A stretch of 59,764 bases of DNA, taken from Solirubrobacteraceae bacterium. GTDB taxonomy: Bacteria; Actinomycetota; Thermoleophilia; Solirubrobacterales; Solirubrobacteraceae. Of this stretch, positions 1-59,764 are shown piece by piece. Location: NCBI GenBank assembly GCA_036520135.1, contig DATDKF010000003.1, positions 1-59,764 on the forward strand. The letters are read 5' to 3'. Made by a program: the position numbers and the translations under genes. Numbering within the stretch: position 1 is the first letter of the stretch; each line of letters begins with the position of its first letter. Under the pieces are notes generated by a model, which saw nothing but the letters and a program-made list of their open reading frames with translations, did no database searches and was not told where the DNA came from.

Positions 1-753
1 CCGCCGCGCCGGCGGCTCCGAGCCCGCGGTCAGCGCCTGCAGCCGCGAGGAGACGAGCGTGATTCCGGGCAGCGGGCGCGCCCGCGTGACCGCGTCGGCG
101 AACGCCTCGCGGTTGCCGCGCAGCGCCTGGAAGCTGAGCGCAGCCACGCCGAGCCCGGCCTCGAGCAGGTCCCACATGTCGGCCAGGACCAGGGCGGCGG
201 TGGCGAACGTCGCGGCGTTGGAGCTCATCAGCGGCAGCGCGTCGCCCGGGCCGATCGCCAGCCGCGCCGGCGCGCGGTCCTCGCCCTCGCCGGCGAGTGC
301 AAGGCCGAGCTGGGCGAGCACGGTGAGGTCGCCGGTGCCCAGGCCGCCGAGGTCGCGCACGGTCGGGACGCGGTGCTCGGCCAGGATGTCGGCGAGCGCC
401 AGCGCCACCTCCGGCCGGCTGCCGCCGCCCGCGGCCATCTGCGCGAGCCGCACGAGTACCGTCGCGCGCACCACGTCCTCGGGGAGCGGCTCCCCGACGC
501 CGCCGGCATGGCTGCGCAGCAGCCGCAGCGCGTGCTCGCCGAGGTCGCCGAGCACGTCGACATGGCGATTGGCGCCGACGCCGGTCGTACGGCCGTAGAC
601 GCCGCGGTCGGCCGCGACGGCCTCGGCCGCCGCGTGCCCGGCGGCCATCCGCTCGCGGGCCGCCGCGGTCAGCTCGACCGCGATCGGGCCGCCGCGCGCC
701 GCCGCCGCGACCGCGGCGGGCGTGAGCGGCTCGTCGCCGATGCGCAGCGTCAC
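1..753 (-). CDS. HAL/PAL-family (aromatic amino acid lyase fold) protein, N-terminal 251 codons only; 3' end lies beyond the window start
   Basis: Absent from the ORF track because it runs off the edge. My translation from GTG 753..751 reads VTLRIGDEPLTPAAVAAAARGG...GVYGRTTGVGANR...VPTVRDLGGLGTGDLTVLAQLGLALAGEGE...LMSSNAATFATAAL with no stop down to base 1. It resembles the HAL N-terminal half (YG.TTGFG, G.SGDLAPL, NG). The start overlaps the DUF1638 stop as GTGA. Confidence 0.6.
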   Translation of the reverse strand, partial: MTLRIGDEPLTPAAVAAAARGGPIAVELTAAARERMAAGHAAAEAVAADRGVYGRTTGVGANRHVDVLGDLGEHALRLLRSHAGGVGEPLPEDVVRATVLVRLAQMAAGGGSRPEVALALADILAEHRVPTVRDLGGLGTGDLTVLAQLGLALAGEGEDRAPARLAIGPGDALPLMSSNAATFATAALVLADMWDLLEAGLGVAALSFQALRGNREAFADAVTRARPLPGITLVSSRLQALTAGSEPPARR

Positions 754-1394
754 GCCGCCAGCAACGCCATGAGCTGTCGTTCCAGTGCCTCCTCTCCGAC
801 CTCGCGGACCTCCAGCGGCAGGCCGAGCGCGGCCGCCGCCCGCTCGGCCGCCGCGCGCGTGGCGGCGGTCGGGTGCTGGGCGAGCCAGAGCACGCGCGTG
901 TAATGACCGAAGTACGCGTCGCGCAGCTCGGGGTGGCGATCCAGCCCCAGCTCGCGCAGCACCGCGTGCTCGAACGTGCGGGCGAGGAAGTCGGTCAGCA
1001 GGTACGTGCCGGGCTCCTCCGCGAGCGCGGCCTGGGCGTCCGGGCCGGCGATCACGTCGTAGCAGTGCGCGCCCGCGAGCCGCGGCACGTCGCCGAGCAC
1101 GTCGTCGAGCGCTCCGTAGGTGCCGCAGTCGGCGTAGGCGACCGCCACGACGTCGTACGCGTCGAGCACCTCCTTGACCGCGGGCGCGATCAGCTCGGGA
1201 CGGTTGTGCAGCAACGCCGGCAGCGGATGGACCTGGACGTCGAGCCCGCGCCGCCGGGCGACGGCCTTGACGTGCACGGCGAGCGCGCCGCAGGCGACGA
1301 CGGTACGAGTGCTCCGCGGGACGTCCGGCCCCGCGTCCCGATCATGGCGGACGGCATCCGGCCGTCCGTAACCGGTCGGCTTCGCCTCCCTCAC
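750..1394 (-). CDS. DUF1638 domain protein (family regularly linked to corrinoid methyltransferase loci)
   Basis: Only the C-terminal 214 aa of track ORF 750..1922 look real (VVACGALAVHVKAVARRRGLDVQVHPLPALLHNRPELI...CGTYGALDDVL...LTDFLARTFEH). The internal GTG at 1394 forms a GTGA overlap with the stop of the upstream activator gene. The upstream part of the ORF is R/A/G-rich junk. Confidence 0.75.
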   Translation of the reverse strand: MREAKPTGYGRPDAVRHDRDAGPDVPRSTRTVVACGALAVHVKAVARRRGLDVQVHPLPALLHNRPELIAPAVKEVLDAYDVVAVAYADCGTYGALDDVLGDVPRLAGAHCYDVIAGPDAQAALAEEPGTYLLTDFLARTFEHAVLRELGLDRHPELRDAYFGHYTRVLWLAQHPTAATRAAAERAAAALGLPLEVREVGEEALERQLMALLAA

Positions 1395-3274
1395 GGGAAC
1401 GCCAGCTGGTCGACGAACATGTCGTTGAAGTCTGCGCGGCCGGACAGCTCGACGTACTCGACCTCGTGGACGATCGAGCGCGCCTCGGCCCGCTCGCGCA
1501 CGCTGAGCGCGGCCATCTTCGCGCCCTCGCTGGCCACGTTTCCGGCCGAGACGATCCGGGGAAGCGCCATCCGCGGCACGAGGCCGATCTTGACGGCGCT
1601 GGCCGGCGAAAGATAGGCCCCGAAGCTGCCGGCCAGCAGCACCTGCGAGATGTCCTCGACTGTGACGCCGAGCTCGGCCAGCAGGATCTGCCAGCCGGTG
1701 GCGATCGACGCCTTGGCGAACTGCAGCTCGCGGACGTCGCGCTGCGAGAGATAGACGCCGCTCGCGAGCATGAACACGCGCTCCTCGCCGATCTTCGTCA
1801 GCCGCGCGGCGAGCGCGGGCGCGATCTCCGCCGCGGTCTCGTCGGGCACATAGCGGCCCGAGTGGTCGAGCAGCCCCGCGCCGACCAGCTCGGCGACGCA
1901 GTCGACCAGCCCCGACCCGCACAGCCCGACCGGCTCCACGTCGCCGATCACCTGCAGCTCGAGCTCGTCGCCGGCGACCCGCACGCCCTCGATCGCACCC
2001 TCGGCGGCGCGCATCCCGCAGCGGATCTGCGCGGCCTCGAACGCCGGGCCGGCGGGCGCCGCGGTGGCGAGCACGCGGTCGTGGCTGCCGAGCGCGATCT
2101 CGCTGTTAGTCCCGACGTCGATGAACAGGCGCAGGCGCGTGTCGCGCGTGAGGCCGGTGGCGAGCATGCCGGCGACGATGTCGGCGCCCACGTAGGCGCC
2201 CAGCGACGGGAACACGACGGCGGGCGCGCGCGGGTGGATGGCGACGCCGAAGTCGGCCGCCGTCGCGGCCGGGAGCTCGTGCGCGGCGACGATGAACGGG
2301 GCCATCGACAGCGGCTCGGGGTCGATGCCGAGCGCGAGCTGGGTCATCGTCACGTTGCCGACGACGACGATCTCGTAGACCTCGGCGGGGTCGACGCCGG
2401 CCTCCTCGCAGACCTCGGCGGTCAGCTCGGCGAGCGTCTCGTGCGCGCGCGTCTCGAGCGCGCCGAGCGCCTCGTCGTCGAGCATCGTCGCCGAGACACG
2501 CGAGATCACGTCGGCGCCGTACGGCTGCTGGCGGTTGAGCATCGAGCGCACGGCGGCCGGCTGGCCGGTCTCGAGGTCGAGCAGCGCGGCGACCACCGTC
2601 GTCGTGCCGAGGTCGAACGCGATCGCGAACCGGCGCGTGGTCGTGTCACCGGGCTCGACCGCGATCAGCAGGTCGTCGCACACGACCGCAGTCACGTCGA
2701 ACATCGCGGCGCGCAGCGTCTTGCCGAGCGTGCGGACGACGCTCAGCTCCACGCGCGGCTCGAGGTCCTCGAGCGCGTCGAGCACCCGCTGCACGTCCGA
2801 GCGCTGGTCCTCGAGCGACGGCTCGTCGAGCACGAGGTGGCGCTTCTGCACCGCCGGGCGCAGGATCACGTGGCGGCCGACGCCCACGAGCGCCGCCTTC
2901 GGGCGCGTCTGCAGCGGCGGCACGTGGACCACCAGGTCACCGCGCGCTTCCGCGCGGCAGGCGAGCCGCCAGCCGTCGCGCAGCTCGTCGGGGCTGAACG
3001 CGCGCGGGTCGACCGAGCTCACCGGCACGTCGCCGTCCTCGATCCGCACCTTGCACTTCTTGCACGTGCCGTGGCCTCCGCACGTGGAGTCGATCGCCAC
3101 GCCGTTCCAGCTCGCGGCGTCGAAGATCGGCGTCCCGCTCGGGACGCGCACGTCCGTGCCGTCGGGTTGGAAGTGCAGGCGGACGCGCTGGGGCCCCGGC
3201 GGAGGGGTCAGACCCCTCCCTTCATCCGGCGGGTCGAACGCCGCGGTCAAGGGGTCAGACCCCTGGGCAGTCAC
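1391..3274 (-). CDS. Corrinoid reductive activation protein (N-terminal 2Fe-2S ferredoxin + ASKHA ATPase domain; RamA/RACo-like)
   Basis: Carries a CGGHGTCKKCKV cluster motif, ASKHA phosphate motifs AFDLGTTTVV and FIDVGTNSEI, and is 627 aa. The first ~30 codons are low complexity and carry palindromic repeats. There is no alternative canonical start nearer the ferredoxin domain. Confidence 0.9.
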   Translation of the reverse strand: MTAQGSDPLTAAFDPPDEGRGLTPPPGPQRVRLHFQPDGTDVRVPSGTPIFDAASWNGVAIDSTCGGHGTCKKCKVRIEDGDVPVSSVDPRAFSPDELRDGWRLACRAEARGDLVVHVPPLQTRPKAALVGVGRHVILRPAVQKRHLVLDEPSLEDQRSDVQRVLDALEDLEPRVELSVVRTLGKTLRAAMFDVTAVVCDDLLIAVEPGDTTTRRFAIAFDLGTTTVVAALLDLETGQPAAVRSMLNRQQPYGADVISRVSATMLDDEALGALETRAHETLAELTAEVCEEAGVDPAEVYEIVVVGNVTMTQLALGIDPEPLSMAPFIVAAHELPAATAADFGVAIHPRAPAVVFPSLGAYVGADIVAGMLATGLTRDTRLRLFIDVGTNSEIALGSHDRVLATAAPAGPAFEAAQIRCGMRAAEGAIEGVRVAGDELELQVIGDVEPVGLCGSGLVDCVAELVGAGLLDHSGRYVPDETAAEIAPALAARLTKIGEERVFMLASGVYLSQRDVRELQFAKASIATGWQILLAELGVTVEDISQVLLAGSFGAYLSPASAVKIGLVPRMALPRIVSAGNVASEGAKMAALSVRERAEARSIVHEVEYVELSGRADFNDMFVDQLAFP

Positions 3275-3290
3275 GGGGGGTCAGACCCCT
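3203..3290. repeat. Three copies of the palindromic core GGGGTCAGACCCCT (15-nt perfect palindrome AGGGGTCAGACCCCT in two copies)
   Basis: Exact 14-nt cores lie at 3204-3217, 3251-3264 and 3277-3290. Copies 1 and 2 fall inside the first 25 codons of the activator gene in two different frames. Copy 3 lies in the 22-nt gap between the methyltransferase stop and the activator start. I did not see the core elsewhere in the window. Confidence 0.85.
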
Positions 3291-3296
3291 CTCGCC

Positions 3297-4157
3297 TCAC
3301 GAGGCCGCGGCCGCCGCCTGGCGCGCGCGGTGGGCGGCGATCCAGCTCGCGCCCCAGGGGTCATGGCCCAGCAGCAGGTCCGCGGCGCGCACGCTCTGCA
3401 CGCAGACCTCGGCGGTGCTCATGATCGCGCTGGTCAGCCCCGCGGCCATCGCCATCGGCAGGAACGCCGCATTGAGGACGAACCGCTCGGGCAGGCCGAA
3501 CGAGACGTTCGACGCGCCGAGGCACATGTTCACGCCGAGCTCGTCGCGGATTAGCGAGATCGTCGTGAGCGTCGTCGTCACCGCTTCGGTGTCGGCCCCG
3601 ACGGTCATCGCGAGCGGGTCGATCACCACGTCCTCGGGCGGGATCCCGTGGTCGCCCGCCGCCGAAACGATCTTGGTCGCGATCTCGAGCCGCTGCTGTG
3701 GCGTCTCGGGGATGCCGGTCTCGTCGTTGGCCAGGCCGATCACCGCCGCGCCGTGGCGCGCGACCAATGGCAGGATCTCCTCCAGCCGCTCGTCCTCACC
3801 GGTCACCGAGTTCACGAGCGCCTTGCCCTCGTAGACGGCGAGGCCGGCCTCGAGCGCCTCGATCACCGACGAGTCGATGCACAGCGGGATGTCGGCCTCG
3901 GCCTGGATCACGGTGAGCATCTTCTGCAGCAGCTCGGCCTCGTCGACCAGCGGGATGCCGGCGTTGACGTCGAGCATGTCGGCGCCCGCGTCGACCTGCG
4001 CGTGGGTGTCGACCGCCACCGTCGCGAGATCGCCGGCCCGCAAGTCCTCGGCCAGCTTCTTGCGCCCGGTCGGATTGATGCGCTCGCCGATGATGCAGAA
4101 CGGCTGCCCGGCGCCGATCGTGACGGTCTTGGACCGGGATCGCAGGACGGTGTCCAT
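3297..4157 (-). CDS. Methylcorrinoid:tetrahydrofolate methyltransferase (pterin-binding, MtgA/MeTr-like)
   Basis: 286 aa with GERINPTGRKKL, MLDVNAG, NSVTGE and ASNVSFGLPER motifs typical of pterin-binding methyltransferases. The start shares 1 nt with the corrinoid protein stop (TGATG). Confidence 0.9.
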   Translation of the reverse strand: MDTVLRSRSKTVTIGAGQPFCIIGERINPTGRKKLAEDLRAGDLATVAVDTHAQVDAGADMLDVNAGIPLVDEAELLQKMLTVIQAEADIPLCIDSSVIEALEAGLAVYEGKALVNSVTGEDERLEEILPLVARHGAAVIGLANDETGIPETPQQRLEIATKIVSAAGDHGIPPEDVVIDPLAMTVGADTEAVTTTLTTISLIRDELGVNMCLGASNVSFGLPERFVLNAAFLPMAMAAGLTSAIMSTAEVCVQSVRAADLLLGHDPWGASWIAAHRARQAAAAAS

Positions 4158-4822
4158 CAGGCCGGCACCATCTCGCGCCGCTTCTCGATTAGCTCCTTGG
4201 CCTTCTTGACCGCCGACGACGCGTCGGCCGAGTAGCCGTCGGCGCCGACCGCGTCGGCGTACTCCTGCGTCACCGGCGCGCCGCCGACCATCACGATCAC
4301 CTTGTCGCGGATGCCGGCCTTCTGCAGCGCGTTGATGTTGGCCTTGAACATCGGCATCGTCGTGGTCAGGAACGCCGAGAAGCCGACGACGTCGGGCGCG
4401 TGCTCGTTGACCTGCTCGACGAACTTCTCGGGCGGCACGTTGACGCCGAGGTCGATCACCTCGAAGCCCGCGCCCTCGAGCATGATGTTGCAGAGGTTCT
4501 TGCCGATGTCGTGCACGTCGCCCTTGACGGTGCCCATGAGGAACGTGCCGACCGGCTTGCTCCCGGTCTCCGCGAGCAGCGGCCGCAGGATGTCGAGCGC
4601 GCCCTGCATCGCGCGCGCGGCGATCAGCATCTCCGGCACGAAGTAGTCACCGCGCTCGAAGCGCGCGCCGACCTCCTCGAGCGACGGGATGAGCGCGTCG
4701 TAGAGCATCCGCTCGGGCTCGAGGTCGCTCTCGAGGCCGGTCTCGACGCCCTCTTTGACGGCCGGGGCGTTGCCGACCAGGGTCTCCTCGTAGAGCAGCT
4801 GCAGGATCTCGTCGTGCGTCAT
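4157..4822 (-). CDS. Corrinoid (B12-binding) protein of a methyltransferase system (MtgC/MttC-like)
   Basis: 221 aa with an N-terminal helical cap and a Rossmann B12 domain carrying GDVHDIGKN (DxHxxG) and MVGGAPV. It has an ATGA overlap with the IclR stop. Confidence 0.93.
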   Translation of the reverse strand: MTHDEILQLLYEETLVGNAPAVKEGVETGLESDLEPERMLYDALIPSLEEVGARFERGDYFVPEMLIAARAMQGALDILRPLLAETGSKPVGTFLMGTVKGDVHDIGKNLCNIMLEGAGFEVIDLGVNVPPEKFVEQVNEHAPDVVGFSAFLTTTMPMFKANINALQKAGIRDKVIVMVGGAPVTQEYADAVGADGYSADASSAVKKAKELIEKRREMVPA

Positions 4823-5592
4823 GCGGCATGCACCCCCATGTCGTGGTCAAGCGCCTGGGCCTCGTGGATCAGCGTCGGGTACAGGTCGGCGATCCGCTGC
4901 GCGTCCAGCCGCAGCGTCGGGCCGGAGATCGACAGCGCGGCCATCCCGTCGACGACCGGAGCGGCGAGCGACGACAGCCCGGTCTCGAGCTCGTCTACGG
5001 CAGTGGCGTAGCCGCTGCGTCGCACGCGGGCGATCTCGGTCTCCAGCCGGTCGGGGTCGGCGATCGTCGCCGGCGTGAGCGGGTCGAGCGGGGTGGGTGG
5101 GATGGGCAAGCCGCCGAACGCGATCAGGACCTTGCCGACCGCCGTGCAGTGGTACGGGACGCGCCGCCCCACCCACTGGCCGGTTCCCAGGAAGTGCCGG
5201 CTCTCGACCTGCGCCAGGTGCTCGACGCCGAGCGGACCCGGGACCGCGAGGTTGATCGTCTCCCCGCTCGCCTCCGACAGCGCCTCCAGGCGCGGTTGCG
5301 CGAGCTCGACGAGCTGCCCGCGGTGGACGAAGCGCCGCAGCACGGGCCCGGGCTCGAAGCGTCCGCGCCGGCCGCGCTGCTGGATCAGCCCCTCGCGCTC
5401 GAGCGCGCCGAGGAGCCGGGAGGCCGTGCTCTTGGGCAGCGACGCGTCGTCGGCGAGTTCGGTCAGGCCGCGCGGGTGTTCGGACTCGAGCACGAGCGTG
5501 AGGAGCTGCGCCGCCCGGTTGATGGTCTGAGTTCCTTGGAACTCTTGTTCCACGGCGAATATATTAGGGTCGCGCTCATGTTCGTCAACCAC
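4819..5592 (-). CDS. IclR-family transcriptional regulator
   Basis: Contains the HTH LTELADDASLPKSTASRLLGALEREGLI plus an IclR effector domain. The start is uncertain. The first start (5592) would overlap the divergent mttB-like start, and the internal GTG at 5553 (VEQEFQGTQTINRAAQLL) is equally plausible. Confidence 0.85.
   Translation of the reverse strand: MVDEHERDPNIFAVEQEFQGTQTINRAAQLLTLVLESEHPRGLTELADDASLPKSTASRLLGALEREGLIQQRGRRGRFEPGPVLRRFVHRGQLVELAQPRLEALSEASGETINLAVPGPLGVEHLAQVESRHFLGTGQWVGRRVPYHCTAVGKVLIAFGGLPIPPTPLDPLTPATIADPDRLETEIARVRRSGYATAVDELETGLSSLAAPVVDGMAALSISGPTLRLDAQRIADLYPTLIHEAQALDHDMGVHAA
5554..5577. promoter_or_regulatory. Probable divergent promoter/operator core with AT-rich palindrome AATATATT (5558-5565)
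   Basis: This is the only AT-rich stretch between the IclR-led operon and the mttB-like gene. TATATT reads as a -10-like hexamer on both strands. Confidence 0.3.
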
Positions 5593-7020
5593 ATGCCGCG
5601 CTACGAGATTCTCAGCGACGAGGCGATGGACGTCCTCGACCGTGGCTGGCGGCGCATCGTGTCAGAGCTCGGCGTGGAGTTCATGCTCCCCGAGGCGGTC
5701 GAGCTGTTCCGCAAGGCCGGCCAGACCGTCGAGGGCGACGCGCTCGTCAAGCTCGACCCGGACTTCGTCCTCGAGCAGGTCGCCAAGGCCCCGCGCCAGT
5801 TCGACCTGCAGGCGCGCAACCCGGAGCGCAGCGCGCACATCGGCGGCGACCACATGGTCTTCTCCGCCGTCTACGGGCCGCCTTTCGTGCGCGATGGCGC
5901 CGAGCGGCGCGACGCGACGATGGCCGACTTCGAGAACTTCGTGAAGCTCTCGCAGGCGTTCCCGGAGCTCGACTCGCCGGGCGGCACGATCGTCGAGCCC
6001 AACGACCGGCCGCTCGACTCGCGGCACCTCGACATGGTCTTCGCGCTGCAGACGCTGTCCGACAAGCCGTACATGGGCTCGGTGATCTCCGGGCCGAACG
6101 CGCTCGACACGATCGCGATGGGCGAGATCCTCTTTGGCGGGCCCGATGCGCTGCAGCGCGCTCCGGTCTCGATCTCGCTGATCAACTGCAACTCGCCGCT
6201 GCGCTGGGACGACCGGATGCTCAGCGCGATGGTCGAGTACAACCGCGCCAACCAGGCCGTCGTGATGACGCCGTTCCTGCTGATGGGCGCGATGTCGCCG
6301 GTCTCCATCCCCGCCACGCTCGCCCAGCAGATGGCCGAGGCGCTGTCGGGCATCGCGCTCTGCCAGCTCGTGCAACCCGGCTGTCCGGTCGTCTTCGGCT
6401 CGTTCCTGTCCAACACCGACATGCAGTCCGGCTCGCCGAGCTTCGGCACGCCCGAGTCCGCGATCGGGCTGCTCTGCACTGGGCAGATCGCGCGCCGCTT
6501 CGGGCTGCCGTTCCGCAGCGGCGGCGGTCTGACGGCGAGCCAGACGGCCGACGCCCAGGCCGCCTACGAGGCGCTGATGACGCTGCTGCCGACGTTCCTG
6601 GCCGGCACCAACTTCGTCATGCACTCGGCCGGCTGGCTCGAGGGCGGCCTGGTGTCCTGCTACGAGAAGTTCATCGTCGACATCGAGCTGCTGCGGATGC
6701 TGCGGCACGAGTTCACGCCGCTGGAGATCGACGAGGCGAGCCTGGCCTTCGACGCCCACCAGGAGGTCGGCCAGGGCGGCCACTTCCTCGGCGCCGCGCA
6801 CACGCTCGAGCGCTTCCGCGAGTGCTTCTACCGGCCGCTGCTCTCCTCGACCGAGAACTTCGACCGCTGGACGCGCAACGGCGGCCAGGACGCCGCGGAG
6901 CGCGCCGCGAAGATCTGGCGCGCGACGCTGGAGGCCTACGAGCCGCCGGCGCTCGACGACGGCGTGCGCGCGCAACTCGAGGAGTTCGTGCGCCGCCGCC
7001 GGGAGGAGCTGGGCGACTGA
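5578..7020 (+). CDS. MttB-superfamily (trimethylamine methyltransferase family) protein, non-pyrrolysine type; predicted quaternary amine:corrinoid methyltransferase
   Basis: This is the real part of track ORF 4828..7020: MFVNHMPRYEILSDEAMDVLDRGWRRIVSELGVEF...SISLINCNSPLRWDDRML...GGLTASQTADAQAAYE...FDRWTRNGGQDAAERA. The frame is uninterrupted with no internal TAG. The start is ATG 5578 or ATG 5593. Confidence 0.92.
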   Translation: MFVNHMPRYEILSDEAMDVLDRGWRRIVSELGVEFMLPEAVELFRKAGQTVEGDALVKLDPDFVLEQVAKAPRQFDLQARNPERSAHIGGDHMVFSAVYGPPFVRDGAERRDATMADFENFVKLSQAFPELDSPGGTIVEPNDRPLDSRHLDMVFALQTLSDKPYMGSVISGPNALDTIAMGEILFGGPDALQRAPVSISLINCNSPLRWDDRMLSAMVEYNRANQAVVMTPFLLMGAMSPVSIPATLAQQMAEALSGIALCQLVQPGCPVVFGSFLSNTDMQSGSPSFGTPESAIGLLCTGQIARRFGLPFRSGGGLTASQTADAQAAYEALMTLLPTFLAGTNFVMHSAGWLEGGLVSCYEKFIVDIELLRMLRHEFTPLEIDEASLAFDAHQEVGQGGHFLGAAHTLERFRECFYRPLLSSTENFDRWTRNGGQDAAERAAKIWRATLEAYEPPALDDGVRAQLEEFVRRRREELGD

Positions 7021-7658
7021 GCGCCGACGGGCTGATCGCCGAGCGCGCCTACGCGGCCCTGCGCGACCGCATCGTCACGCTGAGGCTCCCGCCCGGCACG
7101 GCGCTGCGCGAGGACAAGCTGATGCGCGACCTCGGCATCGGCCGCACCCCGCTGCGCGAGGCGGTCAAGCGGCTCGCGCTCGAGGACCTGGTGGAGGTGC
7201 TGCCGCGCAGCGGCACCTACGTGACGAGCATCGACGCCGCCGACATCGTCCACATCTCCGAGGTCCGCGCCGAGCTGGAGGCGCAGGCCGCCGAGCTGGC
7301 CGCCCGCCGGCTCGACGACCCGATGCGCGAGCGCTTCAGCGCGCTCCTGGCCGACATCGGCGAGCGGCGGACCGGCCCCGACGCGCTGATGCGTCTCGAC
7401 GAGTCGATCCACCGGCTGGTCTGGGAGGCGGCCCGCAACCCGTACCTGACCGCCACGCTGGAGCGCTACTTCGCCCTGTCGCTGCGCGTCTGGTACGTCG
7501 TGCTCGACCGCGTTCCGGGCCTCGGCCCCGCGGTGCTCGACCACGCTCGCCTCGTCGAGGCGATCCTACGCGGAGACGCCGCCACGGCCCGCGAGCTGAT
7601 GCGCGACCACGTGGTCGAGTTCGAGCGCGAGATCGCGGCCGCGTTCAACGGCGACTAG
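7017..7658 (+). CDS. GntR/FadR-family transcriptional regulator
   Basis: Contains the [28 protein letters not shown] plus an FCD-like C-terminal domain. No ATG/GTG/TTG lies between the mttB stop and the HTH. The best candidate start is CTG 7017, which forms a CTGA overlap with the mttB stop. The track start at 6822 would overlap mttB by about 200 nt. Confidence 0.8.
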   Translation: MSADGLIAERAYAALRDRIVTLRLPPGTALREDKLMRDLGIGRTPLREAVKRLALEDLVEVLPRSGTYVTSIDAADIVHISEVRAELEAQAAELAARRLDDPMRERFSALLADIGERRTGPDALMRLDESIHRLVWEAARNPYLTATLERYFALSLRVWYVVLDRVPGLGPAVLDHARLVEAILRGDAATARELMRDHVVEFEREIAAAFNGD

Positions 7659-7700
7659 CCGGCGCCGCCAACGAACTTCGGCTGGGTAAGGAGGCTGGGG

Positions 7701-7781
7701 GATCGGCCGGGTCGGCGGTCCATGGCGAGTTGACCTTCGTATGGCAGGCAAACTCGCCAGAGGCCGACCGACGCGGCCGAT
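7701..7781. terminator. Compound hairpin between convergent genes (possible bidirectional terminator or structured RNA)
   Basis: The inner stem is a perfect 9 bp (TGGCGAGTT 7723-7731 with AACTCGCCA 7751-7759). The outer stem pairs about 13 of 14 positions (7702-7715 with 7768-7781). There is no U-tract. Confidence 0.35.
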
Positions 7782-7824
7782 GCCCTCATTCCCCTACCCA
7801 GCCGCAGTTGACGTTCGCCACGCG

Positions 7825-8678
<854 letters not shown>

Positions 8679-8682
<4 letters not shown>

Positions 8683-9476
8683 GACGCGACCGCGTACCGC
8701 TCGATCGCTTCCCGTCGCCATCGCTCGGTGCGCTCGAGCTCGTTGAACGTGAAGACGTGCAGCCCCGCGATGTTCGCGGCCGGGTCCTTCCACAGCGGCT
8801 CGAGCCGGCGCATCAGCGGCTCGGGGCTGAACGTCCGCGTGACCAGGCGCTTGAGCCACGCCCGGTGCGCGCGCAGGAATCGCGCCGACTCGCCGAGGCC
8901 GATCTTCATCGACACCCGCAGGAGCTTCGAGTTGTCGATGATCCCCGGCACGCCGATCCAGATCGGCAGCGTCGTGCCGCGCTCGCGGACCGCGCCCACC
9001 CACCACGCGATCGTCTCCGGGTCGAAGCAGATCTGGCTGACGATGTAGCTCGCCATCGGCGCCTTCTCGAACATCGCCGAGATCGTCGTCTCGTCGTCGA
9101 TGAAGTGGTGGCTCTCCGGGTAGCCGGTGATGCCGAGCTCGCTGAGGTGGCGCCCGCGCAGCGCCCGCAGCAGCGACGCCGCGTCCTCGAACTGGCCGGC
9201 CTCGACGGCGTCGCCGGCCGGGACGAATGCCTCGTGCACGCCCGCCGCCTCGAGTCGCGCGACGATCTCGTCCAGGTGGGCCGGGTCGCGGACCAGCCGC
9301 GCCGACAGGTGCGGCACGACCTGGTAGCCCTCGCCGGCCAGGCGCTCGGTGACCGAGAGTGTGGCCTCGAGGCCGCGCGAGGGCGACGCGGTCACCGTCA
9401 CCTTCACCTCGCGCGGCACGTGCGCGAGGACCTGGTCCTCGATGCCGTCGATCGGGATGACCTCGTAGCGGATCAC
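8679..9476 (-). CDS. metF: Methylenetetrahydrofolate reductase (MetF/MTHFR family)
   Basis: This is the C-terminal 265 aa of track ORF 8679..10778, with [25 protein letters not shown] and GLHVFTFN motifs. GTG 9476 forms a GTGA overlap with the GMC oxidoreductase stop. Confidence 0.85.
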
Positions 9477-11095
9477 GCCGCCGGGCGCTCCAGCTTGTAG
9501 AAGCCCGCGGTGGAGGGCGGCAGCGGCGTGTCGCCGCGGATCAGGTCGGCGGCCTTCTCGGCGACCATCATCGTCGGCGCGTAGATGTTCGCGTTGGTGA
9601 CGAACGGGAACACCGACGCGTCCACCACGCGCAGGCCGTCGACGCCGCGCAAGCGCATCGTCGCCGGGTCGACGACGGTGCCCATCGCGCACGTGCACGA
9701 GGGGTGCAGCGCGGTCTCGGCGTCGCGCCGCACCCACTCGAGGATCTGCTCGTCGCTGTCCACCTGCGGGCCGGGCGACAGCTCGCCGCCGTCGAGCTCG
9801 GCGAACGCCGGCTGGGCGAGGATGTCGCGCGCGCAGCGGATCGCCTCGACCCACTCGCGCCGGTCGTTCGGTGTCGACAGGTAGTTGAAGCGCAGCGCCG
9901 GGTGGCGGCGCGGATCGGTCGAGGTGATCTTCACCGAGCCGCGGACGTCGGCGTACATCGGGCCGACGTGGAACTGGTAGCCGTGCTCGGCGCCGGGCTT
10001 GCTGCCGTCGTAGCGCACGGCGAGCGGCAGGAAGTGGAACATCAGGTTCGGGTAGGCGACCTTGTCGTTGGAGCGCACGAAGCCGCCCGCCTCGAAGTGG
10101 TTGGTCGCGCCCGGCCCGCGGCGCGCGAACAGCCACCGCGCGCCGACCATCGGCCGGTTGCGCCACTTCAGCGCGGGCTGCGCCGACACCGGCTGCATGC
10201 ACGCGTGCTGGACGTAGACCTCGAGGTGGTCCTGCAGGTTCTCGCCGACGTCCGGCAGGTCGGCGACGGCCTTCACGCCGAGCGCGGACAGCTCGCGCGC
10301 GTTGCCGACGCCGGACAGCTGCAGCAGCTGCGGCGAGTTGATCGCCCCGCCGCAGAGGATGATCTCGTTCCCGCGCGCCACGCCGTCGCCCACCCGCACG
10401 CCGACCGCGCGGCTGCCCTCGAACACGATCTTCGAGACGAGGCGGCGGGTGACGACGCTGAGGTTGGGGCGGCGCCGCACCGGGTGCAGGTACGCGCGCG
10501 CCGCGCTCCAGCGGCGCCCGCGCTTGATGTTGCGGTCGAACGGCGCGAAGCCCTCCTGCTTGTAGCCGTTGACGTCGGTCGTGAGCGGGTGGCCGGCCTG
10601 CTGCACCGCCGCGAACAGCGCGTCGAATAGCGGGCCGCGCGCAGGGCCGCGCTCCAGCCACAGCGGCCCGTCGCCGCCGCGCCACTCGTCGGCGCCCGCC
10701 CTGCAGGTCTCCATCCGCTTGAAGTACGGCAGGCAATGCGCGTAGTCCCACGCCTCCAGCCCGGGCACGCGCGCCCACTTCTCGAAGTCCATCGGGTTGC
10801 CGCGCTGGAAGATCATCCCGTTGATCGAGCTCGAGCCGCCGAGCACCTTGCCGCGCGCGTGGTAGATCCGCCGCCCGCCCATCTGCGGCTCCGGCTCGGA
10901 CTCGTACTTCCAGTCGTAGAAGCGGCTGCCGATCGGGAACGGCAGCGCCGCCGGCATGTGGATGAAGACGTCCCCGATCCAGTCCGTCCGCCCCGCCTCG
11001 AGCACGAGCACCTGCGTCGACGGGTCCTCGCTGAGCCGGTTCGCCAGCACGCAGCCGGCCGAGCCGCCGCCGACGATCACGTAGTCGTAGATCAC
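9473..11095 (-). CDS. GMC-family FAD oxidoreductase, choline dehydrogenase (BetA)-like
   Basis: 540 aa with N-terminal [20 protein letters not shown] and GMC signature regions. The GTG start forms a GTGA overlap with the GntR stop. Confidence 0.9.
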
Positions 11096-11748
11096 AACAC
11101 GCCCCGGATCTCGCTCTCGAACGTCGCCACGTGCTCGGCGGCGATCGCCCGCGCGCCGTCGGCGTCGCCGGCGCGGATCGCGTGCAGCAGCTCGCTGTGC
11201 TCGTGCACGCGCTCGAACAGGTGCGGTAGGCGGCCGAGCACGAGGTACCAGATCCGCAGCGACAGGTTGAGGTAGTGCTCGAGCGTGTTGCGTAGGTACG
11301 GGTTGGCCGCGCAGCGGTAGACGAAGCGGTGGATGCGGGCGTCGAGCCCCATCAGCGCGTCGGCGTCGCTCCGCGGCTGCTCGATCTCGGCCACCAGCGC
11401 GTCGAGCTCCTCGCGCTGCGCCGCCGTCAGCCGCTGCGCCGCGCGGTAGGCCGCGTGGCCCTCGAGCTGCACCCGCACGTCGGAGATGTGCGCGAGGTCG
11501 GTGATGTTGATCTCGGTGACGAACGTGCCGCGCCGCGGGTAGACGGCGACGAGGTTCTCGAGCGCGAGGCGCTTGATCGCCTCGCGCAGGGGCGTCCGCC
11601 CGAGCCCGAGCTCGCGCCCCAGCGACTCCTCGTTGATCGGCGCGCCCGGGGGGATCGTCAGCGTGACGATCTGGTCCCGCAGCTCCACGTAGGCGCGGTC
11701 GGCGAGCAGCTCGCCCGCTCCCGACCGCGCCCCGGTGGCAGCGCTCAC
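11092..11748 (-). CDS. GntR/FadR-family transcriptional regulator (paralog of 7017..7658)
   Basis: Contains [25 protein letters not shown]. It is clearly collinear with and similar to the other GntR by eye. The start is the internal GTG 11748, 2 nt after the permease stop. Confidence 0.85.
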
Positions 11749-11750
11749 CG

Positions 11751-13370
11751 CTACTCCGCGGGAATCTCCCCGTAGGACATCGACAGATCCATCCCCTGCC
11801 GACGCCGGTACAGCCTCGAGCTCACGAAGATCGCGAGCGCGAGCGCGTATAGGGCGCCCATGAAGATCAGCGAGCCGCCGTCGTTGATCCCGTAGATGTC
11901 GTCTTGGAGCCACTTGAAGAGGCAGAACACCAGGAACACGATGAACAGGCTCGCCGCGAAGGTGATGAGCGGGATGCCGGCCACCCTGTACTTGGCGATC
12001 GGCGATGCGTTGTAGATCTCAGGCTTGCGCCAGGGCAAGATCGCGGCCGCGACCGTCGACCCCAGGAACGTGACTGCGATGACGAGCGTCGCATCGAGAG
12101 TGTACGTCTGGAAGTCGGTGCTGTAGGCGTACAACGCGGCGATCCCGAGCGACGGCACGAGCATGAGCAGCAGCGCCACGTACGGCACGCCGTTGCGGTT
12201 GACCTTCGCGACGCCCTCGGGCAGGACGCGGTCGAACGCGGCGGCGAAGACCACGCGCGTCGAGGACAGGAACACGGTTCCGACCCAGCCGAAGAACCAC
12301 AGCGAGAGCACGGCGACGAGCAGGAACTGCAGCACCGGACTGCCGAAAAACGACGCGGCCAGCAGGCCTGGGTACGGCCAGACGCCGGTCGGGATCGTGC
12401 CCGCCCAGAACGCGTTGTTGGCGGCGTTGTAGAAATCCCAGCCGAACGTCTTCGAGAAGAGCAGGAACAGCACGACCGCAGCGATCGACGTCGCGAGCAG
12501 CGCGCCGAACATGGCCCGGATGTTCTGACGGAAGTCGGACGCCCCGCGGACCTCGCCGTAGAGCGTCGCGCCCCAGTTCGACCACAGGTTGAAGAACGCC
12601 ATCATCGGGACCAGCAGGAACGTCGCGCCGACCGCGAACCCGCTCACATCGGCCGGCGAGAAGTCCTTCAGACCGGCGTCCAGGGTCGCCTGATAGGCGT
12701 TGTCGACCCCGTAGAGGTCCTTCGACTGCTCGTTGAAGTTCGAGATGAAGCTCGTCTTGGAGTTGACGAGCAGCAGCACGATCATCACGGCCAAGCCGAT
12801 GAGGCCGCCGTAGAAGCAGACCTTCTGGATCTTCGAGTACGTGCGCATCCCCAGGGCGATGAAGCCCGACGCGAGGAGCGCGGTTATCACCGACGAGACG
12901 AAGATGCCGTCGTTACCGCTCCAGAACGTCACCGCGCTGTCCCAGCCGATGATCGCGCACAGCGGCCCGAGCACCTCGACGTTGAGGATGTTGGCGTAGA
13001 TCGGGACCCAAAGCCAGAGGATGAACCACCAGCCTGTCACGGCCAGCACGAAGCCGATGCCGCCGCCGAGCACGCGGCTGGTCCAGACGTAGTCTCCGCC
13101 CGCGCGCGGCATGGCGGCGATCAGGGACGCGTAGGTGATGGCCTGCACGACCAGATAGAGACCCGCGAGCAGCACCGCGAACAGCAGGCTGCCGTCCGGG
13201 ATAAACGGGGCGTAGCCGAAGATGTACAGCCCGAGCGTCACCAGGTTGATCGAGAACGCGGCGTAGATGAACGCGTCGCGCGTCGACCACCCGCGGACGA
13301 GGCCAGTCGCCTTGCGTACGAAGACGGTGCGTTCGGCCGCGTCTCCCGCACCTGTTGAAACTGTTGCCAT
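11751..13370 (-). CDS. APC-superfamily amino acid/organocation permease
   Basis: 539 aa with more than 12 hydrophobic segments and an APC-like pattern (PRAGGDYVW). A GAGGAGG Shine-Dalgarno sequence lies 7 nt upstream of the ATG. Confidence 0.9.
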
Positions 13371-13412
13371 GTTCTGACTCCTCCTCGTGGCTCCGGTCCG
13401 CCCGCGGCCTTC

Positions 13413-14357
13413 CTAGCCGCTGGTCAGCACGAAGTTCTTCACCTTCTTCTTCTTGGCGTCGAGATCGATCACGACGCCGAGCAGCTGGCCCTGCTCGTAG
13501 GAGCTGCCGGGGTTGATGCACAGCGTGCGGCCGAGCCGATGCGTGCCGCGCGCCTCGTGGATGTGCCCATGCAGCGCGAGCGCGGGCTGGTGGCGCTCGA
13601 TCGCCTCACGCACCGCCGTCGAGCCGACCGGCACGGTCGCGCGGCCCGCGTCCTTGAGGCTCATGTCTGCGGTCAGCTGTGGAGCGTCGTCAAGGCCGGT
13701 GTTGTGGGGCGGGCAGTGCAGGCTGAAGATCGTGCATTCGGGCTCGACCGTGACGTCGGCCAGCATCCGCTCGATGCGCTCGAGCAGCACGTCCTCGTCC
13801 TCCTCGCGGTAGGTGTCCCACGGCGTGCGGTTGGCCCATCCGCTGGACGCCATCTGGAAGTCGCCGAGGTCGACAACGCGGCCCTCCCCCAGCTCCACCG
13901 TCTTCGCGTCGGCGACCACCGCGTCGACCTCGAGCTGGTCGTCGTTGCCCGGGCATACGAAGACGCGGATGCCGGTTCCGGCGAGCCGCTCGTCCGCCAT
14001 TGCCATCCAGCGCTCGACCGTGGCGAGCATGTGCTCCTCGAACAGCGCGTGCCAGCGGGGCTCGTCCGCCGAGAGCTCGCGAAGCTCGTCCTGCGTGGTC
14101 CGGAACGGGTAGTAGCCGCGGCGCTGGACCGCCGCCTCGAACTGGGCGAGCTCGTCCTCGCCGTTCAGCGTCTCGCGGTTCTCGAGGAGCGTGGCGTGCC
14201 AGTGGCCGCCGCCGTCGTCGATGATCGGGATCAGCGCCTTGCCGGTCATGTCGCCGCCGAGCACCACGACGTCGGCCTTGTAGTGGGCTCCGCTGTTGAG
14301 GAACTTCTTCCAGCACACTTCAGAGCCGTGGATATCCGTCGCGAAGAACATCCGCAT
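13413..14357 (-). CDS. Metallophosphoesterase (calcineurin-like) family protein
   Basis: This is the real 314 aa of track ORF 13413..14651, with DIHG, GGDMTG, GNDD, LHCPPH and HGHIHE metal-ligand motifs. The ATG at 14357 lies 4 nt after the upstream stop. Confidence 0.85.
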   Translation of the reverse strand: MRMFFATDIHGSEVCWKKFLNSGAHYKADVVVLGGDMTGKALIPIIDDGGGHWHATLLENRETLNGEDELAQFEAAVQRRGYYPFRTTQDELRELSADEPRWHALFEEHMLATVERWMAMADERLAGTGIRVFVCPGNDDQLEVDAVVADAKTVELGEGRVVDLGDFQMASSGWANRTPWDTYREEDEDVLLERIERMLADVTVEPECTIFSLHCPPHNTGLDDAPQLTADMSLKDAGRATVPVGSTAVREAIERHQPALALHGHIHEARGTHRLGRTLCINPGSSYEQGQLLGVVIDLDAKKKKVKNFVLTSG

Positions 14358-14361
14358 CCGA

Positions 14362-15108
14362 CTACTCCACCTCCTCCGGCAGCTCGTACCAGCGCTTCTT
14401 GTCCCCGACCTTCGCCCGCCGCCGCCAGCCGCGGCTCTTGGGCTCGTCCTCGATCCGCCGCAGGAGCTCGTCGAAGCGCGCCTCGATGCGCTCGCGGTCG
14501 CCGACGGGGAGGTCGTAGTCGCCGACATGGCCGCGGCAGCGCTCGAGATTCGCGGTGATCGTGCGCCACAGCCCCCAGTCGTCGGCGCACAGCGCGGCGA
14601 TCTGCGCGCCGTTGACGGCGCCGTTGTCGTGGTCCGCGATCGGATGCCCATGGAACAGCAGCACCGTGTCGCGGATGTCCTTCTCGTTGACCTCGATGAT
14701 CTGGAGCTTGGTGAGCATCAGCTCCGCCAGTGGCACCGTCTGGGTCTCGACCTCCAGCCGCTTGCCGAGCGGGATCTCGTGGCACATCCGGAACGCGTCG
14801 ATGAAGAGGTCGACCTGGCGGCCGTTGGCCTCGTCGTAGTAGAGCCCTCGCTCACGGGCGTGCATGGCGTTGAAGGCGACGTGCGGCTCGTATCCGGCGT
14901 TGCGCAGCAGCTTGTCGGCCGCTCCGCCGCCCTTCTTCGTCACGGCGAAGTCGATGTCCTTGTACTCGCGCGTGAGCGCGGCCGGCACGTCGGTCGCCTT
15001 CAGCCGCACCGCCACCCCGCCCAACAGCCGCAGCGGCACCCCCTCCTGCTCGGCGATCCCGAGCAGGCGCTCGCCCTCGGAGACGATGTCCTCGAGGATG
15101 TCGCTCAT
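14362..15108 (-). CDS. Hypothetical protein with nucleotidyltransferase-fold-like N-terminus
   Basis: 248 aa. LRLLGGVAVRL...YKDIDFAV resembles the G[GS]...D.D minimal NTase signature. It has a helical C-terminal half and a basic tail. The function is not assignable. Confidence 0.7.
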   Translation of the reverse strand: MSDILEDIVSEGERLLGIAEQEGVPLRLLGGVAVRLKATDVPAALTREYKDIDFAVTKKGGGAADKLLRNAGYEPHVAFNAMHARERGLYYDEANGRQVDLFIDAFRMCHEIPLGKRLEVETQTVPLAELMLTKLQIIEVNEKDIRDTVLLFHGHPIADHDNGAVNGAQIAALCADDWGLWRTITANLERCRGHVGDYDLPVGDRERIEARFDELLRRIEDEPKSRGWRRRAKVGDKKRWYELPEEVE

Positions 15109-15189
15109 TGGCTACCGACCCTTGGATGCAACTGGAATTCGACTTATATATCGTCGGTTCCCGAACGGCAAGCCGAGAGAGAGGGCTCG
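15109..15189. promoter_or_regulatory. Divergent intergenic region with AT-rich island TTATATAT (15144-15151)
   Basis: This is the only AT-rich patch between the divergent NTase-like and ALDH genes. The purine-rich stretch AGAGAGAGGG precedes the ALDH ATG. Confidence 0.3.
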
Positions 15190-16632
15190 ATGACGCTCAC
15201 CCGCATGTTCGTCGGCGGCGACTGGCGCGCGGCGCTGGACGGAGCGGAGGACCGCGCGTCCAGCCCGGCGACGGGCGAGGACCTCGGCGCCGTCGCCAAG
15301 GGCGACCGCGAGGACGCGCGGCAGGCGATCGCGGCCGCCGCCAAGGCGTTCCCCGGCTGGGCGGCGGAGACCGCGTTCGCGCGCGCTGCGGCGCTGCACC
15401 GCGTGGCCGACGCGTGCGCGCGCCGGCGTGACGAGCTGGCCCGCGCGTGCACGCTCGACCAGGGAAAGCCGCTCCACTCCGAGTCGTACGACGAGGTCGA
15501 CGAGCTGATCGCCATGTGGCGCGCGGCGGCCGAGGACGGCATCCGGCTCGAGGGCTCGATCCCCAACAGCTCGACGCCGGGGGCGCGCGTGCTGCTGATG
15601 CGGCGCCCGCTCGGCGCGGTCGCGGTCGTGACGCCGTGGAACTGGCCGTACACGATGCCGGCCGAGATCGTCGCCCCGGCGCTCGCCACCGGCAACACCG
15701 TCGTGTGGACGCCGGCGCCGAGCACGGCGGTCTGCTCCGGGCTGTTGACGGAGTGCGTGGCGGACGCCGACCTCCCCCCGGGCGTGTTCAACTTCGTGCT
15801 CGGTCCGGGCCCGGTGGTCGGCGACGAGCTGGTGGCGAACCCGGGGACGGCGGCGGTCGGCTTCATCGGCTCCACCGCGACCGGCCGGCGGATCGCCGAG
15901 CGCGCGGCCGGCAAGACGCTGCTGCTGGAGATGGGCGGCAACGGACCGCTGGTGGTGCTGGACGGCGCCGACGTCGACGCGGCCGCCGCGGCGGCCATCA
16001 GCGCGTGCTTCCTTTGCGCCGGCCAGAGCTGCACGGCGGGCGAGCGGCTACTCGTGCACGAGCGCGTCCGCGACGAGTTCGTCGAGCGCCTGGCCGGCAA
16101 GGTCGCCGACGAGGTGCGGCTCGGCGACCCGTTCGCGGCCGAGACGACGATGGGCCCGCTCAACAACGAGCCGGTGGCGGCGAAGATGGACGCGCACGTC
16201 GAGGACGCGGTCGAGCGCGGCGCGACCGTGGTGGCGGGCGGCGCCCGCGACGGCGGCTTCCCGACGCCGCTCTACTGGCAGGCGACGATTCTCGACGGCG
16301 TGAGCCCCGACGCCGAGGCCGCGCGCGAAGAGACGTTCGGCCCGATCGCCCCGATCGTGCCCGTCGGCTCGCTCGAGCGGGCGATCGAGCTCACCAACGC
16401 CTCACCGTACGGGCTGCTGGCGGCGATCTTCACCGGCGACGTGATGGACGGCCTGCGGTTCGCGGACCAGGTCCACACCGGCCTCGTGAACATCAACGAG
16501 ACCACGAACTACTGGGAGAACCACCTGCCGTTCGGCGGCCGCGCGGGCACCGCCAGCGGTACCGGCCGCGTCGGCGGCCGGCACGCGCTGGAGCGCCTGA
16601 CGGAGCTTCAGACGATCGTCATCGGCGCCTAG
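15190..16632 (+). CDS. Aldehyde dehydrogenase family protein (betaine-aldehyde dehydrogenase is a plausible role from context)
   Basis: This is the real 480 aa of track ORF 14296..16632, with the catalytic Glu region LLEMGGNGP and the Cys region FLCAGQSCTAGER. Confidence 0.92.
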   Translation: MTLTRMFVGGDWRAALDGAEDRASSPATGEDLGAVAKGDREDARQAIAAAAKAFPGWAAETAFARAAALHRVADACARRRDELARACTLDQGKPLHSESYDEVDELIAMWRAAAEDGIRLEGSIPNSSTPGARVLLMRRPLGAVAVVTPWNWPYTMPAEIVAPALATGNTVVWTPAPSTAVCSGLLTECVADADLPPGVFNFVLGPGPVVGDELVANPGTAAVGFIGSTATGRRIAERAAGKTLLLEMGGNGPLVVLDGADVDAAAAAAISACFLCAGQSCTAGERLLVHERVRDEFVERLAGKVADEVRLGDPFAAETTMGPLNNEPVAAKMDAHVEDAVERGATVVAGGARDGGFPTPLYWQATILDGVSPDAEAAREETFGPIAPIVPVGSLERAIELTNASPYGLLAAIFTGDVMDGLRFADQVHTGLVNINETTNYWENHLPFGGRAGTASGTGRVGGRHALERLTELQTIVIGA

Positions 16633-17573
16633 GCGGCCGCAGCCGTGGCCATCCGGTACTGCTGCGGGCTCACGCCGCGCACGCGCTTGAACGCGGTCGA
16701 GAACGCGAACGGCGTGCCGTAGCCGACCTGCTGCGCGACCGCGCCGACCGTCGTGCCCGGCTCGCGCAGCAGGTCGGACGCCAGGGCGATCCGCCAGCCG
16801 GTGAGGAAGCTCATCGGCGGCTCGCCGACGAGCTCCTGGAAGCGGCGGGCGAGCGTCGCCCTCGACACGCCGGCCTCGTGCGCCAGCCGCGCCACCGTCC
16901 ACGGGTGGGCGGGGTTGTGGTGGAGCATCCGCAGCGCGCGGCCGACGACCGGATCGGCGTTGGCCCGATACCAGGCCGGCGCCTCGGCGTCGGGCCGCGC
17001 GAACCAGGCACGCAGGACGGCGATCAGCAGCAGGTCGAGCAACCGGTCGAGCACCGCCTCCTGGCCCGGGTCGTCCTTGACGATCTCGGTCGCCAGCAGC
17101 GGGATGACCGGGCAGTCCCACTCGTCGTCGCGCAGCACGAGCAGCCGCGGGAGCGCCCGCAGCAGGCGCCCGCTCACCTCGCCGTCGAGGTGGTAGGTGC
17201 CGACGAGCATCACCGTCTCGCCGTCGGTCGAGTTGCCCCAGCTGCGAACGCCGAGGTCCATGCTCTGGACGAGCGGACGCCCGTCGCGCGTCTCGCAGCG
17301 CTGGCCGGGGTGGATGATGATGTCCGGCTCCGTGGCCGGGTCGTCGGCGACCGTGTAGTGGTCCGGCCCGAGCACGACCGCGACGTCGCCCGGCTCGAGC
17401 GCCACGGGCTCGCAGTCGTCGTGCCCGAGCCACGCGCTGCCGCGCACCATCGCCACGACGGTGAGCGGCTCCTCGTCGCGGATCCGCATCGACCACGGTG
17501 GGTCCATGACCGCGCGCAGGAGGAACGCCTCGCGGGCGCGGGGTCCGTCGAGCAGGCCGGCGATCGCATCCAT
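16629..17573 (-). CDS. AraC-family transcriptional regulator with N-terminal cupin-like sensor domain
   Basis: Starts at the internal ATG 17573 (MDAIAGLLDGPRAREAF...). The C-terminal HTH reads WTVARLAHEAGVSRATLARRFQ...GYGTPFAFSTAFKR. Confidence 0.88.
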   Translation of the reverse strand: MDAIAGLLDGPRAREAFLLRAVMDPPWSMRIRDEEPLTVVAMVRGSAWLGHDDCEPVALEPGDVAVVLGPDHYTVADDPATEPDIIIHPGQRCETRDGRPLVQSMDLGVRSWGNSTDGETVMLVGTYHLDGEVSGRLLRALPRLLVLRDDEWDCPVIPLLATEIVKDDPGQEAVLDRLLDLLLIAVLRAWFARPDAEAPAWYRANADPVVGRALRMLHHNPAHPWTVARLAHEAGVSRATLARRFQELVGEPPMSFLTGWRIALASDLLREPGTTVGAVAQQVGYGTPFAFSTAFKRVRGVSPQQYRMATAAAA

Positions 17574-17655
17574 ACGCGGGATGTTAGACGCTCGCGTATG
17601 ACATTGCATCTCTAGACCATGGACAGTCTCGATCTGCGCCGGTTGACTCCTGGTC

Positions 17656-18177
17656 ATGACGATCACTCCCGGCCAGACGCTCGAGAACCCGGTCACCGGC
17701 GAGCGCTTCACCTTCACCCACACCGCCGCATCCACCGGGGGCGAGCTGCTCGCGTTCGACTTCGCGCTGCGCCCCGGCGGCGCGGTGCCGATGCCGCACG
17801 TGCACCCGATCCAGACCGAGCGCTTCGAGGTCGTCGCCGGCCGCATGCGCTTCCGCGTCGGCCTGCGCACCCACATCGCCGAGCCCGGCGACGTGATCGA
17901 GGTCGAGCCCGGTGTCATGCACTCGTTCGCCAACGCGGGCGACGAGGAGGCGCGGCTGCGGATCGAGGTCCGCCCCGCGCTCGACATGGAGGACATGTTC
18001 GCCGAGGTGATCGCGATGGCGCAGGCGGGCCGGATGGGCCGCCGCGGGCTGCCGCGCAACCCGTTGACCCTCGCCAAGCTGGCGCGGCGCTACGACCGGG
18101 TCGCCCATGCACCGCTGCTCGGCGTCGCCGTGCAGCGCGCGCTGCTCGCTCCGCTCGTCGCCCTCAGCCCCCGCTGA
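17656..18177 (+). CDS. Cupin domain protein
   Basis: 173 aa with PHVHPIQTERFEVVAG and GVMHSFAN cupin motifs. Confidence 0.8.
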   Translation: MTITPGQTLENPVTGERFTFTHTAASTGGELLAFDFALRPGGAVPMPHVHPIQTERFEVVAGRMRFRVGLRTHIAEPGDVIEVEPGVMHSFANAGDEEARLRIEVRPALDMEDMFAEVIAMAQAGRMGRRGLPRNPLTLAKLARRYDRVAHAPLLGVAVQRALLAPLVALSPR

Positions 18178-18427
18178 TCGCCGCGATCACGTCGACGCGC
18201 GAGCCGGCGGCGAGCTCGGTGTCGAGCGCCGCGCGCTCGCGGTCGACGAAGACGTTGACGTGCGGGCGCAGGACCGGGCCTGGCTCGCACAAGCGGTCGC
18301 GCAGGCCCGGCCAGCGGTCGTCGAGCCGCGCGATCGCCTCGCCGACGGTCGCCGCTTCGACGTCGAGCCGGCGCGGCAGGTCCGCGAACAGCGGCGGCAG
18401 CGTCGGCGGGAGGTGCACGTCGGCCAT
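18164..18427 (-). CDS. MoaD/ThiS-family ubiquitin-like beta-grasp protein
   Basis: 87 aa starting at ATG 18427 and ending in ...VIAAISGG (C-terminal Gly-Gly). It lies 4 nt downstream of the propeller gene stop. Confidence 0.75.
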   Translation of the reverse strand: MADVHLPPTLPPLFADLPRRLDVEAATVGEAIARLDDRWPGLRDRLCEPGPVLRPHVNVFVDRERAALDTELAAGSRVDVIAAISGG

Positions 18428-18431
18428 CGCG

Positions 18432-19508
18432 CTACTCCACCACCGCGACCTCGACCGAGGCGATGCCCGGGAGGTAGCTCGCGATCTCCGACCAGGTCTC
18501 GCCCTCGTCGGTGCTCGCGAACAGCTGGCCGGTGCTGGTGCCGAAGTACAGCCCTGGCTCGTCGAGCGCGTCAATCGCCATGCCCTCGCGCAGGACGCCG
18601 AGGTGGGCGTCGCGGTGCGGGAGGCCCTCGTCGAGCCGCTGCCAGCTCGCGCCGGCGTCGCGCGTGCGCCAGACCGCCGCGTGACCCTCGGGCATGAAGC
18701 GGCCGTGCCCGGCGTCGAGCGGGATCACGTAGAACGAGTCGCGGTCGTGCGGGTGGGCGGCAGCGGCGAAGCCGAAGTCGCTCGGCAGCCCCTCGGTTAT
18801 CTCGGTCCACGAGGCGCCCATGTCGTCGCTGCGGTGCATGCCGCAGTGGTTCTGCTGGTAGAGCCGGTCGTGGTCGGCCGGGGACATGACGAGCTTGTGG
18901 ACGCAGTAGCCGACCGCGGGATCGTCGAGCGGCCAGTCGGCCCGCAGGCCACGGTTGCGCGGCGTCCACGAGCCGCCGTCGTCGGTCGTCTCGAAGATCC
19001 CGTAGCCCTGGACGACGGCCCAGAAGCGCGCCGGATCGTCGGGGTGCGGGAGGATCGCCGGCAGCCCGAGATGGCCGGGCGGCTGCTTGGCGGGATCGTT
19101 CCAGTCGCCGCGGCCCGGCTGGCCGTCGAGCGTCGACAGCAGCGCCCACGTGCGCCCGCCGTCGCGACTCTCGAACACGCCGGCCGCCTCCGCGCCGGCG
19201 AGCAGCCGCCCGTGCGCGGGGGTGAGGCCGGAGACCTTCGAGAGCTTCAGCTCGCCGTCGCCGTAGTTCAGCCCTTCGCTGGAGACCTCCCACGTCTCGC
19301 CGAGGTCCTCGCTGCGCCACACGCCCGCGCCGTGCCACTCGCTCGCGGCCGCCGCGTACAGCGCGCCGGACCCCGGGTCGTGCACGGCGTGATAGATCGG
19401 CCAGCCCTCGCAGTACGGGCCGCGCACGCTCCAGTCGCGGCGGTCGCCGTCGCTCTCGAGCACGAAGCACCCCTTGCGCGTCCCCACCAGCACCAGTACT
19501 CGCGGCAT
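18432..19508 (-). CDS. Six-bladed Asp-box (BNR/sialidase-like) beta-propeller protein
   Basis: 358 aa with six SxDxGxTW-type boxes: SEDLGETW, SRDGGRTW, TTDDGGSW, SDDMGASW, TRDAGASW and STDEGETW. Confidence 0.85.
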   Translation of the reverse strand: MPRVLVLVGTRKGCFVLESDGDRRDWSVRGPYCEGWPIYHAVHDPGSGALYAAAASEWHGAGVWRSEDLGETWEVSSEGLNYGDGELKLSKVSGLTPAHGRLLAGAEAAGVFESRDGGRTWALLSTLDGQPGRGDWNDPAKQPPGHLGLPAILPHPDDPARFWAVVQGYGIFETTDDGGSWTPRNRGLRADWPLDDPAVGYCVHKLVMSPADHDRLYQQNHCGMHRSDDMGASWTEITEGLPSDFGFAAAAHPHDRDSFYVIPLDAGHGRFMPEGHAAVWRTRDAGASWQRLDEGLPHRDAHLGVLREGMAIDALDEPGLYFGTSTGQLFASTDEGETWSEIASYLPGIASVEVAVVE

Positions 19509-19563
19509 GGATCACTCTCCTCGTCGTCCAAGATGCCGTTAAGACCGTCCGGCGACGAGAAAC

Positions 19564-20091
19564 TCATCGCAGCGGCCAGGGCGAGCGCGCCGGCCGGATC
19601 GGCGGGCGGTCCTTGTAGGCCTCCTCCGACGAGCCGGTCTCGGTCGCGACCGAGTGGCCGTAGCGGGCGGCGGCGGGCTCGGGCAGATAGCGCGTGACCT
19701 CGTCCGGCGACCGCGTGCCGACCATGAGGATCGCGCACGGGCCGTCGCCGGCGCCGATCGTGATGTGCCCGGTGTTCGGCGCGCAGTGGAAGTAGTCCCA
19801 CGAGCCCATCCGGCGCTCCTCGCCCTCGACGATCAGCCGGCACTCGCCGGACAGCACGAGGAAGCCCTCCTGCTGGTCCTCGGCGTGGTACATGCCCGGC
19901 GCCTCGCCGGGCCACAGCACGTGGATGCCGATGCCGAGCGTGCGTGATCGCGCCGCCGGCGACTCGAAGACGCACCAGCTGCCGCCGTTCTCGACTGTCG
20001 CCCAGCCGATCTCGGCGGCGTTGAGGATGAACCAGCCGTCGTCGGCCGGGACCTTGCCGGTCTCGGTCTCCTCGATCCGCGCCTCGGGCAT
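19564..20091 (-). CDS. Cupin domain protein
   Basis: 175 aa with an HAEDQQEGFLVLSGE ... HCAPNTGH cupin core. Confidence 0.8.
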   Translation of the reverse strand: MPEARIEETETGKVPADDGWFILNAAEIGWATVENGGSWCVFESPAARSRTLGIGIHVLWPGEAPGMYHAEDQQEGFLVLSGECRLIVEGEERRMGSWDYFHCAPNTGHITIGAGDGPCAILMVGTRSPDEVTRYLPEPAAARYGHSVATETGSSEEAYKDRPPIRPARSPWPLR

Positions 20092-20092
20092 C

Positions 20093-20362
20093 TCAAGCGG
20101 CGTAGCGCTCGGCCGCGCGGGCCCGCGCCTTGGCCGCCTCGACCTCTCGGTCCTTCGGCGGAGCGGTCGTCTCGAGCTCGGCCAGCAGGTGCATCGAGGC
20201 GTGCGCGACGGCGTCGACGGCCCGGTTGAAGGCCTCCTCGTTCGCGCGCGAGGGCTTGGTGAACCCGCTGACCTTGCGGACGTACTGGAGCGCGGCCGCG
20301 CGGACCTCCTCGTCGGTCGCGGCGGGCTCGAAGTTGTAGAGCGTGCGGATGTTTCGGCACAT
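20093..20362 (-). CDS. DUF2277-like small protein
   Basis: 89 aa. MCRNIRTLYNFEPAATDEEV...YVRKVSGFTKPS matches my recollection of DUF2277. Confidence 0.7.
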   Translation of the reverse strand: MCRNIRTLYNFEPAATDEEVRAAALQYVRKVSGFTKPSRANEEAFNRAVDAVAHASMHLLAELETTAPPKDREVEAAKARARAAERYAA

Positions 20363-20376
20363 GCCTTCAGCCTACG

Positions 20377-21066
20377 TCACCGCACGGTCCAGCCGCCGTC
20401 GACCGGCAGATGGACGCCGGTGGTCCGGGAGGCGGCGGGCGAGAGCAGCCAGCAGACCGCCTCCGCGACCGCGTCGGCGGACACCGCGCCGCCGCCGAGC
20501 GGCTGCAGCTCGCGCAGCCGGGCGGCGATCCGCTCGTCGCCGATCGCGCGGCGCGCCATCGGCGTGTCGGCAAGGCCGGGCTCGACGACGTTCACGCGGA
20601 TCCCCTCGGCCGCGCCCTCGAGAGCCGCGGTCCGCACGAGCCCGCGCAGGCCCGCCTTGCCGGTCGCGTAGGCGGCCGTCAGGAAGTCGGGGTCGGCGTG
20701 CTCGGCGAGCACCGAGCCGACGGCCACGAACGACCCGCCGCCGGCACGCCGGAACGCGGGAAAGGCCGCGCGCAGCAGCCGGAACGCCGATTCGAGGTTG
20801 ACGCGCAGCACCTCGGCCCAGCCCTCGTCCGTGCACGCGCTCGGCGGCCCGTCGCCGAGGCTGCGGCCGCTCATCCCGACCGCGTGCACGACGCCCTCCA
20901 GCGGCCCGAGCCGCTCGGCCTCCGCCACCGCCTCCTCGGCGCCGCCGGGCCGCGTGACGTCGACGCGCTCGCGGTCGACCCCCAGCACGCGATGCCCGTC
21001 CCGCTCGAGCCGCCCGACGCAGGCGCCGCCGATTCCGCCGGCCGCGCCGGCCACCAGCACATTCAC
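20377..21066 (-). CDS. SDR-family oxidoreductase
   Basis: This is the C-terminal 229 aa of track ORF 20377..22461, with VLVAGAAGGIGGA and YATGKAG (YxxxK). GTG 21066 forms a GTGA overlap with the MMPL stop. Confidence 0.85.
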   Translation of the reverse strand: MNVLVAGAAGGIGGACVGRLERDGHRVLGVDRERVDVTRPGGAEEAVAEAERLGPLEGVVHAVGMSGRSLGDGPPSACTDEGWAEVLRVNLESAFRLLRAAFPAFRRAGGGSFVAVGSVLAEHADPDFLTAAYATGKAGLRGLVRTAALEGAAEGIRVNVVEPGLADTPMARRAIGDERIAARLRELQPLGGGAVSADAVAEAVCWLLSPAASRTTGVHLPVDGGWTVR

Positions 21067-23195
21067 GCGGTCACGCGGTCCTGCTCGGTCTCGTGCATCG
21101 TGTGCCCGCCGCCGGTCGCGGTCGACGGCCACCACGCGCGGTCGCCGACCAGCTCGATGATCGCCGGGACCATGATCGTGCGGACCACGAACGTGTCGAG
21201 CAGGATGCCGACGGCGACCATGAACCCGAGGTCGAAGATGAACGTGACCGGCAGGGTCATCAGCACCGAGAACGTGCCGGCGAGGATGATGCCCGCGCTC
21301 GTGATCACCGGCCCGGTCGCCGCCAGCGCGCGCAGCGTGCCCTCGCGGGTGCCGTACCGGCGCGCCTCCTCGCGCACGCGGCTCATCAGGAAGATCGTGT
21401 AGTCGATCCCGAGCGCGACGAGGAAGATGAACGCGTAGGTCGGCAGCGAGTTGTCGACGCCGGCGTCGCCGATCACGAAGCGGAAGAACAGGATCGACAG
21501 CCCGAGCGTCCCGACGAACGAGATGACCACCGAGCCGATCAGCAGCAGCGGGGCGACGATCGCCTCGAGCAGCACGGCGAGGATCACGAAGATCACGAGC
21601 AGCGCGAGCGGCACGATCAGCTGGAGGTCGCGCGCCGCCGCGTCGTTGAAGTCGGCCTGCACGGCGCTGCCGTCGCCGACCAGCACACGGGTCCCGGCCG
21701 GCGCGGCGGCGTGCAATCGGTCGCGCAGCAGCTCGGCGCGATCGAGCGCCGAGGCCTCGAACGGGTCGTCGTCGAAGATCACGGTGAGCCGCGCGGCCGA
21801 GCCGTCGGTCGAGCGAGCGCTGCCGCTGTCGACCGACGCGACGCCGCGCACCCCGAGCGCGGTCTTGCGGACCGCCGCCACGTCGGCGTCGCTGACCTGC
21901 CCGCCGTCGCGCACGACGAGCACGGTCGTCGGCACGAGCGCGCCGGCGGGGAGCGAGCTGCGCAGGACGTCGAAGCCGTCGGCGCTCTCGGTCTGCTTCT
22001 TGAAGAAACCGGTGACGCTGTAGTCCTCCTTGTAGGCCAGCAGCCCGAACGCGCCGGCCGTGAACAGCACGAGCGTGACCGCGAGCGCCGAGGCCGGCCG
22101 CTGCAGGACCCGGGCGCCGACCCGGCGCCAGATGCCGGCGTGCTCCTCCGGCGGCCCCTCGGGGTGGAACGCGACGATGGCGCGGCGCGGCCAGAAACCG
22201 CGGCGGCCCGCCACCGTAAGCAGCGCGGGCAGCAGCGAGAGGCCGGCGACGAACGCCACCGTCACGCCGATCGCCGAGACCGGACCGAGCGAGTGCGTGC
22301 TGCCGACGTCGGCGAGCAGCAGCACGAGCATCGTCAGGGCGACGGTCAAGCCGCTGGCGAGGATCGGCGGCCCCGCGCGCCGTAGCGCGTGCTCCATCGC
22401 CTCGTGCTTGTCCTGGTAGCGCCCCAGCTCCTCGCGGTAGCGGGACACCAGCAAGAGGCAATAGTCGGTCCCGACACCGAACATCAGGACGACGAGGATC
22501 GTGGCGCCGTTGTCGCTCACCGTCGCGCCCGACTTGGCGTACAGGTAGACGAAGCCCTGAGCGATGCTGTAGGCGATCCCGACGACCACGAGCGGGATCA
22601 GCGCGATCAGCGGCGCGCGGTAGATCAGCAACAGCAGCGCGATCACGAGCACGACCGTGACGCCCAGGACCTTCACGTCGATGTCGCCGAAGACCTCCTC
22701 GAAGTCGGCGTTGAAGCCGACGCCACCGGTGACGTATACGTTCAGCCCGTCGCGGTCGCCCGAGCGGACCGCCTCACGCAGGTCCTTGCCCCAGCCGGCG
22801 ATCTTGTCGTTGTCGTCGGGCAGCGCCACCGCGAAGTACGCGACCTCGCCGCCCGGCGAGACGACCGGGTCCGACGGCTTGCCGACGAGCGGCAGCGTCT
22901 TGGCGGCCGCCGCGGCGTCGGCGGTCATGGCGTCGCGGTCCGCGGGCGTGAGCCCGCCGTCGCGCTGGTAGACGACGAGGCCGCCGACGGTCTCGCCGCC
23001 CGCGAAGCGCTGCTCCTGGATCCGCAGCGCCTCCGTCGACTCGGCGTTCGGCGGCAGGAAGCTCTCGGTTCGGTTGTCGGTGACGTCGCCGAGCTTCTGA
23101 CCGAGCGGTGCGAGCGCGGACAGCAGCACCACCCAGGCGAGCAGGACGAACCACTTGGTTCGGCGCCCCGTCACGATCCTCGCCAGCGCGCGCAT
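21063..23195 (-). CDS. MMPL-family (RND superfamily) membrane transporter
   Basis: 710 aa with two 6-TM bundles, each preceded by a soluble loop, which is the typical MMPL layout. Confidence 0.92.
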   Translation of the reverse strand: MRALARIVTGRRTKWFVLLAWVVLLSALAPLGQKLGDVTDNRTESFLPPNAESTEALRIQEQRFAGGETVGGLVVYQRDGGLTPADRDAMTADAAAAAKTLPLVGKPSDPVVSPGGEVAYFAVALPDDNDKIAGWGKDLREAVRSGDRDGLNVYVTGGVGFNADFEEVFGDIDVKVLGVTVVLVIALLLLIYRAPLIALIPLVVVGIAYSIAQGFVYLYAKSGATVSDNGATILVVLMFGVGTDYCLLLVSRYREELGRYQDKHEAMEHALRRAGPPILASGLTVALTMLVLLLADVGSTHSLGPVSAIGVTVAFVAGLSLLPALLTVAGRRGFWPRRAIVAFHPEGPPEEHAGIWRRVGARVLQRPASALAVTLVLFTAGAFGLLAYKEDYSVTGFFKKQTESADGFDVLRSSLPAGALVPTTVLVVRDGGQVSDADVAAVRKTALGVRGVASVDSGSARSTDGSAARLTVIFDDDPFEASALDRAELLRDRLHAAAPAGTRVLVGDGSAVQADFNDAAARDLQLIVPLALLVIFVILAVLLEAIVAPLLLIGSVVISFVGTLGLSILFFRFVIGDAGVDNSLPTYAFIFLVALGIDYTIFLMSRVREEARRYGTREGTLRALAATGPVITSAGIILAGTFSVLMTLPVTFIFDLGFMVAVGILLDTFVVRTIMVPAIIELVGDRAWWPSTATGGGHTMHETEQDRVTA

Positions 23196-23314
23196 CGGCG
23201 GCGCTCACGCTACGCGGGAACCCTCGACCCAGTCAAACGTACGGTAGGCCCTACCCCCGAATTGGTGGTATCCGGCTCCAAACCGGGGCGCAACTGCCGA
23301 ATACTCGGGCTGTC

Positions 23315-23668
23315 ATGTTCGATCGCGCGCGCAATCGCCTCCGGGGCAAGGCCGCTCAGCCGGACCCGGACCTGCACCTGGAGTCCTGCGCGATGTGCAA
23401 GGCCGACTTCGTGAACCCCGTCGACTGGGAGCCCGTCGGCGACACGCACTGGTGGATGCTGCTGCGCTGCGGCGCCTGCGACACCTGGCGCGAGGTGACC
23501 GTCGCGAACGCGGTCGCGACGCGCTTCGACCTCGAGCTCGACCGCCGGATGGACACGCTGGCGCGCGCGTTCGAGAAGCTCGACCGCACGCGGATGGCCG
23601 CCGAGGTCGAGACGATGATCCAAGCGCTGCGCCAGGGTCTCGTGGACGCAGCGGACTTCGCGCGCTGA
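23315..23668 (+). CDS. Hypothetical small protein with CxxC...CxxC zinc-ribbon-like motif
   Basis: Starts at the internal ATG 23315. The motifs are ESCAMCKADF and LRCGACDTW, followed by a helical tail. Confidence 0.6.
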   Translation: MFDRARNRLRGKAAQPDPDLHLESCAMCKADFVNPVDWEPVGDTHWWMLLRCGACDTWREVTVANAVATRFDLELDRRMDTLARAFEKLDRTRMAAEVETMIQALRQGLVDAADFAR

Positions 23669-23687
23669 CGCGCTTGAATATCCGGCG

Positions 23688-24527
23688 ATGCTGGGAGTCG
23701 CCGCCACCGCCGCCACGATCGTGGGCTGCCCGCTGTTCGGGCCGTCGTTCGCCACCAACCAGCGCGTCGACCACATGCCGGTCGCCGCGAACTCTGCTGC
23801 GATCGTCCGTTCAATCGGGCTCGACGACCACTTCCATGCCGACTTCGGGTCCGGCCGCTGGGAGGGCAGCCCGATCGGCATCCCGTACACGGTCGTCAAC
23901 CGCCGGACGCACCGCTCGAAGGTCCGCTTCGCCTACGCCGACGAGTCCGACCGCGTCCGCTACCCGATCCCGCCGAACGTGAGGATCGAGGGCGGCGGGG
24001 ACCGCCACGCGCTGCTGGTCGACCGCTCGCGCTGCAAGCTCTTCGAGCTGTACGCGCTGCGGCGCGAGAACGGCCGCTGGAGCGCCGGCTCGGGCGCGAC
24101 GTGGAACCTGCGCCGGTTCCGGGCGCGCCCGAAGGGCTGGACGTCGGCCGACGCGGCGGGCCTCCCGATCCTGCCCCTGCTCGCGCGGCCCGGGAAGGGG
24201 CCGATCCGCCACGCACTGCGCGTGACGGTCTCCGAGACGCGCAGCGCGTTCGTCTGGCCCGCCCGCCACCAGGCGTCGGACCGCAGCGACCCGTCGCTGC
24301 CGCGGATGGGCGAGCGGCTGCGACTGAAGGCGAGCGTCGACATCGCGCGCTTCCCGCGCCAGGCGCGCCGGGTGGCCCAGGCGATGCGGACCTACGGCCT
24401 GATCGTGGCCGACAACGGGTCCGACTGGTTCGTCTCGGGCGTGCCGAGCCCGCGCTGGGACAACGACCAGCTGCAGGCGCTCGACGTGCTGTCGGGGCGC
24501 GACTTCGAAGTGGTCGACACACGGTGA
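23688..24527 (+). CDS. Conserved hypothetical protein (no family assigned)
   Basis: 279-aa ORF with coding-like composition. No motif was recognised. Confidence 0.7.
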   Translation: MLGVAATAATIVGCPLFGPSFATNQRVDHMPVAANSAAIVRSIGLDDHFHADFGSGRWEGSPIGIPYTVVNRRTHRSKVRFAYADESDRVRYPIPPNVRIEGGGDRHALLVDRSRCKLFELYALRRENGRWSAGSGATWNLRRFRARPKGWTSADAAGLPILPLLARPGKGPIRHALRVTVSETRSAFVWPARHQASDRSDPSLPRMGERLRLKASVDIARFPRQARRVAQAMRTYGLIVADNGSDWFVSGVPSPRWDNDQLQALDVLSGRDFEVVDTR

Positions 24528-24552
24528 TCCGGAAGTCTGGCCGTGGCCGGCA

Positions 24553-25374
24553 CTACGGGCGCCAGCCGGGCCCGCGCAACGCGATCTGCGCGCGCAACCG
24601 CCACCCCCGCGCCGCACGCAGGTCGCGCATGAGCGCGGCGTACTCGCCGAACGCCACGCGCACGGGGTTGTGCGCGTCGATGTTCTTCGTCAGCCCGTAG
24701 CGCACGCGCTCGGACTCGGGGATGAAGCTCCCGAAGATCCGGTCCCAGACGATCAGGATGCCGCCGTAGTTGCGGTCCAGGTACTGCTCGTTGGCGCCGT
24801 GGTGGACGCGGTGGTGGCTCGGCGTGTTGAACACGGCCTCGATCGGCCGCGGCAGGCGCCCGATGCGCTCGGTGTGCAGGCCGAACTGGTAGATCAAGCT
24901 CCACGACTGCGCGAGCAGGACCATCCACGGCGGGAAGCCGACGAGCAGCAGCGGCAGCCAGAACGGCAGGTAGGTCATCGGCACCCACGTCTGGCGCAGG
25001 GCGGTCGACAGGTTGAAGTGCCGGCTCGAGTGATGGACGACGTGGCTGGCCCAGAAGAACCGGCTCACGTGCGAGATCCGGTGGAACCAGTAGTAGGCGA
25101 GGTCGTCGGCGAGGAACAGCGCGACCCAGAGCCACCAATCGTGGTTGTCGAGCCGCAGCGGGGTGAGCTCGCACAACGCGGCGTAGATCGTGAGGACGCC
25201 GAGCTTCCAGGCGACGTTGATCGTCACGTTGCCGAGCCCCATCGTGACGCTCGTGCGCGTGTCGGCGAGCTCGTAGCCGACGAGGGCGTCCTCGTGGTAG
25301 TGGCGGAAGCTGATCGCCTCGACGACGAGCAGCAGGACGAAGAACGGGATCGCGTAGTAGAGGACCTCGACCAT
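24553..25374 (-). CDS. Fatty acid hydroxylase / sterol desaturase family di-iron membrane protein
   Basis: Histidine boxes HRISH, HVVHH and HHRVHH together with TM segments. The start shares 1 nt with the GntR stop (TGATG). Confidence 0.88.
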   Translation of the reverse strand: MVEVLYYAIPFFVLLLVVEAISFRHYHEDALVGYELADTRTSVTMGLGNVTINVAWKLGVLTIYAALCELTPLRLDNHDWWLWVALFLADDLAYYWFHRISHVSRFFWASHVVHHSSRHFNLSTALRQTWVPMTYLPFWLPLLLVGFPPWMVLLAQSWSLIYQFGLHTERIGRLPRPIEAVFNTPSHHRVHHGANEQYLDRNYGGILIVWDRIFGSFIPESERVRYGLTKNIDAHNPVRVAFGEYAALMRDLRAARGWRLRAQIALRGPGWRP

Positions 25375-26018
25375 CAGGCGGACCGCTCCAGGAGCTCGCG
25401 GGCGCGCGCGTGCGCGGCGTCCGCGTCGGCGACGGCGATCGCCGCGGCGAGCGCGCGGATCGCGCCGGGGTCGTCGAGCTCGGCCGCGATCAGCCGCGCG
25501 TCGAGGTCCAGCGCCTGCTGGCCGCTTACGAGCGTGTTAAGCGCGAGCCGGTAGGCGAGATTGTCGGCGCCGTCGATGATCAGGTCCCAGAACGCCTCGT
25601 AGATCGCGTTCCGCGCGTCGAGCGCGACCTCGGCCGCGAGCATCTCCGCCCGCGCCTCGAGCTCTGCGCGGACCACGGCGTTCGCCCGCGCGGCGCAGCG
25701 GCGCGCCGCGTCGGCGCCAACGCTCGCGCGCATCTCGAGGATCGCCCGCTCGATCTCCAGGCCGGCGGGAAGCTCGTCGAGCTCGAGCAGCAGCTCCAGC
25801 CCACCGTGCCGCCGCCAGTCGCGCACGCGCGTGGCGCCGCCCTGGCTGATCCTGACGAGGCCGGCCTGCTGCAGGCGCTTGAGCGCCTCGCGCACGGCGT
25901 GACGGCTGGCGCCGAGGTCCTCGGCCAGTCGGCGCTCGGACGGGAGCTCGCCGAGATCGCCGGCCAGGATCCGTGCTCGGAGGTCCTCGTAGATGCGCGC
26001 ACTGGTTGTACCAGTCAC
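25374..26018 (-). CDS. GntR/FadR-family transcriptional regulator
   Basis: Contains the HTH ERRLAEDLGASRHAVREALKRLQQAGLV plus a helical FCD-like domain. The start is GTG at 26018. Confidence 0.88.
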   Translation of the reverse strand: MTGTTSARIYEDLRARILAGDLGELPSERRLAEDLGASRHAVREALKRLQQAGLVRISQGGATRVRDWRRHGGLELLLELDELPAGLEIERAILEMRASVGADAARRCAARANAVVRAELEARAEMLAAEVALDARNAIYEAFWDLIIDGADNLAYRLALNTLVSGQQALDLDARLIAAELDDPGAIRALAAAIAVADADAAHARARELLERSA

Positions 26019-26037
26019 GGCGACTGGTTGTACCAGT
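26001..26037. promoter_or_regulatory. Two direct copies of the GntR-type palindromic operator ACTGGTTGTACCAGT
   Basis: Identical 15-mers lie at 26001-26015 (inside codons 2-6 of the GntR gene) and 26023-26037 (immediately upstream), 22 bp centre to centre. The arms ACTGGT/ACCAGT fit the GntR-family GT-N-AC operator logic. Confidence 0.55.
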
Positions 26038-26076
26038 GATGCCGGCGAACGTCAACTGCTCTGAGTAAGGAAGACG

Positions 26077-26119
26077 GTGGCTAACGAATGTCCGCCCATA
26101 GCGGACAAACGTAAGCCAC
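26077..26119 (-). terminator. Hairpin downstream of RNase D gene (candidate intrinsic terminator)
   Basis: The 19-nt arms GTGGCTAACGAATGTCCGC and GCGGACAAACGTAAGCCAC pair at 16 of 19 positions around a 5-nt loop. On the minus strand the hairpin is followed by the moderately T-rich CGTCTTCCTTACT. Confidence 0.4.
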
Positions 26120-26214
26120 CCCCCTCCCGTGCCATCCCTCAATGCCGCCGCGCTCCTCTCGCTCATACTCGCCGCCGCCATGGCCGGCCCAGTGATCGCC
26201 CAGCGCAAGGGGCT

Positions 26215-27357
26215 CTAGCCGTCGACGTCGATCCGGCCGCCGGGGCCCACGCGCTGGGCCCGGCGGCCGGCCAGCAGTTCGAGCAGCTCGGCGCCGACCA
26301 GCTCGCGCCGCCAGCCGCGCAGCGTGCGCACGTCCGGCTCGGCGTCGCCGCGCCGGACCGACACGACGATCGGGGCGAGGTCGGCGCGCGCAGCGATCAG
26401 CTCGTACGCGAGGCCGGCCTCCTGCGCGCGAGCGCGGACGAGCGACTCGGCGAGCGCGATCACCGGCCCGTCCTGCGCCTCGGTGCCGAGCCGCTCGCCC
26501 TCGTCGACGCTGATCGGCGGCGCGGCCTTGCCGCGCTGGATCGCCGCGATGATGTCCTCGCCGCGGCGGCGCACGACGTCGGGGTTCACGCCGCGGATCT
26601 GCGCCAGCTCGCGCCGGCCCGACGGCTGGCGCTTGGCCAGCTCGACCACCGTCGGATCGCGCACGACGGCGCCGACCGGCCGGTCCTCGCGCTCGGCGGT
26701 GCGCTCGCGCCAGGCGGCCAGCTCACGCGCCACCGCGCGCTCGCGCGGATCCAGGCCGGCGGCCCGCGGCAGCCGCCGCCAGACCTCCTCGGGGTCGCGT
26801 TCGTCGGACGCCAGCGCGACCACGCGGCACTCCTCGCGCGCCCATTCGAGCCGCCCGCGCGGCTCGAGCCGGGCGCGGATGTCGTCGGCCAGCGGCAGCA
26901 GGTGCTCGACGTCGCCGCGCGCGTAGCGGACCTGCTCGCCGGTCAGCGGCCGCGCGTCCCAGCGGGTGAAGCTCGCGGTCTTGGGCAGGCGGATGCGCAG
27001 GACGTCGTGCAGCAGCCCGCTGTAGCCGGCCTGCGCGGAGAAGCCCGCGAAGCCGGCGGCGACCTGCGTGTCGAACACCGACGTGACGTCGGTCCGCCAC
27101 TCGCGCCGCAGGATCGCCACGTCCTGGCGGCCGGCGTGCACGACGAGCTCCACGGCCGGATCAGCCAGCACGGCCGCCAGCGGCGCAGGGTCGAACCCGG
27201 CGAGCGGGTCGAGCACCCACACGTCGTTCTCGACGACGACCTGCACGAGGCACAGCAGCGGGCGGTACCGCCCCTCGGGCATGAACTCCGTGTCGAGCCC
27301 GAGGCGTCCCGCCTGCGTGGCTCGCGCCGCGATCCGTGCGACGTCAGGCTGGTCCAA
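26215..27357 (-). CDS. rnd: Ribonuclease D (DEDD 3'-5' exonuclease + HRDC)
   Basis: Contains the LGLDTEF, HAGRQD and YARGDVEHL exonuclease motifs and an HRDC-like middle. The start is proposed at TTG 27357 (LDQPDVARIAARATQAG), overlapping the GNAT gene end by 14 nt. Confidence 0.85.
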   Translation of the reverse strand: MDQPDVARIAARATQAGRLGLDTEFMPEGRYRPLLCLVQVVVENDVWVLDPLAGFDPAPLAAVLADPAVELVVHAGRQDVAILRREWRTDVTSVFDTQVAAGFAGFSAQAGYSGLLHDVLRIRLPKTASFTRWDARPLTGEQVRYARGDVEHLLPLADDIRARLEPRGRLEWAREECRVVALASDERDPEEVWRRLPRAAGLDPRERAVARELAAWRERTAEREDRPVGAVVRDPTVVELAKRQPSGRRELAQIRGVNPDVVRRRGEDIIAAIQRGKAAPPISVDEGERLGTEAQDGPVIALAESLVRARAQEAGLAYELIAARADLAPIVVSVRRGDAEPDVRTLRGWRRELVGAELLELLAGRRAQRVGPGGRIDVDG

Positions 27358-28228
27358 GTCGCTTCTCCCAGCGCTCGGCCTGCCACGTCGGCCGCATGCC
27401 GACGGACTCGTACAACCGCAGCGCGCCCCGGTTGCGCCCGTGCACGCCCAGCTCGGCATGCGTGAGCCCGGCGCGCCGGAACGCTTCGAACAGCCCGAGC
27501 AGCAGCGTCCGCCCGTGACCGCGCCCGCGCGCCCGCGCCGCCACCGCGAGCTCGGCCACGTAGCCGGCGCCGTCCTCCCAGCGCTCGCCGAGCCCCGCGC
27601 CGGCCAGACCTTCGTCGTCGTCGAGCAGCAGCCACAGCGACGGGTCGTGGCCCTCCTTGGCGATCGTCTTCGCCCGCCAGCGGTCGAGCGGGAGGAACTC
27701 GTGCCCCTCGATCTCGGCGAACGCGTCCTGGATGAGCGCGTGGACCGCCGCCTCGTCGCGCGCGGCGTCGAACGTTCGCAGCGGCGAGTCCGGCGCCGGC
27801 GGCACCTCGGCCAGGTCGGCGCGCAGGCGGAAGTAGTGCTGGGCCGGCGCGTAGCCGGCAGCGCGCAGGTGGTCGCGCGCGCGGTCGTTGGCCCCGTAGG
27901 CGAACTGGCGCAGGACGGCGGTGCCTCGCTCGGCCGCCCGCGCCTCCGCCCACCGCCGCAGCACGGTGCCGTCGCCGTTCCCCTCGGCGTCGGGGTGGAC
28001 GATCACGATGGCGTCGTCGCCGAGCAGGATCGCGTATCCGTGGATCGCGCCCGCGCGCGCGGACACGCGCGCGTCATCCTCGAGCCTGAGCCCGGGCGAC
28101 GCCCAATCGGCGCGCAGGTCCTCGAGCGTGAAGTCCGGCACGCCGAGGTCCGCGCGGTCGCGCGCGAGAATCACCTCGAGGACCGCTTCGGCATCGGCGT
28201 CGGCAGGTGGTCGCAACCGCGCTGGCAT
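27344..28228 (-). CDS. Two-domain GNAT N-acetyltransferase (MshD-like architecture)
   Basis: 294 aa. The second domain has VAARARGRGHGRTLL (acetyl-CoA pyrophosphate loop). Confidence 0.85.
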   Translation of the reverse strand: MPARLRPPADADAEAVLEVILARDRADLGVPDFTLEDLRADWASPGLRLEDDARVSARAGAIHGYAILLGDDAIVIVHPDAEGNGDGTVLRRWAEARAAERGTAVLRQFAYGANDRARDHLRAAGYAPAQHYFRLRADLAEVPPAPDSPLRTFDAARDEAAVHALIQDAFAEIEGHEFLPLDRWRAKTIAKEGHDPSLWLLLDDDEGLAGAGLGERWEDGAGYVAELAVAARARGRGHGRTLLLGLFEAFRRAGLTHAELGVHGRNRGALRLYESVGMRPTWQAERWEKRLGPA

Positions 28229-28340
28229 GTGGCGCCGACCCTACCCCGACCGGTGACCGGCCAACGAGTCGAACGGGCAGGTTGGTGAGTGCCCTGCACC
28301 GTGAGTCGGCCATCGGTCCTGAAACTGGGCGCGCACCCGC

Positions 28341-29336
28341 TCAGCGGATCAACACGGTGCTGCCGACCGGCACGCGCCGATAGAGATCGACGACGTCGGC
28401 GACGCGCATGCGGATACAGCCGTGCGACGCGCGCGAGCCGATCGACGCCTCGTCGGCGGTGCCGTGGATCCCGACGCCGCCGACGATCCCGAGCCAGCGC
28501 GCCTTCAGCGGGTTCGCGGCCGCTCCGCCCCTGACGACCTCGTTCGCGTACGCGCCCGCCCACCGCTTGTCGGGCGCCCTCCACTTCGGGTGCTTCGCCT
28601 TGTTGAGGATCGTGTAGCGCCCGGCCGGCGTCGGGTGGCCGGGCATCCCGACCGCGACGCGGTAGCTCTCGCGGCGCTTGAGGTTGCGGAAGTAGCGCAG
28701 GCGGAAGTGCCGGCGGTCGACGGTCACGATGGTTCGAAAGCGGTGGCGCAGATCGTTGGCGTTGACCGCCGGCGGCACCCGCTCACGCGTGGCGCGGAGC
28801 ACGCGGGCGGCATAGGGGTCGGCGAGCAGCGGGTCGAGCGCCGCGGCGAGCGCGCTCTCGTCGATCGACCAGCCCATGCGCGCGCGGTGCAGCACCATCC
28901 GGCGCACCCCCAGGCGCAGCCGCGCGTTGCGCGGCACCACGTCGGAGACGCGGTCGACGGCCTCGGTGAACGCCGCGAGCGCCGAGCCGTCGTAGCTCAC
29001 GTACAGCGGTACGTCGACGTCGTGGTCGCCGTCCGCTTCCGCCGGCGCCGCCCTCGCCGCGATATTCGCTCGCCGCGCCGTCCTGCGCGGGTCGAAGGAG
29101 AGGCCGATCGCCGCCGGCTCGAGCATGCGCCGGTGGCCCGCGACGCGGACCTCGATCGGCTGGCTCAGCGGGAACGAGAACGCGCCCGCCAGCCGGTCCG
29201 CAGCATCGGACAGCGTGAGTCCACCGATGTCGAGACCCGCCGCCGTGGCGCCCACCGGGATGACCGGCTCCGCCCGTGCCGGCGCGCTCGCTGACATCGT
29301 GAGGACGACGACGGCGACCCCCACCCACGCGCGCAT
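28341..29336 (-). CDS. L,D-transpeptidase (YkuD domain) with signal peptide
   Basis: The internal ATG 29336 gives MRAWVGVAVVVLTMSASAPARA. The catalytic motif is SHGCIRM. Confidence 0.88.
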   Translation of the reverse strand: MRAWVGVAVVVLTMSASAPARAEPVIPVGATAAGLDIGGLTLSDAADRLAGAFSFPLSQPIEVRVAGHRRMLEPAAIGLSFDPRRTARRANIAARAAPAEADGDHDVDVPLYVSYDGSALAAFTEAVDRVSDVVPRNARLRLGVRRMVLHRARMGWSIDESALAAALDPLLADPYAARVLRATRERVPPAVNANDLRHRFRTIVTVDRRHFRLRYFRNLKRRESYRVAVGMPGHPTPAGRYTILNKAKHPKWRAPDKRWAGAYANEVVRGGAAANPLKARWLGIVGGVGIHGTADEASIGSRASHGCIRMRVADVVDLYRRVPVGSTVLIR

Positions 29337-29359
29337 CGCGCCGGAGCGTACATGCGCGC

Positions 29360-30424
29360 TCAGCGCTTGCCACCTGCTGCAACGCCCCGTGCGTCCACGA
29401 AGCCGTCGAGCAGCTTCCAGGTCGTGGCGCGCGCGGCCCGCCCGGTGAGCACACCGAGATGGCCGCCGAGCGCCGTCTCGAGCGCGACCGAGGCGGCGTT
29501 CGGGACGAGATCGCCGACGTGGTGGCACGCCGGCACAGGCGCGATCCCGTCGCCGCGGCCGCCGATCGCCAGCAGCGGGGCCGTCGCGTCGGCGAGGTCG
29601 ATCGTGCGGTCGGTGAGCGCCAGTCGTCCGTCGGCGAGGTCGTTCGTGCGGAAGAAGCGGTGGTAGAGCTGGCCGAAGGTGCGCCCGGGGTAGGCGTGCA
29701 TGCGGCCCATGAACGCGTCGACCGCCTCGATCTGCGCGAGCAGGTCCCGATCGCCGAGATGGGACGCGATCGTCCACGGCTTCATCACGTACTTCTCGAT
29801 CCCGGCGAGCTGGTACCCGCGCTTGACGACCGGGGCCGGCGCGCCACCGAGCGCGCGGTAGAGCTGCGTTACGACCTGGCCGCGGGTGAGCGCGTCGATC
29901 GGCCGCAGCGGCGCGATGAGCGGGACCTTGGAGAAGTCGAACGGGCTGGCGACCAGCGCGATCTCCTCGACCGGCAGGTCCGCGTCCATCGCGTGCGCGA
30001 GCAGCGTCATGATCCCGCCCAGGCACCAGCCGACCGCGCGCACGGGCCGCCCGGCGTCCGCGGCCGCGGCGCGGATGGCGGCCGGGATGACGTCCTCGAT
30101 CCAGTGCTCGAGCCCGAGGTCGCGGTCGCCGTAGTTGATGTCGCCGTACTCGAGCAGGTACGTCCGCCGGCCGGTCGTGACGAGGTGCTCGGCCAGCGAG
30201 CAGCCGCGCCGCAGGTCGAAGCAGACCGCCGGCGCCGCGAGCGGCGGCACGAGCAGCACGGGCGCGCCGCGGCGGCGGCGCGAGCTGTCGTAGCGCGAGA
30301 GCGTGCGCTGCGGCCCGGTGTCGATCACCGTCGCGGACATCCGCCGCAGGTCGGCGAGCCCGCCGCCGACCGTGGTCGTGTAGAGGTTGGACGCCGCGCC
30401 GGCGACGTCGGCGAGCCCGATCAT
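29360..30424 (-). CDS. Alpha/beta hydrolase with Cys nucleophile box GWCLGG (class III PHA-synthase PhaC-like)
   Basis: 354 aa. It has a GxCxG elbow, a later GDGIAP Asp region and a GGHLGV His region at spacing similar to PhaC-type enzymes. Confidence 0.8.
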   Translation of the reverse strand: MIGLADVAGAASNLYTTTVGGGLADLRRMSATVIDTGPQRTLSRYDSSRRRRGAPVLLVPPLAAPAVCFDLRRGCSLAEHLVTTGRRTYLLEYGDINYGDRDLGLEHWIEDVIPAAIRAAAADAGRPVRAVGWCLGGIMTLLAHAMDADLPVEEIALVASPFDFSKVPLIAPLRPIDALTRGQVVTQLYRALGGAPAPVVKRGYQLAGIEKYVMKPWTIASHLGDRDLLAQIEAVDAFMGRMHAYPGRTFGQLYHRFFRTNDLADGRLALTDRTIDLADATAPLLAIGGRGDGIAPVPACHHVGDLVPNAASVALETALGGHLGVLTGRAARATTWKLLDGFVDARGVAAGGKR

Positions 30425-30437
30425 CAGCGCAAGCCTC

Positions 30438-31277
30438 TCAGGAGGAGAAGTCGAGCAGGAGCTCGAGGAGCTGCTCGGTCGCCTCGACCTGCGGGGAGTG
30501 GCCGCAGCCCTCGATCAGCTCCACGCGGGTGGCGGGCAGCGCGTCGAGCACCACGCGCGCGCCCGTGTGCGGGACCATGCGGTCGCGCGCGCCCCACACG
30601 AGCAGCACCGGGCAGGCGATCGCCGCGAGGTCGAACGGCGCGGTGGCCAGTTCGGGCAGCAGGCCGCGCCCGGACTCGATCAGCGCGGCCGCGCGCTGCC
30701 GCGAGCCGTGGTGCGTGGCGAACGCGTCGACGACCTGGCGCTGCCCGGCCTTCGGGTGCGAGAAGGCGAGCTGCCGGTACGCGCCGCCGACGAGCGAGCG
30801 CACGAGCGCACCCGGCACCGGGATCGGGATGTCGAGCAGCCGCCGCACGATCGGGTCGCGCTCGACGACGTCGAACCACCCGGGCATCTCCAGGCCCGCG
30901 GGCGCGACCGGGACGACGCCGGCGAGCGGCAGCTCGGGGCTCTCCGCGAGCCGCAGCGCCACGCAGCCGCCGAGCGAGTTGCCGGCGATCACCACCGGCT
31001 CGCCCGCGCCCCACTCCTGCACGAGCGCGATCGCGAACGCGTCGAGCTGCGGCAGGATCGCACCGGGCGCTAGGCGGGTCGCCTGGCCGAAGCCGGGCAG
31101 GTCGACGGCGATCGCGCGCCGCCCGCACGCCGCCAGCTCGGCCAGCAGCGGCCGCCAGGTGTCGGCCGAATCGCCCCAGCCGTGGAGCAGCACGATCCCG
31201 GGCCCGCGGCCCTCGAGCTCGAGGACGCGCGTGCGGTGCCCGGCCAGCTGCATGCGATGCTCGATCACCGGCTCCAT
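30438..31277 (-). CDS. Alpha/beta hydrolase
   Basis: 279 aa with an HGWGDS oxyanion region, a GNSLGG nucleophile elbow and a C-terminal GCGHSPQ. Confidence 0.88.
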   Translation of the reverse strand: MEPVIEHRMQLAGHRTRVLELEGRGPGIVLLHGWGDSADTWRPLLAELAACGRRAIAVDLPGFGQATRLAPGAILPQLDAFAIALVQEWGAGEPVVIAGNSLGGCVALRLAESPELPLAGVVPVAPAGLEMPGWFDVVERDPIVRRLLDIPIPVPGALVRSLVGGAYRQLAFSHPKAGQRQVVDAFATHHGSRQRAAALIESGRGLLPELATAPFDLAAIACPVLLVWGARDRMVPHTGARVVLDALPATRVELIEGCGHSPQVEATEQLLELLLDFSS

Positions 31278-31310
31278 CCTGACCGAATACCCGGATGTGA
31301 CGATTCTCCG

Positions 31311-31841
31311 TCAGGACCGCTGCGCCCGCGCGGCGCGCCAGGTCTCCTCGCGGATCGCCCAGCGCTCGTGGTCGCGCCAGCGGCCGCCGACCTTCAGGTA
31401 GCGCGGCGAGAAGCCCTCGAGCTCGAACCCGCAGCGTTCGGCGAGCTTGATCGAGGCCGCGTTGCCCGGCTGGATGTTCGCCTCCAGGCGGTGCAGCCCG
31501 AGCGTCACGAACGCCTCGTGCAGCACCAGCCACATCGCCTCGCTCATGTAGCCCTGGCCGGCGAAGCGGGCCACCCCGCCGTAGCCGAGGAACGCGCTCT
31601 TGAAGGAGCCGCGCACGATCTCACTGATGTTGAGGAAGCCGACGATCGCGCCGTCCTCGACCCGGCAGGCCAGGAACGGCGCGGCGCGCGGATCACCCAC
31701 GCGCGCGAGGTAGGCGGCGTAGCGCTCGGCGGTCTCCGGCATGTAGATCCACGGCCGGTGATGCGCGCGGCTCGCGCGCATGCTGGCGGTGAACTCGTCC
31801 TCGTCGGCCGTCGTCGGCGGGCGCAGGAGGACGCGCGCCAT
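31311..31841 (-). CDS. GNAT N-acetyltransferase (RimJ/RimL-like)
   Basis: 176 aa with GQGYMSEA and RLEANIQPGNAASIKLAERCGF. Confidence 0.88.
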   Translation of the reverse strand: MARVLLRPPTTADEDEFTASMRASRAHHRPWIYMPETAERYAAYLARVGDPRAAPFLACRVEDGAIVGFLNISEIVRGSFKSAFLGYGGVARFAGQGYMSEAMWLVLHEAFVTLGLHRLEANIQPGNAASIKLAERCGFELEGFSPRYLKVGGRWRDHERWAIREETWRAARAQRS

Positions 31842-33362
31842 CTACGCCTCGGCGGCGGCGGGCGCGCCGGCGGGAGCGTGGGCGACGAAGTCGGCTGGGC
31901 GGACGAGCAGCGCGCAGCAGGCGGCCCCGACCAGGGCGAGGATCGCGGCGATCAGCAGGATGTAGTTCAGGCCGGCGTCGAACGCCGTCTCGGCGACCCG
32001 GATCAGCGTCCCGTTGCCGGTACGCTGCGCGCCGCCGAACGCGATGAAGTCTGAGACCGCGCCGCCGCCGACCCCCCGCGGGCGCTGGAGCCGCGCGCGC
32101 GCCGCCTCCTCCGCGAACCGGCTGCTCACGACGTGCTGGAAGATCGCGCCCCAGGCGGCGATGCCGGTGGCGACGCCGACCTGCCGGAACGTCGAGTTGA
32201 TCCCCGAGGCCATGCCGGAGCGGCGCGGCTCGACGACGCCGATCGCCGCGGTGGCGAGCGCCGGGTTGGTCATGCCGATGCCGGCGCCGGCGATCATGAA
32301 GCCGGCGAGCAGGGCGGTCCAGTCGTCGCCGGGCTCCAGCCCGCGCATCAGCAGCAGCCCGACGCCGACGAACGCGAGGCCGAACGTGAGGAACCAGCGC
32401 ACGCCGTAGCGCTCGGACAACTTGCCCGACACCGGCGCGATGACGAACGAGATCAGCGTGATCGGCATGAACCGCAGGCCGGACTCGAGCGCCGAGTAGC
32501 CGAGGACGTTCTGCACGTACAGCGTCAGGTACAGGAACATCGCGAACATCGACGCCGACAGCACGAACGCGGCGATCGACGCGCCGCCGAACGACGGCTT
32601 GCGGAACAGCGTCAGGTCGAGCATCGGGTGCGATGTCGTGCGCTCGACCACCACGAACGCGACGAGCAGCGCCGCGGCGCCGACCAGGCACGCGACGATC
32701 GCGCCGTTCCAGTCCTCCGCGTTGCCGCGGATGAGCCCGAACACGAGCAGGAAAAGCGCGGCCGAGAACACCACGGTGCCGACCCAGTCGGCGCCGCCGG
32801 CCTGCGGGTCGCTGGACTCGTGCACGCGCCGCAGCGTCAGCGCGATCGCGTAGGCGCCGATCGGCAGGTTCACGTAGAAGATCGCCTCCCAGCCGATCCA
32901 CTCGACGAGCACGCCGCCGATCAGCGGCCCGACCGCCACGGCGGCGCCGATCGTGGCGCCCCAGATGCCGATCGCGGTGCCGCGGTCTCGCCCGCCGTAG
33001 GCCGAGGCGAGCAGCGCCAGCGAGGTGGCGAACATCATCGCCCCGCCGACGCCCTGCAGCCCACGCGCGAGGTTGAGCACGAGCGGCGTGCCGGCGAGGC
33101 CGCACAGCGCCGAGGCGACCGTGAACACGGCGAGGCCGACGAGGAACACGCGCCGGCGGCCGATCCGATCGGCGACCGATCCGGCGGTGAGCAGGAAGGC
33201 GGCGAGCGTCAGCGCGTACGCGTCGACCACCCATTGCAGGTCCTCGAACGAGGAGCCGAGGTCGCGCTCGATGTACGGCAGCGCGACGTTCACGACGGTG
33301 ATGTCGAGCAGGAGCATGAACGTCGCGATGCAGACGGCGACGAGAGTCCACCACTTGGCCAT
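31842..33362 (-). CDS. MFS transporter, DHA2 (14-TMS, EmrB/QacA-like)
   Basis: The internal ATG 33362 gives MAKWWTLVAVCIATFMLLLDITVVNVALP. It has a GSVADRIGRRR motif and about 14 hydrophobic segments. Confidence 0.9.
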   Translation of the reverse strand: MAKWWTLVAVCIATFMLLLDITVVNVALPYIERDLGSSFEDLQWVVDAYALTLAAFLLTAGSVADRIGRRRVFLVGLAVFTVASALCGLAGTPLVLNLARGLQGVGGAMMFATSLALLASAYGGRDRGTAIGIWGATIGAAVAVGPLIGGVLVEWIGWEAIFYVNLPIGAYAIALTLRRVHESSDPQAGGADWVGTVVFSAALFLLVFGLIRGNAEDWNGAIVACLVGAAALLVAFVVVERTTSHPMLDLTLFRKPSFGGASIAAFVLSASMFAMFLYLTLYVQNVLGYSALESGLRFMPITLISFVIAPVSGKLSERYGVRWFLTFGLAFVGVGLLLMRGLEPGDDWTALLAGFMIAGAGIGMTNPALATAAIGVVEPRRSGMASGINSTFRQVGVATGIAAWGAIFQHVVSSRFAEEAARARLQRPRGVGGGAVSDFIAFGGAQRTGNGTLIRVAETAFDAGLNYILLIAAILALVGAACCALLVRPADFVAHAPAGAPAAAEA

Positions 33363-33408
33363 GTCCGTCACGGTACGACACCGGTGCCCGCGGGTAGATT
33401 GCGAGGAG

Positions 33409-34041
33409 GTGACGGACCCTGCGCAGGAGGTGCCCGAAGGACTGTGGAGCCGCCTGCGGGCGGACCCGGTGCGCGCGCCCGAGCACATCGCGCTCGCGGC
33501 CTCCGAGCTGCACGCGCCCGCCGCCGCGCGGTGGGCGGCCGAGAAGCGCGCGCGCCTCGGCGTGTCCGGGCGCGAGCTCGGGAGGATGGCCAAGCGCCGC
33601 CATGCGGCGATGGCGCGGTTCGAGGGCGCCGCCACCGGCGTCGGCGGCATCTTCACCGCCGTGCCCGACCTCGTGCTGCTCGCCTGGATCCAGTCGCGGC
33701 TCGTGTTCTTCGTCGCGGCCGCCTATGGGTTCGACCCGCGCGACCCGATGCGGCCCGCCGAGCTGCTCGTGCTGCGCGACCTGTACCCCGACCCGGAGAC
33801 CGCGCGGCGGGCGCTGGACGGGGTCGGCAAGACGGTCGCGGAGTCGTACCTGACCGGCAAGCTCGCGCGCGGGCGCGAGCAGGCGCTGCTGTCGCGGCTG
33901 CTGCAGTTCGCGGGCAAGCGCACCGTCTCGCGCGCCGCGCGCCGCTGGATCCCCGGCATCGCGATCGCCTTCAACGCGATCGCCAACGAGCGTGACACGC
34001 GCGCGCTCGCGGACCGGGCGATCGCGTTCTACGGCGGATAA
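33409..34041 (+). CDS. EcsC-family protein
   Basis: Contains [37 protein letters not shown] and a C-terminal [16 protein letters not shown]. The start is uncertain (GTG 33409, GTG 33430 or ATG 33361). Confidence 0.7.
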
Positions 34042-34048
34042 TGGGCGC

Positions 34049-35611
34049 GTGGACGGCTGGGCGCTGCTCGAGGACGCGCGCTGGCACGAGGCGCGCGCCG
34101 CCTTCCTCGCCGCCGGGGAGACCGCGGCGGCGCAGGAGGGGCTGAGCTGGGCGGCGTGGTGGCTCGACGACGCCGACGCCGTGTTCGCCGCCCGCGAGCG
34201 GGCCTTCCACCTCTACGCCGCCGGCGGCGAGCCCGCCGCCGCGGCGCGCATGGCCACCTGGCTGGCCGCCGACGAGCTCGACTTCCGCGGCGCCGCGGCG
34301 GTGGCGAACGGCTGGCTGGGGCGCGCCCATCGCCTGCTCGACCCGCTCGACCCGGCGCCCGAGCACGGCTGGCTCGCGTTCCACGAGGGCTACATCGCGC
34401 ACGCGGGCGGCGACACCGCGCGGGCGAGCGAGCTGGCGGCAGTGACCGCCGACCTCGGGCGGCGGTTCGGCGTGCCGGACCTGGACATGCTGGGGCTGGC
34501 GCTCGGCGGCGCTTCGCTGGTCACGTGCGCGCGCGTGGAGGAGGGCATGCGCCGCCTCGACGAGGCGACGGCCGCCGCGCTCGACGGCGGCGCGACGATC
34601 CCGATCGCCGGCGCCTGGGCATGCTGCTTCATGGTCGGCGCCTGCGCCGCGGTACTCGACCTCCGGCGCGCGGTCGAGTGGTGCGACCGCATCGCTGAGT
34701 TCGCCGATCGCTACGGGTCGCGCTACATGCTCGCGTTCTGCCGCTCCGAGTACGGGACCGTCGACCTCTGGCGCGGGCGCTGGCCGCAGGCCGAGGCGAT
34801 GCTCGAGGCGGCGGTCGACGACTTCGCGCACTCGCGCCCGGCGTGGGTCGGCGGGCCGCTCGTCACGCTTGCCGAGCTGCGCCGGCGCCAGGGCCGGCCG
34901 GCCGACGCCGCCGCGCTGCTCGAGCGCGCCGGCGCGTCCTCGGCCGCACAGCTCTGCCGCGCCCGCCTCGCGCTCGACACGGAGCGCGCGCACGACGCCG
35001 TCGACCTGCTGGAGCGGGTGCTGCGCGCCCTGCCGGCCGAGCGGCGGCTGGCCGCCGCCCCCGCGCTGGAGCTGCTGGTCCACGCGCGCGCGACGCGCGG
35101 CGACGTCAATGTCGCCACCGCGGCGCTCGACCAGCTGCGCGCGGTGGAGCGACAGGCCGGGACCGAGCTCGTGCGCGCGAACGCGGACCGCGCCGAGGCC
35201 GCGCTCGCCGCGGCGGGCGGGAGCCACGACCGCGCGCGGGCGCTGCTCGAGGACGCGCTCGACGGGTTCGAGCGCTGCGGGGCGCCGTACGAGGCCGCCG
35301 GCGCGCAGCGGGAGCTCGCGGCCAGCCTCGCCGCGCTCGGCCGAGCGGACGCGGCGGCGCGCGAGCGGGCGGCCGCGGACGAACGGCTGCGCGCGCTCCG
35401 CGCCGGCGCCGAGCCGCCGCTGGCCGAGCTCACGCCGCGCGAGCGCGAGGTGCTCGCGCTGCTCGCCGAAGGGCTGACGAACCGCGAGATCGCGGCCCGG
35501 CTGGTGGTCAGCGAGCACACCGTGCACCGGCACGTCTCGCACGTGCTGCGCAAGCTCGACCTGCCGTCGCGGACGGCCGCCGCCGCCCACGCCGTGCGCG
35601 CCGGGCTGTAG
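34049..35611 (+). CDS. LuxR-family transcriptional regulator with large helical/TPR-like N-terminal domain
   Basis: The C-terminal HTH reads [46 protein letters not shown] 34049 is the first start after the EcsC stop. Confidence 0.85.
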
Positions 35612-35693
35612 CCACGTCGGGCCACCTGGCGCGCGGGCGGGATGACCCGTCCGGGCGAAGACCGCGCCACCGCCGCCCCGCTACGGTCGCGCC

Positions 35694-36455
35694 ATGTGGG
35701 CGCTCGGCGACTACCACCGCTTCGCCACCGCCACGGTCTGGCAGCTCGGGCCGGAGCTGGTGACCGCCTGCGGCATCGGCCCCGGGCAGCGGGTGCTCGA
35801 CGTGGCCGCCGGCACCGGCAACGTGGCGATCCGCGCCGCCGAGACCGGCGCGGACGTCGTCGCCTCCGACATCACGCCGGAGAACTTCGCCGCCGGCCGC
35901 GCCGAGGCGCGCGCCCGCGGCGTCGAGCTCGAGTGGGTCCCGGCCGACGCCCAGGCGCTCCCGTTCGGCGACGGCGAGTTCGACGCGGTGACGTCCTCGT
36001 TCGGGGCGATCTTCGCTCCCGACCACGCGGCGGTGGCGCGCGAGCTGCGGCGGGTGTGCAAGCCGGGCGGGACGATCGGGATGATCAACTTCCGGCCGGT
36101 CGGCGCGGCGGCCGAGTTCTTCGCGCTGCTCGGCGGCTACGCGCCGCCCGACGGCGACGGGCCGCCGCCGGTGCTGTGGGGCGACGAGGCGCACGTGCGC
36201 GAGCTGTTCGGCGACGCGGCCCGGACCACGCGCCGCCGCTACGTCGAGCGCGTCGACGGCGGCCCCGCCGGCTACTGCGAGCTGTTCCGCGCGACGTTCG
36301 GGCCGTACATCGCGATCCGCGCGAGCCTCGAGCCCGACCGCGCGGCCGCGCTCGACCGCGACTTCCTCGAGTTCGCGACGCGCTGGAACGACGGCCCGCC
36401 CGGCGGCCCCGCCGAGATCCCGTACGACTACCTGCTCGTCGTCGTCAGACGGTGA
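35694..36455 (+). CDS. Class I SAM-dependent methyltransferase
   Basis: Motif I is VLDVAAGTGN, followed by an acidic loop and the CKPGGT motif. Confidence 0.88.
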   Translation: MWALGDYHRFATATVWQLGPELVTACGIGPGQRVLDVAAGTGNVAIRAAETGADVVASDITPENFAAGRAEARARGVELEWVPADAQALPFGDGEFDAVTSSFGAIFAPDHAAVARELRRVCKPGGTIGMINFRPVGAAAEFFALLGGYAPPDGDGPPPVLWGDEAHVRELFGDAARTTRRRYVERVDGGPAGYCELFRATFGPYIAIRASLEPDRAAALDRDFLEFATRWNDGPPGGPAEIPYDYLLVVVRR

Positions 36456-37113
36456 GCACCTCGCCGTTGAGCGCGGCCGAGTCGTCGCTGCACAGGAAGC
36501 GGATCGTCTTGGCGATCCGCTCCGGCGGCACCATCTTGTCGATCGCGTCCGGGCTCGCCGCGCGGTTGGCCGGCGTGTCGATCATCGTCGGCGCGATCAC
36601 GTTGCAGCGGACGCCGTCCGCCGCGTGCTCCTTGGCGACGACGCGCGCGAACGTCAGCACGGCCGCCTTCGACGCGGCGTAGCCGGCGCCGCCCGCCCAC
36701 GGCTGCAACGCGCTGTGCGCGGACACGCAGACGATCGCGCCGCCACCCGCCGCGACGAGCCGCGGCAGCACGCACTGCGTCACCAGGTAGGTCGGCCGCA
36801 GGTTGAGCGCGAACATCGCCTCGAAGTCGGCCAGCGGCGTTTCGGCCACGGGCTGGCCGGCCTTGAAGCCGCCGACGAGGTTGGCGAGCGCGCGCAGCGG
36901 CTGGTCGGGGTCGTTCGTCGCGAGGCGGACGACGCGCGCGACGTCGTCGGGGTCGGTGAGATCGGCCTGGACCGTCTCCGCCGCTTCCGGCAGCCGCTCG
37001 AACGGCCCGGGCAGGATGTCGGGCACGACCACGCGCCAGCCGTCGTCCACGAACGCCTCCACGACCGACACGCCGAGCCCACCGGTGCCGCCGGTGATCA
37101 GTGCGGTAGCCAC
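36445..37113 (-). CDS. SDR-family oxidoreductase
   Basis: The internal GTG 37113 gives VATALITGGTGGLG, and YAASKAAV supplies YxxxK. The 3' end overlaps the convergent methyltransferase by 11 nt. Confidence 0.85.
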   Translation of the reverse strand: MATALITGGTGGLGVSVVEAFVDDGWRVVVPDILPGPFERLPEAAETVQADLTDPDDVARVVRLATNDPDQPLRALANLVGGFKAGQPVAETPLADFEAMFALNLRPTYLVTQCVLPRLVAAGGGAIVCVSAHSALQPWAGGAGYAASKAAVLTFARVVAKEHAADGVRCNVIAPTMIDTPANRAASPDAIDKMVPPERIAKTIRFLCSDDSAALNGEVLTV

Positions 37114-37159
37114 GCAGCGAATGTTGCCATCCGCCGCCCGCTCTAGCGTTCGCGGCACC

Positions 37160-38116
37160 ATGTTCGTGCGGGAGCTCGCAGACGGCCAGGACGTCGACCA
37201 GGTGCTGCTGGTGCGCGAGTCCGGGGTGCGCACGCGGCGCGACGGCACCGATCTTCTGCGCCTCTCGCTCGGCGACCGCACCGGCGCCGTCACGGCGATC
37301 GTGACCGAGAGCGCGCCGGAACTCGCCCGCGTCGGCCCCGCCGGCGCGTGCGTGAAGATCGTCGGGCGCTACGAGATCGACCCGCGGCACGGCGCGCAGA
37401 TCGTGCTGCGCCATCTGCGGGCCGCCAGGCCGGAGGAGTACGAGCTCGACGACCTGCTGGACGGCCCGCCGCGCCCGGTCGCCAGCATGGAGGCCGCGCT
37501 GCGCGACCTGATCGCGCAGGTGCGCAGCGCGCACCTGCGCGCGTTGCTCGACCATGTGCTCGGCCCGGAAGCGCCGACATGGCCGTTGTTCCGGGACGCC
37601 CCCGCCGCCAAGCGCTACCACCAGGCCTACCGGCACGGGCTGCTCGAGCACTCGCTGAGCGTCGCCGAGGCGGTGGCCGTCATCTCGACGACGTTCCCGG
37701 GGATCGACCGCGACGTGGCGATCACCGGCGCGCTGCTGCACGACATCGGCAAGCTCGACGCCTACACGGCCGATCCGCTGGCCATCGACATGACCGACCT
37801 CGGCAAGCTGCACGGCGAGATCGCGCTCGGCTACTTCCGGATCCGCAGCGCGATCGAGGAGCTGCCGGGCTTCCCAGAGGAGCTGGCGGCGGCGGTCCTG
37901 CACATCATCCTCAGCCATCACGGGCAGCTCGAACACGGCTCGCCGGTCGTGCCGGCCACGCGCGAGGCGACGCTCGTGCACGCGATCGACAACCTGGGCG
38001 GCAAGCTCGGGTCGTTCGACCGGCTGGAGAAGCAGCTGCCGCACGGCTCGGCGTGGTCGGGCTACGACCGGGCGCTCGGCGGCGCCGCGCACTTCGCTGC
38101 GCGCCAGGCCGCGTAG
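37160..38116 (+). CDS. OB-fold + HD-domain protein (YhaM-like 3'-5' exoribonuclease family)
   Basis: Starts at the internal ATG 37160. The HD motifs are HSLSVAE and LLHDIGK, with SHHG further on. Confidence 0.8.
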   Translation: MFVRELADGQDVDQVLLVRESGVRTRRDGTDLLRLSLGDRTGAVTAIVTESAPELARVGPAGACVKIVGRYEIDPRHGAQIVLRHLRAARPEEYELDDLLDGPPRPVASMEAALRDLIAQVRSAHLRALLDHVLGPEAPTWPLFRDAPAAKRYHQAYRHGLLEHSLSVAEAVAVISTTFPGIDRDVAITGALLHDIGKLDAYTADPLAIDMTDLGKLHGEIALGYFRIRSAIEELPGFPEELAAAVLHIILSHHGQLEHGSPVVPATREATLVHAIDNLGGKLGSFDRLEKQLPHGSAWSGYDRALGGAAHFAARQAA

Positions 38117-38146
38117 GTAGCTGCGCGGCGCAAATTCGGTAGGCGG

Positions 38147-38653
38147 TTGCCGATGCGGGCGCGGCGCGCGGCGCGAGAGAGTCGGGCCGCTATGCGACGA
38201 CTCCTCCCCATCGCCCTCGGCTTCGCCCTGCTCGTTTTCGCCGCGCCGGCCGGTGCCTCCGGGCAACCCGTCCCCGACCTGCGCTGGCGCGACTGCGACG
38301 GCGGCTTCGAGTGCGCGACCGCCAAGGTCCCGCTCGACTACGACCATCCCTATGGCGCGAAGGTCCGCCTCGCGGTCGTCCGCCACCGGGCGCGCGACGC
38401 CGAGCACCGGATCGGTTCGCCGTTCCTGAACCCGGGCGGCCCGGGCGAGTCGGCCGTGGACTTCGTGCGCACGGCGCCCCCGCCCGCGTTTCAGCTGCTC
38501 ACGGCGATCACGCAGTTCAACCCGTGCATCCTCGGCGCCGTGATCCCGTACCTCGACGAGCTCGCACTGCCGCCGAAGGGCGAGTCGTGCGATCAGGTGG
38601 TCACGGCTCGAGCAGCTCGTCGAGCATCACCCGCAGCTCCTTGGCGGCGTTGA
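38147..38653 (+). pseudogene. Internally deleted alpha/beta hydrolase (secreted tripeptidyl-aminopeptidase-like family) remnant
   Basis: The signal peptide and N-terminal family region (ECATAKVPLDYDHPYGAKVRLAVVRHRA...FLNPGGPGES) run directly into what looks like the family C-terminal tail (NPCILGAVIPYLDELALPPKGESC). The GxSxG catalytic core is absent. The 3' end reads into the antisense of the HisKA ORF. Confidence 0.5.
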
Positions 38654-38789
38654 GGATGCGCTGGGCGTAGTCGCGCCGATTCTCGTCGGAGATCTGCCGG
38701 TCGGAGGCGAGGACCTCGGCGAAGCCGGCGACGATCGTCAGCGGCGCCCGGAGATCGTGCCGGAGCCGCCGGCGCTCGTCGTCGGTCAT
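38601..38789 (-). CDS. Stand-alone HisKA (DHp, H-box) mini-protein of 62 aa, or a truncated histidine kinase
   Basis: MTDDERRRLRHDLRAPLTIVAGFAEVLASDRQISDENRRDYAQRILNAAKELRVMLDELLEP carries the H-box HDLRAPL. There is no sensor or HATPase_c domain. It has an ATGA overlap with the response-regulator stop. Confidence 0.45.
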   Translation of the reverse strand: MTDDERRRLRHDLRAPLTIVAGFAEVLASDRQISDENRRDYAQRILNAAKELRVMLDELLEP

Positions 38790-39442
38790 GGTCCCTCGCC
38801 GGAGATGAAGCCCTCGCGCAGAGCGATCGCCACGGCGTGCACGCGCGTGTGGGCCTCGAGCTTGGCCATCGCGTTGCGGATGTGCGTCTTGACCGTCTCG
38901 CTGGAGAGCACGAGCCGCTCGGCGACGTCCTCGCCGGTCAGGCCCTGGGCGAGCAGGTCCATGATCTCCCGCTCGCGCTTGGAGAGCGCCGGCATGCGCT
39001 GCGTCGTGTCGCGCGAGAGCAGCTTCGGGCGCAGGCGCGGATCGACGTACGTGCCGCCGCTGGCGACGGTCTCCAGCGCACCGGTCAGCTCGCTCGGCGT
39101 ACCTTCCTTCAGCGCGTAGCCGCGCGCGCCGGAGTCCAGCCCGCTGAACAGCAGCTCCACGTCGCTCGACCCGGTGTAGAGGACGACGCGCCGGTCGGCG
39201 TCGGTCTGGAGCAGCTGCCGGGTGAGGTCGATGCCCGACTCGTCGCCCAGCCGGATGTCGATCAGGGAAACATCGGGATCGAGCCGCAGGATCAGCTCGA
39301 GGCCCTCCCCGGCGGTGCCCGCGGTGCCGACGACTTCGCACCCCTCGCGACCGAGCAGCAGCTCCAGGCCTTCCCTCAGGGCCTGGTGGTCTTCGATCAG
39401 GACGAGGCGCATCTGCACGGTGGCGGCGGTATCGGCACTCAT
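38786..39442 (-). CDS. NarL/LuxR-type response regulator
   Basis: The receiver domain (MRLVLIEDH..., SLIDIRLGDESG) is followed by the HTH LSKREREIMDLLAQGLTGEDVAERLVLSSETVKTHIRNAMAKL. The start is ATG 39442 or ATG 39412. The rest of track ORF 38786..41350 is antisense junk. Confidence 0.9.
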   Translation of the reverse strand: MSADTAATVQMRLVLIEDHQALREGLELLLGREGCEVVGTAGTAGEGLELILRLDPDVSLIDIRLGDESGIDLTRQLLQTDADRRVVLYTGSSDVELLFSGLDSGARGYALKEGTPSELTGALETVASGGTYVDPRLRPKLLSRDTTQRMPALSKREREIMDLLAQGLTGEDVAERLVLSSETVKTHIRNAMAKLEAHTRVHAVAIALREGFISGEGP

Positions 39443-39541
39443 TCGAAGTTCGACAAAACGGTCCAAACTCCGCGCTAACTCCGGCGCATCACAGGGTAGG
39501 CGGATCGGCGTTCGCGGGCCACGTCTAAGGTTGGAGGGGCC

Positions 39542-41572
39542 TTGGCGAAGGACACGGAAAAGCTGATCAGGCAGCTCTCGCTGATCTCCTATCTGATGGC
39601 GGAGCGCCGGCCGGTCACGGCGACGGAGATCCGGCGCGACGTCGAGGGCTACTCGGACATGACCGAGGACGCCTTCGCGCGCCGCTTCTACGCCGACCGC
39701 GCCGAGCTCGATGCGCTCGGGATCCACCTCAGCGTCGACAAGCCGGCCGACGGCTTCTCCGAGCAGGAGAACTACTCGCTCGCCCCCGAGGCGTTCCACC
39801 TGCCGGCGATCGAGTTCACCGACGACGAGCGGGCCGCGCTGCAGACCGCGCTCACGCTGCTCGATGGCGAGTTCGCGTACGCCGAGCCGCTGCGGCTCGC
39901 GCTCCAGCAGATCACCTGGGGCCGCCCGAGCCCGCTCGCCGGCGGCCTGCGCCAGACGATCGGCCTCGGCATCACCGCGTCGGCCGGCGGCGCCGAGCTC
40001 TCGTCCCGGCTGGCGAAGATCGACACCGCGATCTACCGCCGCAAGCGGATCGAGTTCGAGTACTACACGATGCAGTCCGACGAGATGAAGGCGCGCGTCG
40101 TCGACCCCTACCACCTGCTGTTCGAGGGCGGGCAGTTCTATCTCGTCGGTCACTCGCACGACGCCGACCCGCCCGGAGCGCGCGTGTTCCGGCTCTCGCG
40201 CATCCGTGGCAAGGTCGCCTATGCGACCAAGGCCGAGCACGACTTCCAGCGGCCGGCCGACTTCGACCCGCGCAAGTACTCCGGGCGGATCCCGTGGCAG
40301 CTCGGTCAGGAGGTCGGAACCGGCGAGATCTGGGTCTCCGACGACGTCTCGTGGTACGTCGAGCGCCAGTTCGGCGCCTACGGCGAGCTGAGCGGGAGCA
40401 CGTTCCGCACCGGCTACGCCAATCCGCGGCTGCTGATCTCGTGGGTGCTCGGTATGCGCGAGCACGCGCGCGTCGAAGGGCCGCCGGAGCTGGCGGACGA
40501 AGCGCGCGAGCGGCTGGACCTGATCATCGACCGGCATCGCGGGGACCCGTCGATCGCCGCGCGCGTTCCCCCGCGCGCCGCGCCCGAGGCCGAGGGCAAC
40601 GGCCGCGGGCGCGGCACCGAGGGCACGATCCGACCGGAGCGCTTCGCCCGGCTCGTGACGCTCGCGTCGGTGCTGATCGCCGCCGGCCGCGCGAACCGGC
40701 GCCTGCCGATCGACGAGGTGTGCGAGCAGCTGAAGATGTCGCCGCAGGAGCTGCGCGAGGACATCGCGGTGCTCAACGTCGTCAACTTCGGCGGGGGCGC
40801 CTACGTGATCTACGCCGAGGTGCTCCCGTCCGGCGAGATCGAGGTCGACCCCGAGCCGTACTCGGACACGTTCGACCGGCCCGCCCGGCTGCTCCCGATC
40901 GAAGCCAAGGCGCTCGTCGCCGCGATCGACCTGCTCAACCTCGCGCAGCCCGAGCTCGGGTCTGCGCGCGAGAAGGTCGTCGCCGCGCTCGGCCACGACC
41001 CCGTCGAGGAGGGCCTGCAGATCACGACGCCGACGGTGGCCGACGAGGTCGCCCACACGGTCGAGCGGGCCGTGCACGACAGCGCGCTGCTCGAGCTCGA
41101 GTACTGGTCCGCCGAGCAGCGCTTCTCCAGGCGGCGGGTGGAGCCGTACGCGCTGTTCAACGGCATCGAGGCCTGGTACGTGGCGGCGTACGACCTCGAG
41201 AACGACCGGCTGCAGCACTTCCGGCTCGACCGCATCAAGAGCGCCACGGCGCTCGACGAGCGGTTCGAGCGGCGCGCGGGGCTGAACCCGATCGCTGACA
41301 TCGGCGGCTGGCCGCGAACCGGCACGATCGAGGGCTCGCGCGTCGCGCACGTGTGGATCTCGCCCGCGCAGGCGCGCTGGGCGCGCGAGAAGCGCGCGGT
41401 GGTCGCCGAGCTCGAGGACGGCGCGGTCGTCGTCGAGTACCCGTTCAACGGCATCGACTTCCTCGTCAAGGAAGTCCTCAAGGAGGCGGGCGACGCGGCG
41501 GTGATCGAGCCCGCCGACGCGCGCGAGGCGGTGCTGGCCGCCGCGGAGCGCCTGCTCGCCCCCAGCCGGTGA
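39542..41572 (+). CDS. Fused PafB-PafC-like regulator (two tandem HTH-WYL-WCX modules in one 676-aa polypeptide)
   Basis: The TTG start has a GGAGGGG Shine-Dalgarno sequence 5 nt upstream. Module 1 has the HTH LIRQLSLISYLMAERRPVTATEI and the WYL-like RIEFEYYT...GQFYLVGH...RVFRLSRI. Module 2 has ARLVTLASVLIAAG... and LELEYWSA...EAWYVAAY...QHFRLDRI. Confidence 0.85.
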   Translation: MAKDTEKLIRQLSLISYLMAERRPVTATEIRRDVEGYSDMTEDAFARRFYADRAELDALGIHLSVDKPADGFSEQENYSLAPEAFHLPAIEFTDDERAALQTALTLLDGEFAYAEPLRLALQQITWGRPSPLAGGLRQTIGLGITASAGGAELSSRLAKIDTAIYRRKRIEFEYYTMQSDEMKARVVDPYHLLFEGGQFYLVGHSHDADPPGARVFRLSRIRGKVAYATKAEHDFQRPADFDPRKYSGRIPWQLGQEVGTGEIWVSDDVSWYVERQFGAYGELSGSTFRTGYANPRLLISWVLGMREHARVEGPPELADEARERLDLIIDRHRGDPSIAARVPPRAAPEAEGNGRGRGTEGTIRPERFARLVTLASVLIAAGRANRRLPIDEVCEQLKMSPQELREDIAVLNVVNFGGGAYVIYAEVLPSGEIEVDPEPYSDTFDRPARLLPIEAKALVAAIDLLNLAQPELGSAREKVVAALGHDPVEEGLQITTPTVADEVAHTVERAVHDSALLELEYWSAEQRFSRRRVEPYALFNGIEAWYVAAYDLENDRLQHFRLDRIKSATALDERFERRAGLNPIADIGGWPRTGTIEGSRVAHVWISPAQARWAREKRAVVAELEDGAVVVEYPFNGIDFLVKEVLKEAGDAAVIEPADAREAVLAAAERLLAPSR

Positions 41573-41589
41573 GACGGGCGGAGATCGCG

Positions 41590-42045
41590 ATGGCGGCCGA
41601 CGAGGTCGCCGCGTTCCTGGCCGAGCAGCGCACCGTCACCTGCGCCACGCTCGGGCGCGACGGCTGGCCGCACCTGATGCCGCTGTGGTACGTCGTGCGC
41701 GCTACCCAACCGACTTCGTCGGCGGGCACAGGCGGCGAGCTGTGGTCGTGGACGTACGCGAAGTCGCAGAAGGTGCGCAACCTCGAGCGCGACCCGCGCT
41801 GCACGCTGCAGGTCGAGGCCGGCAGCGCCTACAACGAGCTGCGCGGCGTGATGCTCAAGGCCGAGTGCGTGCTGCACCGGGACTTCGCGACCGTCGCCGC
41901 GCTCGGCGAGGAGATCGCCGTCCGCTACGGCGGCGCCGCGCTCGACGACGGCGCGCGCGCCTACGTGCGCCGCCAGGCGGCCAAGCGCGTCGCGCTCCAG
42001 TTCCGGCCGCGCCAACGCGCGACCTGGGACCACCGCAAGCTCTAA
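41590..42045 (+). CDS. Pyridoxamine 5'-phosphate oxidase-family (PPOX/F420-binding split-barrel) protein
   Basis: MAADEVAAFLAEQRTVTCATLGRDGWPHLMPLWY is a typical N-terminus. The alternative start GTG 41569 would form a GTGA overlap with the PafBC-like stop. Confidence 0.8.
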   Translation: MAADEVAAFLAEQRTVTCATLGRDGWPHLMPLWYVVRATQPTSSAGTGGELWSWTYAKSQKVRNLERDPRCTLQVEAGSAYNELRGVMLKAECVLHRDFATVAALGEEIAVRYGGAALDDGARAYVRRQAAKRVALQFRPRQRATWDHRKL

Positions 42046-44234
42046 CGCTCGTCGAGCACTCGCTCGAACGCGGCGACGACGAACGGGTCGAACTGCGTGC
42101 CGGCGCCGCGCCGCAGCTCGGCGCGCGCCTCGCCCGCGCCGAGCGCCTTCCGGTATGGGCGGTCGGCGGTCATCGCCTCGTAAGCGTCGGCGACCGCGAG
42201 GATGCGGCCCTCGAGCGGGATCGCGTCGCCCCCCAGCGAGCGCGGGTAGCCGCCGCCGTCGAGCCGCTCGTGGTGGGAGAGGACCCAGCTCGCGACGTCG
42301 CGCAGGTTGGCGTGCTCGAGGATGCGCGCGCCGAGCTCCGGGTGGCGCATGATCTCCTCCCACTCATGGCGCTCGAGCTTGCCGGGCTTGAGCAGCACCG
42401 CGTCGGAGATCCCGAGCTTGCCGATGTCGTGCAGCACGCCGGCGACCCGCACGCGCTCGACCTGGTCGGGCGCGAGCCCGAGCTCGTGGGCGATCCGCTC
42501 GGCGTAGCGGCCGACGGTCTCCGAGTGGCGGGCGGTCGCGACGTCGCGCAGGTCGAGCGTCTCGGCGAGCAGCATCGCGGCGGCGAGCTGTTCGCCGGCG
42601 CGGTCGTCGGCCAGCGCGTCGAGCATCGCGAGCGTCTCCGCATGGTGGACGACGCAGCGGTCGCGGCCGAGCCGCTTGGCGGCGTAGAGCGCGCGGTTGG
42701 CAGCGCGCACGAGCGCCTCGGGATCCTCGTCGCGCGTGCCGTCGGCGATGCCGACCGACACCGAGATCGGGACCGGGAAGTCGCGGAACGTCGCGGCGAC
42801 CTCGCGGCGCAGGCGCTCGGCCACGGCCAGCGCCTCGCGCTCGCCGACGCCCGAGAGCACGAGCGCGAACTCCTCGCCGCCGAGCCGGACGGCGACGTCG
42901 TCCTCGCGTGTGCAGTCCCGCAGCAGATCCGAGAAGCGCCGGAGCACGTCGTCGCCGACCGGGTGGCCGAGCGTGTCGTTGACGCGCTTGAAGTGGTCGA
43001 GGTCGCAGATCACCAGCGCGAGCGGGGCGCGGCGCTCCCGCAGGCCGTCCTCGAAGCCGCGGCGATTGCGCAGCCCGGTCAGCGGGTCGAGCTCGGCCAG
43101 CTCGCGCAGGCGCTCGAGCTGGCGGGCGGACTCGATCGCGCCGACCGCGTGGTTGGCGAACGCGCGCAGCGCGCGCAGGCCATCGACGCCGGGGAGCAGC
43201 CGGTCGACCGGGTCGTCGGCCCACAGGAAGCCGAGCAACGCGCCGTCGCGGTTGCGCAGCGGCACCATCAGCCAGTGGTGGTTCCAGGCTCGCGGGCCGC
43301 GGCCGTTGTGGTGCGACGCGTAGACGGTCGGGATGCCGAGCTCGGACGCCATCGCATTCGCGGTCGGGCTGTCGATCAGCACGCAGCCCTCCTGCTCGTA
43401 CTCGGGCGCCATCATCGCGTCAACGGCGGGGGCGGGGAACGGCCCGATGCCGTCGAAGTCGTCGAAGCCGACGCCGGCGGACAGGACGAGCTGCCCGTCG
43501 CCCGCCTCGAGGAACACGGCGGCCTTCTCGAAGCCGAGCGCGTCGCGGATGCCCTCGCAGACGGCCGCGAGCATCTCCGCGCGCGAGCTGCTCGTCGTCA
43601 GCTCGGAGGACACGCGCAGCAGGTGCTCGACCGCGGCGCGGTGGCGGGCGGCCTCGGCGGCGAGCTGGCCGTGCTCGATCACGCCGGCGGCGATCGCCGC
43701 GACGGCGGACACGACCTCGAGCGCGCTGTCGGCGGGGCGGCGGCCGTCTACCGGGTCGTCGAGCGAGAGGAAGGCGAGGGGGCGGCCGTCGGACGCGGTG
43801 AGCGGCACGAGCAGCGCGTCGTCGGGATGCCAGGCGTCGGGCCCGACGGGCCCGGCGGTGCCGGGCACCCAGGTCATGCCGGTGCTGGCGAAGTCGAACT
43901 GGTCGTGCGGGACCAGGTAGGTGTCGTAGCGGCGGAAGCGCTCGTCGAGCAGCCGCGCGAGCTGCACGGGGTCGACGTGCTCGCCCATCAGCGTCTCCCG
44001 CGCCGCGGCGTCGTCGCCCTCGACCACCACGACCTCGTAGTCGTCCCAGGCCGGGCGGTAGACGTTGACGACCACGGCCAGAAAGCCCAGCGCCTGGGCG
44101 ATCGTGGTCGCGATCTCCTCGAACAGGCCCTGCAGATCGTCGCGCGAGCGGACGACCGCGGCCACGTCCAGCAGGGCGCGCAGGCTGGAGAGCGTGCCGG
44201 CCTCTCCGGCCGGGGTGATTGGGGGTGCCGTCAC
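42042..44234 (-). CDS. GAF-GAF-GGDEF-HD-GYP multidomain c-di-GMP signalling protein
   Basis: 730 aa with the GGDEF motif RLGGEEFAL preceded by DPLTGLRNRR. The HD-GYP motifs are HDIGKLGI and HHERLDGGGYP. Confidence 0.92.
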   Translation of the reverse strand: MTAPPITPAGEAGTLSSLRALLDVAAVVRSRDDLQGLFEEIATTIAQALGFLAVVVNVYRPAWDDYEVVVVEGDDAAARETLMGEHVDPVQLARLLDERFRRYDTYLVPHDQFDFASTGMTWVPGTAGPVGPDAWHPDDALLVPLTASDGRPLAFLSLDDPVDGRRPADSALEVVSAVAAIAAGVIEHGQLAAEAARHRAAVEHLLRVSSELTTSSSRAEMLAAVCEGIRDALGFEKAAVFLEAGDGQLVLSAGVGFDDFDGIGPFPAPAVDAMMAPEYEQEGCVLIDSPTANAMASELGIPTVYASHHNGRGPRAWNHHWLMVPLRNRDGALLGFLWADDPVDRLLPGVDGLRALRAFANHAVGAIESARQLERLRELAELDPLTGLRNRRGFEDGLRERRAPLALVICDLDHFKRVNDTLGHPVGDDVLRRFSDLLRDCTREDDVAVRLGGEEFALVLSGVGEREALAVAERLRREVAATFRDFPVPISVSVGIADGTRDEDPEALVRAANRALYAAKRLGRDRCVVHHAETLAMLDALADDRAGEQLAAAMLLAETLDLRDVATARHSETVGRYAERIAHELGLAPDQVERVRVAGVLHDIGKLGISDAVLLKPGKLERHEWEEIMRHPELGARILEHANLRDVASWVLSHHERLDGGGYPRSLGGDAIPLEGRILAVADAYEAMTADRPYRKALGAGEARAELRRGAGTQFDPFVVAAFERVLDER

Positions 44235-44284
44235 CTCGGGACATTCATCGGCGCGGAGAGCCGATTCCTCTAGGCTGGGCCGCC

Positions 44285-45364
44285 ATGCAGGAGCTCAAGG
44301 GGCTGATCCTGTCCGGCGGGAAGGGCACGCGGCTGCGCCCGATCACCTTCACCTCGGCCAAGCAGCTCGTGCCGGTCGCGAACAAGCCCGTGCTCTTCTA
44401 CGGCATCGAGTCGATGGCCGCCGCGGGCATCCGCGACGTCGGGATCATCATCGCTCCGGAGACCGGCGACGAGATCCGTGCGGCCGCCGGCGACGGCTCC
44501 CAGTTCGGGGTCTCGATCACCTACATCGTGCAGGACGAGCCGGCCGGGCTCGCCCACGCCGTCCTCACCGCCGAGCCGTTTCTCGGCGACTCGCCGTTCG
44601 TCATGTACCTCGGCGACAACCTGCTGCAGGGCGGGATGGAGGAGCTGGTCCAGCAGTTCCGCGAGCACGCGCCCGAGGCCCTGATCCTGCTGACGCCGGT
44701 GCCGGACCCGCAGAACTTCGGCGTTGCCGAGCTCGGCGACCAAGGCCACGTCGTGCGCCTGGTGGAGAAGCCGCCCGAGCCCGCGACCGACCTCGCGCTG
44801 GTCGGCGTGTACATGTTCACGCCGCTGATTCACGAGGCCGCGCGCGCGATCAAGCCGTCGGGCCGCGGCGAGCTCGAGATCACCGACGCGATCCAGTGGC
44901 TGGTCGACGGCGGCAAGCGCGTCGAGCCGCACATCGTCCGCGGCTGGTGGAAGGACACCGGGCGCCTCGACGACATGCTCGAGGCCAACCGGCTGATCCT
45001 CGACACCGTCGTGCGGCGGATCGACTGCGACATCATCACGGACACCCAGATCGAGGGCCGCGTAGTCGTCGAGGCCGGCGCCACGCTCGAGCGGGCGATC
45101 ATCCGCGGGCCGGCGATCATCGGCGCGGGCGCCGTGGTCCGCGACGCCTACATCGGCCCATACACCGCGGTCGGCCGCCACTGCGTGATCGAGCGCGCCG
45201 AGATCGAGCACTCGATCCTGCTCGAGGGCTCGTCCGTCCGGGGGTTGGACGGGCGCATGGAGTCGTCGCTGCTCGGCCGCGACGTCGCGATCTCGCGGGG
45301 TGACCGGCAGCCGCGGGCCTACCGGTTCATGGTCGGCGACAAGTCAGAGATCGGGATTCTGTAG
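44285..45364 (+). CDS. rmlA: Glucose-1-phosphate thymidylyltransferase (long form with left-handed beta-helix C-terminus)
   Basis: Starts at the internal ATG 44285, with LILSGGKGTRLRPITFTSAKQL. The C-terminal half has a hexapeptide-repeat-like pattern. Confidence 0.9.
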   Translation: MQELKGLILSGGKGTRLRPITFTSAKQLVPVANKPVLFYGIESMAAAGIRDVGIIIAPETGDEIRAAAGDGSQFGVSITYIVQDEPAGLAHAVLTAEPFLGDSPFVMYLGDNLLQGGMEELVQQFREHAPEALILLTPVPDPQNFGVAELGDQGHVVRLVEKPPEPATDLALVGVYMFTPLIHEAARAIKPSGRGELEITDAIQWLVDGGKRVEPHIVRGWWKDTGRLDDMLEANRLILDTVVRRIDCDIITDTQIEGRVVVEAGATLERAIIRGPAIIGAGAVVRDAYIGPYTAVGRHCVIERAEIEHSILLEGSSVRGLDGRMESSLLGRDVAISRGDRQPRAYRFMVGDKSEIGIL

Positions 45365-45943
45365 CACCGCGGCCACGTCGGCGAAAACGAGGTCTGCATC
45401 AAGCTCGGCCCCGTCGTGCGTCGTGGTGACCGCCCACACGGTCATCCCCGCCGCCCGCGCCGCCGCGACGCCCGCCGGCGCGTCCTCGATCACCAGGCAC
45501 GCCTCGGGCCGCACCGCGAGCGCGGCCGCGGCGGCCAGGTAGGGGTCCGGGTGGGGCTTGCCGCGCGCCGTCAGATCGGACGTGATGAGCACCGCCGGCG
45601 GCGCCAGCCCCGCGGCCGCGAACCGCGCCGCGGCCAGCGGCGGGCTGCACGAGGTCACGACCGCGAGCGGGGACACCGAGGCGAGCAGCTCGGCCGCGCC
45701 CGGCAGCGCGCTCCCGCCGGTCTGCGCGTGCAGCGCGTCGACGCGCGCGGACTCCGCGACGGCGTCGAGGTGCGGCGCCACCCGCTCGATGACCTGCACG
45801 CCGGGCACGCCGTGCGACGCCGGCCCGACGTCGTCGGGATCGAGCCCCTGCTCGACCGCCCACTCGCGCCAGACGCGCTCGACCTCGGCGCCACTGTCGA
45901 CGAGCACGCCGTCGAGGTCCGACAGGACCGCCGCGAAGCTCAT
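45344..45943 (-). CDS. HAD-superfamily hydrolase (beta-phosphoglucomutase-like subfamily)
   Basis: Starts at the internal ATG 45943, with LSDLDGVLVDS (DxD), VVTS, KPHPDPY and EDAPAGV. It has an ATGA overlap with the upstream MFS stop. Confidence 0.85.
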   Translation of the reverse strand: MSFAAVLSDLDGVLVDSGAEVERVWREWAVEQGLDPDDVGPASHGVPGVQVIERVAPHLDAVAESARVDALHAQTGGSALPGAAELLASVSPLAVVTSCSPPLAAARFAAAGLAPPAVLITSDLTARGKPHPDPYLAAAAALAVRPEACLVIEDAPAGVAAARAAGMTVWAVTTTHDGAELDADLVFADVAAVLQNPDL

Positions 45944-47106
45944 CTCGCCCCGGCAGGCGACGGGCGCGACGCGGCGCGGCGGCCCGCCTCCTCGGCGTCG
46001 GCCGCGCGCCCGCCGAGCAGCGTGACCGCGAGGCCGGACACGCAGAGGACGCCGAGCGCGGCGGGCAGGGAGATCGCGTCGGCGAGCACGCCGATCAGCG
46101 GCGGCCCGACGATGAAGCCCGTGTAGCCGACCGTGAACACCGCCGCCAGCGACGGCCCGGACGGCGGGACCCGGCCGGCTGCGCTGAACAGCAGCGGCAC
46201 GGCGTTGGCGATCCCGACGCCGATCAGCGCGAACCCGATCACCGCGACGACCGGCTCGCCGATCAGCAGCACGCTCGCCAGCGCCACGGTCACCAGCGCC
46301 ATCCCGCCGGACAGCAGCCGGCCCGCACCCCAGCGGCGGTTGAGCTCGTCGCCGGTGATCCGCGCCAGCGCCATGCCGAGCGAGAAGCCGGCGAAGCCGG
46401 TGGCGGCGGCCGACCCGCTCGCGCCGAGATCGTTCTTGAGGTAGATCCCGCTCCAGTCGCCCATCGCGCCCTCGGTGACCATCACGAGGAAACAGAGGGC
46501 GCCGATCAGCAGCACGCCGCGCGAGGGGAGCGCGAAGCCGCCCGACCCGTCCTCGGAGTGCGCCGACGCCGACCCCAGCCGCGCCGTGATCGCCAGCGCC
46601 ATCAGCCACAACACGCCGGAGGCGACCACGCCCTCCGCCCGCGGGTCGACGCCCAGGGCGATCGCCAGCGCCACGCCGCCGGACCCGGCGAGGCCGCCGA
46701 AGCTCCAACCGGCGTGCAGCGACGACATGATCGGCTTGCCGATCGTCCGCTCGACCGCGACGCCGTGCGCGTTCATCGCCACGTCCATCGCGCCGTTGGC
46801 CGCCCCGAACGCGACGAGCGCGAGCCCGAGCAGGACGGGCGAGGGCGCGAACAGCGGCAGCGCCAGCAGCGGCAGGTACACGAGCGCGGCCGTGCGCGTG
46901 ACGAGCGCGCTCGAGCGCCGGTCGAGGATCTGCCCGGTCAGCGGCATCGCGATCATCGCGCCGGTCGCCATGCACAGGAGCGCGAGGCCGATGGTCGCCT
47001 TCGAGACGTCGAGCCGGTCCTGCACGAACGCGATCTGCGCGACCCAGGTGCCGATCATGGCGCCGTTCAGGAAGAACGCGCCGAACGTGGCCCAGCGCGG
47101 CGTCAC
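45940..47106 (-). CDS. MFS transporter
   Basis: Starts at the internal GTG 47106, in a GTGA overlap with the DeoR stop. 388 aa with about 12 hydrophobic segments. Confidence 0.85.
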   Translation of the reverse strand: MTPRWATFGAFFLNGAMIGTWVAQIAFVQDRLDVSKATIGLALLCMATGAMIAMPLTGQILDRRSSALVTRTAALVYLPLLALPLFAPSPVLLGLALVAFGAANGAMDVAMNAHGVAVERTIGKPIMSSLHAGWSFGGLAGSGGVALAIALGVDPRAEGVVASGVLWLMALAITARLGSASAHSEDGSGGFALPSRGVLLIGALCFLVMVTEGAMGDWSGIYLKNDLGASGSAAATGFAGFSLGMALARITGDELNRRWGAGRLLSGGMALVTVALASVLLIGEPVVAVIGFALIGVGIANAVPLLFSAAGRVPPSGPSLAAVFTVGYTGFIVGPPLIGVLADAISLPAALGVLCVSGLAVTLLGGRAADAEEAGRRAASRPSPAGAR

Positions 47107-47849
47107 GCCCGCACCACGCTGACGCCGGCCGCGGCATAGTCGGCGGTCAGGTCGTCGCCGGCGTCGGTGACCAGGTGGGTCACGTCGGCGAGCGGGGTGA
47201 CCAGCCACGGCGCGGCGGTGCGCAGCTTGTCGGCCGTCGCGAGCGCGATCACCTCGGCCGCGGCCTCGACCATCGCGCGCTTGACATGCGCCTCGTCGTG
47301 GTCGGTCGCGGTCACGCCCAGCTCGGGGTGCAGGCTGCAGATCCCGAGCACGCAGACGTCGGCGCGGACCTGGCGGAGCGCGTCGACCGCCGCGGGGCCG
47401 ACCGTCACCTGCGGGTCCTTGAGCAGCCGCCCCCCGATCAGCACGACGTCGACGCGCGCGTGGCCGGCGAGCGCCCCCGCGACCGGCGGAGCGTTCGTCA
47501 GCACCGTGCACGGGCGGTCCGGCAGCCGGCGCGCGAGCTCGAGCGCGGTCGTCCCGCCGTCGAGCACGATCACGCTCGCCCCTTCCAGCAGGGGCAGCGC
47601 CGCCTCGGCGAGGTGGGCCTTGGCCTCGGGCGCGACCGCGAGCCGCTCGGCGAACGTCGCCGCCGCCGGGGCGGGCGGGAGCGCGCCGCCGTGCACGCGC
47701 TGCACGAGACCGCCGGCCGCCAGCTCGCGCAGGTCGCGCCGCACCGTGTCCTCCGACACGCCGAGCACACCGACGAGCTCCGAAGCCACGACCTTGCCGT
47801 CGCGTTCGAGGTGGCCGAGGATCACGCGGCGGCGTTCGGCGGTCAGCAT
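47103..47849 (-). CDS. DeoR/GlpR-family transcriptional regulator
   Basis: Contains the HTH ELVGVLGVSEDTVRRDLREL plus a DeoR C-terminal sensor domain. Confidence 0.9.
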   Translation of the reverse strand: MLTAERRRVILGHLERDGKVVASELVGVLGVSEDTVRRDLRELAAGGLVQRVHGGALPPAPAAATFAERLAVAPEAKAHLAEAALPLLEGASVIVLDGGTTALELARRLPDRPCTVLTNAPPVAGALAGHARVDVVLIGGRLLKDPQVTVGPAAVDALRQVRADVCVLGICSLHPELGVTATDHDEAHVKRAMVEAAAEVIALATADKLRTAAPWLVTPLADVTHLVTDAGDDLTADYAAAGVSVVRA

Positions 47850-47923
47850 GCGTGCGGGTTATAACACGGAAGTGCGGGTTTGTGCCCGTTTGGTACGGCT
47901 AAGCGGACAGTCCCCTTTAGTGG

Positions 47924-48034
47924 CAGCCGCAGCGAGCGCATGCCGCGGATCAGCCACGCCGTCGGGTCGATCTCCCACCAGCGCAGGCCGTGGCGGGCGG
48001 AGCGCGGGAACGTGTGGTGGTTGTGGTGCGGCGA
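47924..48034 (-). pseudogene. Relic of the C-terminal end of an acyl-CoA/fatty-acid desaturase
   Basis: One minus-strand frame reads SPHHNHHTFPRSARHGLRWWEIDPTAWLIRGMRSLRL. This matches the third histidine box (HNNHH) and the following conserved tail of membrane desaturases. There is no start codon and no upstream desaturase body. Confidence 0.5.
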
Positions 48035-48145
48035 GATTGAACCAGCGGTGCAGGGCGGACATGGTTGAGTCCTACCCGCAGCGCACCCACCGGCTCTCGA
48101 CGTCTCGGGATGGTCGAGGCCAGGTTTGCTGTAGCCTCGTGACAA

Positions 48146-49426
48146 ATGGCGACGCCCGCGGCTCGCACCACGTTCGCAGCCGTGCCGCCGGAGGCGGCCG
48201 ACGTCCTGCGGCCGGCGCTCCCGGGCCTGGCCGACGAGATGATCGCGGCCATCGCCGTCGAGGTTCCCGACTACGCGCGCGCGATGGAAGGGACGTTCGG
48301 CCAGATGGTGCGGCTCGGCGTCGAGGTCGCGCTCGGGCGCTTCATGGACATGGTCGCGGACCCGACCGCCGACGTGACGCGGGCGCGCGACACCTACGTC
48401 AACCTCGGCCGCGGCGAGTTCCACGCCGGCCGCAGCCTCGACGCGCTGCTCGCCGCCTACCGCGTCGGCGCGCGGCTCGCGTGGCGCCGCTTCGTCGAGG
48501 CCGGCACGGCGGCCGAGCTGCCGCCCGAGGCGCTGTACTCGGTCGGCGAGGCGATGTTCGCCTACATCGACGAGATCTCCGCCGAGTCGGCCGACGGCTA
48601 CGCCGAGGAGCAGTCGGCAGCCGCCGGGGAGAGCCAGCGGCGCCGGCGGCGGCTGGTGCGGCTGCTCGCCCAGGACCCGCCGCCGGGCGCGGAGGCGATC
48701 CGCACCGCCGCGCAGGCCGCCGCCTGGCCGCTGCCCAACCGCGTCGCCGTGCTCGTCGCCGCCGACATCACCGGCGCAAGCGATGCCGGCGGCCCGCCGC
48801 CGGACGCCCGCGGCGGCGAGCCCGTGCCCGGCGAGGAGATCATCGAGGCGACCGCGACGCGGCTGGCCCGCCGGATCGGCGGCGGCGCGCTCGGCGGAGC
48901 GGCCGCCGGGCTCACGTGCGTCTTCGTGCCCGACCCCGACGCGCCCGGCCGCGGGCGCCAGATCGCCGCCGCGCTCGCCGACGGCCCAACCTCCGGCGGC
49001 GACGGCCCGCCCGCGATCATCAGCCGCGGCCCCACCGTGCCGTGGGCGGACGCGGCGTCGAGCCTGCGGCGCGCGGCCGCCGCGTACCGGCTCGCCACCT
49101 CCGGCCGCATCCCCGGCGGGCTCGTCATCGCCGAGGACCACCTGGCGACGCTGCTGCTCGCCGCCGACCGCGGGCTGGCGGCCGACCTCGCCGCCTCGCG
49201 GCTCGCGCCGCTGCAGACGCTCGGCGACGGCCCACGCGCGCGGCTGACCGAGACCCTGCGCGCCTGGCTCGACCGCCCGGGCCAGGTCCAGGCCGTCGCG
49301 GCAGAGCTCGACGTGCACCCGCAGACCGTCCGCTACCGCCTCCGCCAGCTGCGCGAGCTGTTCGGCACGCGCCTGGACGATCCGGAGGCCCGCTTCGAGC
49401 TCGCCCTCGCCTTACGGGTGGGATGA
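48146..49426 (+). CDS. PucR-family transcriptional regulator
   Basis: The C-terminal PucR HTH reads RLTETLRAWLDRPGQVQAVAAELDVHPQTVRYRLRQLRELFG. Confidence 0.85.
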   Translation: MATPAARTTFAAVPPEAADVLRPALPGLADEMIAAIAVEVPDYARAMEGTFGQMVRLGVEVALGRFMDMVADPTADVTRARDTYVNLGRGEFHAGRSLDALLAAYRVGARLAWRRFVEAGTAAELPPEALYSVGEAMFAYIDEISAESADGYAEEQSAAAGESQRRRRRLVRLLAQDPPPGAEAIRTAAQAAAWPLPNRVAVLVAADITGASDAGGPPPDARGGEPVPGEEIIEATATRLARRIGGGALGGAAAGLTCVFVPDPDAPGRGRQIAAALADGPTSGGDGPPAIISRGPTVPWADAASSLRRAAAAYRLATSGRIPGGLVIAEDHLATLLLAADRGLAADLAASRLAPLQTLGDGPRARLTETLRAWLDRPGQVQAVAAELDVHPQTVRYRLRQLRELFGTRLDDPEARFELALALRVG

Positions 49427-49463
49427 GGCGTCAAGACGCGCCGCGTGCGCTATTCATGTCCGC

Positions 49464-50306
49464 ATGCGCCTCCTCGTGACGGGGGCCGCGGGCATGCTGG
49501 GCCGCGACGTGGTGACGGCCGCAGTGGACGCCGGCCACGAGGTCGCCGCGCTCGCCCGGGCCGACCTGGACATCACCGACGCCGACGCCGTGCGGGCCGC
49601 CGTGCTCGCCGCCCGCCCCGGCGCGGTCATCAACTGCGCCGCCTGGACCGACGTCGACGGCGCCGAGACCGCCGAGGAGCAGGCCACCGCGGTCAACGGC
49701 ACGGGCGCCGGCCACCTGGCGGCCGCGGCCGCCGAGGCCGGCGCGCTGCTCGTGCACGTCTCCAGCGACTACGTCTTCGACGGCCGCTCCGAGGAGCCCT
49801 ACGAGGAGGCCGCGCCGACCGGCCCCCAGGGCGCATACGGGCGCTCCAAGCTCGCCGGCGAGCACGCGGTCGCCGCGGCCGGCGGCCGCAGCGCGATCGT
49901 CCGCTCGGCGTGGGTGTTCGGCCCACACGGCAAGAACTTCGTCGACACGATGCGGCGGCTCGGGGCCGAGCGCGACGAGGTCGCGGTCGTCGACGACCAG
50001 GTCGGCTGCCCGACGTACACGGGCCACCTGGCCGCGGCGCTGCTGCGGATCGCCGAGCGGGGCGCGACCGGCGTGATGCACCTCGCCGGCGGCGGACGCT
50101 GCTCGTGGTACGACCTCGCGGTAGCGACGTTCGAGGAGACCGGCCTGGCCTGCCGCGTGCGGCCGCAGAGCACGGCCGACCTCGGCCGTCCGGCGCCGCG
50201 CCCGGCGTTCTCCGTCCTGTCCAGCACGCGGACCGACGTCCCGGTGCTCCCGAGCTGGCGCGATGGGTTGCGCGCGCATCTGACCCGACTGGAGGTAGCG
50301 GCGTGA
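49464..50306 (+). CDS. rmlD: dTDP-4-dehydrorhamnose reductase
   Basis: Contains MRLLVTGAAGMLG, the YGRSKLAGE catalytic YxxxK and the RmlD-typical VVDDQVGCPTY. Confidence 0.92.
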   Translation: MRLLVTGAAGMLGRDVVTAAVDAGHEVAALARADLDITDADAVRAAVLAARPGAVINCAAWTDVDGAETAEEQATAVNGTGAGHLAAAAAEAGALLVHVSSDYVFDGRSEEPYEEAAPTGPQGAYGRSKLAGEHAVAAAGGRSAIVRSAWVFGPHGKNFVDTMRRLGAERDEVAVVDDQVGCPTYTGHLAAALLRIAERGATGVMHLAGGGRCSWYDLAVATFEETGLACRVRPQSTADLGRPAPRPAFSVLSSTRTDVPVLPSWRDGLRAHLTRLEVAA

Positions 50307-51286
50307 GGCTGCTCGTCTGTGGTGGGGCCGGCTTCATCGGCTCGAACTTCGTGCGCCTGCGGCTCGCCGCGGGCGACGAGATCACGGTGCTCGACAAGCT
50401 GACCTACGCCGGCCGGCGCGAGAACCTCGAAGGGCTCGACGTACGCCTCGTCGTCGGCGGGATCGAGGATCCGGCGGCAGTCGCCGATGCGATCGAGGGC
50501 TGCGACGCGATCGCCAACTTCGCCGCCGAGACGCACGTCGATCGCTCGATCGCCGAGCCCGACGCGTTCGTCACCACCCACGCGCTCGGCACCTACACGC
50601 TGCTGGAGGCCGCCCGCGAGCGGTCGCTGCGCTACGTCCAGGTCTCGACCGACGAGGTCTACGGCTCGATCGAGGAGGGCTCGTTCACCGAGCAGTCGCC
50701 GCTGCAGCCGTCCTCGCCGTACTCCGCCACCAAGGCCGGGGCCGACCTCCTCGTCGCCTCCTACCACCACACGTTCGGGCTCGAGGCGCTGATCTGCCGC
50801 GGCTCGAACAACTACGGGCCGTACCAGTACCCCGAGAAGCTGATCCCGCTGATGGTCCTCAACGCCCTGCACGGCGACAAGCTGCCGGTCTACGGCGACG
50901 GCATGCAGGTCCGCAACTGGATCTACGTCGAGGACTTCGGGCGCGGGATCGCGACCGTGCTCGAGCGCGGCGAGCCGGGCGAGGTCTACAACGTCGGCGG
51001 CCCGGACGAGGCCCCGAACCTCGAGGTCGTCAAGAAGATCATCGAGTACACGGGCGCCGACGAGTCGCTGATCGAGTACGTCACCGACCGCCCCGGCCAC
51101 GACCGCCGCTACTCGCTCGGCTCCGAGAAGGCGCGGGCGCTCGGCTGGGAGGCGCAGGTGCGGTTCGCCGACGGTTTGGAGAGGACTGTGAACTGGTACC
51201 GGGAACACACGGCTTGGTGGGAGCCGATCCGCTCCGGCGACTACCGCGCGTACTACGAGCGGCAGTACGGCCGCGCCCTGGGCTGA
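50303..51286 (+). CDS. rmlB: dTDP-glucose 4,6-dehydratase
   Basis: GTG 50303 forms a GTGA overlap with the rmlD stop. Motifs are GGAGFIGSNF, STDEVYG, YSATKAG and RPGHDRRY. Confidence 0.95.
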   Translation: MRLLVCGGAGFIGSNFVRLRLAAGDEITVLDKLTYAGRRENLEGLDVRLVVGGIEDPAAVADAIEGCDAIANFAAETHVDRSIAEPDAFVTTHALGTYTLLEAARERSLRYVQVSTDEVYGSIEEGSFTEQSPLQPSSPYSATKAGADLLVASYHHTFGLEALICRGSNNYGPYQYPEKLIPLMVLNALHGDKLPVYGDGMQVRNWIYVEDFGRGIATVLERGEPGEVYNVGGPDEAPNLEVVKKIIEYTGADESLIEYVTDRPGHDRRYSLGSEKARALGWEAQVRFADGLERTVNWYREHTAWWEPIRSGDYRAYYERQYGRALG

Positions 51287-51302
51287 CCGAGGAGGAACCG
51301 TC

Positions 51303-52220
51303 GTGGCGACATCGTCGTTCACGCCGCAGCTGCGGCCGTTGTCGATCGGAGAGATGCTCGATGCGGGGTTCAAGCTGTTCCGGCACCGGTTCGGGACGCT
51401 GATGGTCTGTGTGCTCGTGCCGGTCGTGCCGCTGAGCATCCTCTCCACGATCGTCGTCGGCTCGGTCGACGACACGGCGTTCGACGTCAACGCCCCGGCC
51501 AGCGACTCGAGCTCGGTCGACGTCGCCAACCTGATCGACAACCTGCTCAGCGGCGCCGCGGCGGCGATCGCCATCGCCGCCTGCTTCAAGGTCATCAGCA
51601 GCGCGTACCTCGGCGAGCGGGCCGACGCGGGGACGTCGTTGCGCTACGGGCTCTCGCGCCTGCTCCCGCTGGTCGTCGCCTACTTCGCGATGTCGATCTG
51701 CGTCGGCATCGGCATCGTCCTACTTCTCGTCCCCGGCATCTTCCTCGCCGTCAAGTGGTCGATGACGTTCCCGGCGATCGTCGCCGAGCGCGCCGGCCCG
51801 TTCGCCGCGATGCGGCGCTCGTGGGAGCTCACGCGCGGGCACTGGTGGCGCACGTTCGGGACGCTGCTCGTGGTCGTGCTGATCTCGTTCGTGCTGTCCA
51901 TCGCGATCCTCGTCGGGTTCGGCGCCGCGGTCGCGACGTCGGACTCGATCTCCGAGCTCGCCTTCGCGGTCCTCCTCACGGCCGTCATGATCATCGTCCT
52001 CGCGATCCTCTATCCGCTCACGGCGGCGGTCGTCACCGTCCTCTACTACGACCTGCGCGTGCGCAATGAGGGCTTCGACCTGCAGCTGCTCGCCCGCGGC
52101 GTCGGCGCCGACGCGGCCCGCTTCGCGTCCGCGCCCGAGCGGCCCGGCCCGACGACTCCCGGCCCGTCGCCGTCCCCCGGCGGGTTCGCGCCGCCGGAGG
52201 GGCCAGCCGCCACCCCGTGA
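51303..52220 (+). CDS. Integral membrane protein (family usually found upstream of DUF4129/MoxR clusters)
   Basis: The GTG start has a GAGGAGG Shine-Dalgarno sequence. It has several TM segments, a YYDLRVRNEGFDL motif near the C-terminus and a Pro-rich tail. Confidence 0.8.
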   Translation: MATSSFTPQLRPLSIGEMLDAGFKLFRHRFGTLMVCVLVPVVPLSILSTIVVGSVDDTAFDVNAPASDSSSVDVANLIDNLLSGAAAAIAIAACFKVISSAYLGERADAGTSLRYGLSRLLPLVVAYFAMSICVGIGIVLLLVPGIFLAVKWSMTFPAIVAERAGPFAAMRRSWELTRGHWWRTFGTLLVVVLISFVLSIAILVGFGAAVATSDSISELAFAVLLTAVMIIVLAILYPLTAAVVTVLYYDLRVRNEGFDLQLLARGVGADAARFASAPERPGPTTPGPSPSPGGFAPPEGPAATP

Positions 52221-53059
52221 GCCTCGGCGGCCGCCTCGTCGCGATCGCCGTCGCGGCGCTCGCGCTGGGCGCCCCGGCCGCAGCGGCGGCCCAGTCGTCG
52301 CCCGCCGCCGACCGCGCGCGGGCGCGCACCATCCTCGAGCAGCGCCGCTTCCAGGGCACCGACCTGCCGCGGCCGCTCCAGAAGCCGCTCGAGTGGCTCG
52401 GCGATCGGCTCGAGCCCGTCTTCGACTGGATCGACGACCGTGGCACAACGGTGCCCGGCGGCCCGATCGTGCTGTGGACGATCCTCGCCGTGCTCCTGCT
52501 GCTCGCGGTGAGCGGCGTCACCGCGACGTCGATCCGGCGGCGCGCGCTGGCGATCGAGCGCGAGCGGGCGGCGGCGTTGCCCGCGAGCGAGGACCCGGGC
52601 GCACTCGAGCGCGCCGCCGAGGAGGCCGAGCGCGAGGGCGACTGGGAGCACGCCGTCCGGCTGCGCTTCCGCGCCGGCCTGCTGCGGCTCGACCGGCGCC
52701 GCATCCTCGACTACCGCCCGTCGCTGACCACCGGCGAGGTCGCGCGCGCGATCCACGCGCCGGCAGCTACGTCGTCCGCGACCGCCACGGCGACCGCGAA
52801 CGCGGCTCGGCGCCGAAGGCGCTCACGCCGATCGACCCGGCGCACGCCGGGAGCTGGGACGTCAGCGCGGTGTCGGCGGACGACGTTGCGACGGTGCGGG
52901 CGTTCCTTGCGCGCCGCGACTCTCGACCCGGCGGCGCGGACGCGGATCGCGACCGACCTCGCCGACCGGCTGCGGCCGCTCGTAGGCGGCGCGAGCGAGC
53001 GCTCCGACGAGACGTTCCTCGTGCTCCTGGTCGCGGCGAAGTCCGCCCGCGGGAGCTAG
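52217..53059 (+). CDS. DUF4129-like protein whose C-terminal third is replaced by out-of-frame and foreign sequence (chimeric ORF)
   Basis: The signal/TM region and GDWEHAVRLRFRAGLLRLDRRRILDYRPSLTTGEVARA look like DUF4129. From about 52760 the frame becomes R/S/T-rich junk. The last 45 aa match an RDD-protein tail. It has a GTGA overlap with the upstream gene. Confidence 0.6.
   Translation: MSLGGRLVAIAVAALALGAPAAAAAQSSPAADRARARTILEQRRFQGTDLPRPLQKPLEWLGDRLEPVFDWIDDRGTTVPGGPIVLWTILAVLLLLAVSGVTATSIRRRALAIERERAAALPASEDPGALERAAEEAEREGDWEHAVRLRFRAGLLRLDRRRILDYRPSLTTGEVARAIHAPAATSSATATATANAARRRRRSRRSTRRTPGAGTSARCRRTTLRRCGRSLRAATLDPAARTRIATDLADRLRPLVGGASERSDETFLVLLVAAKSARGS
52753..53059 (+). pseudogene. 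Frameshifted C-terminal remnant of an RDD-family membrane protein
   Basis: The +1 frame over 52753-52920 reads AGSYVVRDRHG...WDVSAVSADDVATVRAFLARRDS. It continues in the ORF frame from 52921 as LDPAARTRIATDLADRLRPLV...ETFLVLLVAAKSAR. Together these resemble the conserved tail of actinobacterial RDD proteins. Confidence 0.45.
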
Positions 53060-53472
53060 CGGCGCTCGCTCAGCGACGTCGCGCGCCACTGACCGTTCTC
53101 GCGCGCGAACGCCATCGTCTCGCTCGAGCCGTCCTTGCCGCGCTGCACCTCGGCGGTGGCGGTCGTGCCGTTGACCGTCACCTTGCGCACCTCGAGGTCG
53201 AACTCGTTGGCGTCGTCGATCGCCTTCTGCATCTCGGTCTTGCAGTCGGTCCCGGCCGAGTCGAGCTGGCTGACGAGGTCCTTGGAGAGGATGTTCGAGC
53301 AGATGTCCTCGGGCTTGCCGGACTTGCCCGCGTCCTCGAGGTCCTCGACCTTCTGGGCGACCGCGCGCTGCTCGGGGTCCTTGAAGTTGTCGACCGACGT
53401 CGGCGTGGACTGGGTGCCGCAGCCGGCAAGGGCGAGGACGAGGAAGAGGAGCAGGAGAACGGCGCGTCGCAT
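53056..53472 (-). CDS. Lipoprotein (hypothetical)
   Basis: The signal peptide carries the lipobox LALAGC. The protein is 138 aa. Confidence 0.8.
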   Translation of the reverse strand: MRRAVLLLLFLVLALAGCGTQSTPTSVDNFKDPEQRAVAQKVEDLEDAGKSGKPEDICSNILSKDLVSQLDSAGTDCKTEMQKAIDDANEFDLEVRKVTVNGTTATAEVQRGKDGSSETMAFARENGQWRATSLSERR

Positions 53473-53510
53473 TGGCTCCGGTGATCCTAGTGACGGTTAC
53501 GATCTGGGCG

Positions 53511-54155
53511 GTGCAGGAACGTGCGACGGTACCCAGGGGGCGGCACGCGCCTCCGCTCGAGGTCCGCCAGGATCGCCAGCGCGAGCGGCTCTTCGCCGCC
53601 GCGGCGACCGTGTTCGCGCGCGGCGGGTACGCCGACGCGTCGGCCGAGGCGATCGCGCGTGAGGCCGGCATGTCGAAGGCGACGTTCTATGAGCACTTCG
53701 CCAACAAGGAGGAGTGCATCGTCGCGCTGTTCGACGCGGCGACCGGCCTGCTGCTGCACAACATGCGCGCCGCGGTCGCCCAGCACGCCGACGCCGACCC
53801 GGCGACGCGCGTGCGCACGACGCTCGAGGCGTTCCTCGGCACGCTCGCCCGCTTCCCCGACGAGTCGCAGACGCTGCTGGTGGAGATCGTCGGCGCCGGC
53901 CCGCGGGCGATGGAGCGGCGCGACCGCGCGCTCGAAGCGGTGGCGCAGTACATCGAGGAGCTCAACCGCGAGGACGCCGCGCGCGGGCGCTCACCGCGGT
54001 TCGCCTCGCCGCACGACGCCTACGCGATCACCGGCGCGGTCGTCGAGCTGGCGTCCCGCCAGATCCGCACCGGCGTCCCGGGCGATATCCGCGAGCTCGA
54101 GCCGATCGTCGAGCGCCTGATCCTCGGGCTGCTGGCCGCCGGCGACGGCACGTGA
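53511..54155 (+). CDS. TetR/AcrR-family transcriptional regulator
   Basis: Contains the HTH AIAREAGMSKATFYEHFANKEE. The start is uncertain among GTG 53481, 53490 and 53511 and TTG 53472. Confidence 0.88.
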   Translation: MQERATVPRGRHAPPLEVRQDRQRERLFAAAATVFARGGYADASAEAIAREAGMSKATFYEHFANKEECIVALFDAATGLLLHNMRAAVAQHADADPATRVRTTLEAFLGTLARFPDESQTLLVEIVGAGPRAMERRDRALEAVAQYIEELNREDAARGRSPRFASPHDAYAITGAVVELASRQIRTGVPGDIRELEPIVERLILGLLAAGDGT

Positions 54156-54805
54156 GCGCCCTCGAGGAGCTCGAGCGCGAGATCACCGCCTGTCGCCGCT
54201 GCCCGCGGCTGGTCGATTGGCGCGAGCGGGTGGCGCGCGAGAAGCGCGCCGCATTCCGCGACTGGGACTATTGGGGCCGGCCGGTCCCGGGCTTCGGCGA
54301 CCCGCAGGCGCGCGTGGTCCTGCTCGGGCTGGCGCCGGCCGCGCACGGCGGGAACCGCACCGGCCGCATGTTCACCGGCGACCGTTCGGGCGACTTCCTG
54401 TACGCCGCGCTGCACGCGACCGGCTTCGCCAACCAGCCGACCGCCGAGCACCGCGACGACGGCCTCGCGCTCACCGACTGCTTCATCACCGCGAGCGTGC
54501 GCTGCGCGCCGCCGGCCAACAAGCCGCTCCCGGCGGAGCGCGACAACTGCCGCCCGTGGCTGGACCGCGAGCTGGCGCTGCTCGAGCGTGCCCGGGTCAT
54601 CGTCTGCCTCGGCAAGTTCGCGTGGGACATGATCGCGCCGCGGCCGCTGTCGCCCTTCGGGCACGGCGCGGAGGCGCGGTCGGGCCGCTTCGCGCTGCTC
54701 GGCTGCTTCCACCCGAGCCAGCAGAACACGTTCACGGGCAAGCTCACCGCGCCGATGATCGAGAGCGTCCTGCTGCGTGCGCGCGAGCTCGCCGAGCTCC
54801 CATGA
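54152..54805 (+). CDS. Uracil-DNA glycosylase superfamily protein (family 5 UdgB-like motif A GLAPA)
   Basis: GTG 54152 forms a GTGA overlap with the TetR stop. It has the CRRCPRL Fe-S Cys pattern, GLAPAAHGGNRTGRMFTGD and a C-terminal HPS. Confidence 0.88.
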   Translation: MSALEELEREITACRRCPRLVDWRERVAREKRAAFRDWDYWGRPVPGFGDPQARVVLLGLAPAAHGGNRTGRMFTGDRSGDFLYAALHATGFANQPTAEHRDDGLALTDCFITASVRCAPPANKPLPAERDNCRPWLDRELALLERARVIVCLGKFAWDMIAPRPLSPFGHGAEARSGRFALLGCFHPSQQNTFTGKLTAPMIESVLLRARELAELP

Positions 54806-56004
54806 GGCGGTACGCGGCGGTCCTGCGCGTCCCGCACGTGGCGCCGCTGATCGCCGCGACGCTGCTGGCGCGGTTCCCGATCGGCATCAATGCGCTGGCG
54901 ATCGTGCTGTACCTGCGCGCCGAGCGCGGGTCGTTCGCGGTCGCCGGTGCGGTCGCGGGGGCACTCGCCGCGGGCAGCGGCGTCGGCGCACCGGTCCAGG
55001 GCCGGCTGGTCGACGCGTTCGGCGCGCGCCGCGTGCTCGTGCCGCTGGGGATGATCCACGCCGCCGCGCTCGGGGCGATCGTCGCGAGCGCCGAGGCGGG
55101 CGCCCCGGCGGCCGTGCTGGTCGCCTGCGGCCTGGCGGCCGGGTTCGCGATCCCGCCGACCTCGTCGGTGCTGCGGTCGATGTGGCCGTCGCTGCTGCGC
55201 GAGCACCAGGAGCTGGTCTCGGCGGCTTACGCGCTCGACTCGGTGCTGATCGAGCTGATCTTCGTGCTCGGCCCGCTGCTCACCGCGGCGATCGCGACGC
55301 TGCTGTCGCCGCCCGCCGCGCTCGTCGTGTCGGCGGCGAGCGTGATCGCCGGCACGGTCGGCTTCACGGCGCTGCCGCCGGCGCGGGCGCTGCGGGTCGA
55401 CCGGGACCGCCCGCGCGCCGGCCTGCTCGGCGCGCTGGCATCGCCGGGGCTGCGCACACTGGTGCTCACCTCGCTGCCGGCGGGCGTCGGCATCGGCATC
55501 TGCGAGGTGACGCTGCCGGCCTTCAGCCACGACATGGGCGCGGCCGCGACCGCCGGCATCCTGCTCGCGCTGTGGTCGATCGGCAGCGCCTGCGGCGGGC
55601 TGGTGTACGGCGCGCTGCTGCACCGGCCGCCGCTCAACCGCGTGCACCTTCTGGTCACCGCCGCACTGCCGGTCAGCCTGCTGCCGATGGCCGCCGCGCC
55701 GTCGGTGCCGGTGATGGCACTGCTCGTGATCCCCGCCGGGATGTTCGTGGCGCCGCTACTCGCCACCCGCAACGAGCTGGTCGGCTGGGTCGCCCCGAAG
55801 GGATCGCGCACCGAGGCCTACACGTGGCCGGTCACCGCGTTCGTGGGCGGGATCGCGATCGGCTCGGCGCTGGCCGGCGCGCTGGTCGAGCAGGCGAGCT
55901 GGCGGGCGGCGTTCCTGGTCGCCGTCGCGTTCGCCGCCGTTGGCGCGCTCGTCGCGGTGGCCCGCCGGGGGACGGTCGTTCAGGCGGTCGCAGGAGCGAG
56001 CTGA
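54802..56004 (+). CDS. MFS transporter
   Basis: ATG 54802 forms an ATGA overlap with the UDG stop. 400 aa with about 12 hydrophobic segments. Confidence 0.88.
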   Translation: MRRYAAVLRVPHVAPLIAATLLARFPIGINALAIVLYLRAERGSFAVAGAVAGALAAGSGVGAPVQGRLVDAFGARRVLVPLGMIHAAALGAIVASAEAGAPAAVLVACGLAAGFAIPPTSSVLRSMWPSLLREHQELVSAAYALDSVLIELIFVLGPLLTAAIATLLSPPAALVVSAASVIAGTVGFTALPPARALRVDRDRPRAGLLGALASPGLRTLVLTSLPAGVGIGICEVTLPAFSHDMGAAATAGILLALWSIGSACGGLVYGALLHRPPLNRVHLLVTAALPVSLLPMAAAPSVPVMALLVIPAGMFVAPLLATRNELVGWVAPKGSRTEAYTWPVTAFVGGIAIGSALAGALVEQASWRAAFLVAVAFAAVGALVAVARRGTVVQAVAGAS

Positions 56005-56258
56005 TCGCTCCACACGATTCCCTGCCGGTACGTGTCGGCGAGGACCTCCGGCCGGACGTGGGCGGCGGCGTCATCGAAGTCGCCGCGCTCGAACGCGAGC
56101 GTCGCGCGCAGGACGGAGCCCTCCAGGCCCTCGCGGCGCAGCAGCGCGTCGGCGAGGCGGTCGTCGAACGGCAGCTCGCCGACGACGTCCCAGCCGGCGT
56201 CGAAGATCGGCTGACGGGCGACGACGACCGTCTCGAGCTCTTGCGGATCGTTCGCCAT
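55980..56258 (-). CDS. 92-aa mini-ORF resembling the fused N- and C-termini of an EAL + HDOD signalling protein
   Basis: VVVARQPIFDAGWDVVGEL resembles the EAL-domain N-terminus (ARQPI.D...GYELL). The rest, PFDDRLADALLRREGLEGSVLRATLAFERGDFDDAA...YRQGIVWSDQL, resembles the HDOD-protein C-terminus. Both domain bodies are absent. Confidence 0.4.
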   Translation of the reverse strand: MANDPQELETVVVARQPIFDAGWDVVGELPFDDRLADALLRREGLEGSVLRATLAFERGDFDDAAAHVRPEVLADTYRQGIVWSDQLAPATA

Positions 56259-56316
56259 GGGCTCACAGGCGAATCGGGCGCCCCACGGATTTCTTGAGAT
56301 CGCCGGCGGCCTGGGT

Positions 56317-57150
56317 TCAGCGGCCGAGCAGGAGCTCGCGGACGGCGGCGACCCCGGCGAGATGGCCACTGCCGAGCGCGATCGCCACCTGCTGCGGCGC
56401 GACCGCGACATCGCCCGCCGCGTAGACGCCGGGCACGCTCGTGCGCGCCAGCGCGTCGACGGCGACGAGGTCATCGTCGGTGAGGGCGAGGCCGAGCCGC
56501 TCGGGCAGCCGATCGCGGCGCCGCAGCGGTGCATGCACCAGGACGGCTTCGCACGGCACCTCGGAGCCGTCGCGGAGGACCACCGCGCGCACCGCGCCGT
56601 GCTCCGCCCGCAGCCCGGCCGCCTCGTCGGGCGCGACGACCGTGACGTCCGCGCTCCATCCGCGCAGCAGCGCCGCCTGGAATTCCGCCGTCTCGCCGTC
56701 GCCGTAGACGACGAGCGGGCGGTCGCGGACCTCCCAGCCGTGGCAGAACGGGCAGTGGAACACGCCGCCGCCCCAATGCTCGCTGAAGCCGGGGACGTCG
56801 GGCACCTCGTAGTCCATCCCCGTCGCCAGCACCAGCGCGCGGCTGCGGACCTCGCCGCCGTCGCCGAGCGCCACGGCGAAGCCATCGCCGTCGGCGCGCG
56901 CATCGACGGCATCGGCGTCGCGGACGGCGACCGAGTCGTAGCCGGCGAGCTGCTCGTGCGCGCGGCGGTAGAGGTCGGCGGGAGAGGTGCCGTCGTGGCC
57001 GAGCAGGCCGCCGACGTGCGCGGCAGCGCGATTGCTCTGCCCGCCGCGGTCGAGCAGGAGCGTCCGTCTCCGCGCCCGGCCGAGGACGAGCGCGGCGCTC
57101 AGACCCGCCACGCCGCCGCCGATGATCACGCAGTCCCAGTTGGTGTTCAT
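56317..57150 (-). CDS. NAD(P)/FAD-dependent oxidoreductase (thioredoxin-reductase-like)
   Basis: Contains the VIIGGGVAGLSAA FAD motif, HCPFCHGWE and AAGDV. Confidence 0.88.
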   Translation of the reverse strand: MNTNWDCVIIGGGVAGLSAALVLGRARRRTLLLDRGGQSNRAAAHVGGLLGHDGTSPADLYRRAHEQLAGYDSVAVRDADAVDARADGDGFAVALGDGGEVRSRALVLATGMDYEVPDVPGFSEHWGGGVFHCPFCHGWEVRDRPLVVYGDGETAEFQAALLRGWSADVTVVAPDEAAGLRAEHGAVRAVVLRDGSEVPCEAVLVHAPLRRRDRLPERLGLALTDDDLVAVDALARTSVPGVYAAGDVAVAPQQVAIALGSGHLAGVAAVRELLLGR

Positions 57151-57245
57151 CGGCCAAGGCTAGCGACTCTGAGAATCGTTCTCAACGATCGTAGGTGTGG
57201 CAAGCACCATTGGCCGCCGCGCGACCCGGGCCTACGGTTCGCCCC

Positions 57246-57959
57246 GTGGCGTATCGCGAGTATCGGCCTCCCCCCGGTCTCGAGCCGGTGGTGGCATGCC
57301 TGTGGGAGAACGCGCCGGCCACGGACCGCGCGCAGCGGGTGGTCCCCGACGGGTGCGTCGACCTGATCTGGCTCGCCGATCGCGAGCTGGTGATCGCCGG
57401 CGCCGACACCGGGCCGCGCATCGTGCACCTGCCGGCGGGAACGCTGTCGTCCGGCATCCGCCTGCGTCCGGGCGCGGCCGGGGGGTTCCTCGGCCTGCCG
57501 GCGTCCGAGGTGCGCAACCGCCACGTCGAGGCCGCGCACGTCTGGGACGACGAGGCCACTCGCCTCGCCGACGCTCTGGCCGGCGCGACACCCGGGCGAC
57601 GGCTGGAGATGCTCACCGCCACCGTGGCGCGACGGCACGCGGCGCCCGATCCACTGGTGGCCGGCGCGGCGCGGCGGCTCGCCGCTCCCGGCGCGCGCGT
57701 CGCGGACGTCGCGGCCGCGCTCGGCGTCAGCGAGCGCCAGCTCCACCGGCGGACGCTGGCCGCCATCGGCTACGGGCCGAAGGTGCTCGCCCGGGTCGCC
57801 CGCCTGCGGCGGCTCGTCGCGCTCGCCGAGGAGTCGCTCGCGCTGCGCGCGCTCGAGGCGGGCTACGCGAGCCAGGCGCACATGACCGACGAGGTCCGCC
57901 GCCTGACCGGCCTCACGCCTGTCCGATTCCTGGAAGACGCCGGGCTCACCGCCGCGTAG
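57246..57959 (+). CDS. AraC-family transcriptional regulator
   Basis: The internal GTG 57246 gives VAYREYRPPPGLEPVVACLWE. The C-terminal HTH reads VADVAAALGVSERQLHRR ... GYASQAHMTDEVRRLTG. Confidence 0.85.
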   Translation: MAYREYRPPPGLEPVVACLWENAPATDRAQRVVPDGCVDLIWLADRELVIAGADTGPRIVHLPAGTLSSGIRLRPGAAGGFLGLPASEVRNRHVEAAHVWDDEATRLADALAGATPGRRLEMLTATVARRHAAPDPLVAGAARRLAAPGARVADVAAALGVSERQLHRRTLAAIGYGPKVLARVARLRRLVALAEESLALRALEAGYASQAHMTDEVRRLTGLTPVRFLEDAGLTAA

Positions 57960-57969
57960 CTTCGCGGGC

Positions 57970-58824
57970 ATGCCTGTCGACATCGACGCCGCCGAGCGGT
58001 TCATCCACGCCAACGCCCGGCTGCTCGACCGCCACCGGCTGGCGGTCCTCCTCCACGGCGCCCCGGTCACAACCGTCCTCGCGGCGCTGCGCGCCTACCG
58101 CAACCCCGACGGCGGCTTCGGCCACGGCCTGGAGCCCGACATCCGCGCTCCCGGCAGCGAGCCGGCCGCGGTCGCCCACGCCTTCGAGGTGCTCGCCGAG
58201 ATCTCCAAGCTCGACGATCCGATGGTCGCCGACGCGGCCGCGTGGGTCGCGACGATCGCCGAGCCGGACGGCGGCGTGCCGTTCATGCTGCCCACCGGCG
58301 CGGCGCATCCGCACGCGCCGTTCCTGCGCCCGTCGGCCGGCGGCTCGTTCCTCACCTTCGCGCTCGCGGGGGCGCTGTGGCACGCCGGCTCCAGCGAGCC
58401 GTGGCTCGCGCGCGCGACCGACTGGTGCTGGGCCAGGCTCGACGGCCCCGACGAGCTCGACGCCTACGGAATCAAGTTCGCGCTCGAGTTCCTCGACGCC
58501 GTGCCCGACGCGGACCGCGCCGCCGCTGCGATCGAGCGCCTGCGGCCCCGCCTCGGGGCGGACGGGTCGATCCCGGTCCGCGGCGGCACCGAGCACGAGC
58601 GGCTCACGCCGGTCACGCTCTCGCCGCGGCCCGGCGGCCGCAGCCGCGCGCTGTTCACCGACGACCAGATCGCGGCCGATCTCGACCAGCTCGAAGCCGG
58701 CCAGCAGGACGACGGCGGCTGGGAGATCGACTGGGTCAAGTGGTCGGCGGGCCAGGCCGCGGACGCGCGCGGCGCGGTCACGCTGCGGGCGCTGATGGCG
58801 CTGCGCGCGCACGGGCGCCTGTGA
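57970..58824 (+). CDS. Hypothetical protein, possibly alpha/alpha-toroid (prenyltransferase/terpenoid-cyclase-like repeats)
   Basis: Recurrent DGGF/DGGVPF/DGSIP/DGGWE repeat motifs occur at about 50-aa spacing. Confidence 0.65.
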   Translation: MPVDIDAAERFIHANARLLDRHRLAVLLHGAPVTTVLAALRAYRNPDGGFGHGLEPDIRAPGSEPAAVAHAFEVLAEISKLDDPMVADAAAWVATIAEPDGGVPFMLPTGAAHPHAPFLRPSAGGSFLTFALAGALWHAGSSEPWLARATDWCWARLDGPDELDAYGIKFALEFLDAVPDADRAAAAIERLRPRLGADGSIPVRGGTEHERLTPVTLSPRPGGRSRALFTDDQIAADLDQLEAGQQDDGGWEIDWVKWSAGQAADARGAVTLRALMALRAHGRL

Positions 58825-59354
58825 GGATCGGGATCGGGCTGCCGGCTGCCGTGCCCGGCGCCCCGGCCACGGCGATCGGCGCGTGGGCCGCCGAGAGCGA
58901 GCGCCTCGGCTTCCCGTCGCTCGCCGTGCTCGACCGGCTCGTCTACGACAACCTCGACCCGCTCGTGGCACTGGCGGCGGCCGCCGCGCGGGCCGAGCGC
59001 GCCGAGCTCATGACCACCGTGCTCACCGTTCCCTTCCGCCAGAACGCCGTGGTCCTCGCGAAGCAGCTCGCCTCGCTGGACCAGCTCGCCGGCGGCCGCC
59101 TCACCGCGGGGCTGGCGATCGGCGGCTGGCCGGAGGACTACGCCGCGAGCGCCCTGCCGCTCGCCGGCCGCACCGCGACGCTCGAGGCGATGCTGGGCAC
59201 GATGCGGCGGGTCTGGGCGGGCGAGGTCGCCGCCGACGCGGGCTGCCACGACCTGCTGCTGTTCCCGTGCTCGGGCGACATGGAGCAGATCACGCGGCTC
59301 GCCGAGAGTGTGGCCAGCCCCATGGGTCCGCCTCCGCCCCGACGTACCCTCTGA
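58821..59354 (+). CDS. LLM-class (luciferase-like, F420/flavin-dependent) oxidoreductase, abnormally short (177 aa)
   Basis: GTG 58821 forms a GTGA overlap. The N-terminal 130 aa fit the LLM TIM barrel (RIGIGLP..., ESERLGFPSLAVLDRLVY, LAKQLASLDQLAGGRLTAGLAIGGW). After RRVWAGE the sequence jumps to a C-terminal-like ADAGCHDLLLFPCSGDMEQITRLAESV. Confidence 0.7.
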   Translation: MRIGIGLPAAVPGAPATAIGAWAAESERLGFPSLAVLDRLVYDNLDPLVALAAAAARAERAELMTTVLTVPFRQNAVVLAKQLASLDQLAGGRLTAGLAIGGWPEDYAASALPLAGRTATLEAMLGTMRRVWAGEVAADAGCHDLLLFPCSGDMEQITRLAESVASPMGPPPPRRTL

Positions 59355-59357
59355 TGG

Positions 59358-59764
59358 ATGCCGCTCTCGGCGTTCACCCCGCAGGTACGCGAGTGGTTCG
59401 GCCGTGCGTTCGCGGCGCCGACGCCGGCCCAGGCGCTGGCGTGGCCGGCGATCGCCACCGGCGAGCACACGCTGATCTCCGCGCCGACCGGCTCCGGCAA
59501 GACGCTGGCGGCGTTCCTGTGGGCGATCGACCGGCTCGTCGCCGAGCCGACCGCCGACCGCACGCGGCTCGTCTACGTCTCGCCGCTGAAGGCGCTCTCC
59601 TACGACGTCGAGAAGAACCTGCGCGCGCCGCTGCGCGGCATCGGCGCCGACGTGAAGGTCGCGATCCGCACCGGCGACACGCCGCAGAAGGAGCGGGCGG
59701 CGATGCTCCGGCACCCGCCGGACATCCTCATCACCACGCCCGAGTCGCTGTACCTGATGCTCAC
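59358..59764 (+). CDS. lhr: Lhr-like DEAD/DEAH-box ATP-dependent helicase, N-terminal fragment (continues beyond window end)
   Basis: Absent from the ORF track because it runs off the edge. My translation from ATG 59358 reads [61 protein letters not shown]...[16 protein letters not shown]...[33 protein letters not shown]. It contains a Walker A motif. Confidence 0.85.

Follow-up and report, generated by a model that had tools for sequence, protein, structure and literature searches.

A predicted MtgBCD-type, cobalamin-dependent glycine betaine demethylation locus in a Solirubrobacteraceae actinobacterium

Results and Discussion

A corrinoid methyltransferase system around a non-pyrrolysine MttB-family enzyme

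Which methylated compound does a corrinoid-dependent methyltransferase system serve in an actinobacterium that respires? The question is raised by a 59.8-kb stretch of DNA (the window) from a Solirubrobacteraceae MAG lineage (class Thermoleophilia, Actinomycetota), which agrees with the high-GC actinobacterial host proposed in an initial annotation. Pfam and NCBIfam profile searches recovered the seven genes that the annotation had placed at positions 750 to 7658, with the same domains, and their matches uphold the proposal that a non-pyrrolysine MttB-family enzyme forms the center of a complete corrinoid methyltransferase system of four to five components; the respiratory and O2-dependent genes it had listed among the neighbors are also present. 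Its gene coordinates held apart from two translation starts (discussed below). It had considered the substrate unreadable from the sequence; we depart from that view, as BetA in the window and the DMG dehydrogenase-like (DMGDH-like), ETF and ALDH genes of orthologous loci point to glycine betaine. The locus is probably an MtgBCD-type cobalamin-dependent glycine betaine demethylase feeding tetrahydrofolate (THF)-linked C1 oxidation, set in a choline/glycine-betaine catabolic island of an uncultured, respiring soil actinobacterium, because a BetA/C1 operon adjoins it, its proteins have homologs at the Sinorhizobium meliloti mtg locus and three of four betaine-binding residues are kept. An iclR-mtgC-mtgD-ramA-DUF1638 operon (minus strand) lies divergent from an mttB-gntR unit (plus strand), with the following features:

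1–753, minus strand: HAL/PAL-family (PF00221) protein, N-terminal 251 aa (Pfam Lyase_aromatic)
750–1394, minus strand: DUF1638 protein (PF07796), with an accessory role when MtgBCD-type systems reactivate their corrinoid
1391–3274, minus strand: RamA/RACo-type activase for reductive activation of the corrinoid protein, with 2Fe-2S ferredoxin and ASKHA ATPase domains (Pfam)
3297–4157, minus strand: MtgD-like methyl-corrinoid:THF methyltransferase, pterin-binding (NF005719, Pterin_bind)
4157–4822, minus strand: MtgC-like corrinoid (cobalamin) protein, DxHxxG (B12-binding_2, B12-binding)
4819–5553, minus strand: IclR-family regulator, first gene of its operon (HTH_IclR, IclR_C)
5536–5588, no strand: two overlapping divergent sigma-70-like promoters (sequence match)
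5537–5552, no strand: palindrome TGGAACTCTTGTTCCA, putative IclR operator (TGGAAC-N4-GTTCCA)
5578–7020, plus strand: non-pyrrolysine MttB-superfamily methyltransferase, predicted MtgB (glycine betaine:corrinoid protein Co-methyltransferase; PF06253)
7032–7658, plus strand: GntR/FCD regulator, co-transcribed with mtgB (GntR, FCD)

The corrinoid protein carries the motif GDVHDIGKN, and its best NCBIfam match was MtgC_2 (205 bits, below the cut-off of 370). The MtgD-like protein passed NF005719 (methyl-THF:corrinoid methyltransferase; 320 bits, cut-off 259) and matched Pterin_bind in Pfam (108 bits). The activase comprises Fer2, RACo_linker, Raco_middle and RACo_C_ter domains and scored 403 bits against the AcsV model, under its cut-off of 800; its gene is joined by an ATGA overlap to that of the DUF1638 protein (PF07796, 67.7 bits). 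Searches of the 59.8 kb yielded no gene for cobalamin synthesis or uptake and no cobalamin riboswitch. Among 65 orthologous loci spanning 15 kb or more, homologs of MtgB, MtgC and MtgD occurred at all 65, DUF1638 and IclR at 64 each and RamA at 63; because homologs recur at nearly every locus, the core gene set is no chance arrangement.

In this lineage a HAL-family gene without the MIO triad (GGLGTGDL in place of G-ASG-DL; Lyase_aromatic, 162 bits) is coupled to the operon as its last gene. The operon runs on into it beyond DUF1638, the HAL-family start overlapping the DUF1638 stop at 750–753.

Active site of the predicted MtgB

The 5578–7020 product matched MTTB (PF06253) with 626.7 bits over profile positions 25–500. 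Its 480-aa ORF is uninterrupted and therefore has no in-frame TAG, which bears out the initial reading of an enzyme without pyrrolysine. Against solved proteins it scored 454 bits with S. meliloti PDB 4YYC (best PDB match, 46.6% identity), 413 bits with the biochemically validated Desulfitobacterium hafniense MtgB (DSY3156; PDB 2QNE, 9YCE), to which it aligned over the full length at only 42.5% identity, and 117 bits with the pyrrolysine (Pyl)-containing trimethylamine (TMA) methyltransferase MttB (PDB 7XCL), a corrinoid-dependent member of the same PF06253 fold family whose match is confined to residues 185–463.

Mutagenesis and crystallography of D. hafniense MtgB have shown that Y97, R312 and H348 bind glycine betaine (PMC13080624). 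An active-site comparison, proposed in the initial annotation, showed that the cation-pi residue Y97 is conserved, as are R312 and H348, which bind the carboxylate; the fourth glycine-betaine-binding residue, F356, is Gly, with Trp at 352, four residues earlier. An F356L substitution in D. hafniense MtgB raises Km several hundred-fold (PMC13080624). Across 92 superfamily representatives, an aromatic was present at 352 only in 39, at 356 only in 35, at neither in 18 and at both in none; this covariation, confounded by phylogeny, suggests that W352 stands in for F356. The signature Y97, R312, H348, W352 and G356 is common to 4YYC, which is 100% identical to the S. meliloti mtg-locus MttB protein over 474 residues; Y97 has been lost from the nearest paralog clusters, those at 65% and 62% identity.

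Putative operator, promoters and regulators

The iclR gene most likely starts at GTG 5553 and not at 5592 as first annotated, ATG or GTG occupying that position in 78 of 78 loci; such a start would probably yield a leaderless iclR transcript. The palindrome occurs as a single exact copy in the window. Of 79 orthologous loci, 78 have it 5' of mttB, and 1.45 Mb of sequence contain it at just one other site; it fits the IclR group-2 consensus TGRAACA-N1-2-TGTTYCA (PMC8222616). It overlaps the −35 element of the mtgB promoter (plus strand, TTGGAA-18-TATATT, 5536–5565) and the iclR start codon. Positions 1–17000 contain no promoter-like sites other than this one and that of iclR (minus strand, TTGACG-16-TAATAT, 5588–5561), and the geometry of operator and promoters is kept in 78 of the 79 loci. 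The gntR gene cannot start at 6822, as given initially; ortholog gntR genes begin with GTG or TTG 1–15 nt past the mttB stop, where the start in the window is non-canonical (CTG 7032 or ATC 7035). Because the palindrome overlaps both the mtgB −35 and the iclR start codon, IclR bound to TGGAAC-N4-GTTCCA may co-repress both divergent operons until an effector appears. To judge from sequence, the GntR/FCD regulator and a paralog encoded further along (below) may form a second layer of control.

The adjoining choline and C1 operon

The functional unit reaches to ∼13370, perhaps 16632, via a betA-metF-purU operon that went unrecognized in the initial annotation and lies 170 bp from the mtgB-gntR unit:

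7825–8682, minus strand: PurU, formyl-THF deformylase (TIGR00655)
8679–9476, minus strand: divergent MTHFR-like protein, proposed MetF2 analogue (PF02219)
9473–11095, minus strand: BetA choline dehydrogenase (TIGR01810, NF002550)
11092–11748, minus strand: second GntR/FCD regulator, paralog of the one after mtgB (GntR, FCD)
11751–13370, minus strand: APC-superfamily permease, candidate choline or betaine importer, first gene of a permease-gntR-betA-metF-purU operon (AA_permease_2)
15190–16632, plus strand: aldehyde dehydrogenase (Aldedh, 466 bits)

The GMC oxidoreductase, initially taken merely as a marker of aerobiosis, is a BetA, passing the equivalog-level cut-off of TIGR01810 (789 bits, cut-off 732) as well as NF002550 (838 bits, cut-off 605), and would supply glycine betaine from choline. 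Its gene, the MTHFR-like gene and purU form one operon with 4-bp overlaps (translational coupling). The MTHFR-like protein (PF02219, 38 bits; best PDB match 7xg9, a 288-aa MTHFR, 91.5 bits) is proposed to oxidize methyl-THF to methylene-THF, and PurU (378.8 bits, cut-off 286) acts at the end of THF-linked C1 oxidation, where formate is formed. The permease (63.8 bits) has a GGAGGAG Shine-Dalgarno sequence ahead of its ATG at 13370, and the GTG at 11748 of the second gntR, whose product is 55% identical to the first, abuts the permease stop; the whole gene order is repeated at L010, L014, L088 and L089. The ALDH scored 297–327 bits against BADH models, under their cut-offs, and is possibly a betaine aldehyde dehydrogenase, a weak assignment; in 38 of the 65 loci an ortholog of 65–76% identity is encoded no more than 10 kb from mttB.

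A BetA ortholog or DMGDH-like gene was present at 27 of 65 loci, and MTHFR or PurU at 42. The window itself has no DMG dehydrogenase. Around an ortholog with 91% identity, DMGDH-like and ETF genes are fused onto the same operon, giving FeS-CCG, ETF alpha, ETF beta, DMGDH-like, DUF1638, RamA, MtgD, MtgC and IclR on one side and, divergently, MttB and GntR followed by PurU, PALP, MTHFR, ALDH, GMC and permease. BetA together with the DMGDH-like, ETF and ALDH genes of the orthologs would bracket an MttB step from glycine betaine to dimethylglycine.

Comparison with known systems

The initial annotation had held that characterized enzymes come from anaerobes and that a role in aerobes was essentially undescribed, a position overtaken in 2025 by work on aerobic marine bacteria: in Ruegeria pomeroyi, MtgBCD with RamA, DUF1638 and MetF2 demethylate glycine betaine, as established by proteomics and knockouts (PMC12478193), and in Phaeobacter inhibens mtgB1 has been knocked out (bioRxiv 10.64898/2025.12.19.695462). 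The locus has in common with R. pomeroyi DSS-3 and Phaeobacter a PF06253 MtgB, corrinoid MtgC, pterin-binding MtgD, RamA-type activase and DUF1638, a dedicated MetF paralog with THF-linked C1 oxidation, an aerobic respiring host and, in many genomes, co-located choline, DMG and sarcosine genes. The comparison with these systems and their genetically validated MtgB proteins (SPO2108, SPO2134, PGA1_RS07270) is one of module set and gene arrangement. Unlike those systems, whose modules are scattered, it belongs to Actinomycetota (class Thermoleophilia), has one IclR-led operon divergent from mtgB, is regulated by IclR and two GntR/FCD proteins, contains a different type of MTHFR-like protein, and has no MtgE nearby, so that nothing points to a second function in methionine synthesis. 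For Actinomycetota, no experimental work on such systems was found in the literature, only metatranscriptomic mentions (PMC10805028).

All five core proteins have homologs in the S. meliloti MtgBCDE cluster (PMC12478193), with identities of 47% for MtgB, 43% for MtgC, 50% for MtgD (MeTr), 32% for RamA (ASKHA) and 43% for DUF1638. Both loci have mtgC divergent from mtgB, with DUF1638, MeTr, MTHFR and ASKHA activase genes in the neighborhood, whereas only that of S. meliloti has bmt/MtgE and a ferredoxin; its MTHFR is of another type and no IclR is adjacent. No published substrate of 4YYC was found in the literature. D. hafniense MtgB also works with a corrinoid protein, methyl-THF methyltransferase and activase, but in an anaerobe, where the methyl group feeds anaerobic metabolism and not a BetA/PurU-type aerobic C1 oxidation island. 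The Eubacterium limosum enzymes MtpB (proline betaine), MtcB (carnitine), MtyB (gamma-butyrobetaine) and MthB (phosphocholine), compared by description, belong to the same superfamily and follow the same logic, from quaternary amine methyl to shared corrinoid protein to THF, with other substrates; they keep R312 and not the aromatic pair (PMC13080624). Their host, an acetogen, is anaerobic. In the aerobic cmu pathway of Methylorubrum extorquens CM4, methyl groups likewise reach THF through a corrinoid-dependent step coupled to dedicated metF2, folD and purU genes; there the donor is chloromethane, and CmuA, the methyltransferase, bears no relation to MttB.

Alternative substrates and functions

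The same machinery could act on another quaternary amine (proline betaine, carnitine, gamma-butyrobetaine, phosphocholine, or an amino-acid betaine such as hercynine [histidine betaine]), with the BetA and DMGDH neighbors merely marking a general betaine island. We regard this as unlikely, if well short of negligible. F356 of MtgB is not kept, specificity in the superfamily shifts at ∼50% identity (MtcB and MtyB are 53% identical with different preferred substrates; PMC8604678), and aerobic bacteria with mtgCD often have several MttB paralogs of unassigned substrate. The HAL-like gene that ends the operon here takes the place of the DMG dehydrogenase in the window and hints at another betaine: absence of MIO has been described as typical of trimethylammonia-lyases that use ergothioneine or histidine betaine (bioRxiv 10.64898/2026.04.22.720169), and a 68%-identical member of its clade has as neighbors a hut operon and a gene for an S-methyltransferase. 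However, the HAL-like gene is present at just 6 of the 65 loci, the window holds a single MttB gene, orthologs adjoin BetA or DMGDH-like genes that make or consume glycine betaine or dimethylglycine, and the Y97/R312/H348/W352 signature is common to the S. meliloti mtg-locus protein and, as regards Y97, missing from the nearest paralog clusters.

It is very improbable that MtgC and MtgD are mainly a split methionine synthase (MtgCD with MtgE), as in Phaeobacter and Ruegeria, with MttB an accessory methyl donor. Four related loci (L050, L051, L053 and L082) do carry, within ∼4 kb of mttB, a homolog of MtgE/Bmt with 43% identity to the S. meliloti Bmt, but homocysteine S-methyltransferase homologs turned up neither in the window nor in the Solirubrobacteraceae loci, and mtgC and mtgD sit in a substrate-regulated IclR operon beside PurU and the MTHFR-like gene, which indicates a catabolic direction. 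The automatic annotation of homologs as TMA methyltransferases is almost certainly wrong for this enzyme. Close homologs bear the JGI name “trimethylamine--corrinoid protein Co-methyltransferase”, and TIGR02369 was the sole NCBIfam match, yet its 273.8 bits fall short of the cut-off (525); the score of 117 bits with Pyl-MttB compares with 413–454 for non-Pyl members, there is no TAG codon in frame, searches of the window revealed neither a tRNA gene nor a pyl gene, and D. hafniense MtgB is inactive with TMA.

Proposed pathway and significance

Under the glycine betaine reading, choline or betaine would enter, possibly by the APC permease, and BetA, perhaps with the nearby ALDH, would convert choline to glycine betaine. 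The predicted MtgB would then move one of its N-methyl groups onto the corrinoid protein's Co(I), leaving dimethylglycine, and the pterin-binding methyltransferase would move the methyl to THF. Oxidation of methyl-THF by the MTHFR-like protein, with PurU finally freeing formate, would yield reducing power and C1 units, while the activase with DUF1638 would re-reduce corrinoid oxidized to Co(II), a need that would be acute in an oxic cell. B12-dependent glycine betaine demethylation of this kind is already known in aerobes (Ruegeria, Phaeobacter); what would be new is the phylum and lineage (Solirubrobacteraceae), the dedicated operon, and the conserved IclR-type operator with its overlapping divergent promoters.

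Gene content of the locus

The MttB system of the window is real, complete and conserved. ORF listing with translation, a GC3-based gene call and profile searches (window G+C, 70-79%) recovered every gene that the initial annotation had named at the locus, and the frame of mttB, here predicted to be mtgB (glycine betaine:corrinoid methyltransferase), was open without an internal TAG, as had been claimed (480 codons, zero stops).

Genes of the corrinoid operon and the mttB transcript (coordinates, strand, assignment)
750-1394, minus: DUF1638 gene (profile search)
1391-3274, minus: RamA/RACo-type ATP-dependent corrinoid activase, 627 aa (plant-type 2Fe-2S domain, then three RACo domains)
3297-4157, minus: pterin-binding methyltransferase, MtgD (NCBI methyl-THF:corrinoid methyltransferase model, 320 bits versus a cut-off of 259)
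4157-4822, minus: two-domain B12-binding (corrinoid) protein, MtgC (carries GDVHDIGKN)
4819-5553 (alternative start 5592), minus: IclR regulator (profile search)
5578-7020, plus: MttB-superfamily protein, 480 aa (MTTB PF06253, 626.7 bits)
3' of mttB, plus: GntR/FCD regulator (profile search)

The minus-strand genes form one operon, because their junctions overlap by 1 to 4 bases or sit 22 nt apart, and this operon extends beyond DUF1638: a gene of the HAL/PAL family (1-753, cut off by the window edge) begins 4 bases ahead of the DUF1638 stop. On the plus strand, the GntR start in orthologues is a GTG or TTG located 1 to 15 nt past the mttB stop; the window holds no ATG, GTG or TTG at this conserved position (7017-7040), with CTG 7032 or ATC 7035 instead. 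CTG or ATC at this position was also seen in L011, L014 and L007 (L numbers denote orthologous loci around mttB homologues in other genomes or metagenome-assembled genomes [MAGs]), as opposed to GTG or TTG in the other orthologues. Two further GntR starts were ruled out: 6822, which gives 199 nt of arginine-rich overlap within mttB, and ATG 7122, the 178-aa call of metagenome pipelines, which cuts the winged-helix domain in half. Two contigs with the same 91%-identical MttB protein carried different called fusions, RamA-DUF1638 (814 aa) in one and pterin-binding methyltransferase-RamA (910 aa) in the other (L088:5209-7653 and L089:5778-8510); either could reflect an assembly or indel error, or else a real fusion, which would support a functional link. 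The remainder of the window appeared unrelated to the system, with features at 24553-25374(-), 39542-41572(+), 42042-44165(-) and 49464-51286(+) and genes for a fatty-acid hydroxylase-family protein, a double WYL/PafC-type regulator, a GAF-GGDEF-HD-GYP protein, rmlD- and rmlB-like proteins, and MFS and MMPL transporters.

Family placement and probable substrate of the MttB protein

In our assessment, the MttB system probably serves choline catabolism as a glycine betaine demethylase that feeds THF-linked C1 oxidation. The match of the MttB protein to PF06253 (8450 clusters at E≤1e-3 in a representative library) was full-length (profile positions 25-500 of 500). Its best PDB match was 4YYC, deposited as a “putative TMA methyltransferase” (454 bits, E=4e-135), followed by Desulfitobacterium hafniense MtgB (DSY3156; PDB 2QNE/9YCE) at 413 bits. 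No paper on 4YYC came up in a literature search; its sequence matches the MttB-family protein of a Sinorhizobium meliloti locus at 100% identity across 474 residues. A TIM-barrel fold with a C-terminal extension is predicted from the sequence match to 4YYC, and a single-sequence AlphaFold2 model reached a pLDDT of only 33.9. The reading of the protein as a trimethylamine methyltransferase was rejected on the absence of an in-frame UAG, a TIGR02369 score of 273.8 bits against an equivalog cut-off of 525, and a match of only 117 bits to the pyrrolysine-containing MttB (PDB 7XCL), compared with 413-454 bits for non-pyrrolysine members. ARAGORN found no tRNA gene, and hence no pylT, in the window, and neither pylSBCD families nor cobalamin genes were seen among the window ORFs scanned. 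No cobalamin riboswitch was matched by Rfam anywhere in the window at gathering thresholds.

In D. hafniense MtgB, whose residue numbers are used here, mutagenesis and a ligand-bound structure established that glycine betaine is bound by Y97 and F356 through cation-pi contacts and by R312 and H348 at the carboxylate (Picking et al., PMC13080624). Alignment showed that Y97, R312 and H348 are kept in the window protein, while F356 aligns with a glycine and a tryptophan occupies position 352 (HSAGWLEGGL versus HTAGILQYFM in D. hafniense MtgB). The same Trp352/Gly356 state was present in 4YYC and in every Solirubrobacterales orthologue aligned (eight representative loci). Among 92 full-length superfamily representatives, counted without correction for phylogeny, an aromatic residue occurred only at 352 in 39, only at 356 in 35, at both in none and at neither in 18. 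This mutual exclusion, confounded as it is by phylogeny, suggests that the two positions may provide alternative builds of the second wall of the aromatic cation-pi cage. Y97 has been lost in the two closest clusters of paralogs (65 and 62% identity), and the Y/R/H/W signature thus marks a narrower group that includes the S. meliloti protein. Substrate specificity is the main uncertainty in this assignment, because identity to the validated D. hafniense enzyme is 42.5%, one of the four binding residues differs, and specificity within the MttB superfamily can shift at ∼50% identity (PMC8604678).

Choline and C1-oxidation genes beside the system

The initial annotation had listed a GMC oxidoreductase near the system as a sign of an aerobic context. 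The gene is there, but its meaning goes further than aerobiosis: it passes the equivalog cut-off for BetA (TIGR01810, 789 bits versus 732; NF002550, 838 versus 605) and lies 2.5 kb from the MttB gene, within a tightly packed minus-strand operon of permease, gntR, betA, MTHFR-like gene and purU.

Genes of the permease-betA-purU operon and the neighboring aldehyde dehydrogenase (coordinates, strand, assignment)
13370-11751, minus: APC permease (profile search)
11748-11092, minus: GntR/FCD paralog (profile search)
11095-9473, minus: betA, choline dehydrogenase (TIGR01810, NF002550)
9476-8679, minus: MTHFR-like gene (profile search)
8682-7825, minus: purU (TIGR00655, 379 bits versus 286)
15190-16632, plus: aldehyde dehydrogenase, ALDH (profile search)

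With betA, the MTHFR-like gene and purU adjacent, the MttB system is flanked by an enzyme that makes glycine betaine from choline and by enzymes for oxidation of methyl-THF to formate; the MTHFR-like gene would be the system's own MetF paralog, purU belongs to THF-linked C1 oxidation, and FolD was not found in the window. Two types of MTHFR-like protein accompany the system. That of the window (265 aa, beside purU) is weak-scoring, with 38 bits to Pfam and a best PDB match to the 288-aa MTHFR 7xg9 (91.5 bits), which we take to be a mycobacterial non-canonical MTHFR; the other type (294-312 aa) is inserted between mtgD and mtgC in ∼30 loci (e.g., L017:7115-7999 and L053:7181-8119). Immediately 5' of the permease-betA operon, and in the same orientation, lie a weak metallophosphoesterase-like gene (13413-14318) and a gene for an uncharacterised nucleotidyltransferase, NTP_transf_5 (14362-15108), a pair that is syntenic with the operon in L010, L011 and L014 and sits in reversed orientation next to the cluster in L054 and L075. 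A part for these two genes in freeing choline from a phosphorylated compound is no more than a guess.

The MttB protein was unchanged on ten JGI metagenome contigs, and its JGI homologues were 88-94% identical among the matches listed. One scan of species-representative genomes yielded at least 538 tblastn-confirmed relatives, the best 80 of which (79-93% identity) were all from MAGs named Solirubrobacteraceae, Solirubrobacterales, Thermoleophilaceae, Gaiellales or unclassified Actinomycetota. Across the 65 loci of ≥15 kb, homologues of MtgB, MtgC and MtgD were invariably present (65/65), as were, with few exceptions, RamA (63/65), DUF1638 (64/65) and IclR (64/65). A BetA orthologue or a gene of dimethylglycine dehydrogenase (DMGDH) type occurred in 27 of these loci, MTHFR or PurU in 42, and an ALDH orthologue in 38. 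Locus L016 has BetA after DUF1638 and an 845-aa DAO-FAO_M-GCV_T protein (dimethylglycine-dehydrogenase type) after MttB, together with ETF alpha, ETF beta and an Fe-S/CCG protein. In a locus whose MttB orthologue is 91% identical, a DMGDH-like gene is part of the operon itself: one side reads FeS-CCG, ETF alpha, ETF beta, DMGDH-like, DUF1638, RamA, MtgD, MtgC and IclR, and the divergent side MttB and GntR, then PurU, PALP, MTHFR, ALDH, GMC and permease. With BetA and DMGDH-like proteins as neighbors, the MttB step is bracketed by a producer of glycine betaine and a consumer of dimethylglycine.

Predicted operator and divergent promoters

A perfect palindrome, TGGAACTCTTGTTCCA, lies at 5537-5552 as a single exact copy in the window. 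Of 79 orthologous loci, 78 carry it ahead of mttB (72 as exact copies), and the 1.45 Mb of locus sequence has just one further occurrence. As it fits the group-2 consensus of the IclR family (TGRAACA-N1-2-TGTTYCA; PMC8222616) and resembles the Escherichia coli IclR box in that comparison, we regard it as a putative IclR operator. No second copy was found near the betA operon, and two 2-mismatch matches far off in the window were at chance level. In 1-17000, just two sigma-70-like promoters were found, and both lie at this palindrome:

Predicted divergent promoters of mtgB and iclR
mtgB promoter, plus: TTGGAA-18-TATATT (-35 within the palindrome)
iclR promoter, minus: TTGACG-16-TAATAT (-35 inside the first mtgB codons; -10 overlapping the other -10)

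This geometry is conserved, with a TANNNT hexamer 7 nt past the palindrome in 64 of 73 loci and GTCAA (the reverse of the -35 TTGAC) 18-20 nt past that hexamer in 67 of 73. IclR would thus probably repress its own gene and co-repress both divergent operons. The most likely iclR start is GTG 5553: the codons upstream of it turn AT-rich at the third position, and the base after the palindrome yields ATG or GTG at exactly the iclR start position in 78 of 78 loci. The predicted iclR promoter fires onto this start codon, implying a leaderless transcript. The 257-aa IclR call of metagenome pipelines was ruled out, as it would take in AT-rich, low-GC3 codons and place the operator inside the gene. 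A search for terminators in 1-17000 found none, which is uninformative at 72% G+C.

A HAL-family gene without the MIO motif

The HAL/PAL-family gene at 1-753(-), translationally coupled to the DUF1638 gene, has a full-length orthologue at L010:3895-5319(-). Its product does not have the Ala-Ser-Gly of the MIO group, reading GGLGTGDL (one residue deleted, Ser changed to Thr), and Phe replaces Tyr280. Both changes define a conserved clade, with GxxG-TG-DL in place of G-ASG-DL and the same Phe, kept in ∼110 of the best 120 homologue clusters (62-94% identity). The best PDB match was the probable HAL 7tqr (165 bits), with ergothionase 6s7j at 84 bits. Absence of MIO has been described as typical of trimethylammonia-lyases (bioRxiv 10.64898/2026.04.22.720169). 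It is also worth noting that in L090 (6473-13852) a 68%-identical member is divergent from a hut-like operon (a probable canonical HAL with GSVGSSGDL, not the usual ASG motif; urocanase; amidohydrolases; M20 peptidase) and is followed by an IclR gene, a PF02574 S-methyltransferase, an ornithine-cyclodeaminase-family gene and a third PF00221 paralog, an arrangement that suggests a pathway for a methylated histidine derivative.

In this Solirubrobacteraceae sub-lineage, the HAL-like gene fills an operon slot taken in other loci by BetA or dimethylglycine dehydrogenase. An alternative to glycine betaine follows from this gene, namely that its product is a novel enzyme, similar to trimethylammonia-lyases, whose substrate is an amino-acid betaine (hercynine, for example), in which case the corrinoid module could serve a broader, undescribed actinobacterial betaine pathway, or the W352-type MttB could use that betaine and not glycine betaine. 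If true, cobalamin-dependent demethylation would be connected with the turnover of histidine betaine or ergothioneine in soil. We consider it quite unlikely. The HAL-like gene is present in just 6 of the 65 loci.

Relation to known systems and significance

The glycine betaine reading has parallels in characterized systems. The view of the initial annotation, that characterized enzymes of this kind come from anaerobes and that their role in aerobic actinobacteria is essentially undescribed, has been overtaken by work on Ruegeria pomeroyi and Phaeobacter inhibens. In the aerobic R. pomeroyi, glycine betaine induces two PF06253 proteins along with MtgC, MtgD, RamA, DUF1638 and a MetF paralog, and growth on glycine betaine needs mtgC and mtgD (Mausz et al., PMC12478193); an mtgB1 knockout of P. 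inhibens is reported in a 2025 preprint (bioRxiv 10.64898/2025.12.19.695462). Co-localized operons in other bacteria have been noted, and Actinomycetota account for 5% of ocean mtgC reads (PMC12478193). Expression of non-pyrrolysine mttB by Actinobacteriota has also been reported from oxic palsa peat with measured glycine betaine and choline (PMC10805028). No experimental study of an actinobacterial system was found in the literature.

The window shares MtgB, MtgC, MtgD, a RamA-type activase and DUF1638 with the aerobic MtgBCD(E) system (Mausz et al. 2025). It differs from the marine system in that its genes form a dedicated single operon under IclR and GntR control, in that its MTHFR-like protein is closest to the 288-aa 7xg9, and in that no homologue of MtgE (homocysteine S-methyltransferase, Bmt) was found in the window or in the Solirubrobacteraceae loci. 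Four more distant Actinomycetota/Gaiellales loci (L050, L051, L053 and L082) do encode a protein 43% identical to S. meliloti Bmt/MtgE, its gene lying ∼2.3-4 kb past the mttB stop, so a link to methionine synthesis may exist in some actinobacterial lineages. The S. meliloti locus encoding the 4YYC protein comprises a corrinoid gene divergent from the MttB gene, DUF1638, a methyl-THF methyltransferase, MTHFR, an ASKHA activase and bmt; window proteins are 32-50% identical to their counterparts there, and the corrinoid and MttB genes are divergent in both.

Among the small nitrogen compounds of soil, glycine betaine and choline are abundant. Actinomycetota of the order Solirubrobacterales are common there too; few have been brought into culture, and the lineage of the window is uncultured. 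The operon is compact and self-contained, with a sharply defined predicted operator, and could lend itself to heterologous expression. If the assignment is right, it would correct the automatic annotation “trimethylamine methyltransferase” in soil and peat metagenomes, which could be misread as methylamine or methanogenic metabolism. It would also mean that this lineage, too, conserves the cobalamin-dependent MtgBCD route lately described from marine Proteobacteria, and that vitamin B12 demand extends to the turnover of betaine in soil.

Follow-up and report, generated by a model that had tools for sequence, protein, structure and literature searches.

Hercynine (N-alpha,N-alpha,N-alpha-trimethyl-L-histidine) is histidine betaine, and the published oxidative pathway of ergothioneine breakdown stops at this compound. 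A lyase that converts hercynine to urocanate and trimethylamine, HBTL (Swoo_3913) of Shewanella woodyi, was described in 2025, and there Bertsova et al. predicted and then proved hercynine as the substrate by the same residue logic that is used here (bioRxiv 10.1101/2025.08.13.670108). HBTL is a periplasmic, Mg2+-dependent enzyme with a leader, it has Asn at the position of the ergothionase lysine and it works with a urocanate reductase in anaerobic respiration. Ergothionase of Treponema denticola (PDB 6s7j), which also lacks the MIO cofactor of histidine ammonia-lyase (HAL), yields thiourocanate, the substrate in turn of thiourocanate hydratase; the MIO-less lyases that have been characterised require a trimethylammonium substrate. 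Structures of an ergothioneine dioxygenase were released in 2023-24 (PDB 8qfl-8qfr) and the sulfinate product of that enzyme loses sulfur. An aerobic cobalamin-dependent MtgBCD system that demethylates glycine betaine, with RamA, DUF1638 and MetF2, has also been described (PMC12478193), together with the structure of MtgB (PMC13080624), and members of the DUF1638 family are predicted to help in the reductive recharging of the corrinoid (PMC12478193).

The window, by which we mean the whole stretch of 59,764 nucleotides from a Solirubrobacteraceae bacterium (contig DATDKF010000003.1), begins inside a lyase gene that adjoins a corrinoid operon. Like HBTL, the lyase belongs to PF00221, has no Ala-Ser-Gly triad, keeps the catalytic Tyr with the His/Glu and Gln/Arg/Asn sets of ligands and lacks the ergothionase Lys. 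Unlike HBTL, with which the comparison was by description and not by sequence, the window family has no leader, a Tyr at the Lys position and an invariant G-T-G-D, and it occurs in aerobic Actinomycetota beside genes of catabolism (dioxygenase, hut, ABC transporter). In our reading the protein is probably a HAL-superfamily lyase, located in the cytoplasm and independent of MIO, that converts hercynine to trans-urocanate and trimethylamine and so feeds the Hut pathway in the course of ergothioneine breakdown. Enzymes of this kind are known, but the actinobacterial lineage to which it belongs is uncharacterised: our literature search found no description of an actinobacterial hercynine lyase and no assay of any member of the clade.

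The lyase gene

The part of the gene that lies in the window and its junction with the preceding gene are as follows.

1 to 753, minus strand: 5' part of the gene for a MIO-less PF00221 lyase; 251 codons, about 53% of the gene, which leaves the window at its left end
750 to 753, minus strand: GTGA overlap (GCGGCGTGACGCTG) between the lyase start (GTG, 753-751) and the DUF1638 stop (TGA, 752-750)

The frame from 753 to 1 is open for 251 codons, with a G+C fraction of 0.84, 0.57 and 0.96 at codon positions one, two and three; this stretch is coding, its codon-position G+C being that of a real high-GC gene. The 251-amino-acid fragment matches PF00221 (Lyase_aromatic) over profile positions 1-255 of 466 (E = 2e-47; 162.4 bits against a cut-off of 27.3), which confirms the HAL/PAL fold assigned in the initial annotation. 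Homology and gene calling, not an upstream stop, decide where the gene starts: the frame is open for at least 50 further codons on that side. The same 4-nt overlap of lyase and DUF1638 genes is present in a related locus (L006), a JGI gene call on near-identical contigs (L085) independently put the lyase start at this overlap, and homologues have N-termini (MRLRIGDEPL..., VKLQIGDEAL...) that begin at the same position. The GTG start originally read there is borne out on all these counts, and the overlap makes translational coupling of the DUF1638 and lyase genes likely. Alignment with HAL begins at the first residue of the protein, without a leader extension.

Full-length relatives have about 473-490 amino acids, in agreement with the earlier statement that the N-terminal half alone is in the window; the relative in L006 (473 amino acids) is 81.5% identical to the fragment. 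An exact-protein look-up with the window's corrinoid protein returned 16 contigs, four of which were inspected and proved to be about 100% identical. We sought the 3' half of the lyase gene and its left flank on those matching contigs (at most 7.1 kb), which end at or before the lyase start. The left flank was read by proxy in L005, L006 and L008, with L009 as a fragmentary fourth; the lyases of these loci are 73-81% identical to that of the window. It carries a betaine-type ABC transporter, a dioxygenase and a partner gene (L009 has the same module in fragments) and is not the hutUHI operon that would have pointed to ordinary histidine utilisation. The whole 59.8-kb window contains no hut genes.

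The MIO site and the active-site residues

Four segments of the fragment can be compared with the active site of HAL.

310 to 348, minus strand: equivalent of the MIO-forming loop, residues 136-148 (GGLGTGDLTVLAQ), with G139-T140-G141 (331-339) in place of HAL G-A-S-G
565 to 600, minus strand: Tyr53 segment, residues 52-63 (VYGRTTGVGANR); Tyr53 is the equivalent of HAL Tyr53, the catalytic base
499 to 522, minus strand: His82 segment, residues 78-85 (LLRSHAGG); His82 corresponds to HAL His83, an imidazole-binding residue
208 to 231, minus strand: Asn195-equivalent segment, residues 175-182 (LMSSNAAT), with Ser177 in place of HAL Asn195

HMMER aligned GGLG-TGDLTVLAQ of the window protein to GSVGASGDLAPLAH of solved HALs and MAFFT agrees; ASG, TSG, SSG or CSG stands at the MIO position in none of these alignments. 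The initial annotation had read Gly-Thr-Gly for Ala-Ser-Gly at this site. Formal alignment upholds the loss of the intact triad but alters the register: the first Gly corresponds to the one just before the triad, and the exact change is deletion of one residue, the equivalent of HAL Ala142, together with replacement of Ser143 by Thr. The motif G-T-[GA]-D was found in all 77 family members taken from actinobacterial genomes (44-81% identical to the window protein), as was the Thr at the Ser143 position, and G[LI]GTGD occurs in most of 120 database homologues; because the motif is common to 77 of 77 homologues it is neither a chance event nor a sequencing error. Judged by these alignments, the lyase is outside the MIO-dependent HAL/PAL/TAL/PAM/TAM class and is predicted to be unable to build the usual cofactor.

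The remainder of the active site is strongly conserved. Equivalents of HAL Gln277, Arg283, Asn313, Phe329 and Glu414 are present in 77/77 homologues and those of Tyr53 and His83 in 76/77 each, the other row being a gap; Tyr280 has become Phe, relative to HAL, in 66 of the 77. The Ser-His arrangement at His82 is typical of histidine-type substrates. The protein thus combines the features of a MIO-less trimethylammonia-lyase (HAL fold, no triad, catalytic Tyr and Gln/Arg/Asn carboxylate ligands) with the residues of the HBTL type, namely His and Glu as imidazole ligands and a neutral residue, Tyr, at the ergothionase-Lys position. On this basis Tyr53 would take the beta-proton, His82 and the Glu414 equivalent would hold the imidazole and the Gln, Arg and Asn equivalents would hold the carboxylate. 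The quaternary ammonium group would depart unaided, and since it leaves without help no MIO electrophile is needed.

Retention of all of the HAL substrate-binding residues might instead indicate a histidine ammonia-lyase that either makes an unprecedented ethylidene-imidazolone cofactor from Gly-Thr-Gly or works without one, or else a catalytically dead paralogue. Like HutH (Pseudomonas putida, PDB 1b8f/1gkm; L003, 8258-9733), the family has the HAL fold, those binding residues and urocanate as its predicted product, and HutH gives its best overall sequence scores (153 and 125 bits to HAL, 90 bits to ergothionase); moreover, in L002 the lyase occupies the hutH position beside hutU. Unlike HutH, it has no MIO triad, has Ser for Asn195 and is some 20-30 residues shorter. 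Full-length relatives score 230-245 bits on the NCBIfam HutH models (TIGR01225 / NF006871), so far below the cut-offs of 524-539 that they are not HutH. The clusters in L003 and L033 also encode a triad-bearing HAL-like lyase, and that of L003 passes the HutH models with 623-635 bits. The one-residue deletion and the Asn195 to Ser change remove the geometry that supports the MIO, as they do in ergothionase, while the strict conservation of active-site residues argues against a dead paralogue. HAL S143T is reported to be inactive, and we know of no characterised MIO enzyme without Ser at the middle position. An ammonia-lyase of either sort, or a dead enzyme, is most improbable.

The analogy with ergothionase that was drawn initially is sound as far as the MIO site is concerned. 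Like the T. denticola enzyme, the window family is MIO-less with the identical one-residue deletion in the MIO loop (G-E-G-D there, G-T-G-D here), it has Ser at HAL Asn195 in 77/77 members (VSCNAQ in ergothionase), a G-V-G-x-N-[RK] motif (G-V-G-x-N-R in the window, GVGWNK in ergothionase, unlike GFGLLA in HAL) and equivalents of the Tyr, His, Glu, Gln, Arg and Asn residues. In a crude neighbour-joining tree the two are sisters, and ergothioneine-related neighbours of the lyase are common. These likenesses would fit an enzyme that converts ergothioneine directly to thiourocanate and trimethylamine. Against this, identity to ergothionase is just 24-29%, and the thiolate-binding Lys384 is replaced by Tyr in 77/77 members, at a place where the alignment is of low confidence; the segment there, SSG(L/V)MI(A/L)EY, has neither Lys nor Arg, and according to the literature loss of that Lys abolishes ergothionase activity. 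An AlphaFold model of a full-length relative has a TM score of 0.85-0.87 to HAL, and HAL and ergothionase both fall within 0.84-0.87, so the modelled fold does not separate the two. The gene neighbourhoods described below also go against ergothionase, and we regard direct cleavage of ergothioneine as very improbable.

Gene neighbourhoods of the lyase family

The lyase family is present in at least 596 genome stretches from species-representative genomes, the best 80 of which all come from Actinomycetota or unclassified MAGs. Source annotations that we encountered call its members 'histidine ammonia-lyase' or 'aromatic amino acid lyase'. Our survey of neighbourhoods covered 83 lyase loci. A dioxygenase homologue and its partner gene lie within 10 kb of the lyase in 11 of these, from at least six taxa, and in L004, L053 and L072 the partner gene, the dioxygenase and the lyase form a same-strand operon with overlaps or gaps of no more than 23 nt. 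The dioxygenase neighbours are homologous to the proteins of PDB 8qfl-8qfr, 'Ergothioneine dioxygenase from Thermocatellispora tengchongensis', an identity taken from the PDB entry titles, the source names being generic only. The L002 protein matches at 182 bits by sequence, and a close relative (90% identical to the island dioxygenase homologue) is 41-44% identical to 8qfl-8qfr by structure alignment. The partner gene (302 amino acids in L002) is strictly paired with the dioxygenase homologue and has no match in Pfam, NCBIfam or the PDB.

The partner may be the desulfinase of oxidative ergothioneine degradation. In a 2024 study by Nalivaiko, Vasseur and Seebeck (Angew Chem), the dioxygenase is reported to operate with a metal-dependent desulfinase to give trimethylhistidine and SO2. 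The 11 loci, among which the left flank of the window counts by proxy, resemble that system (8qfl-8qfr with a sulfinate desulfinase) in having the dioxygenase homologue and its paired gene beside the lyase or in one operon with it. Unlike the published pathway, they would include the next step, from hercynine to Hut.

What happens downstream of the lyase is indicated by the urocanase homologues found near it in 12/83 loci. The one that was scored, in L002, matches the HutU model at 913 bits (cut-off 375), whereas neither of the two models for thiourocanate hydratase accepts it; because this neighbour is a true HutU, the expected lyase product is urocanate and not thiourocanate. Ergothionase differs in being followed by thiourocanate hydratase, where the window family sits with HutU. 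In L033 the lyase accompanies a urocanase and the dioxygenase pair, and the same locus encodes a second lyase, which is ergothionase-like with Arg at the Lys position and has a thiourocanate-hydratase-like gene and a thiohydantoin desulfurase beside it; since both types are present, they are not redundant.

Import is represented by OpuAC-type ABC transporters in 15 of the 83 loci. We considered the ABC binding protein as a specific binder of ergothioneine; its match to ProX (125 bits) is slightly better than that to the ergothioneine-binding EgtUC (101 bits). MFS neighbours were dropped as ProP-type betaine transporters, their nearest NCBIfam model being the aromatic acid:H+ symporter family. 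A PF02574 methyltransferase in L003, L007 and L033 is MtgE/BHMT-like and in L033 directly follows a thiohydantoin-desulfurase gene; with that neighbour and that likeness it is no specific pointer to hercynine, and the proposal that two unrelated demethylases beside the lyase signify hercynine demethylation was abandoned. No trimethylamine-consuming genes were seen near the lyase, and none of the neighbours was matched as a flavocytochrome by our gene panel, which was not aimed at flavocytochromes.

About 40 of the 83 loci, including 21 from Lentzea, have no informative neighbour, and many (Lentzea, Amycolatopsis) have just an MFS transporter or an RpiR regulator or nothing that informs. These loci leave room for a different histidine betaine or N-methylated histidine as substrate, such as an N-pi-methyl histidine betaine, an ovothiol-type compound or the sulfinate or sulfonate of ergothioneine. 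SO_3299 of Shewanella offers a precedent, since hercynine was predicted for it and it was found to need an extra N-pi-methyl group, and neither the invariant Thr140 nor the Tyr in place of the ergothionase Lys has an assigned role. Against another substrate stand the conservation of both HAL imidazole-nitrogen ligands (the His83 and Glu414 equivalents), the true HutU as a recurrent neighbour, which points to unmodified urocanate, and the dioxygenase and partner pair, which in the 2024 study is reported to end at hercynine, with partial support from other literature. A substrate of this kind is unlikely. The suggestion that the lyase acts on an N-methylated amino acid thus survives in part: hercynine is favoured by residues and neighbours, while a partly demethylated product is disfavoured, the same active-site segments being found in lyases from MttB, dioxygenase-operon and hut contexts.

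The corrinoid operon and the proposed pathway

Beyond the lyase, the window carries a corrinoid operon and a betaine and one-carbon (C1) island.

750 to 1394, minus strand: DUF1638 gene, 214 amino acids; its start overlaps the RACo stop
1391 to 3274, minus strand: RACo/RamA-type corrinoid reductive activase with 2Fe-2S and ASKHA domains
3297 to 4157, minus strand: pterin-binding methyl-corrinoid:tetrahydrofolate methyltransferase, MtgA/MtgD-like (NF005719, 320 bits, cut-off 259)
4157 to 4822, minus strand: corrinoid (B12-binding) protein, MtgC-like; closest to the MtgC model specific for glycine betaine, below its cut-off
4819 to 5592, minus strand: IclR-family regulator that heads the six-gene operon (profile match, JGI gene call)
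5578 to 7020, plus strand: divergent MttB-superfamily methyltransferase, MtgB-like, with no in-frame stop (no pyrrolysine)
7122 to 7658, plus strand: GntR, betaine/C1 island context
7825 to 8721, minus strand: PurU, betaine/C1 island context
8679 to 9476, minus strand: MTHFR-like, betaine/C1 island context
9473 to 11095, minus strand: GMC oxidoreductase, betaine/C1 island context
11092 to 11748, minus strand: GntR, betaine/C1 island context
11751 to 13370, minus strand: amino-acid permease, betaine/C1 island context
15190 to 16632, plus strand: aldehyde dehydrogenase, betaine/C1 island context

All modules of the MtgBCD system are present in the window: the MttB/MtgB-like protein, corrinoid protein, pterin-binding methyltransferase, RACo/RamA, DUF1638, an MTHFR paralogue and PurU. 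Unlike that system, the operon is from Actinomycetota, is headed by IclR and has as its last cistron a lyase without a known role in glycine betaine catabolism. The MttB-family protein is 42% identical to MtgB of Desulfitobacterium hafniense and conserves the equivalents of Y97, R312 and H348; F356 aligns with a Gly ('AGWLEGGLVS', as in PDB 4yyc). Operons in sibling genomes are orthologous to that of the window (89-90% identity for MttB, 93-95% for the corrinoid protein, 85-87% for RACo and 79-86% for DUF1638) and have no lyase: at the same overlapping position they carry a dimethylglycine dehydrogenase-like gene (DAO-FAO_M-GCV_T) and ETF genes, or they end at DUF1638. Since dimethylglycine dehydrogenase-like and ETF genes take the place of the lyase in siblings, the operon appears to be of the glycine betaine type. 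The methyl donor of the MttB-family enzyme is, by its sequence and this context, most likely glycine betaine, and the operon as a whole most likely serves to demethylate glycine betaine and varies at its 3' end.

The initial annotation had gone further and proposed a combined betaine lyase and corrinoid demethylase pathway that had not been seen described. Its novelty is overtaken by the report of HBTL in 2025 and by the dioxygenase structures of 2023-24, and the combination itself fares poorly. It would give the MttB/corrinoid system and the lyase one histidine betaine as common substrate: either MttB would produce N,N-dimethylhistidine, from which the lyase eliminates dimethylamine, or the corrinoid system would take methyl groups from hercynine while the lyase cleaves it alongside. 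The tight coupling of the six-gene operon and the conservation of the GTGA overlap in the clade favour such a pathway, as do the IclR regulator, which adjoins the lyase in several unrelated taxa and heads the window operon, the absence of an MtgB Phe356 equivalent, which makes the betaine pocket differ from the one in D. hafniense MtgB, and the diverse quaternary amines that MttB paralogues are known to use. Set against these are the lyase-free sibling operons with their classical glycine betaine route and the finding that MttB lies near the lyase in only one Solirubrobacteraceae clade among the at least 596 lyase stretches listed. The dioxygenase operons, in addition, have no demethylase, the MtgB residues named above are conserved, the characterised MIO-less lyases need a trimethylammonium group, and the island genes (BCCT, GMC oxidoreductase, aldehyde dehydrogenase, MTHFR and PurU) fit choline and glycine betaine catabolism. 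Our literature search found hercynine together with MttB in no paper. A single pathway of this kind is distinctly improbable. Only a little better placed is the broader, and still improbable, view that the coupling is functional, with MttB using hercynine or another histidine betaine and the lyase taking the demethylated product or working alongside, or, more weakly, that Thr140 marks a mechanistically distinct third type of MIO-less lyase with a substrate other than plain hercynine. Under the first of these, aerobic soil Actinomycetota would have a corrinoid-dependent route that takes C1 units out of hercynine derived from ergothioneine.

The attachment of the lyase to the corrinoid operon looks like a local feature of gene order and not a shared pathway. 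In the clade of the window, an ergothioneine/hercynine module would occupy the variable 3' end of the operon IclR-MtgC-MT2-RACo-DUF1638 with its divergent MtgB-like MttB gene, and translational coupling of the lyase to DUF1638 would provide for the co-expression of two betaine-catabolic modules. The neighbourhoods suggest the following route for hercynine cleavage: a betaine-type ABC transporter would import ergothioneine or hercynine, the ergothioneine dioxygenase homologue would form the sulfinate, the paired protein would remove SO2 to leave hercynine, the lyase would split hercynine into urocanate and trimethylamine, and urocanate would enter the Hut pathway.

The link to the corrinoid operon probably reflects the variable 3' end of a glycine betaine operon and calls for caution in reading a new combined pathway into it. 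If the lyase does act on hercynine, its family links the oxidative breakdown of ergothioneine, in which dioxygenase and desulfinase lead to hercynine, to central metabolism via urocanate. A sequence rule would follow for recognising such enzymes, G-T-G-D and S-S-N-A without Lys at the ergothionase position, and a proven function would correct many annotations. Trimethylamine in soils would then come in part from this family.

The lyase gene and its MIO site

The lyase occupies the left edge of the window as an open frame of 251 codons (753..1, - strand), with codon-position G+C of 0.84/0.57/0.96, the pattern of a genuine gene (the window has 73% G+C), and its product matches PF00221 at E = 2e-47. 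Its GTG start (753-751) shares bases with the TGA stop of the DUF1638 gene before it (GCGGCGTGACG). Upstream of the GTG, 50 or more codons of the frame are free of stops (- strand, window 754-903, overlapping the DUF1638 gene), so the assignment of the start rests on the same gene call in near-identical JGI soil-metagenome contigs (L085) and on the N-termini of the homologues, which begin at the same GTG position. The GTGA overlap proposed in the initial annotation is borne out, and that annotation was also right that only the N-terminal half is in the window.

HMMER alignments to solved HALs place 'GGLG-TGDLTVLAQ' of the lyase against HAL 'GSVGASGDLAPLAH', and the Treponema denticola ergothionase ('SSIGEGDITTLSH') aligns with the same loop without a gap. 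The equivalent of Ala142 is lost and Ser143 has become Thr, an alignment reproduced by MAFFT with 77 genomic homologues. The formal alignment that had been called for confirms that the MIO triad is absent, the exact change being this loss and exchange and not a three-for-three substitution of Gly-Thr-Gly for Ala-Ser-Gly. Against HutH models, which require 524-539 bits, full-length members of the family reach 230-245.

A search of 5.8 billion proteins gave 146 relatives, most with G[LI]GTGD. Scanning species-representative genomes with the family 'SSNA' motif as probe confirmed at least 596 stretches; the best 80 of these are all from Actinomycetota or unclassified MAGs, and the closest among the matches listed are Solirubrobacteraceae and Thermoleophilaceae MAGs, presumably the window's own lineage. 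Among 77 proteins extracted from genomes (44-81% identity to the window lyase), every one lacks the Ala142 equivalent and has Thr at the Ser143 position, followed by Gly in 74 and Ala in three. The equivalents of HAL Gln277, Arg283, Asn313, Phe329 and Glu414 are invariant, 76 proteins keep those of Tyr53 and His83 (the remaining row is a gap), the Asn195 position is always Ser, and Tyr280 is replaced by Phe in 66. By alignment, all 77 have Tyr where ergothionase has its thiolate-binding Lys. At the level of sequence, the triad-less G-T-G-D site is a family trait under selection.

Predicted reaction and gene neighbourhoods

The family shares with ergothionase the deletion at the MIO site, S-x-N-A where HAL has N-G-T, and G-V-G-x-N-[RK] where HAL has G-F-G, whereas its overall sequence similarity is higher to HAL. 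Comparison of folds did not tell the two apart, and a crude neighbour-joining tree grouped the family as a single clade, with the two other MIO-less sequences included as its sister. Bertsova et al. predicted hercynine as the substrate of a HAL-like protein that has imidazole and carboxylate ligands without the triad or the thiolate-binding Lys, and then proved hercynine use for Shewanella woodyi Swoo_3913 (bioRxiv 10.1101/2025.08.13.670108). That reasoning applies to the window lyase and, together with gene context, leads us to predict with moderate confidence that it is a cytoplasmic hercynine trimethylammonia-lyase. Tyr53 would serve as the base and trimethylammonium as a self-sufficient leaving group. 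Gene context adds a source of hercynine and a sink for urocanate.

We labelled the genes of 83 loci by comparison with a set of reference proteins. About half of the loci have no informative neighbour. In 11 loci, representing at least six taxa, a cysteine-dioxygenase-type gene and a strictly paired partner gene lie no more than 10 kb from the lyase. OpuAC-type ABC transporters are nearby in 15 loci and urocanase in 12; MttB is found in only five, all of the window's clade. Three loci (L004, L053, L072) have the one-strand order partner gene, dioxygenase, lyase, with overlaps or short gaps. In L002 the urocanase that adjoins the lyase fails both thiourocanate-hydratase models and is a true HutU.

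Genes near G-T-G-D lyases in other genomic loci
L002:17344-18252, - strand, dioxygenase partner gene (302 aa)
L006:15326-16225, - strand, dioxygenase partner gene
L053:8448-9347, + strand, dioxygenase partner gene
L072:8461-9429, + strand, dioxygenase partner gene
L033:12267-13913, - strand, second MIO-less PF00221 lyase (548 aa), G-QGD at the MIO site
L033:15275-17005 and 16996-18072, thiourocanate-hydratase-like gene and thiohydantoin desulfurase
L003:12054-13088, L007:12346-13371 and L033:18177-19211, PF02574 homocysteine S-methyltransferase-like gene

The partner protein, of about 300 aa, always accompanies the homologue of ergothioneine dioxygenase, the two genes often overlapping by 4 nt, and has no significant match in Pfam, NCBIfam or PDB sequences. 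The original 2024 ergothioneine dioxygenase paper is said to describe also a metal-dependent desulfinase releasing trimethylhistidine and SO2. The partner is a candidate ergothioneine sulfinate desulfinase, apparently missing from the family libraries. Its dioxygenase neighbour is homologous to the protein of PDB 8qfl-8qfr, entries titled 'Ergothioneine dioxygenase from Thermocatellispora tengchongensis'; bioRxiv 10.64898/2026.05.19.726356 mentions that enzyme and how its product is desulfinated.

Two sets of genes adjoin each other in L033, so the two lyase types are not redundant: the G-T-G-D lyase with urocanase and the dioxygenase pair, and the second lyase with the thiourocanate-hydratase-like gene (794 bits, under the cut-off of 930) and the desulfurase (449 bits, cut-off 440). 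The second lyase has Gln at HAL His83 and Arg at the ergothionase Lys position, and may be an actinobacterial ergothionase variant. In Sciscionella, a 512-aa HAL paralogue lies directly downstream of the G-T-G-D lyase (L028:11379-12917, + strand); three residues are missing from its MIO position ('GSVG---YLGP') but Asn195 and Tyr280 are kept, and it is apparently another triad-less variant. The PF02574 gene, BHMT/MtgE-like and under all NCBIfam cut-offs, comes after the IclR gene next to the lyase in L003 and L007, and after the desulfurase in L033; ergothioneine S-methylation is one idea for its role.

The corrinoid operon and its variable end

The lyase ends a compact operon of six genes, four of whose five junctions overlap by 1-4 nt, and is likely co-transcribed with the other five.

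Corrinoid operon of the window and its divergent neighbour
4819-5592, - strand, IclR
4157-4822, - strand, corrinoid protein
3297-4157, - strand, pterin-binding methyltransferase
1391-3274, - strand, RACo-type activase
750-1394, - strand, DUF1638, directly before the lyase
5578-7020, divergent from the operon, MttB-family gene, non-pyrrolysine

A GntR gene is also divergent, and further right lie PurU, an MTHFR paralogue, a GMC oxidoreductase, a permease and an aldehyde dehydrogenase. The arrangement is the same in L005, L006, L008, L009 and the fragmented L001. The window's left flank was read by proxy in these relatives, where an OpuAC ABC transporter in convergent orientation comes next, with the dioxygenase and its partner gene; beyond these, L005 has LacI-like and DAO-FAO_M-GCV_T genes, HSP20 and BCCT.

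The initial annotation inferred one combined betaine pathway of lyase and corrinoid demethylase. This is not borne out by sibling contigs, found via the DUF1638 protein, whose orthologous operon lacks the lyase (identities to the window: MttB 89-90%, corrinoid protein 93-95%, RACo 85-87%, DUF1638 79-86%, IclR 63-81%). The slot 3' of the operon varies (L088:10564-12306, L090:10573-13080, L089:10578-11057): L088 and L090 have there a dimethylglycine dehydrogenase-like gene (DAO-FAO_M-GCV_T), with a 4-nt overlap onto the stop of DUF1638 and ETF genes behind it; DUF1638 is the last operon gene in L089, with nothing before HSP20/BCCT; and in the window's clade the slot holds the lyase and ergothioneine module. 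MttB is 42% identical to Desulfitobacterium hafniense MtgB and keeps three of its four glycine betaine ligands (defined in PMC13080624), and the aerobic MtgBCD/RamA/DUF1638/MetF2 system (PMC12478193) has the same module set. From sibling operons, ligands and module match together, the simplest reading of the corrinoid operon is that it serves glycine betaine demethylation and has a 3' end that varies, at which the ergothioneine/hercynine module is lodged in the window's clade. That lyase and corrinoid system share one substrate is not supported and seems to us quite improbable.

At window 6630-6660 (MttB residues ~343-353) the sequence is 'HSAGWLEGGLVS' against 'HTAGILQYFMAM' in D. hafniense MtgB; the pi-cation residue Phe356 of MtgB aligns with Gly, and, as PDB 4yyc also shows, a Trp precedes this position by four residues. 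The cage for the quaternary amine may therefore be built differently in the aerobic MtgB-like clade.

Elsewhere in the window the genes are ordinary (MMPL, WYL/WCX regulator, GAF-GGDEF-HD, LuxR, MFS), and no hut genes were found across the window. Two of the products encoded there look ordinary and unrelated to the lyase:
39542-41572, + strand, 676-aa PafBC-like regulator with two WYL and two WCX domains
42042-44234, - strand, 730-aa GAF-GGDEF-HD-GYP signalling protein

Four soil-metagenome contigs (L084-L087; JGI samples 3300086366, 3300060731, 3300078481, 3300078424) have 98-100% protein identity to the window from the GMC oxidoreductase to DUF1638, so several public metagenomes contain the window's organism or one very closely related to it.

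MIO-less trimethylammonia-lyases as a kind, and the predicted reaction, are already known from work of 2019-2026. No paper in the literature searched describes the G-T-G-D actinobacterial clade, and this large clade with its invariant signature is new. The lyase's probable role, acting next after the dioxygenase/desulfinase pair of ergothioneine breakdown, is new too, although the 2024 paper may already point to a lyase neighbour. New as well is the joining, in one clade, of the lyase to a glycine betaine operon.
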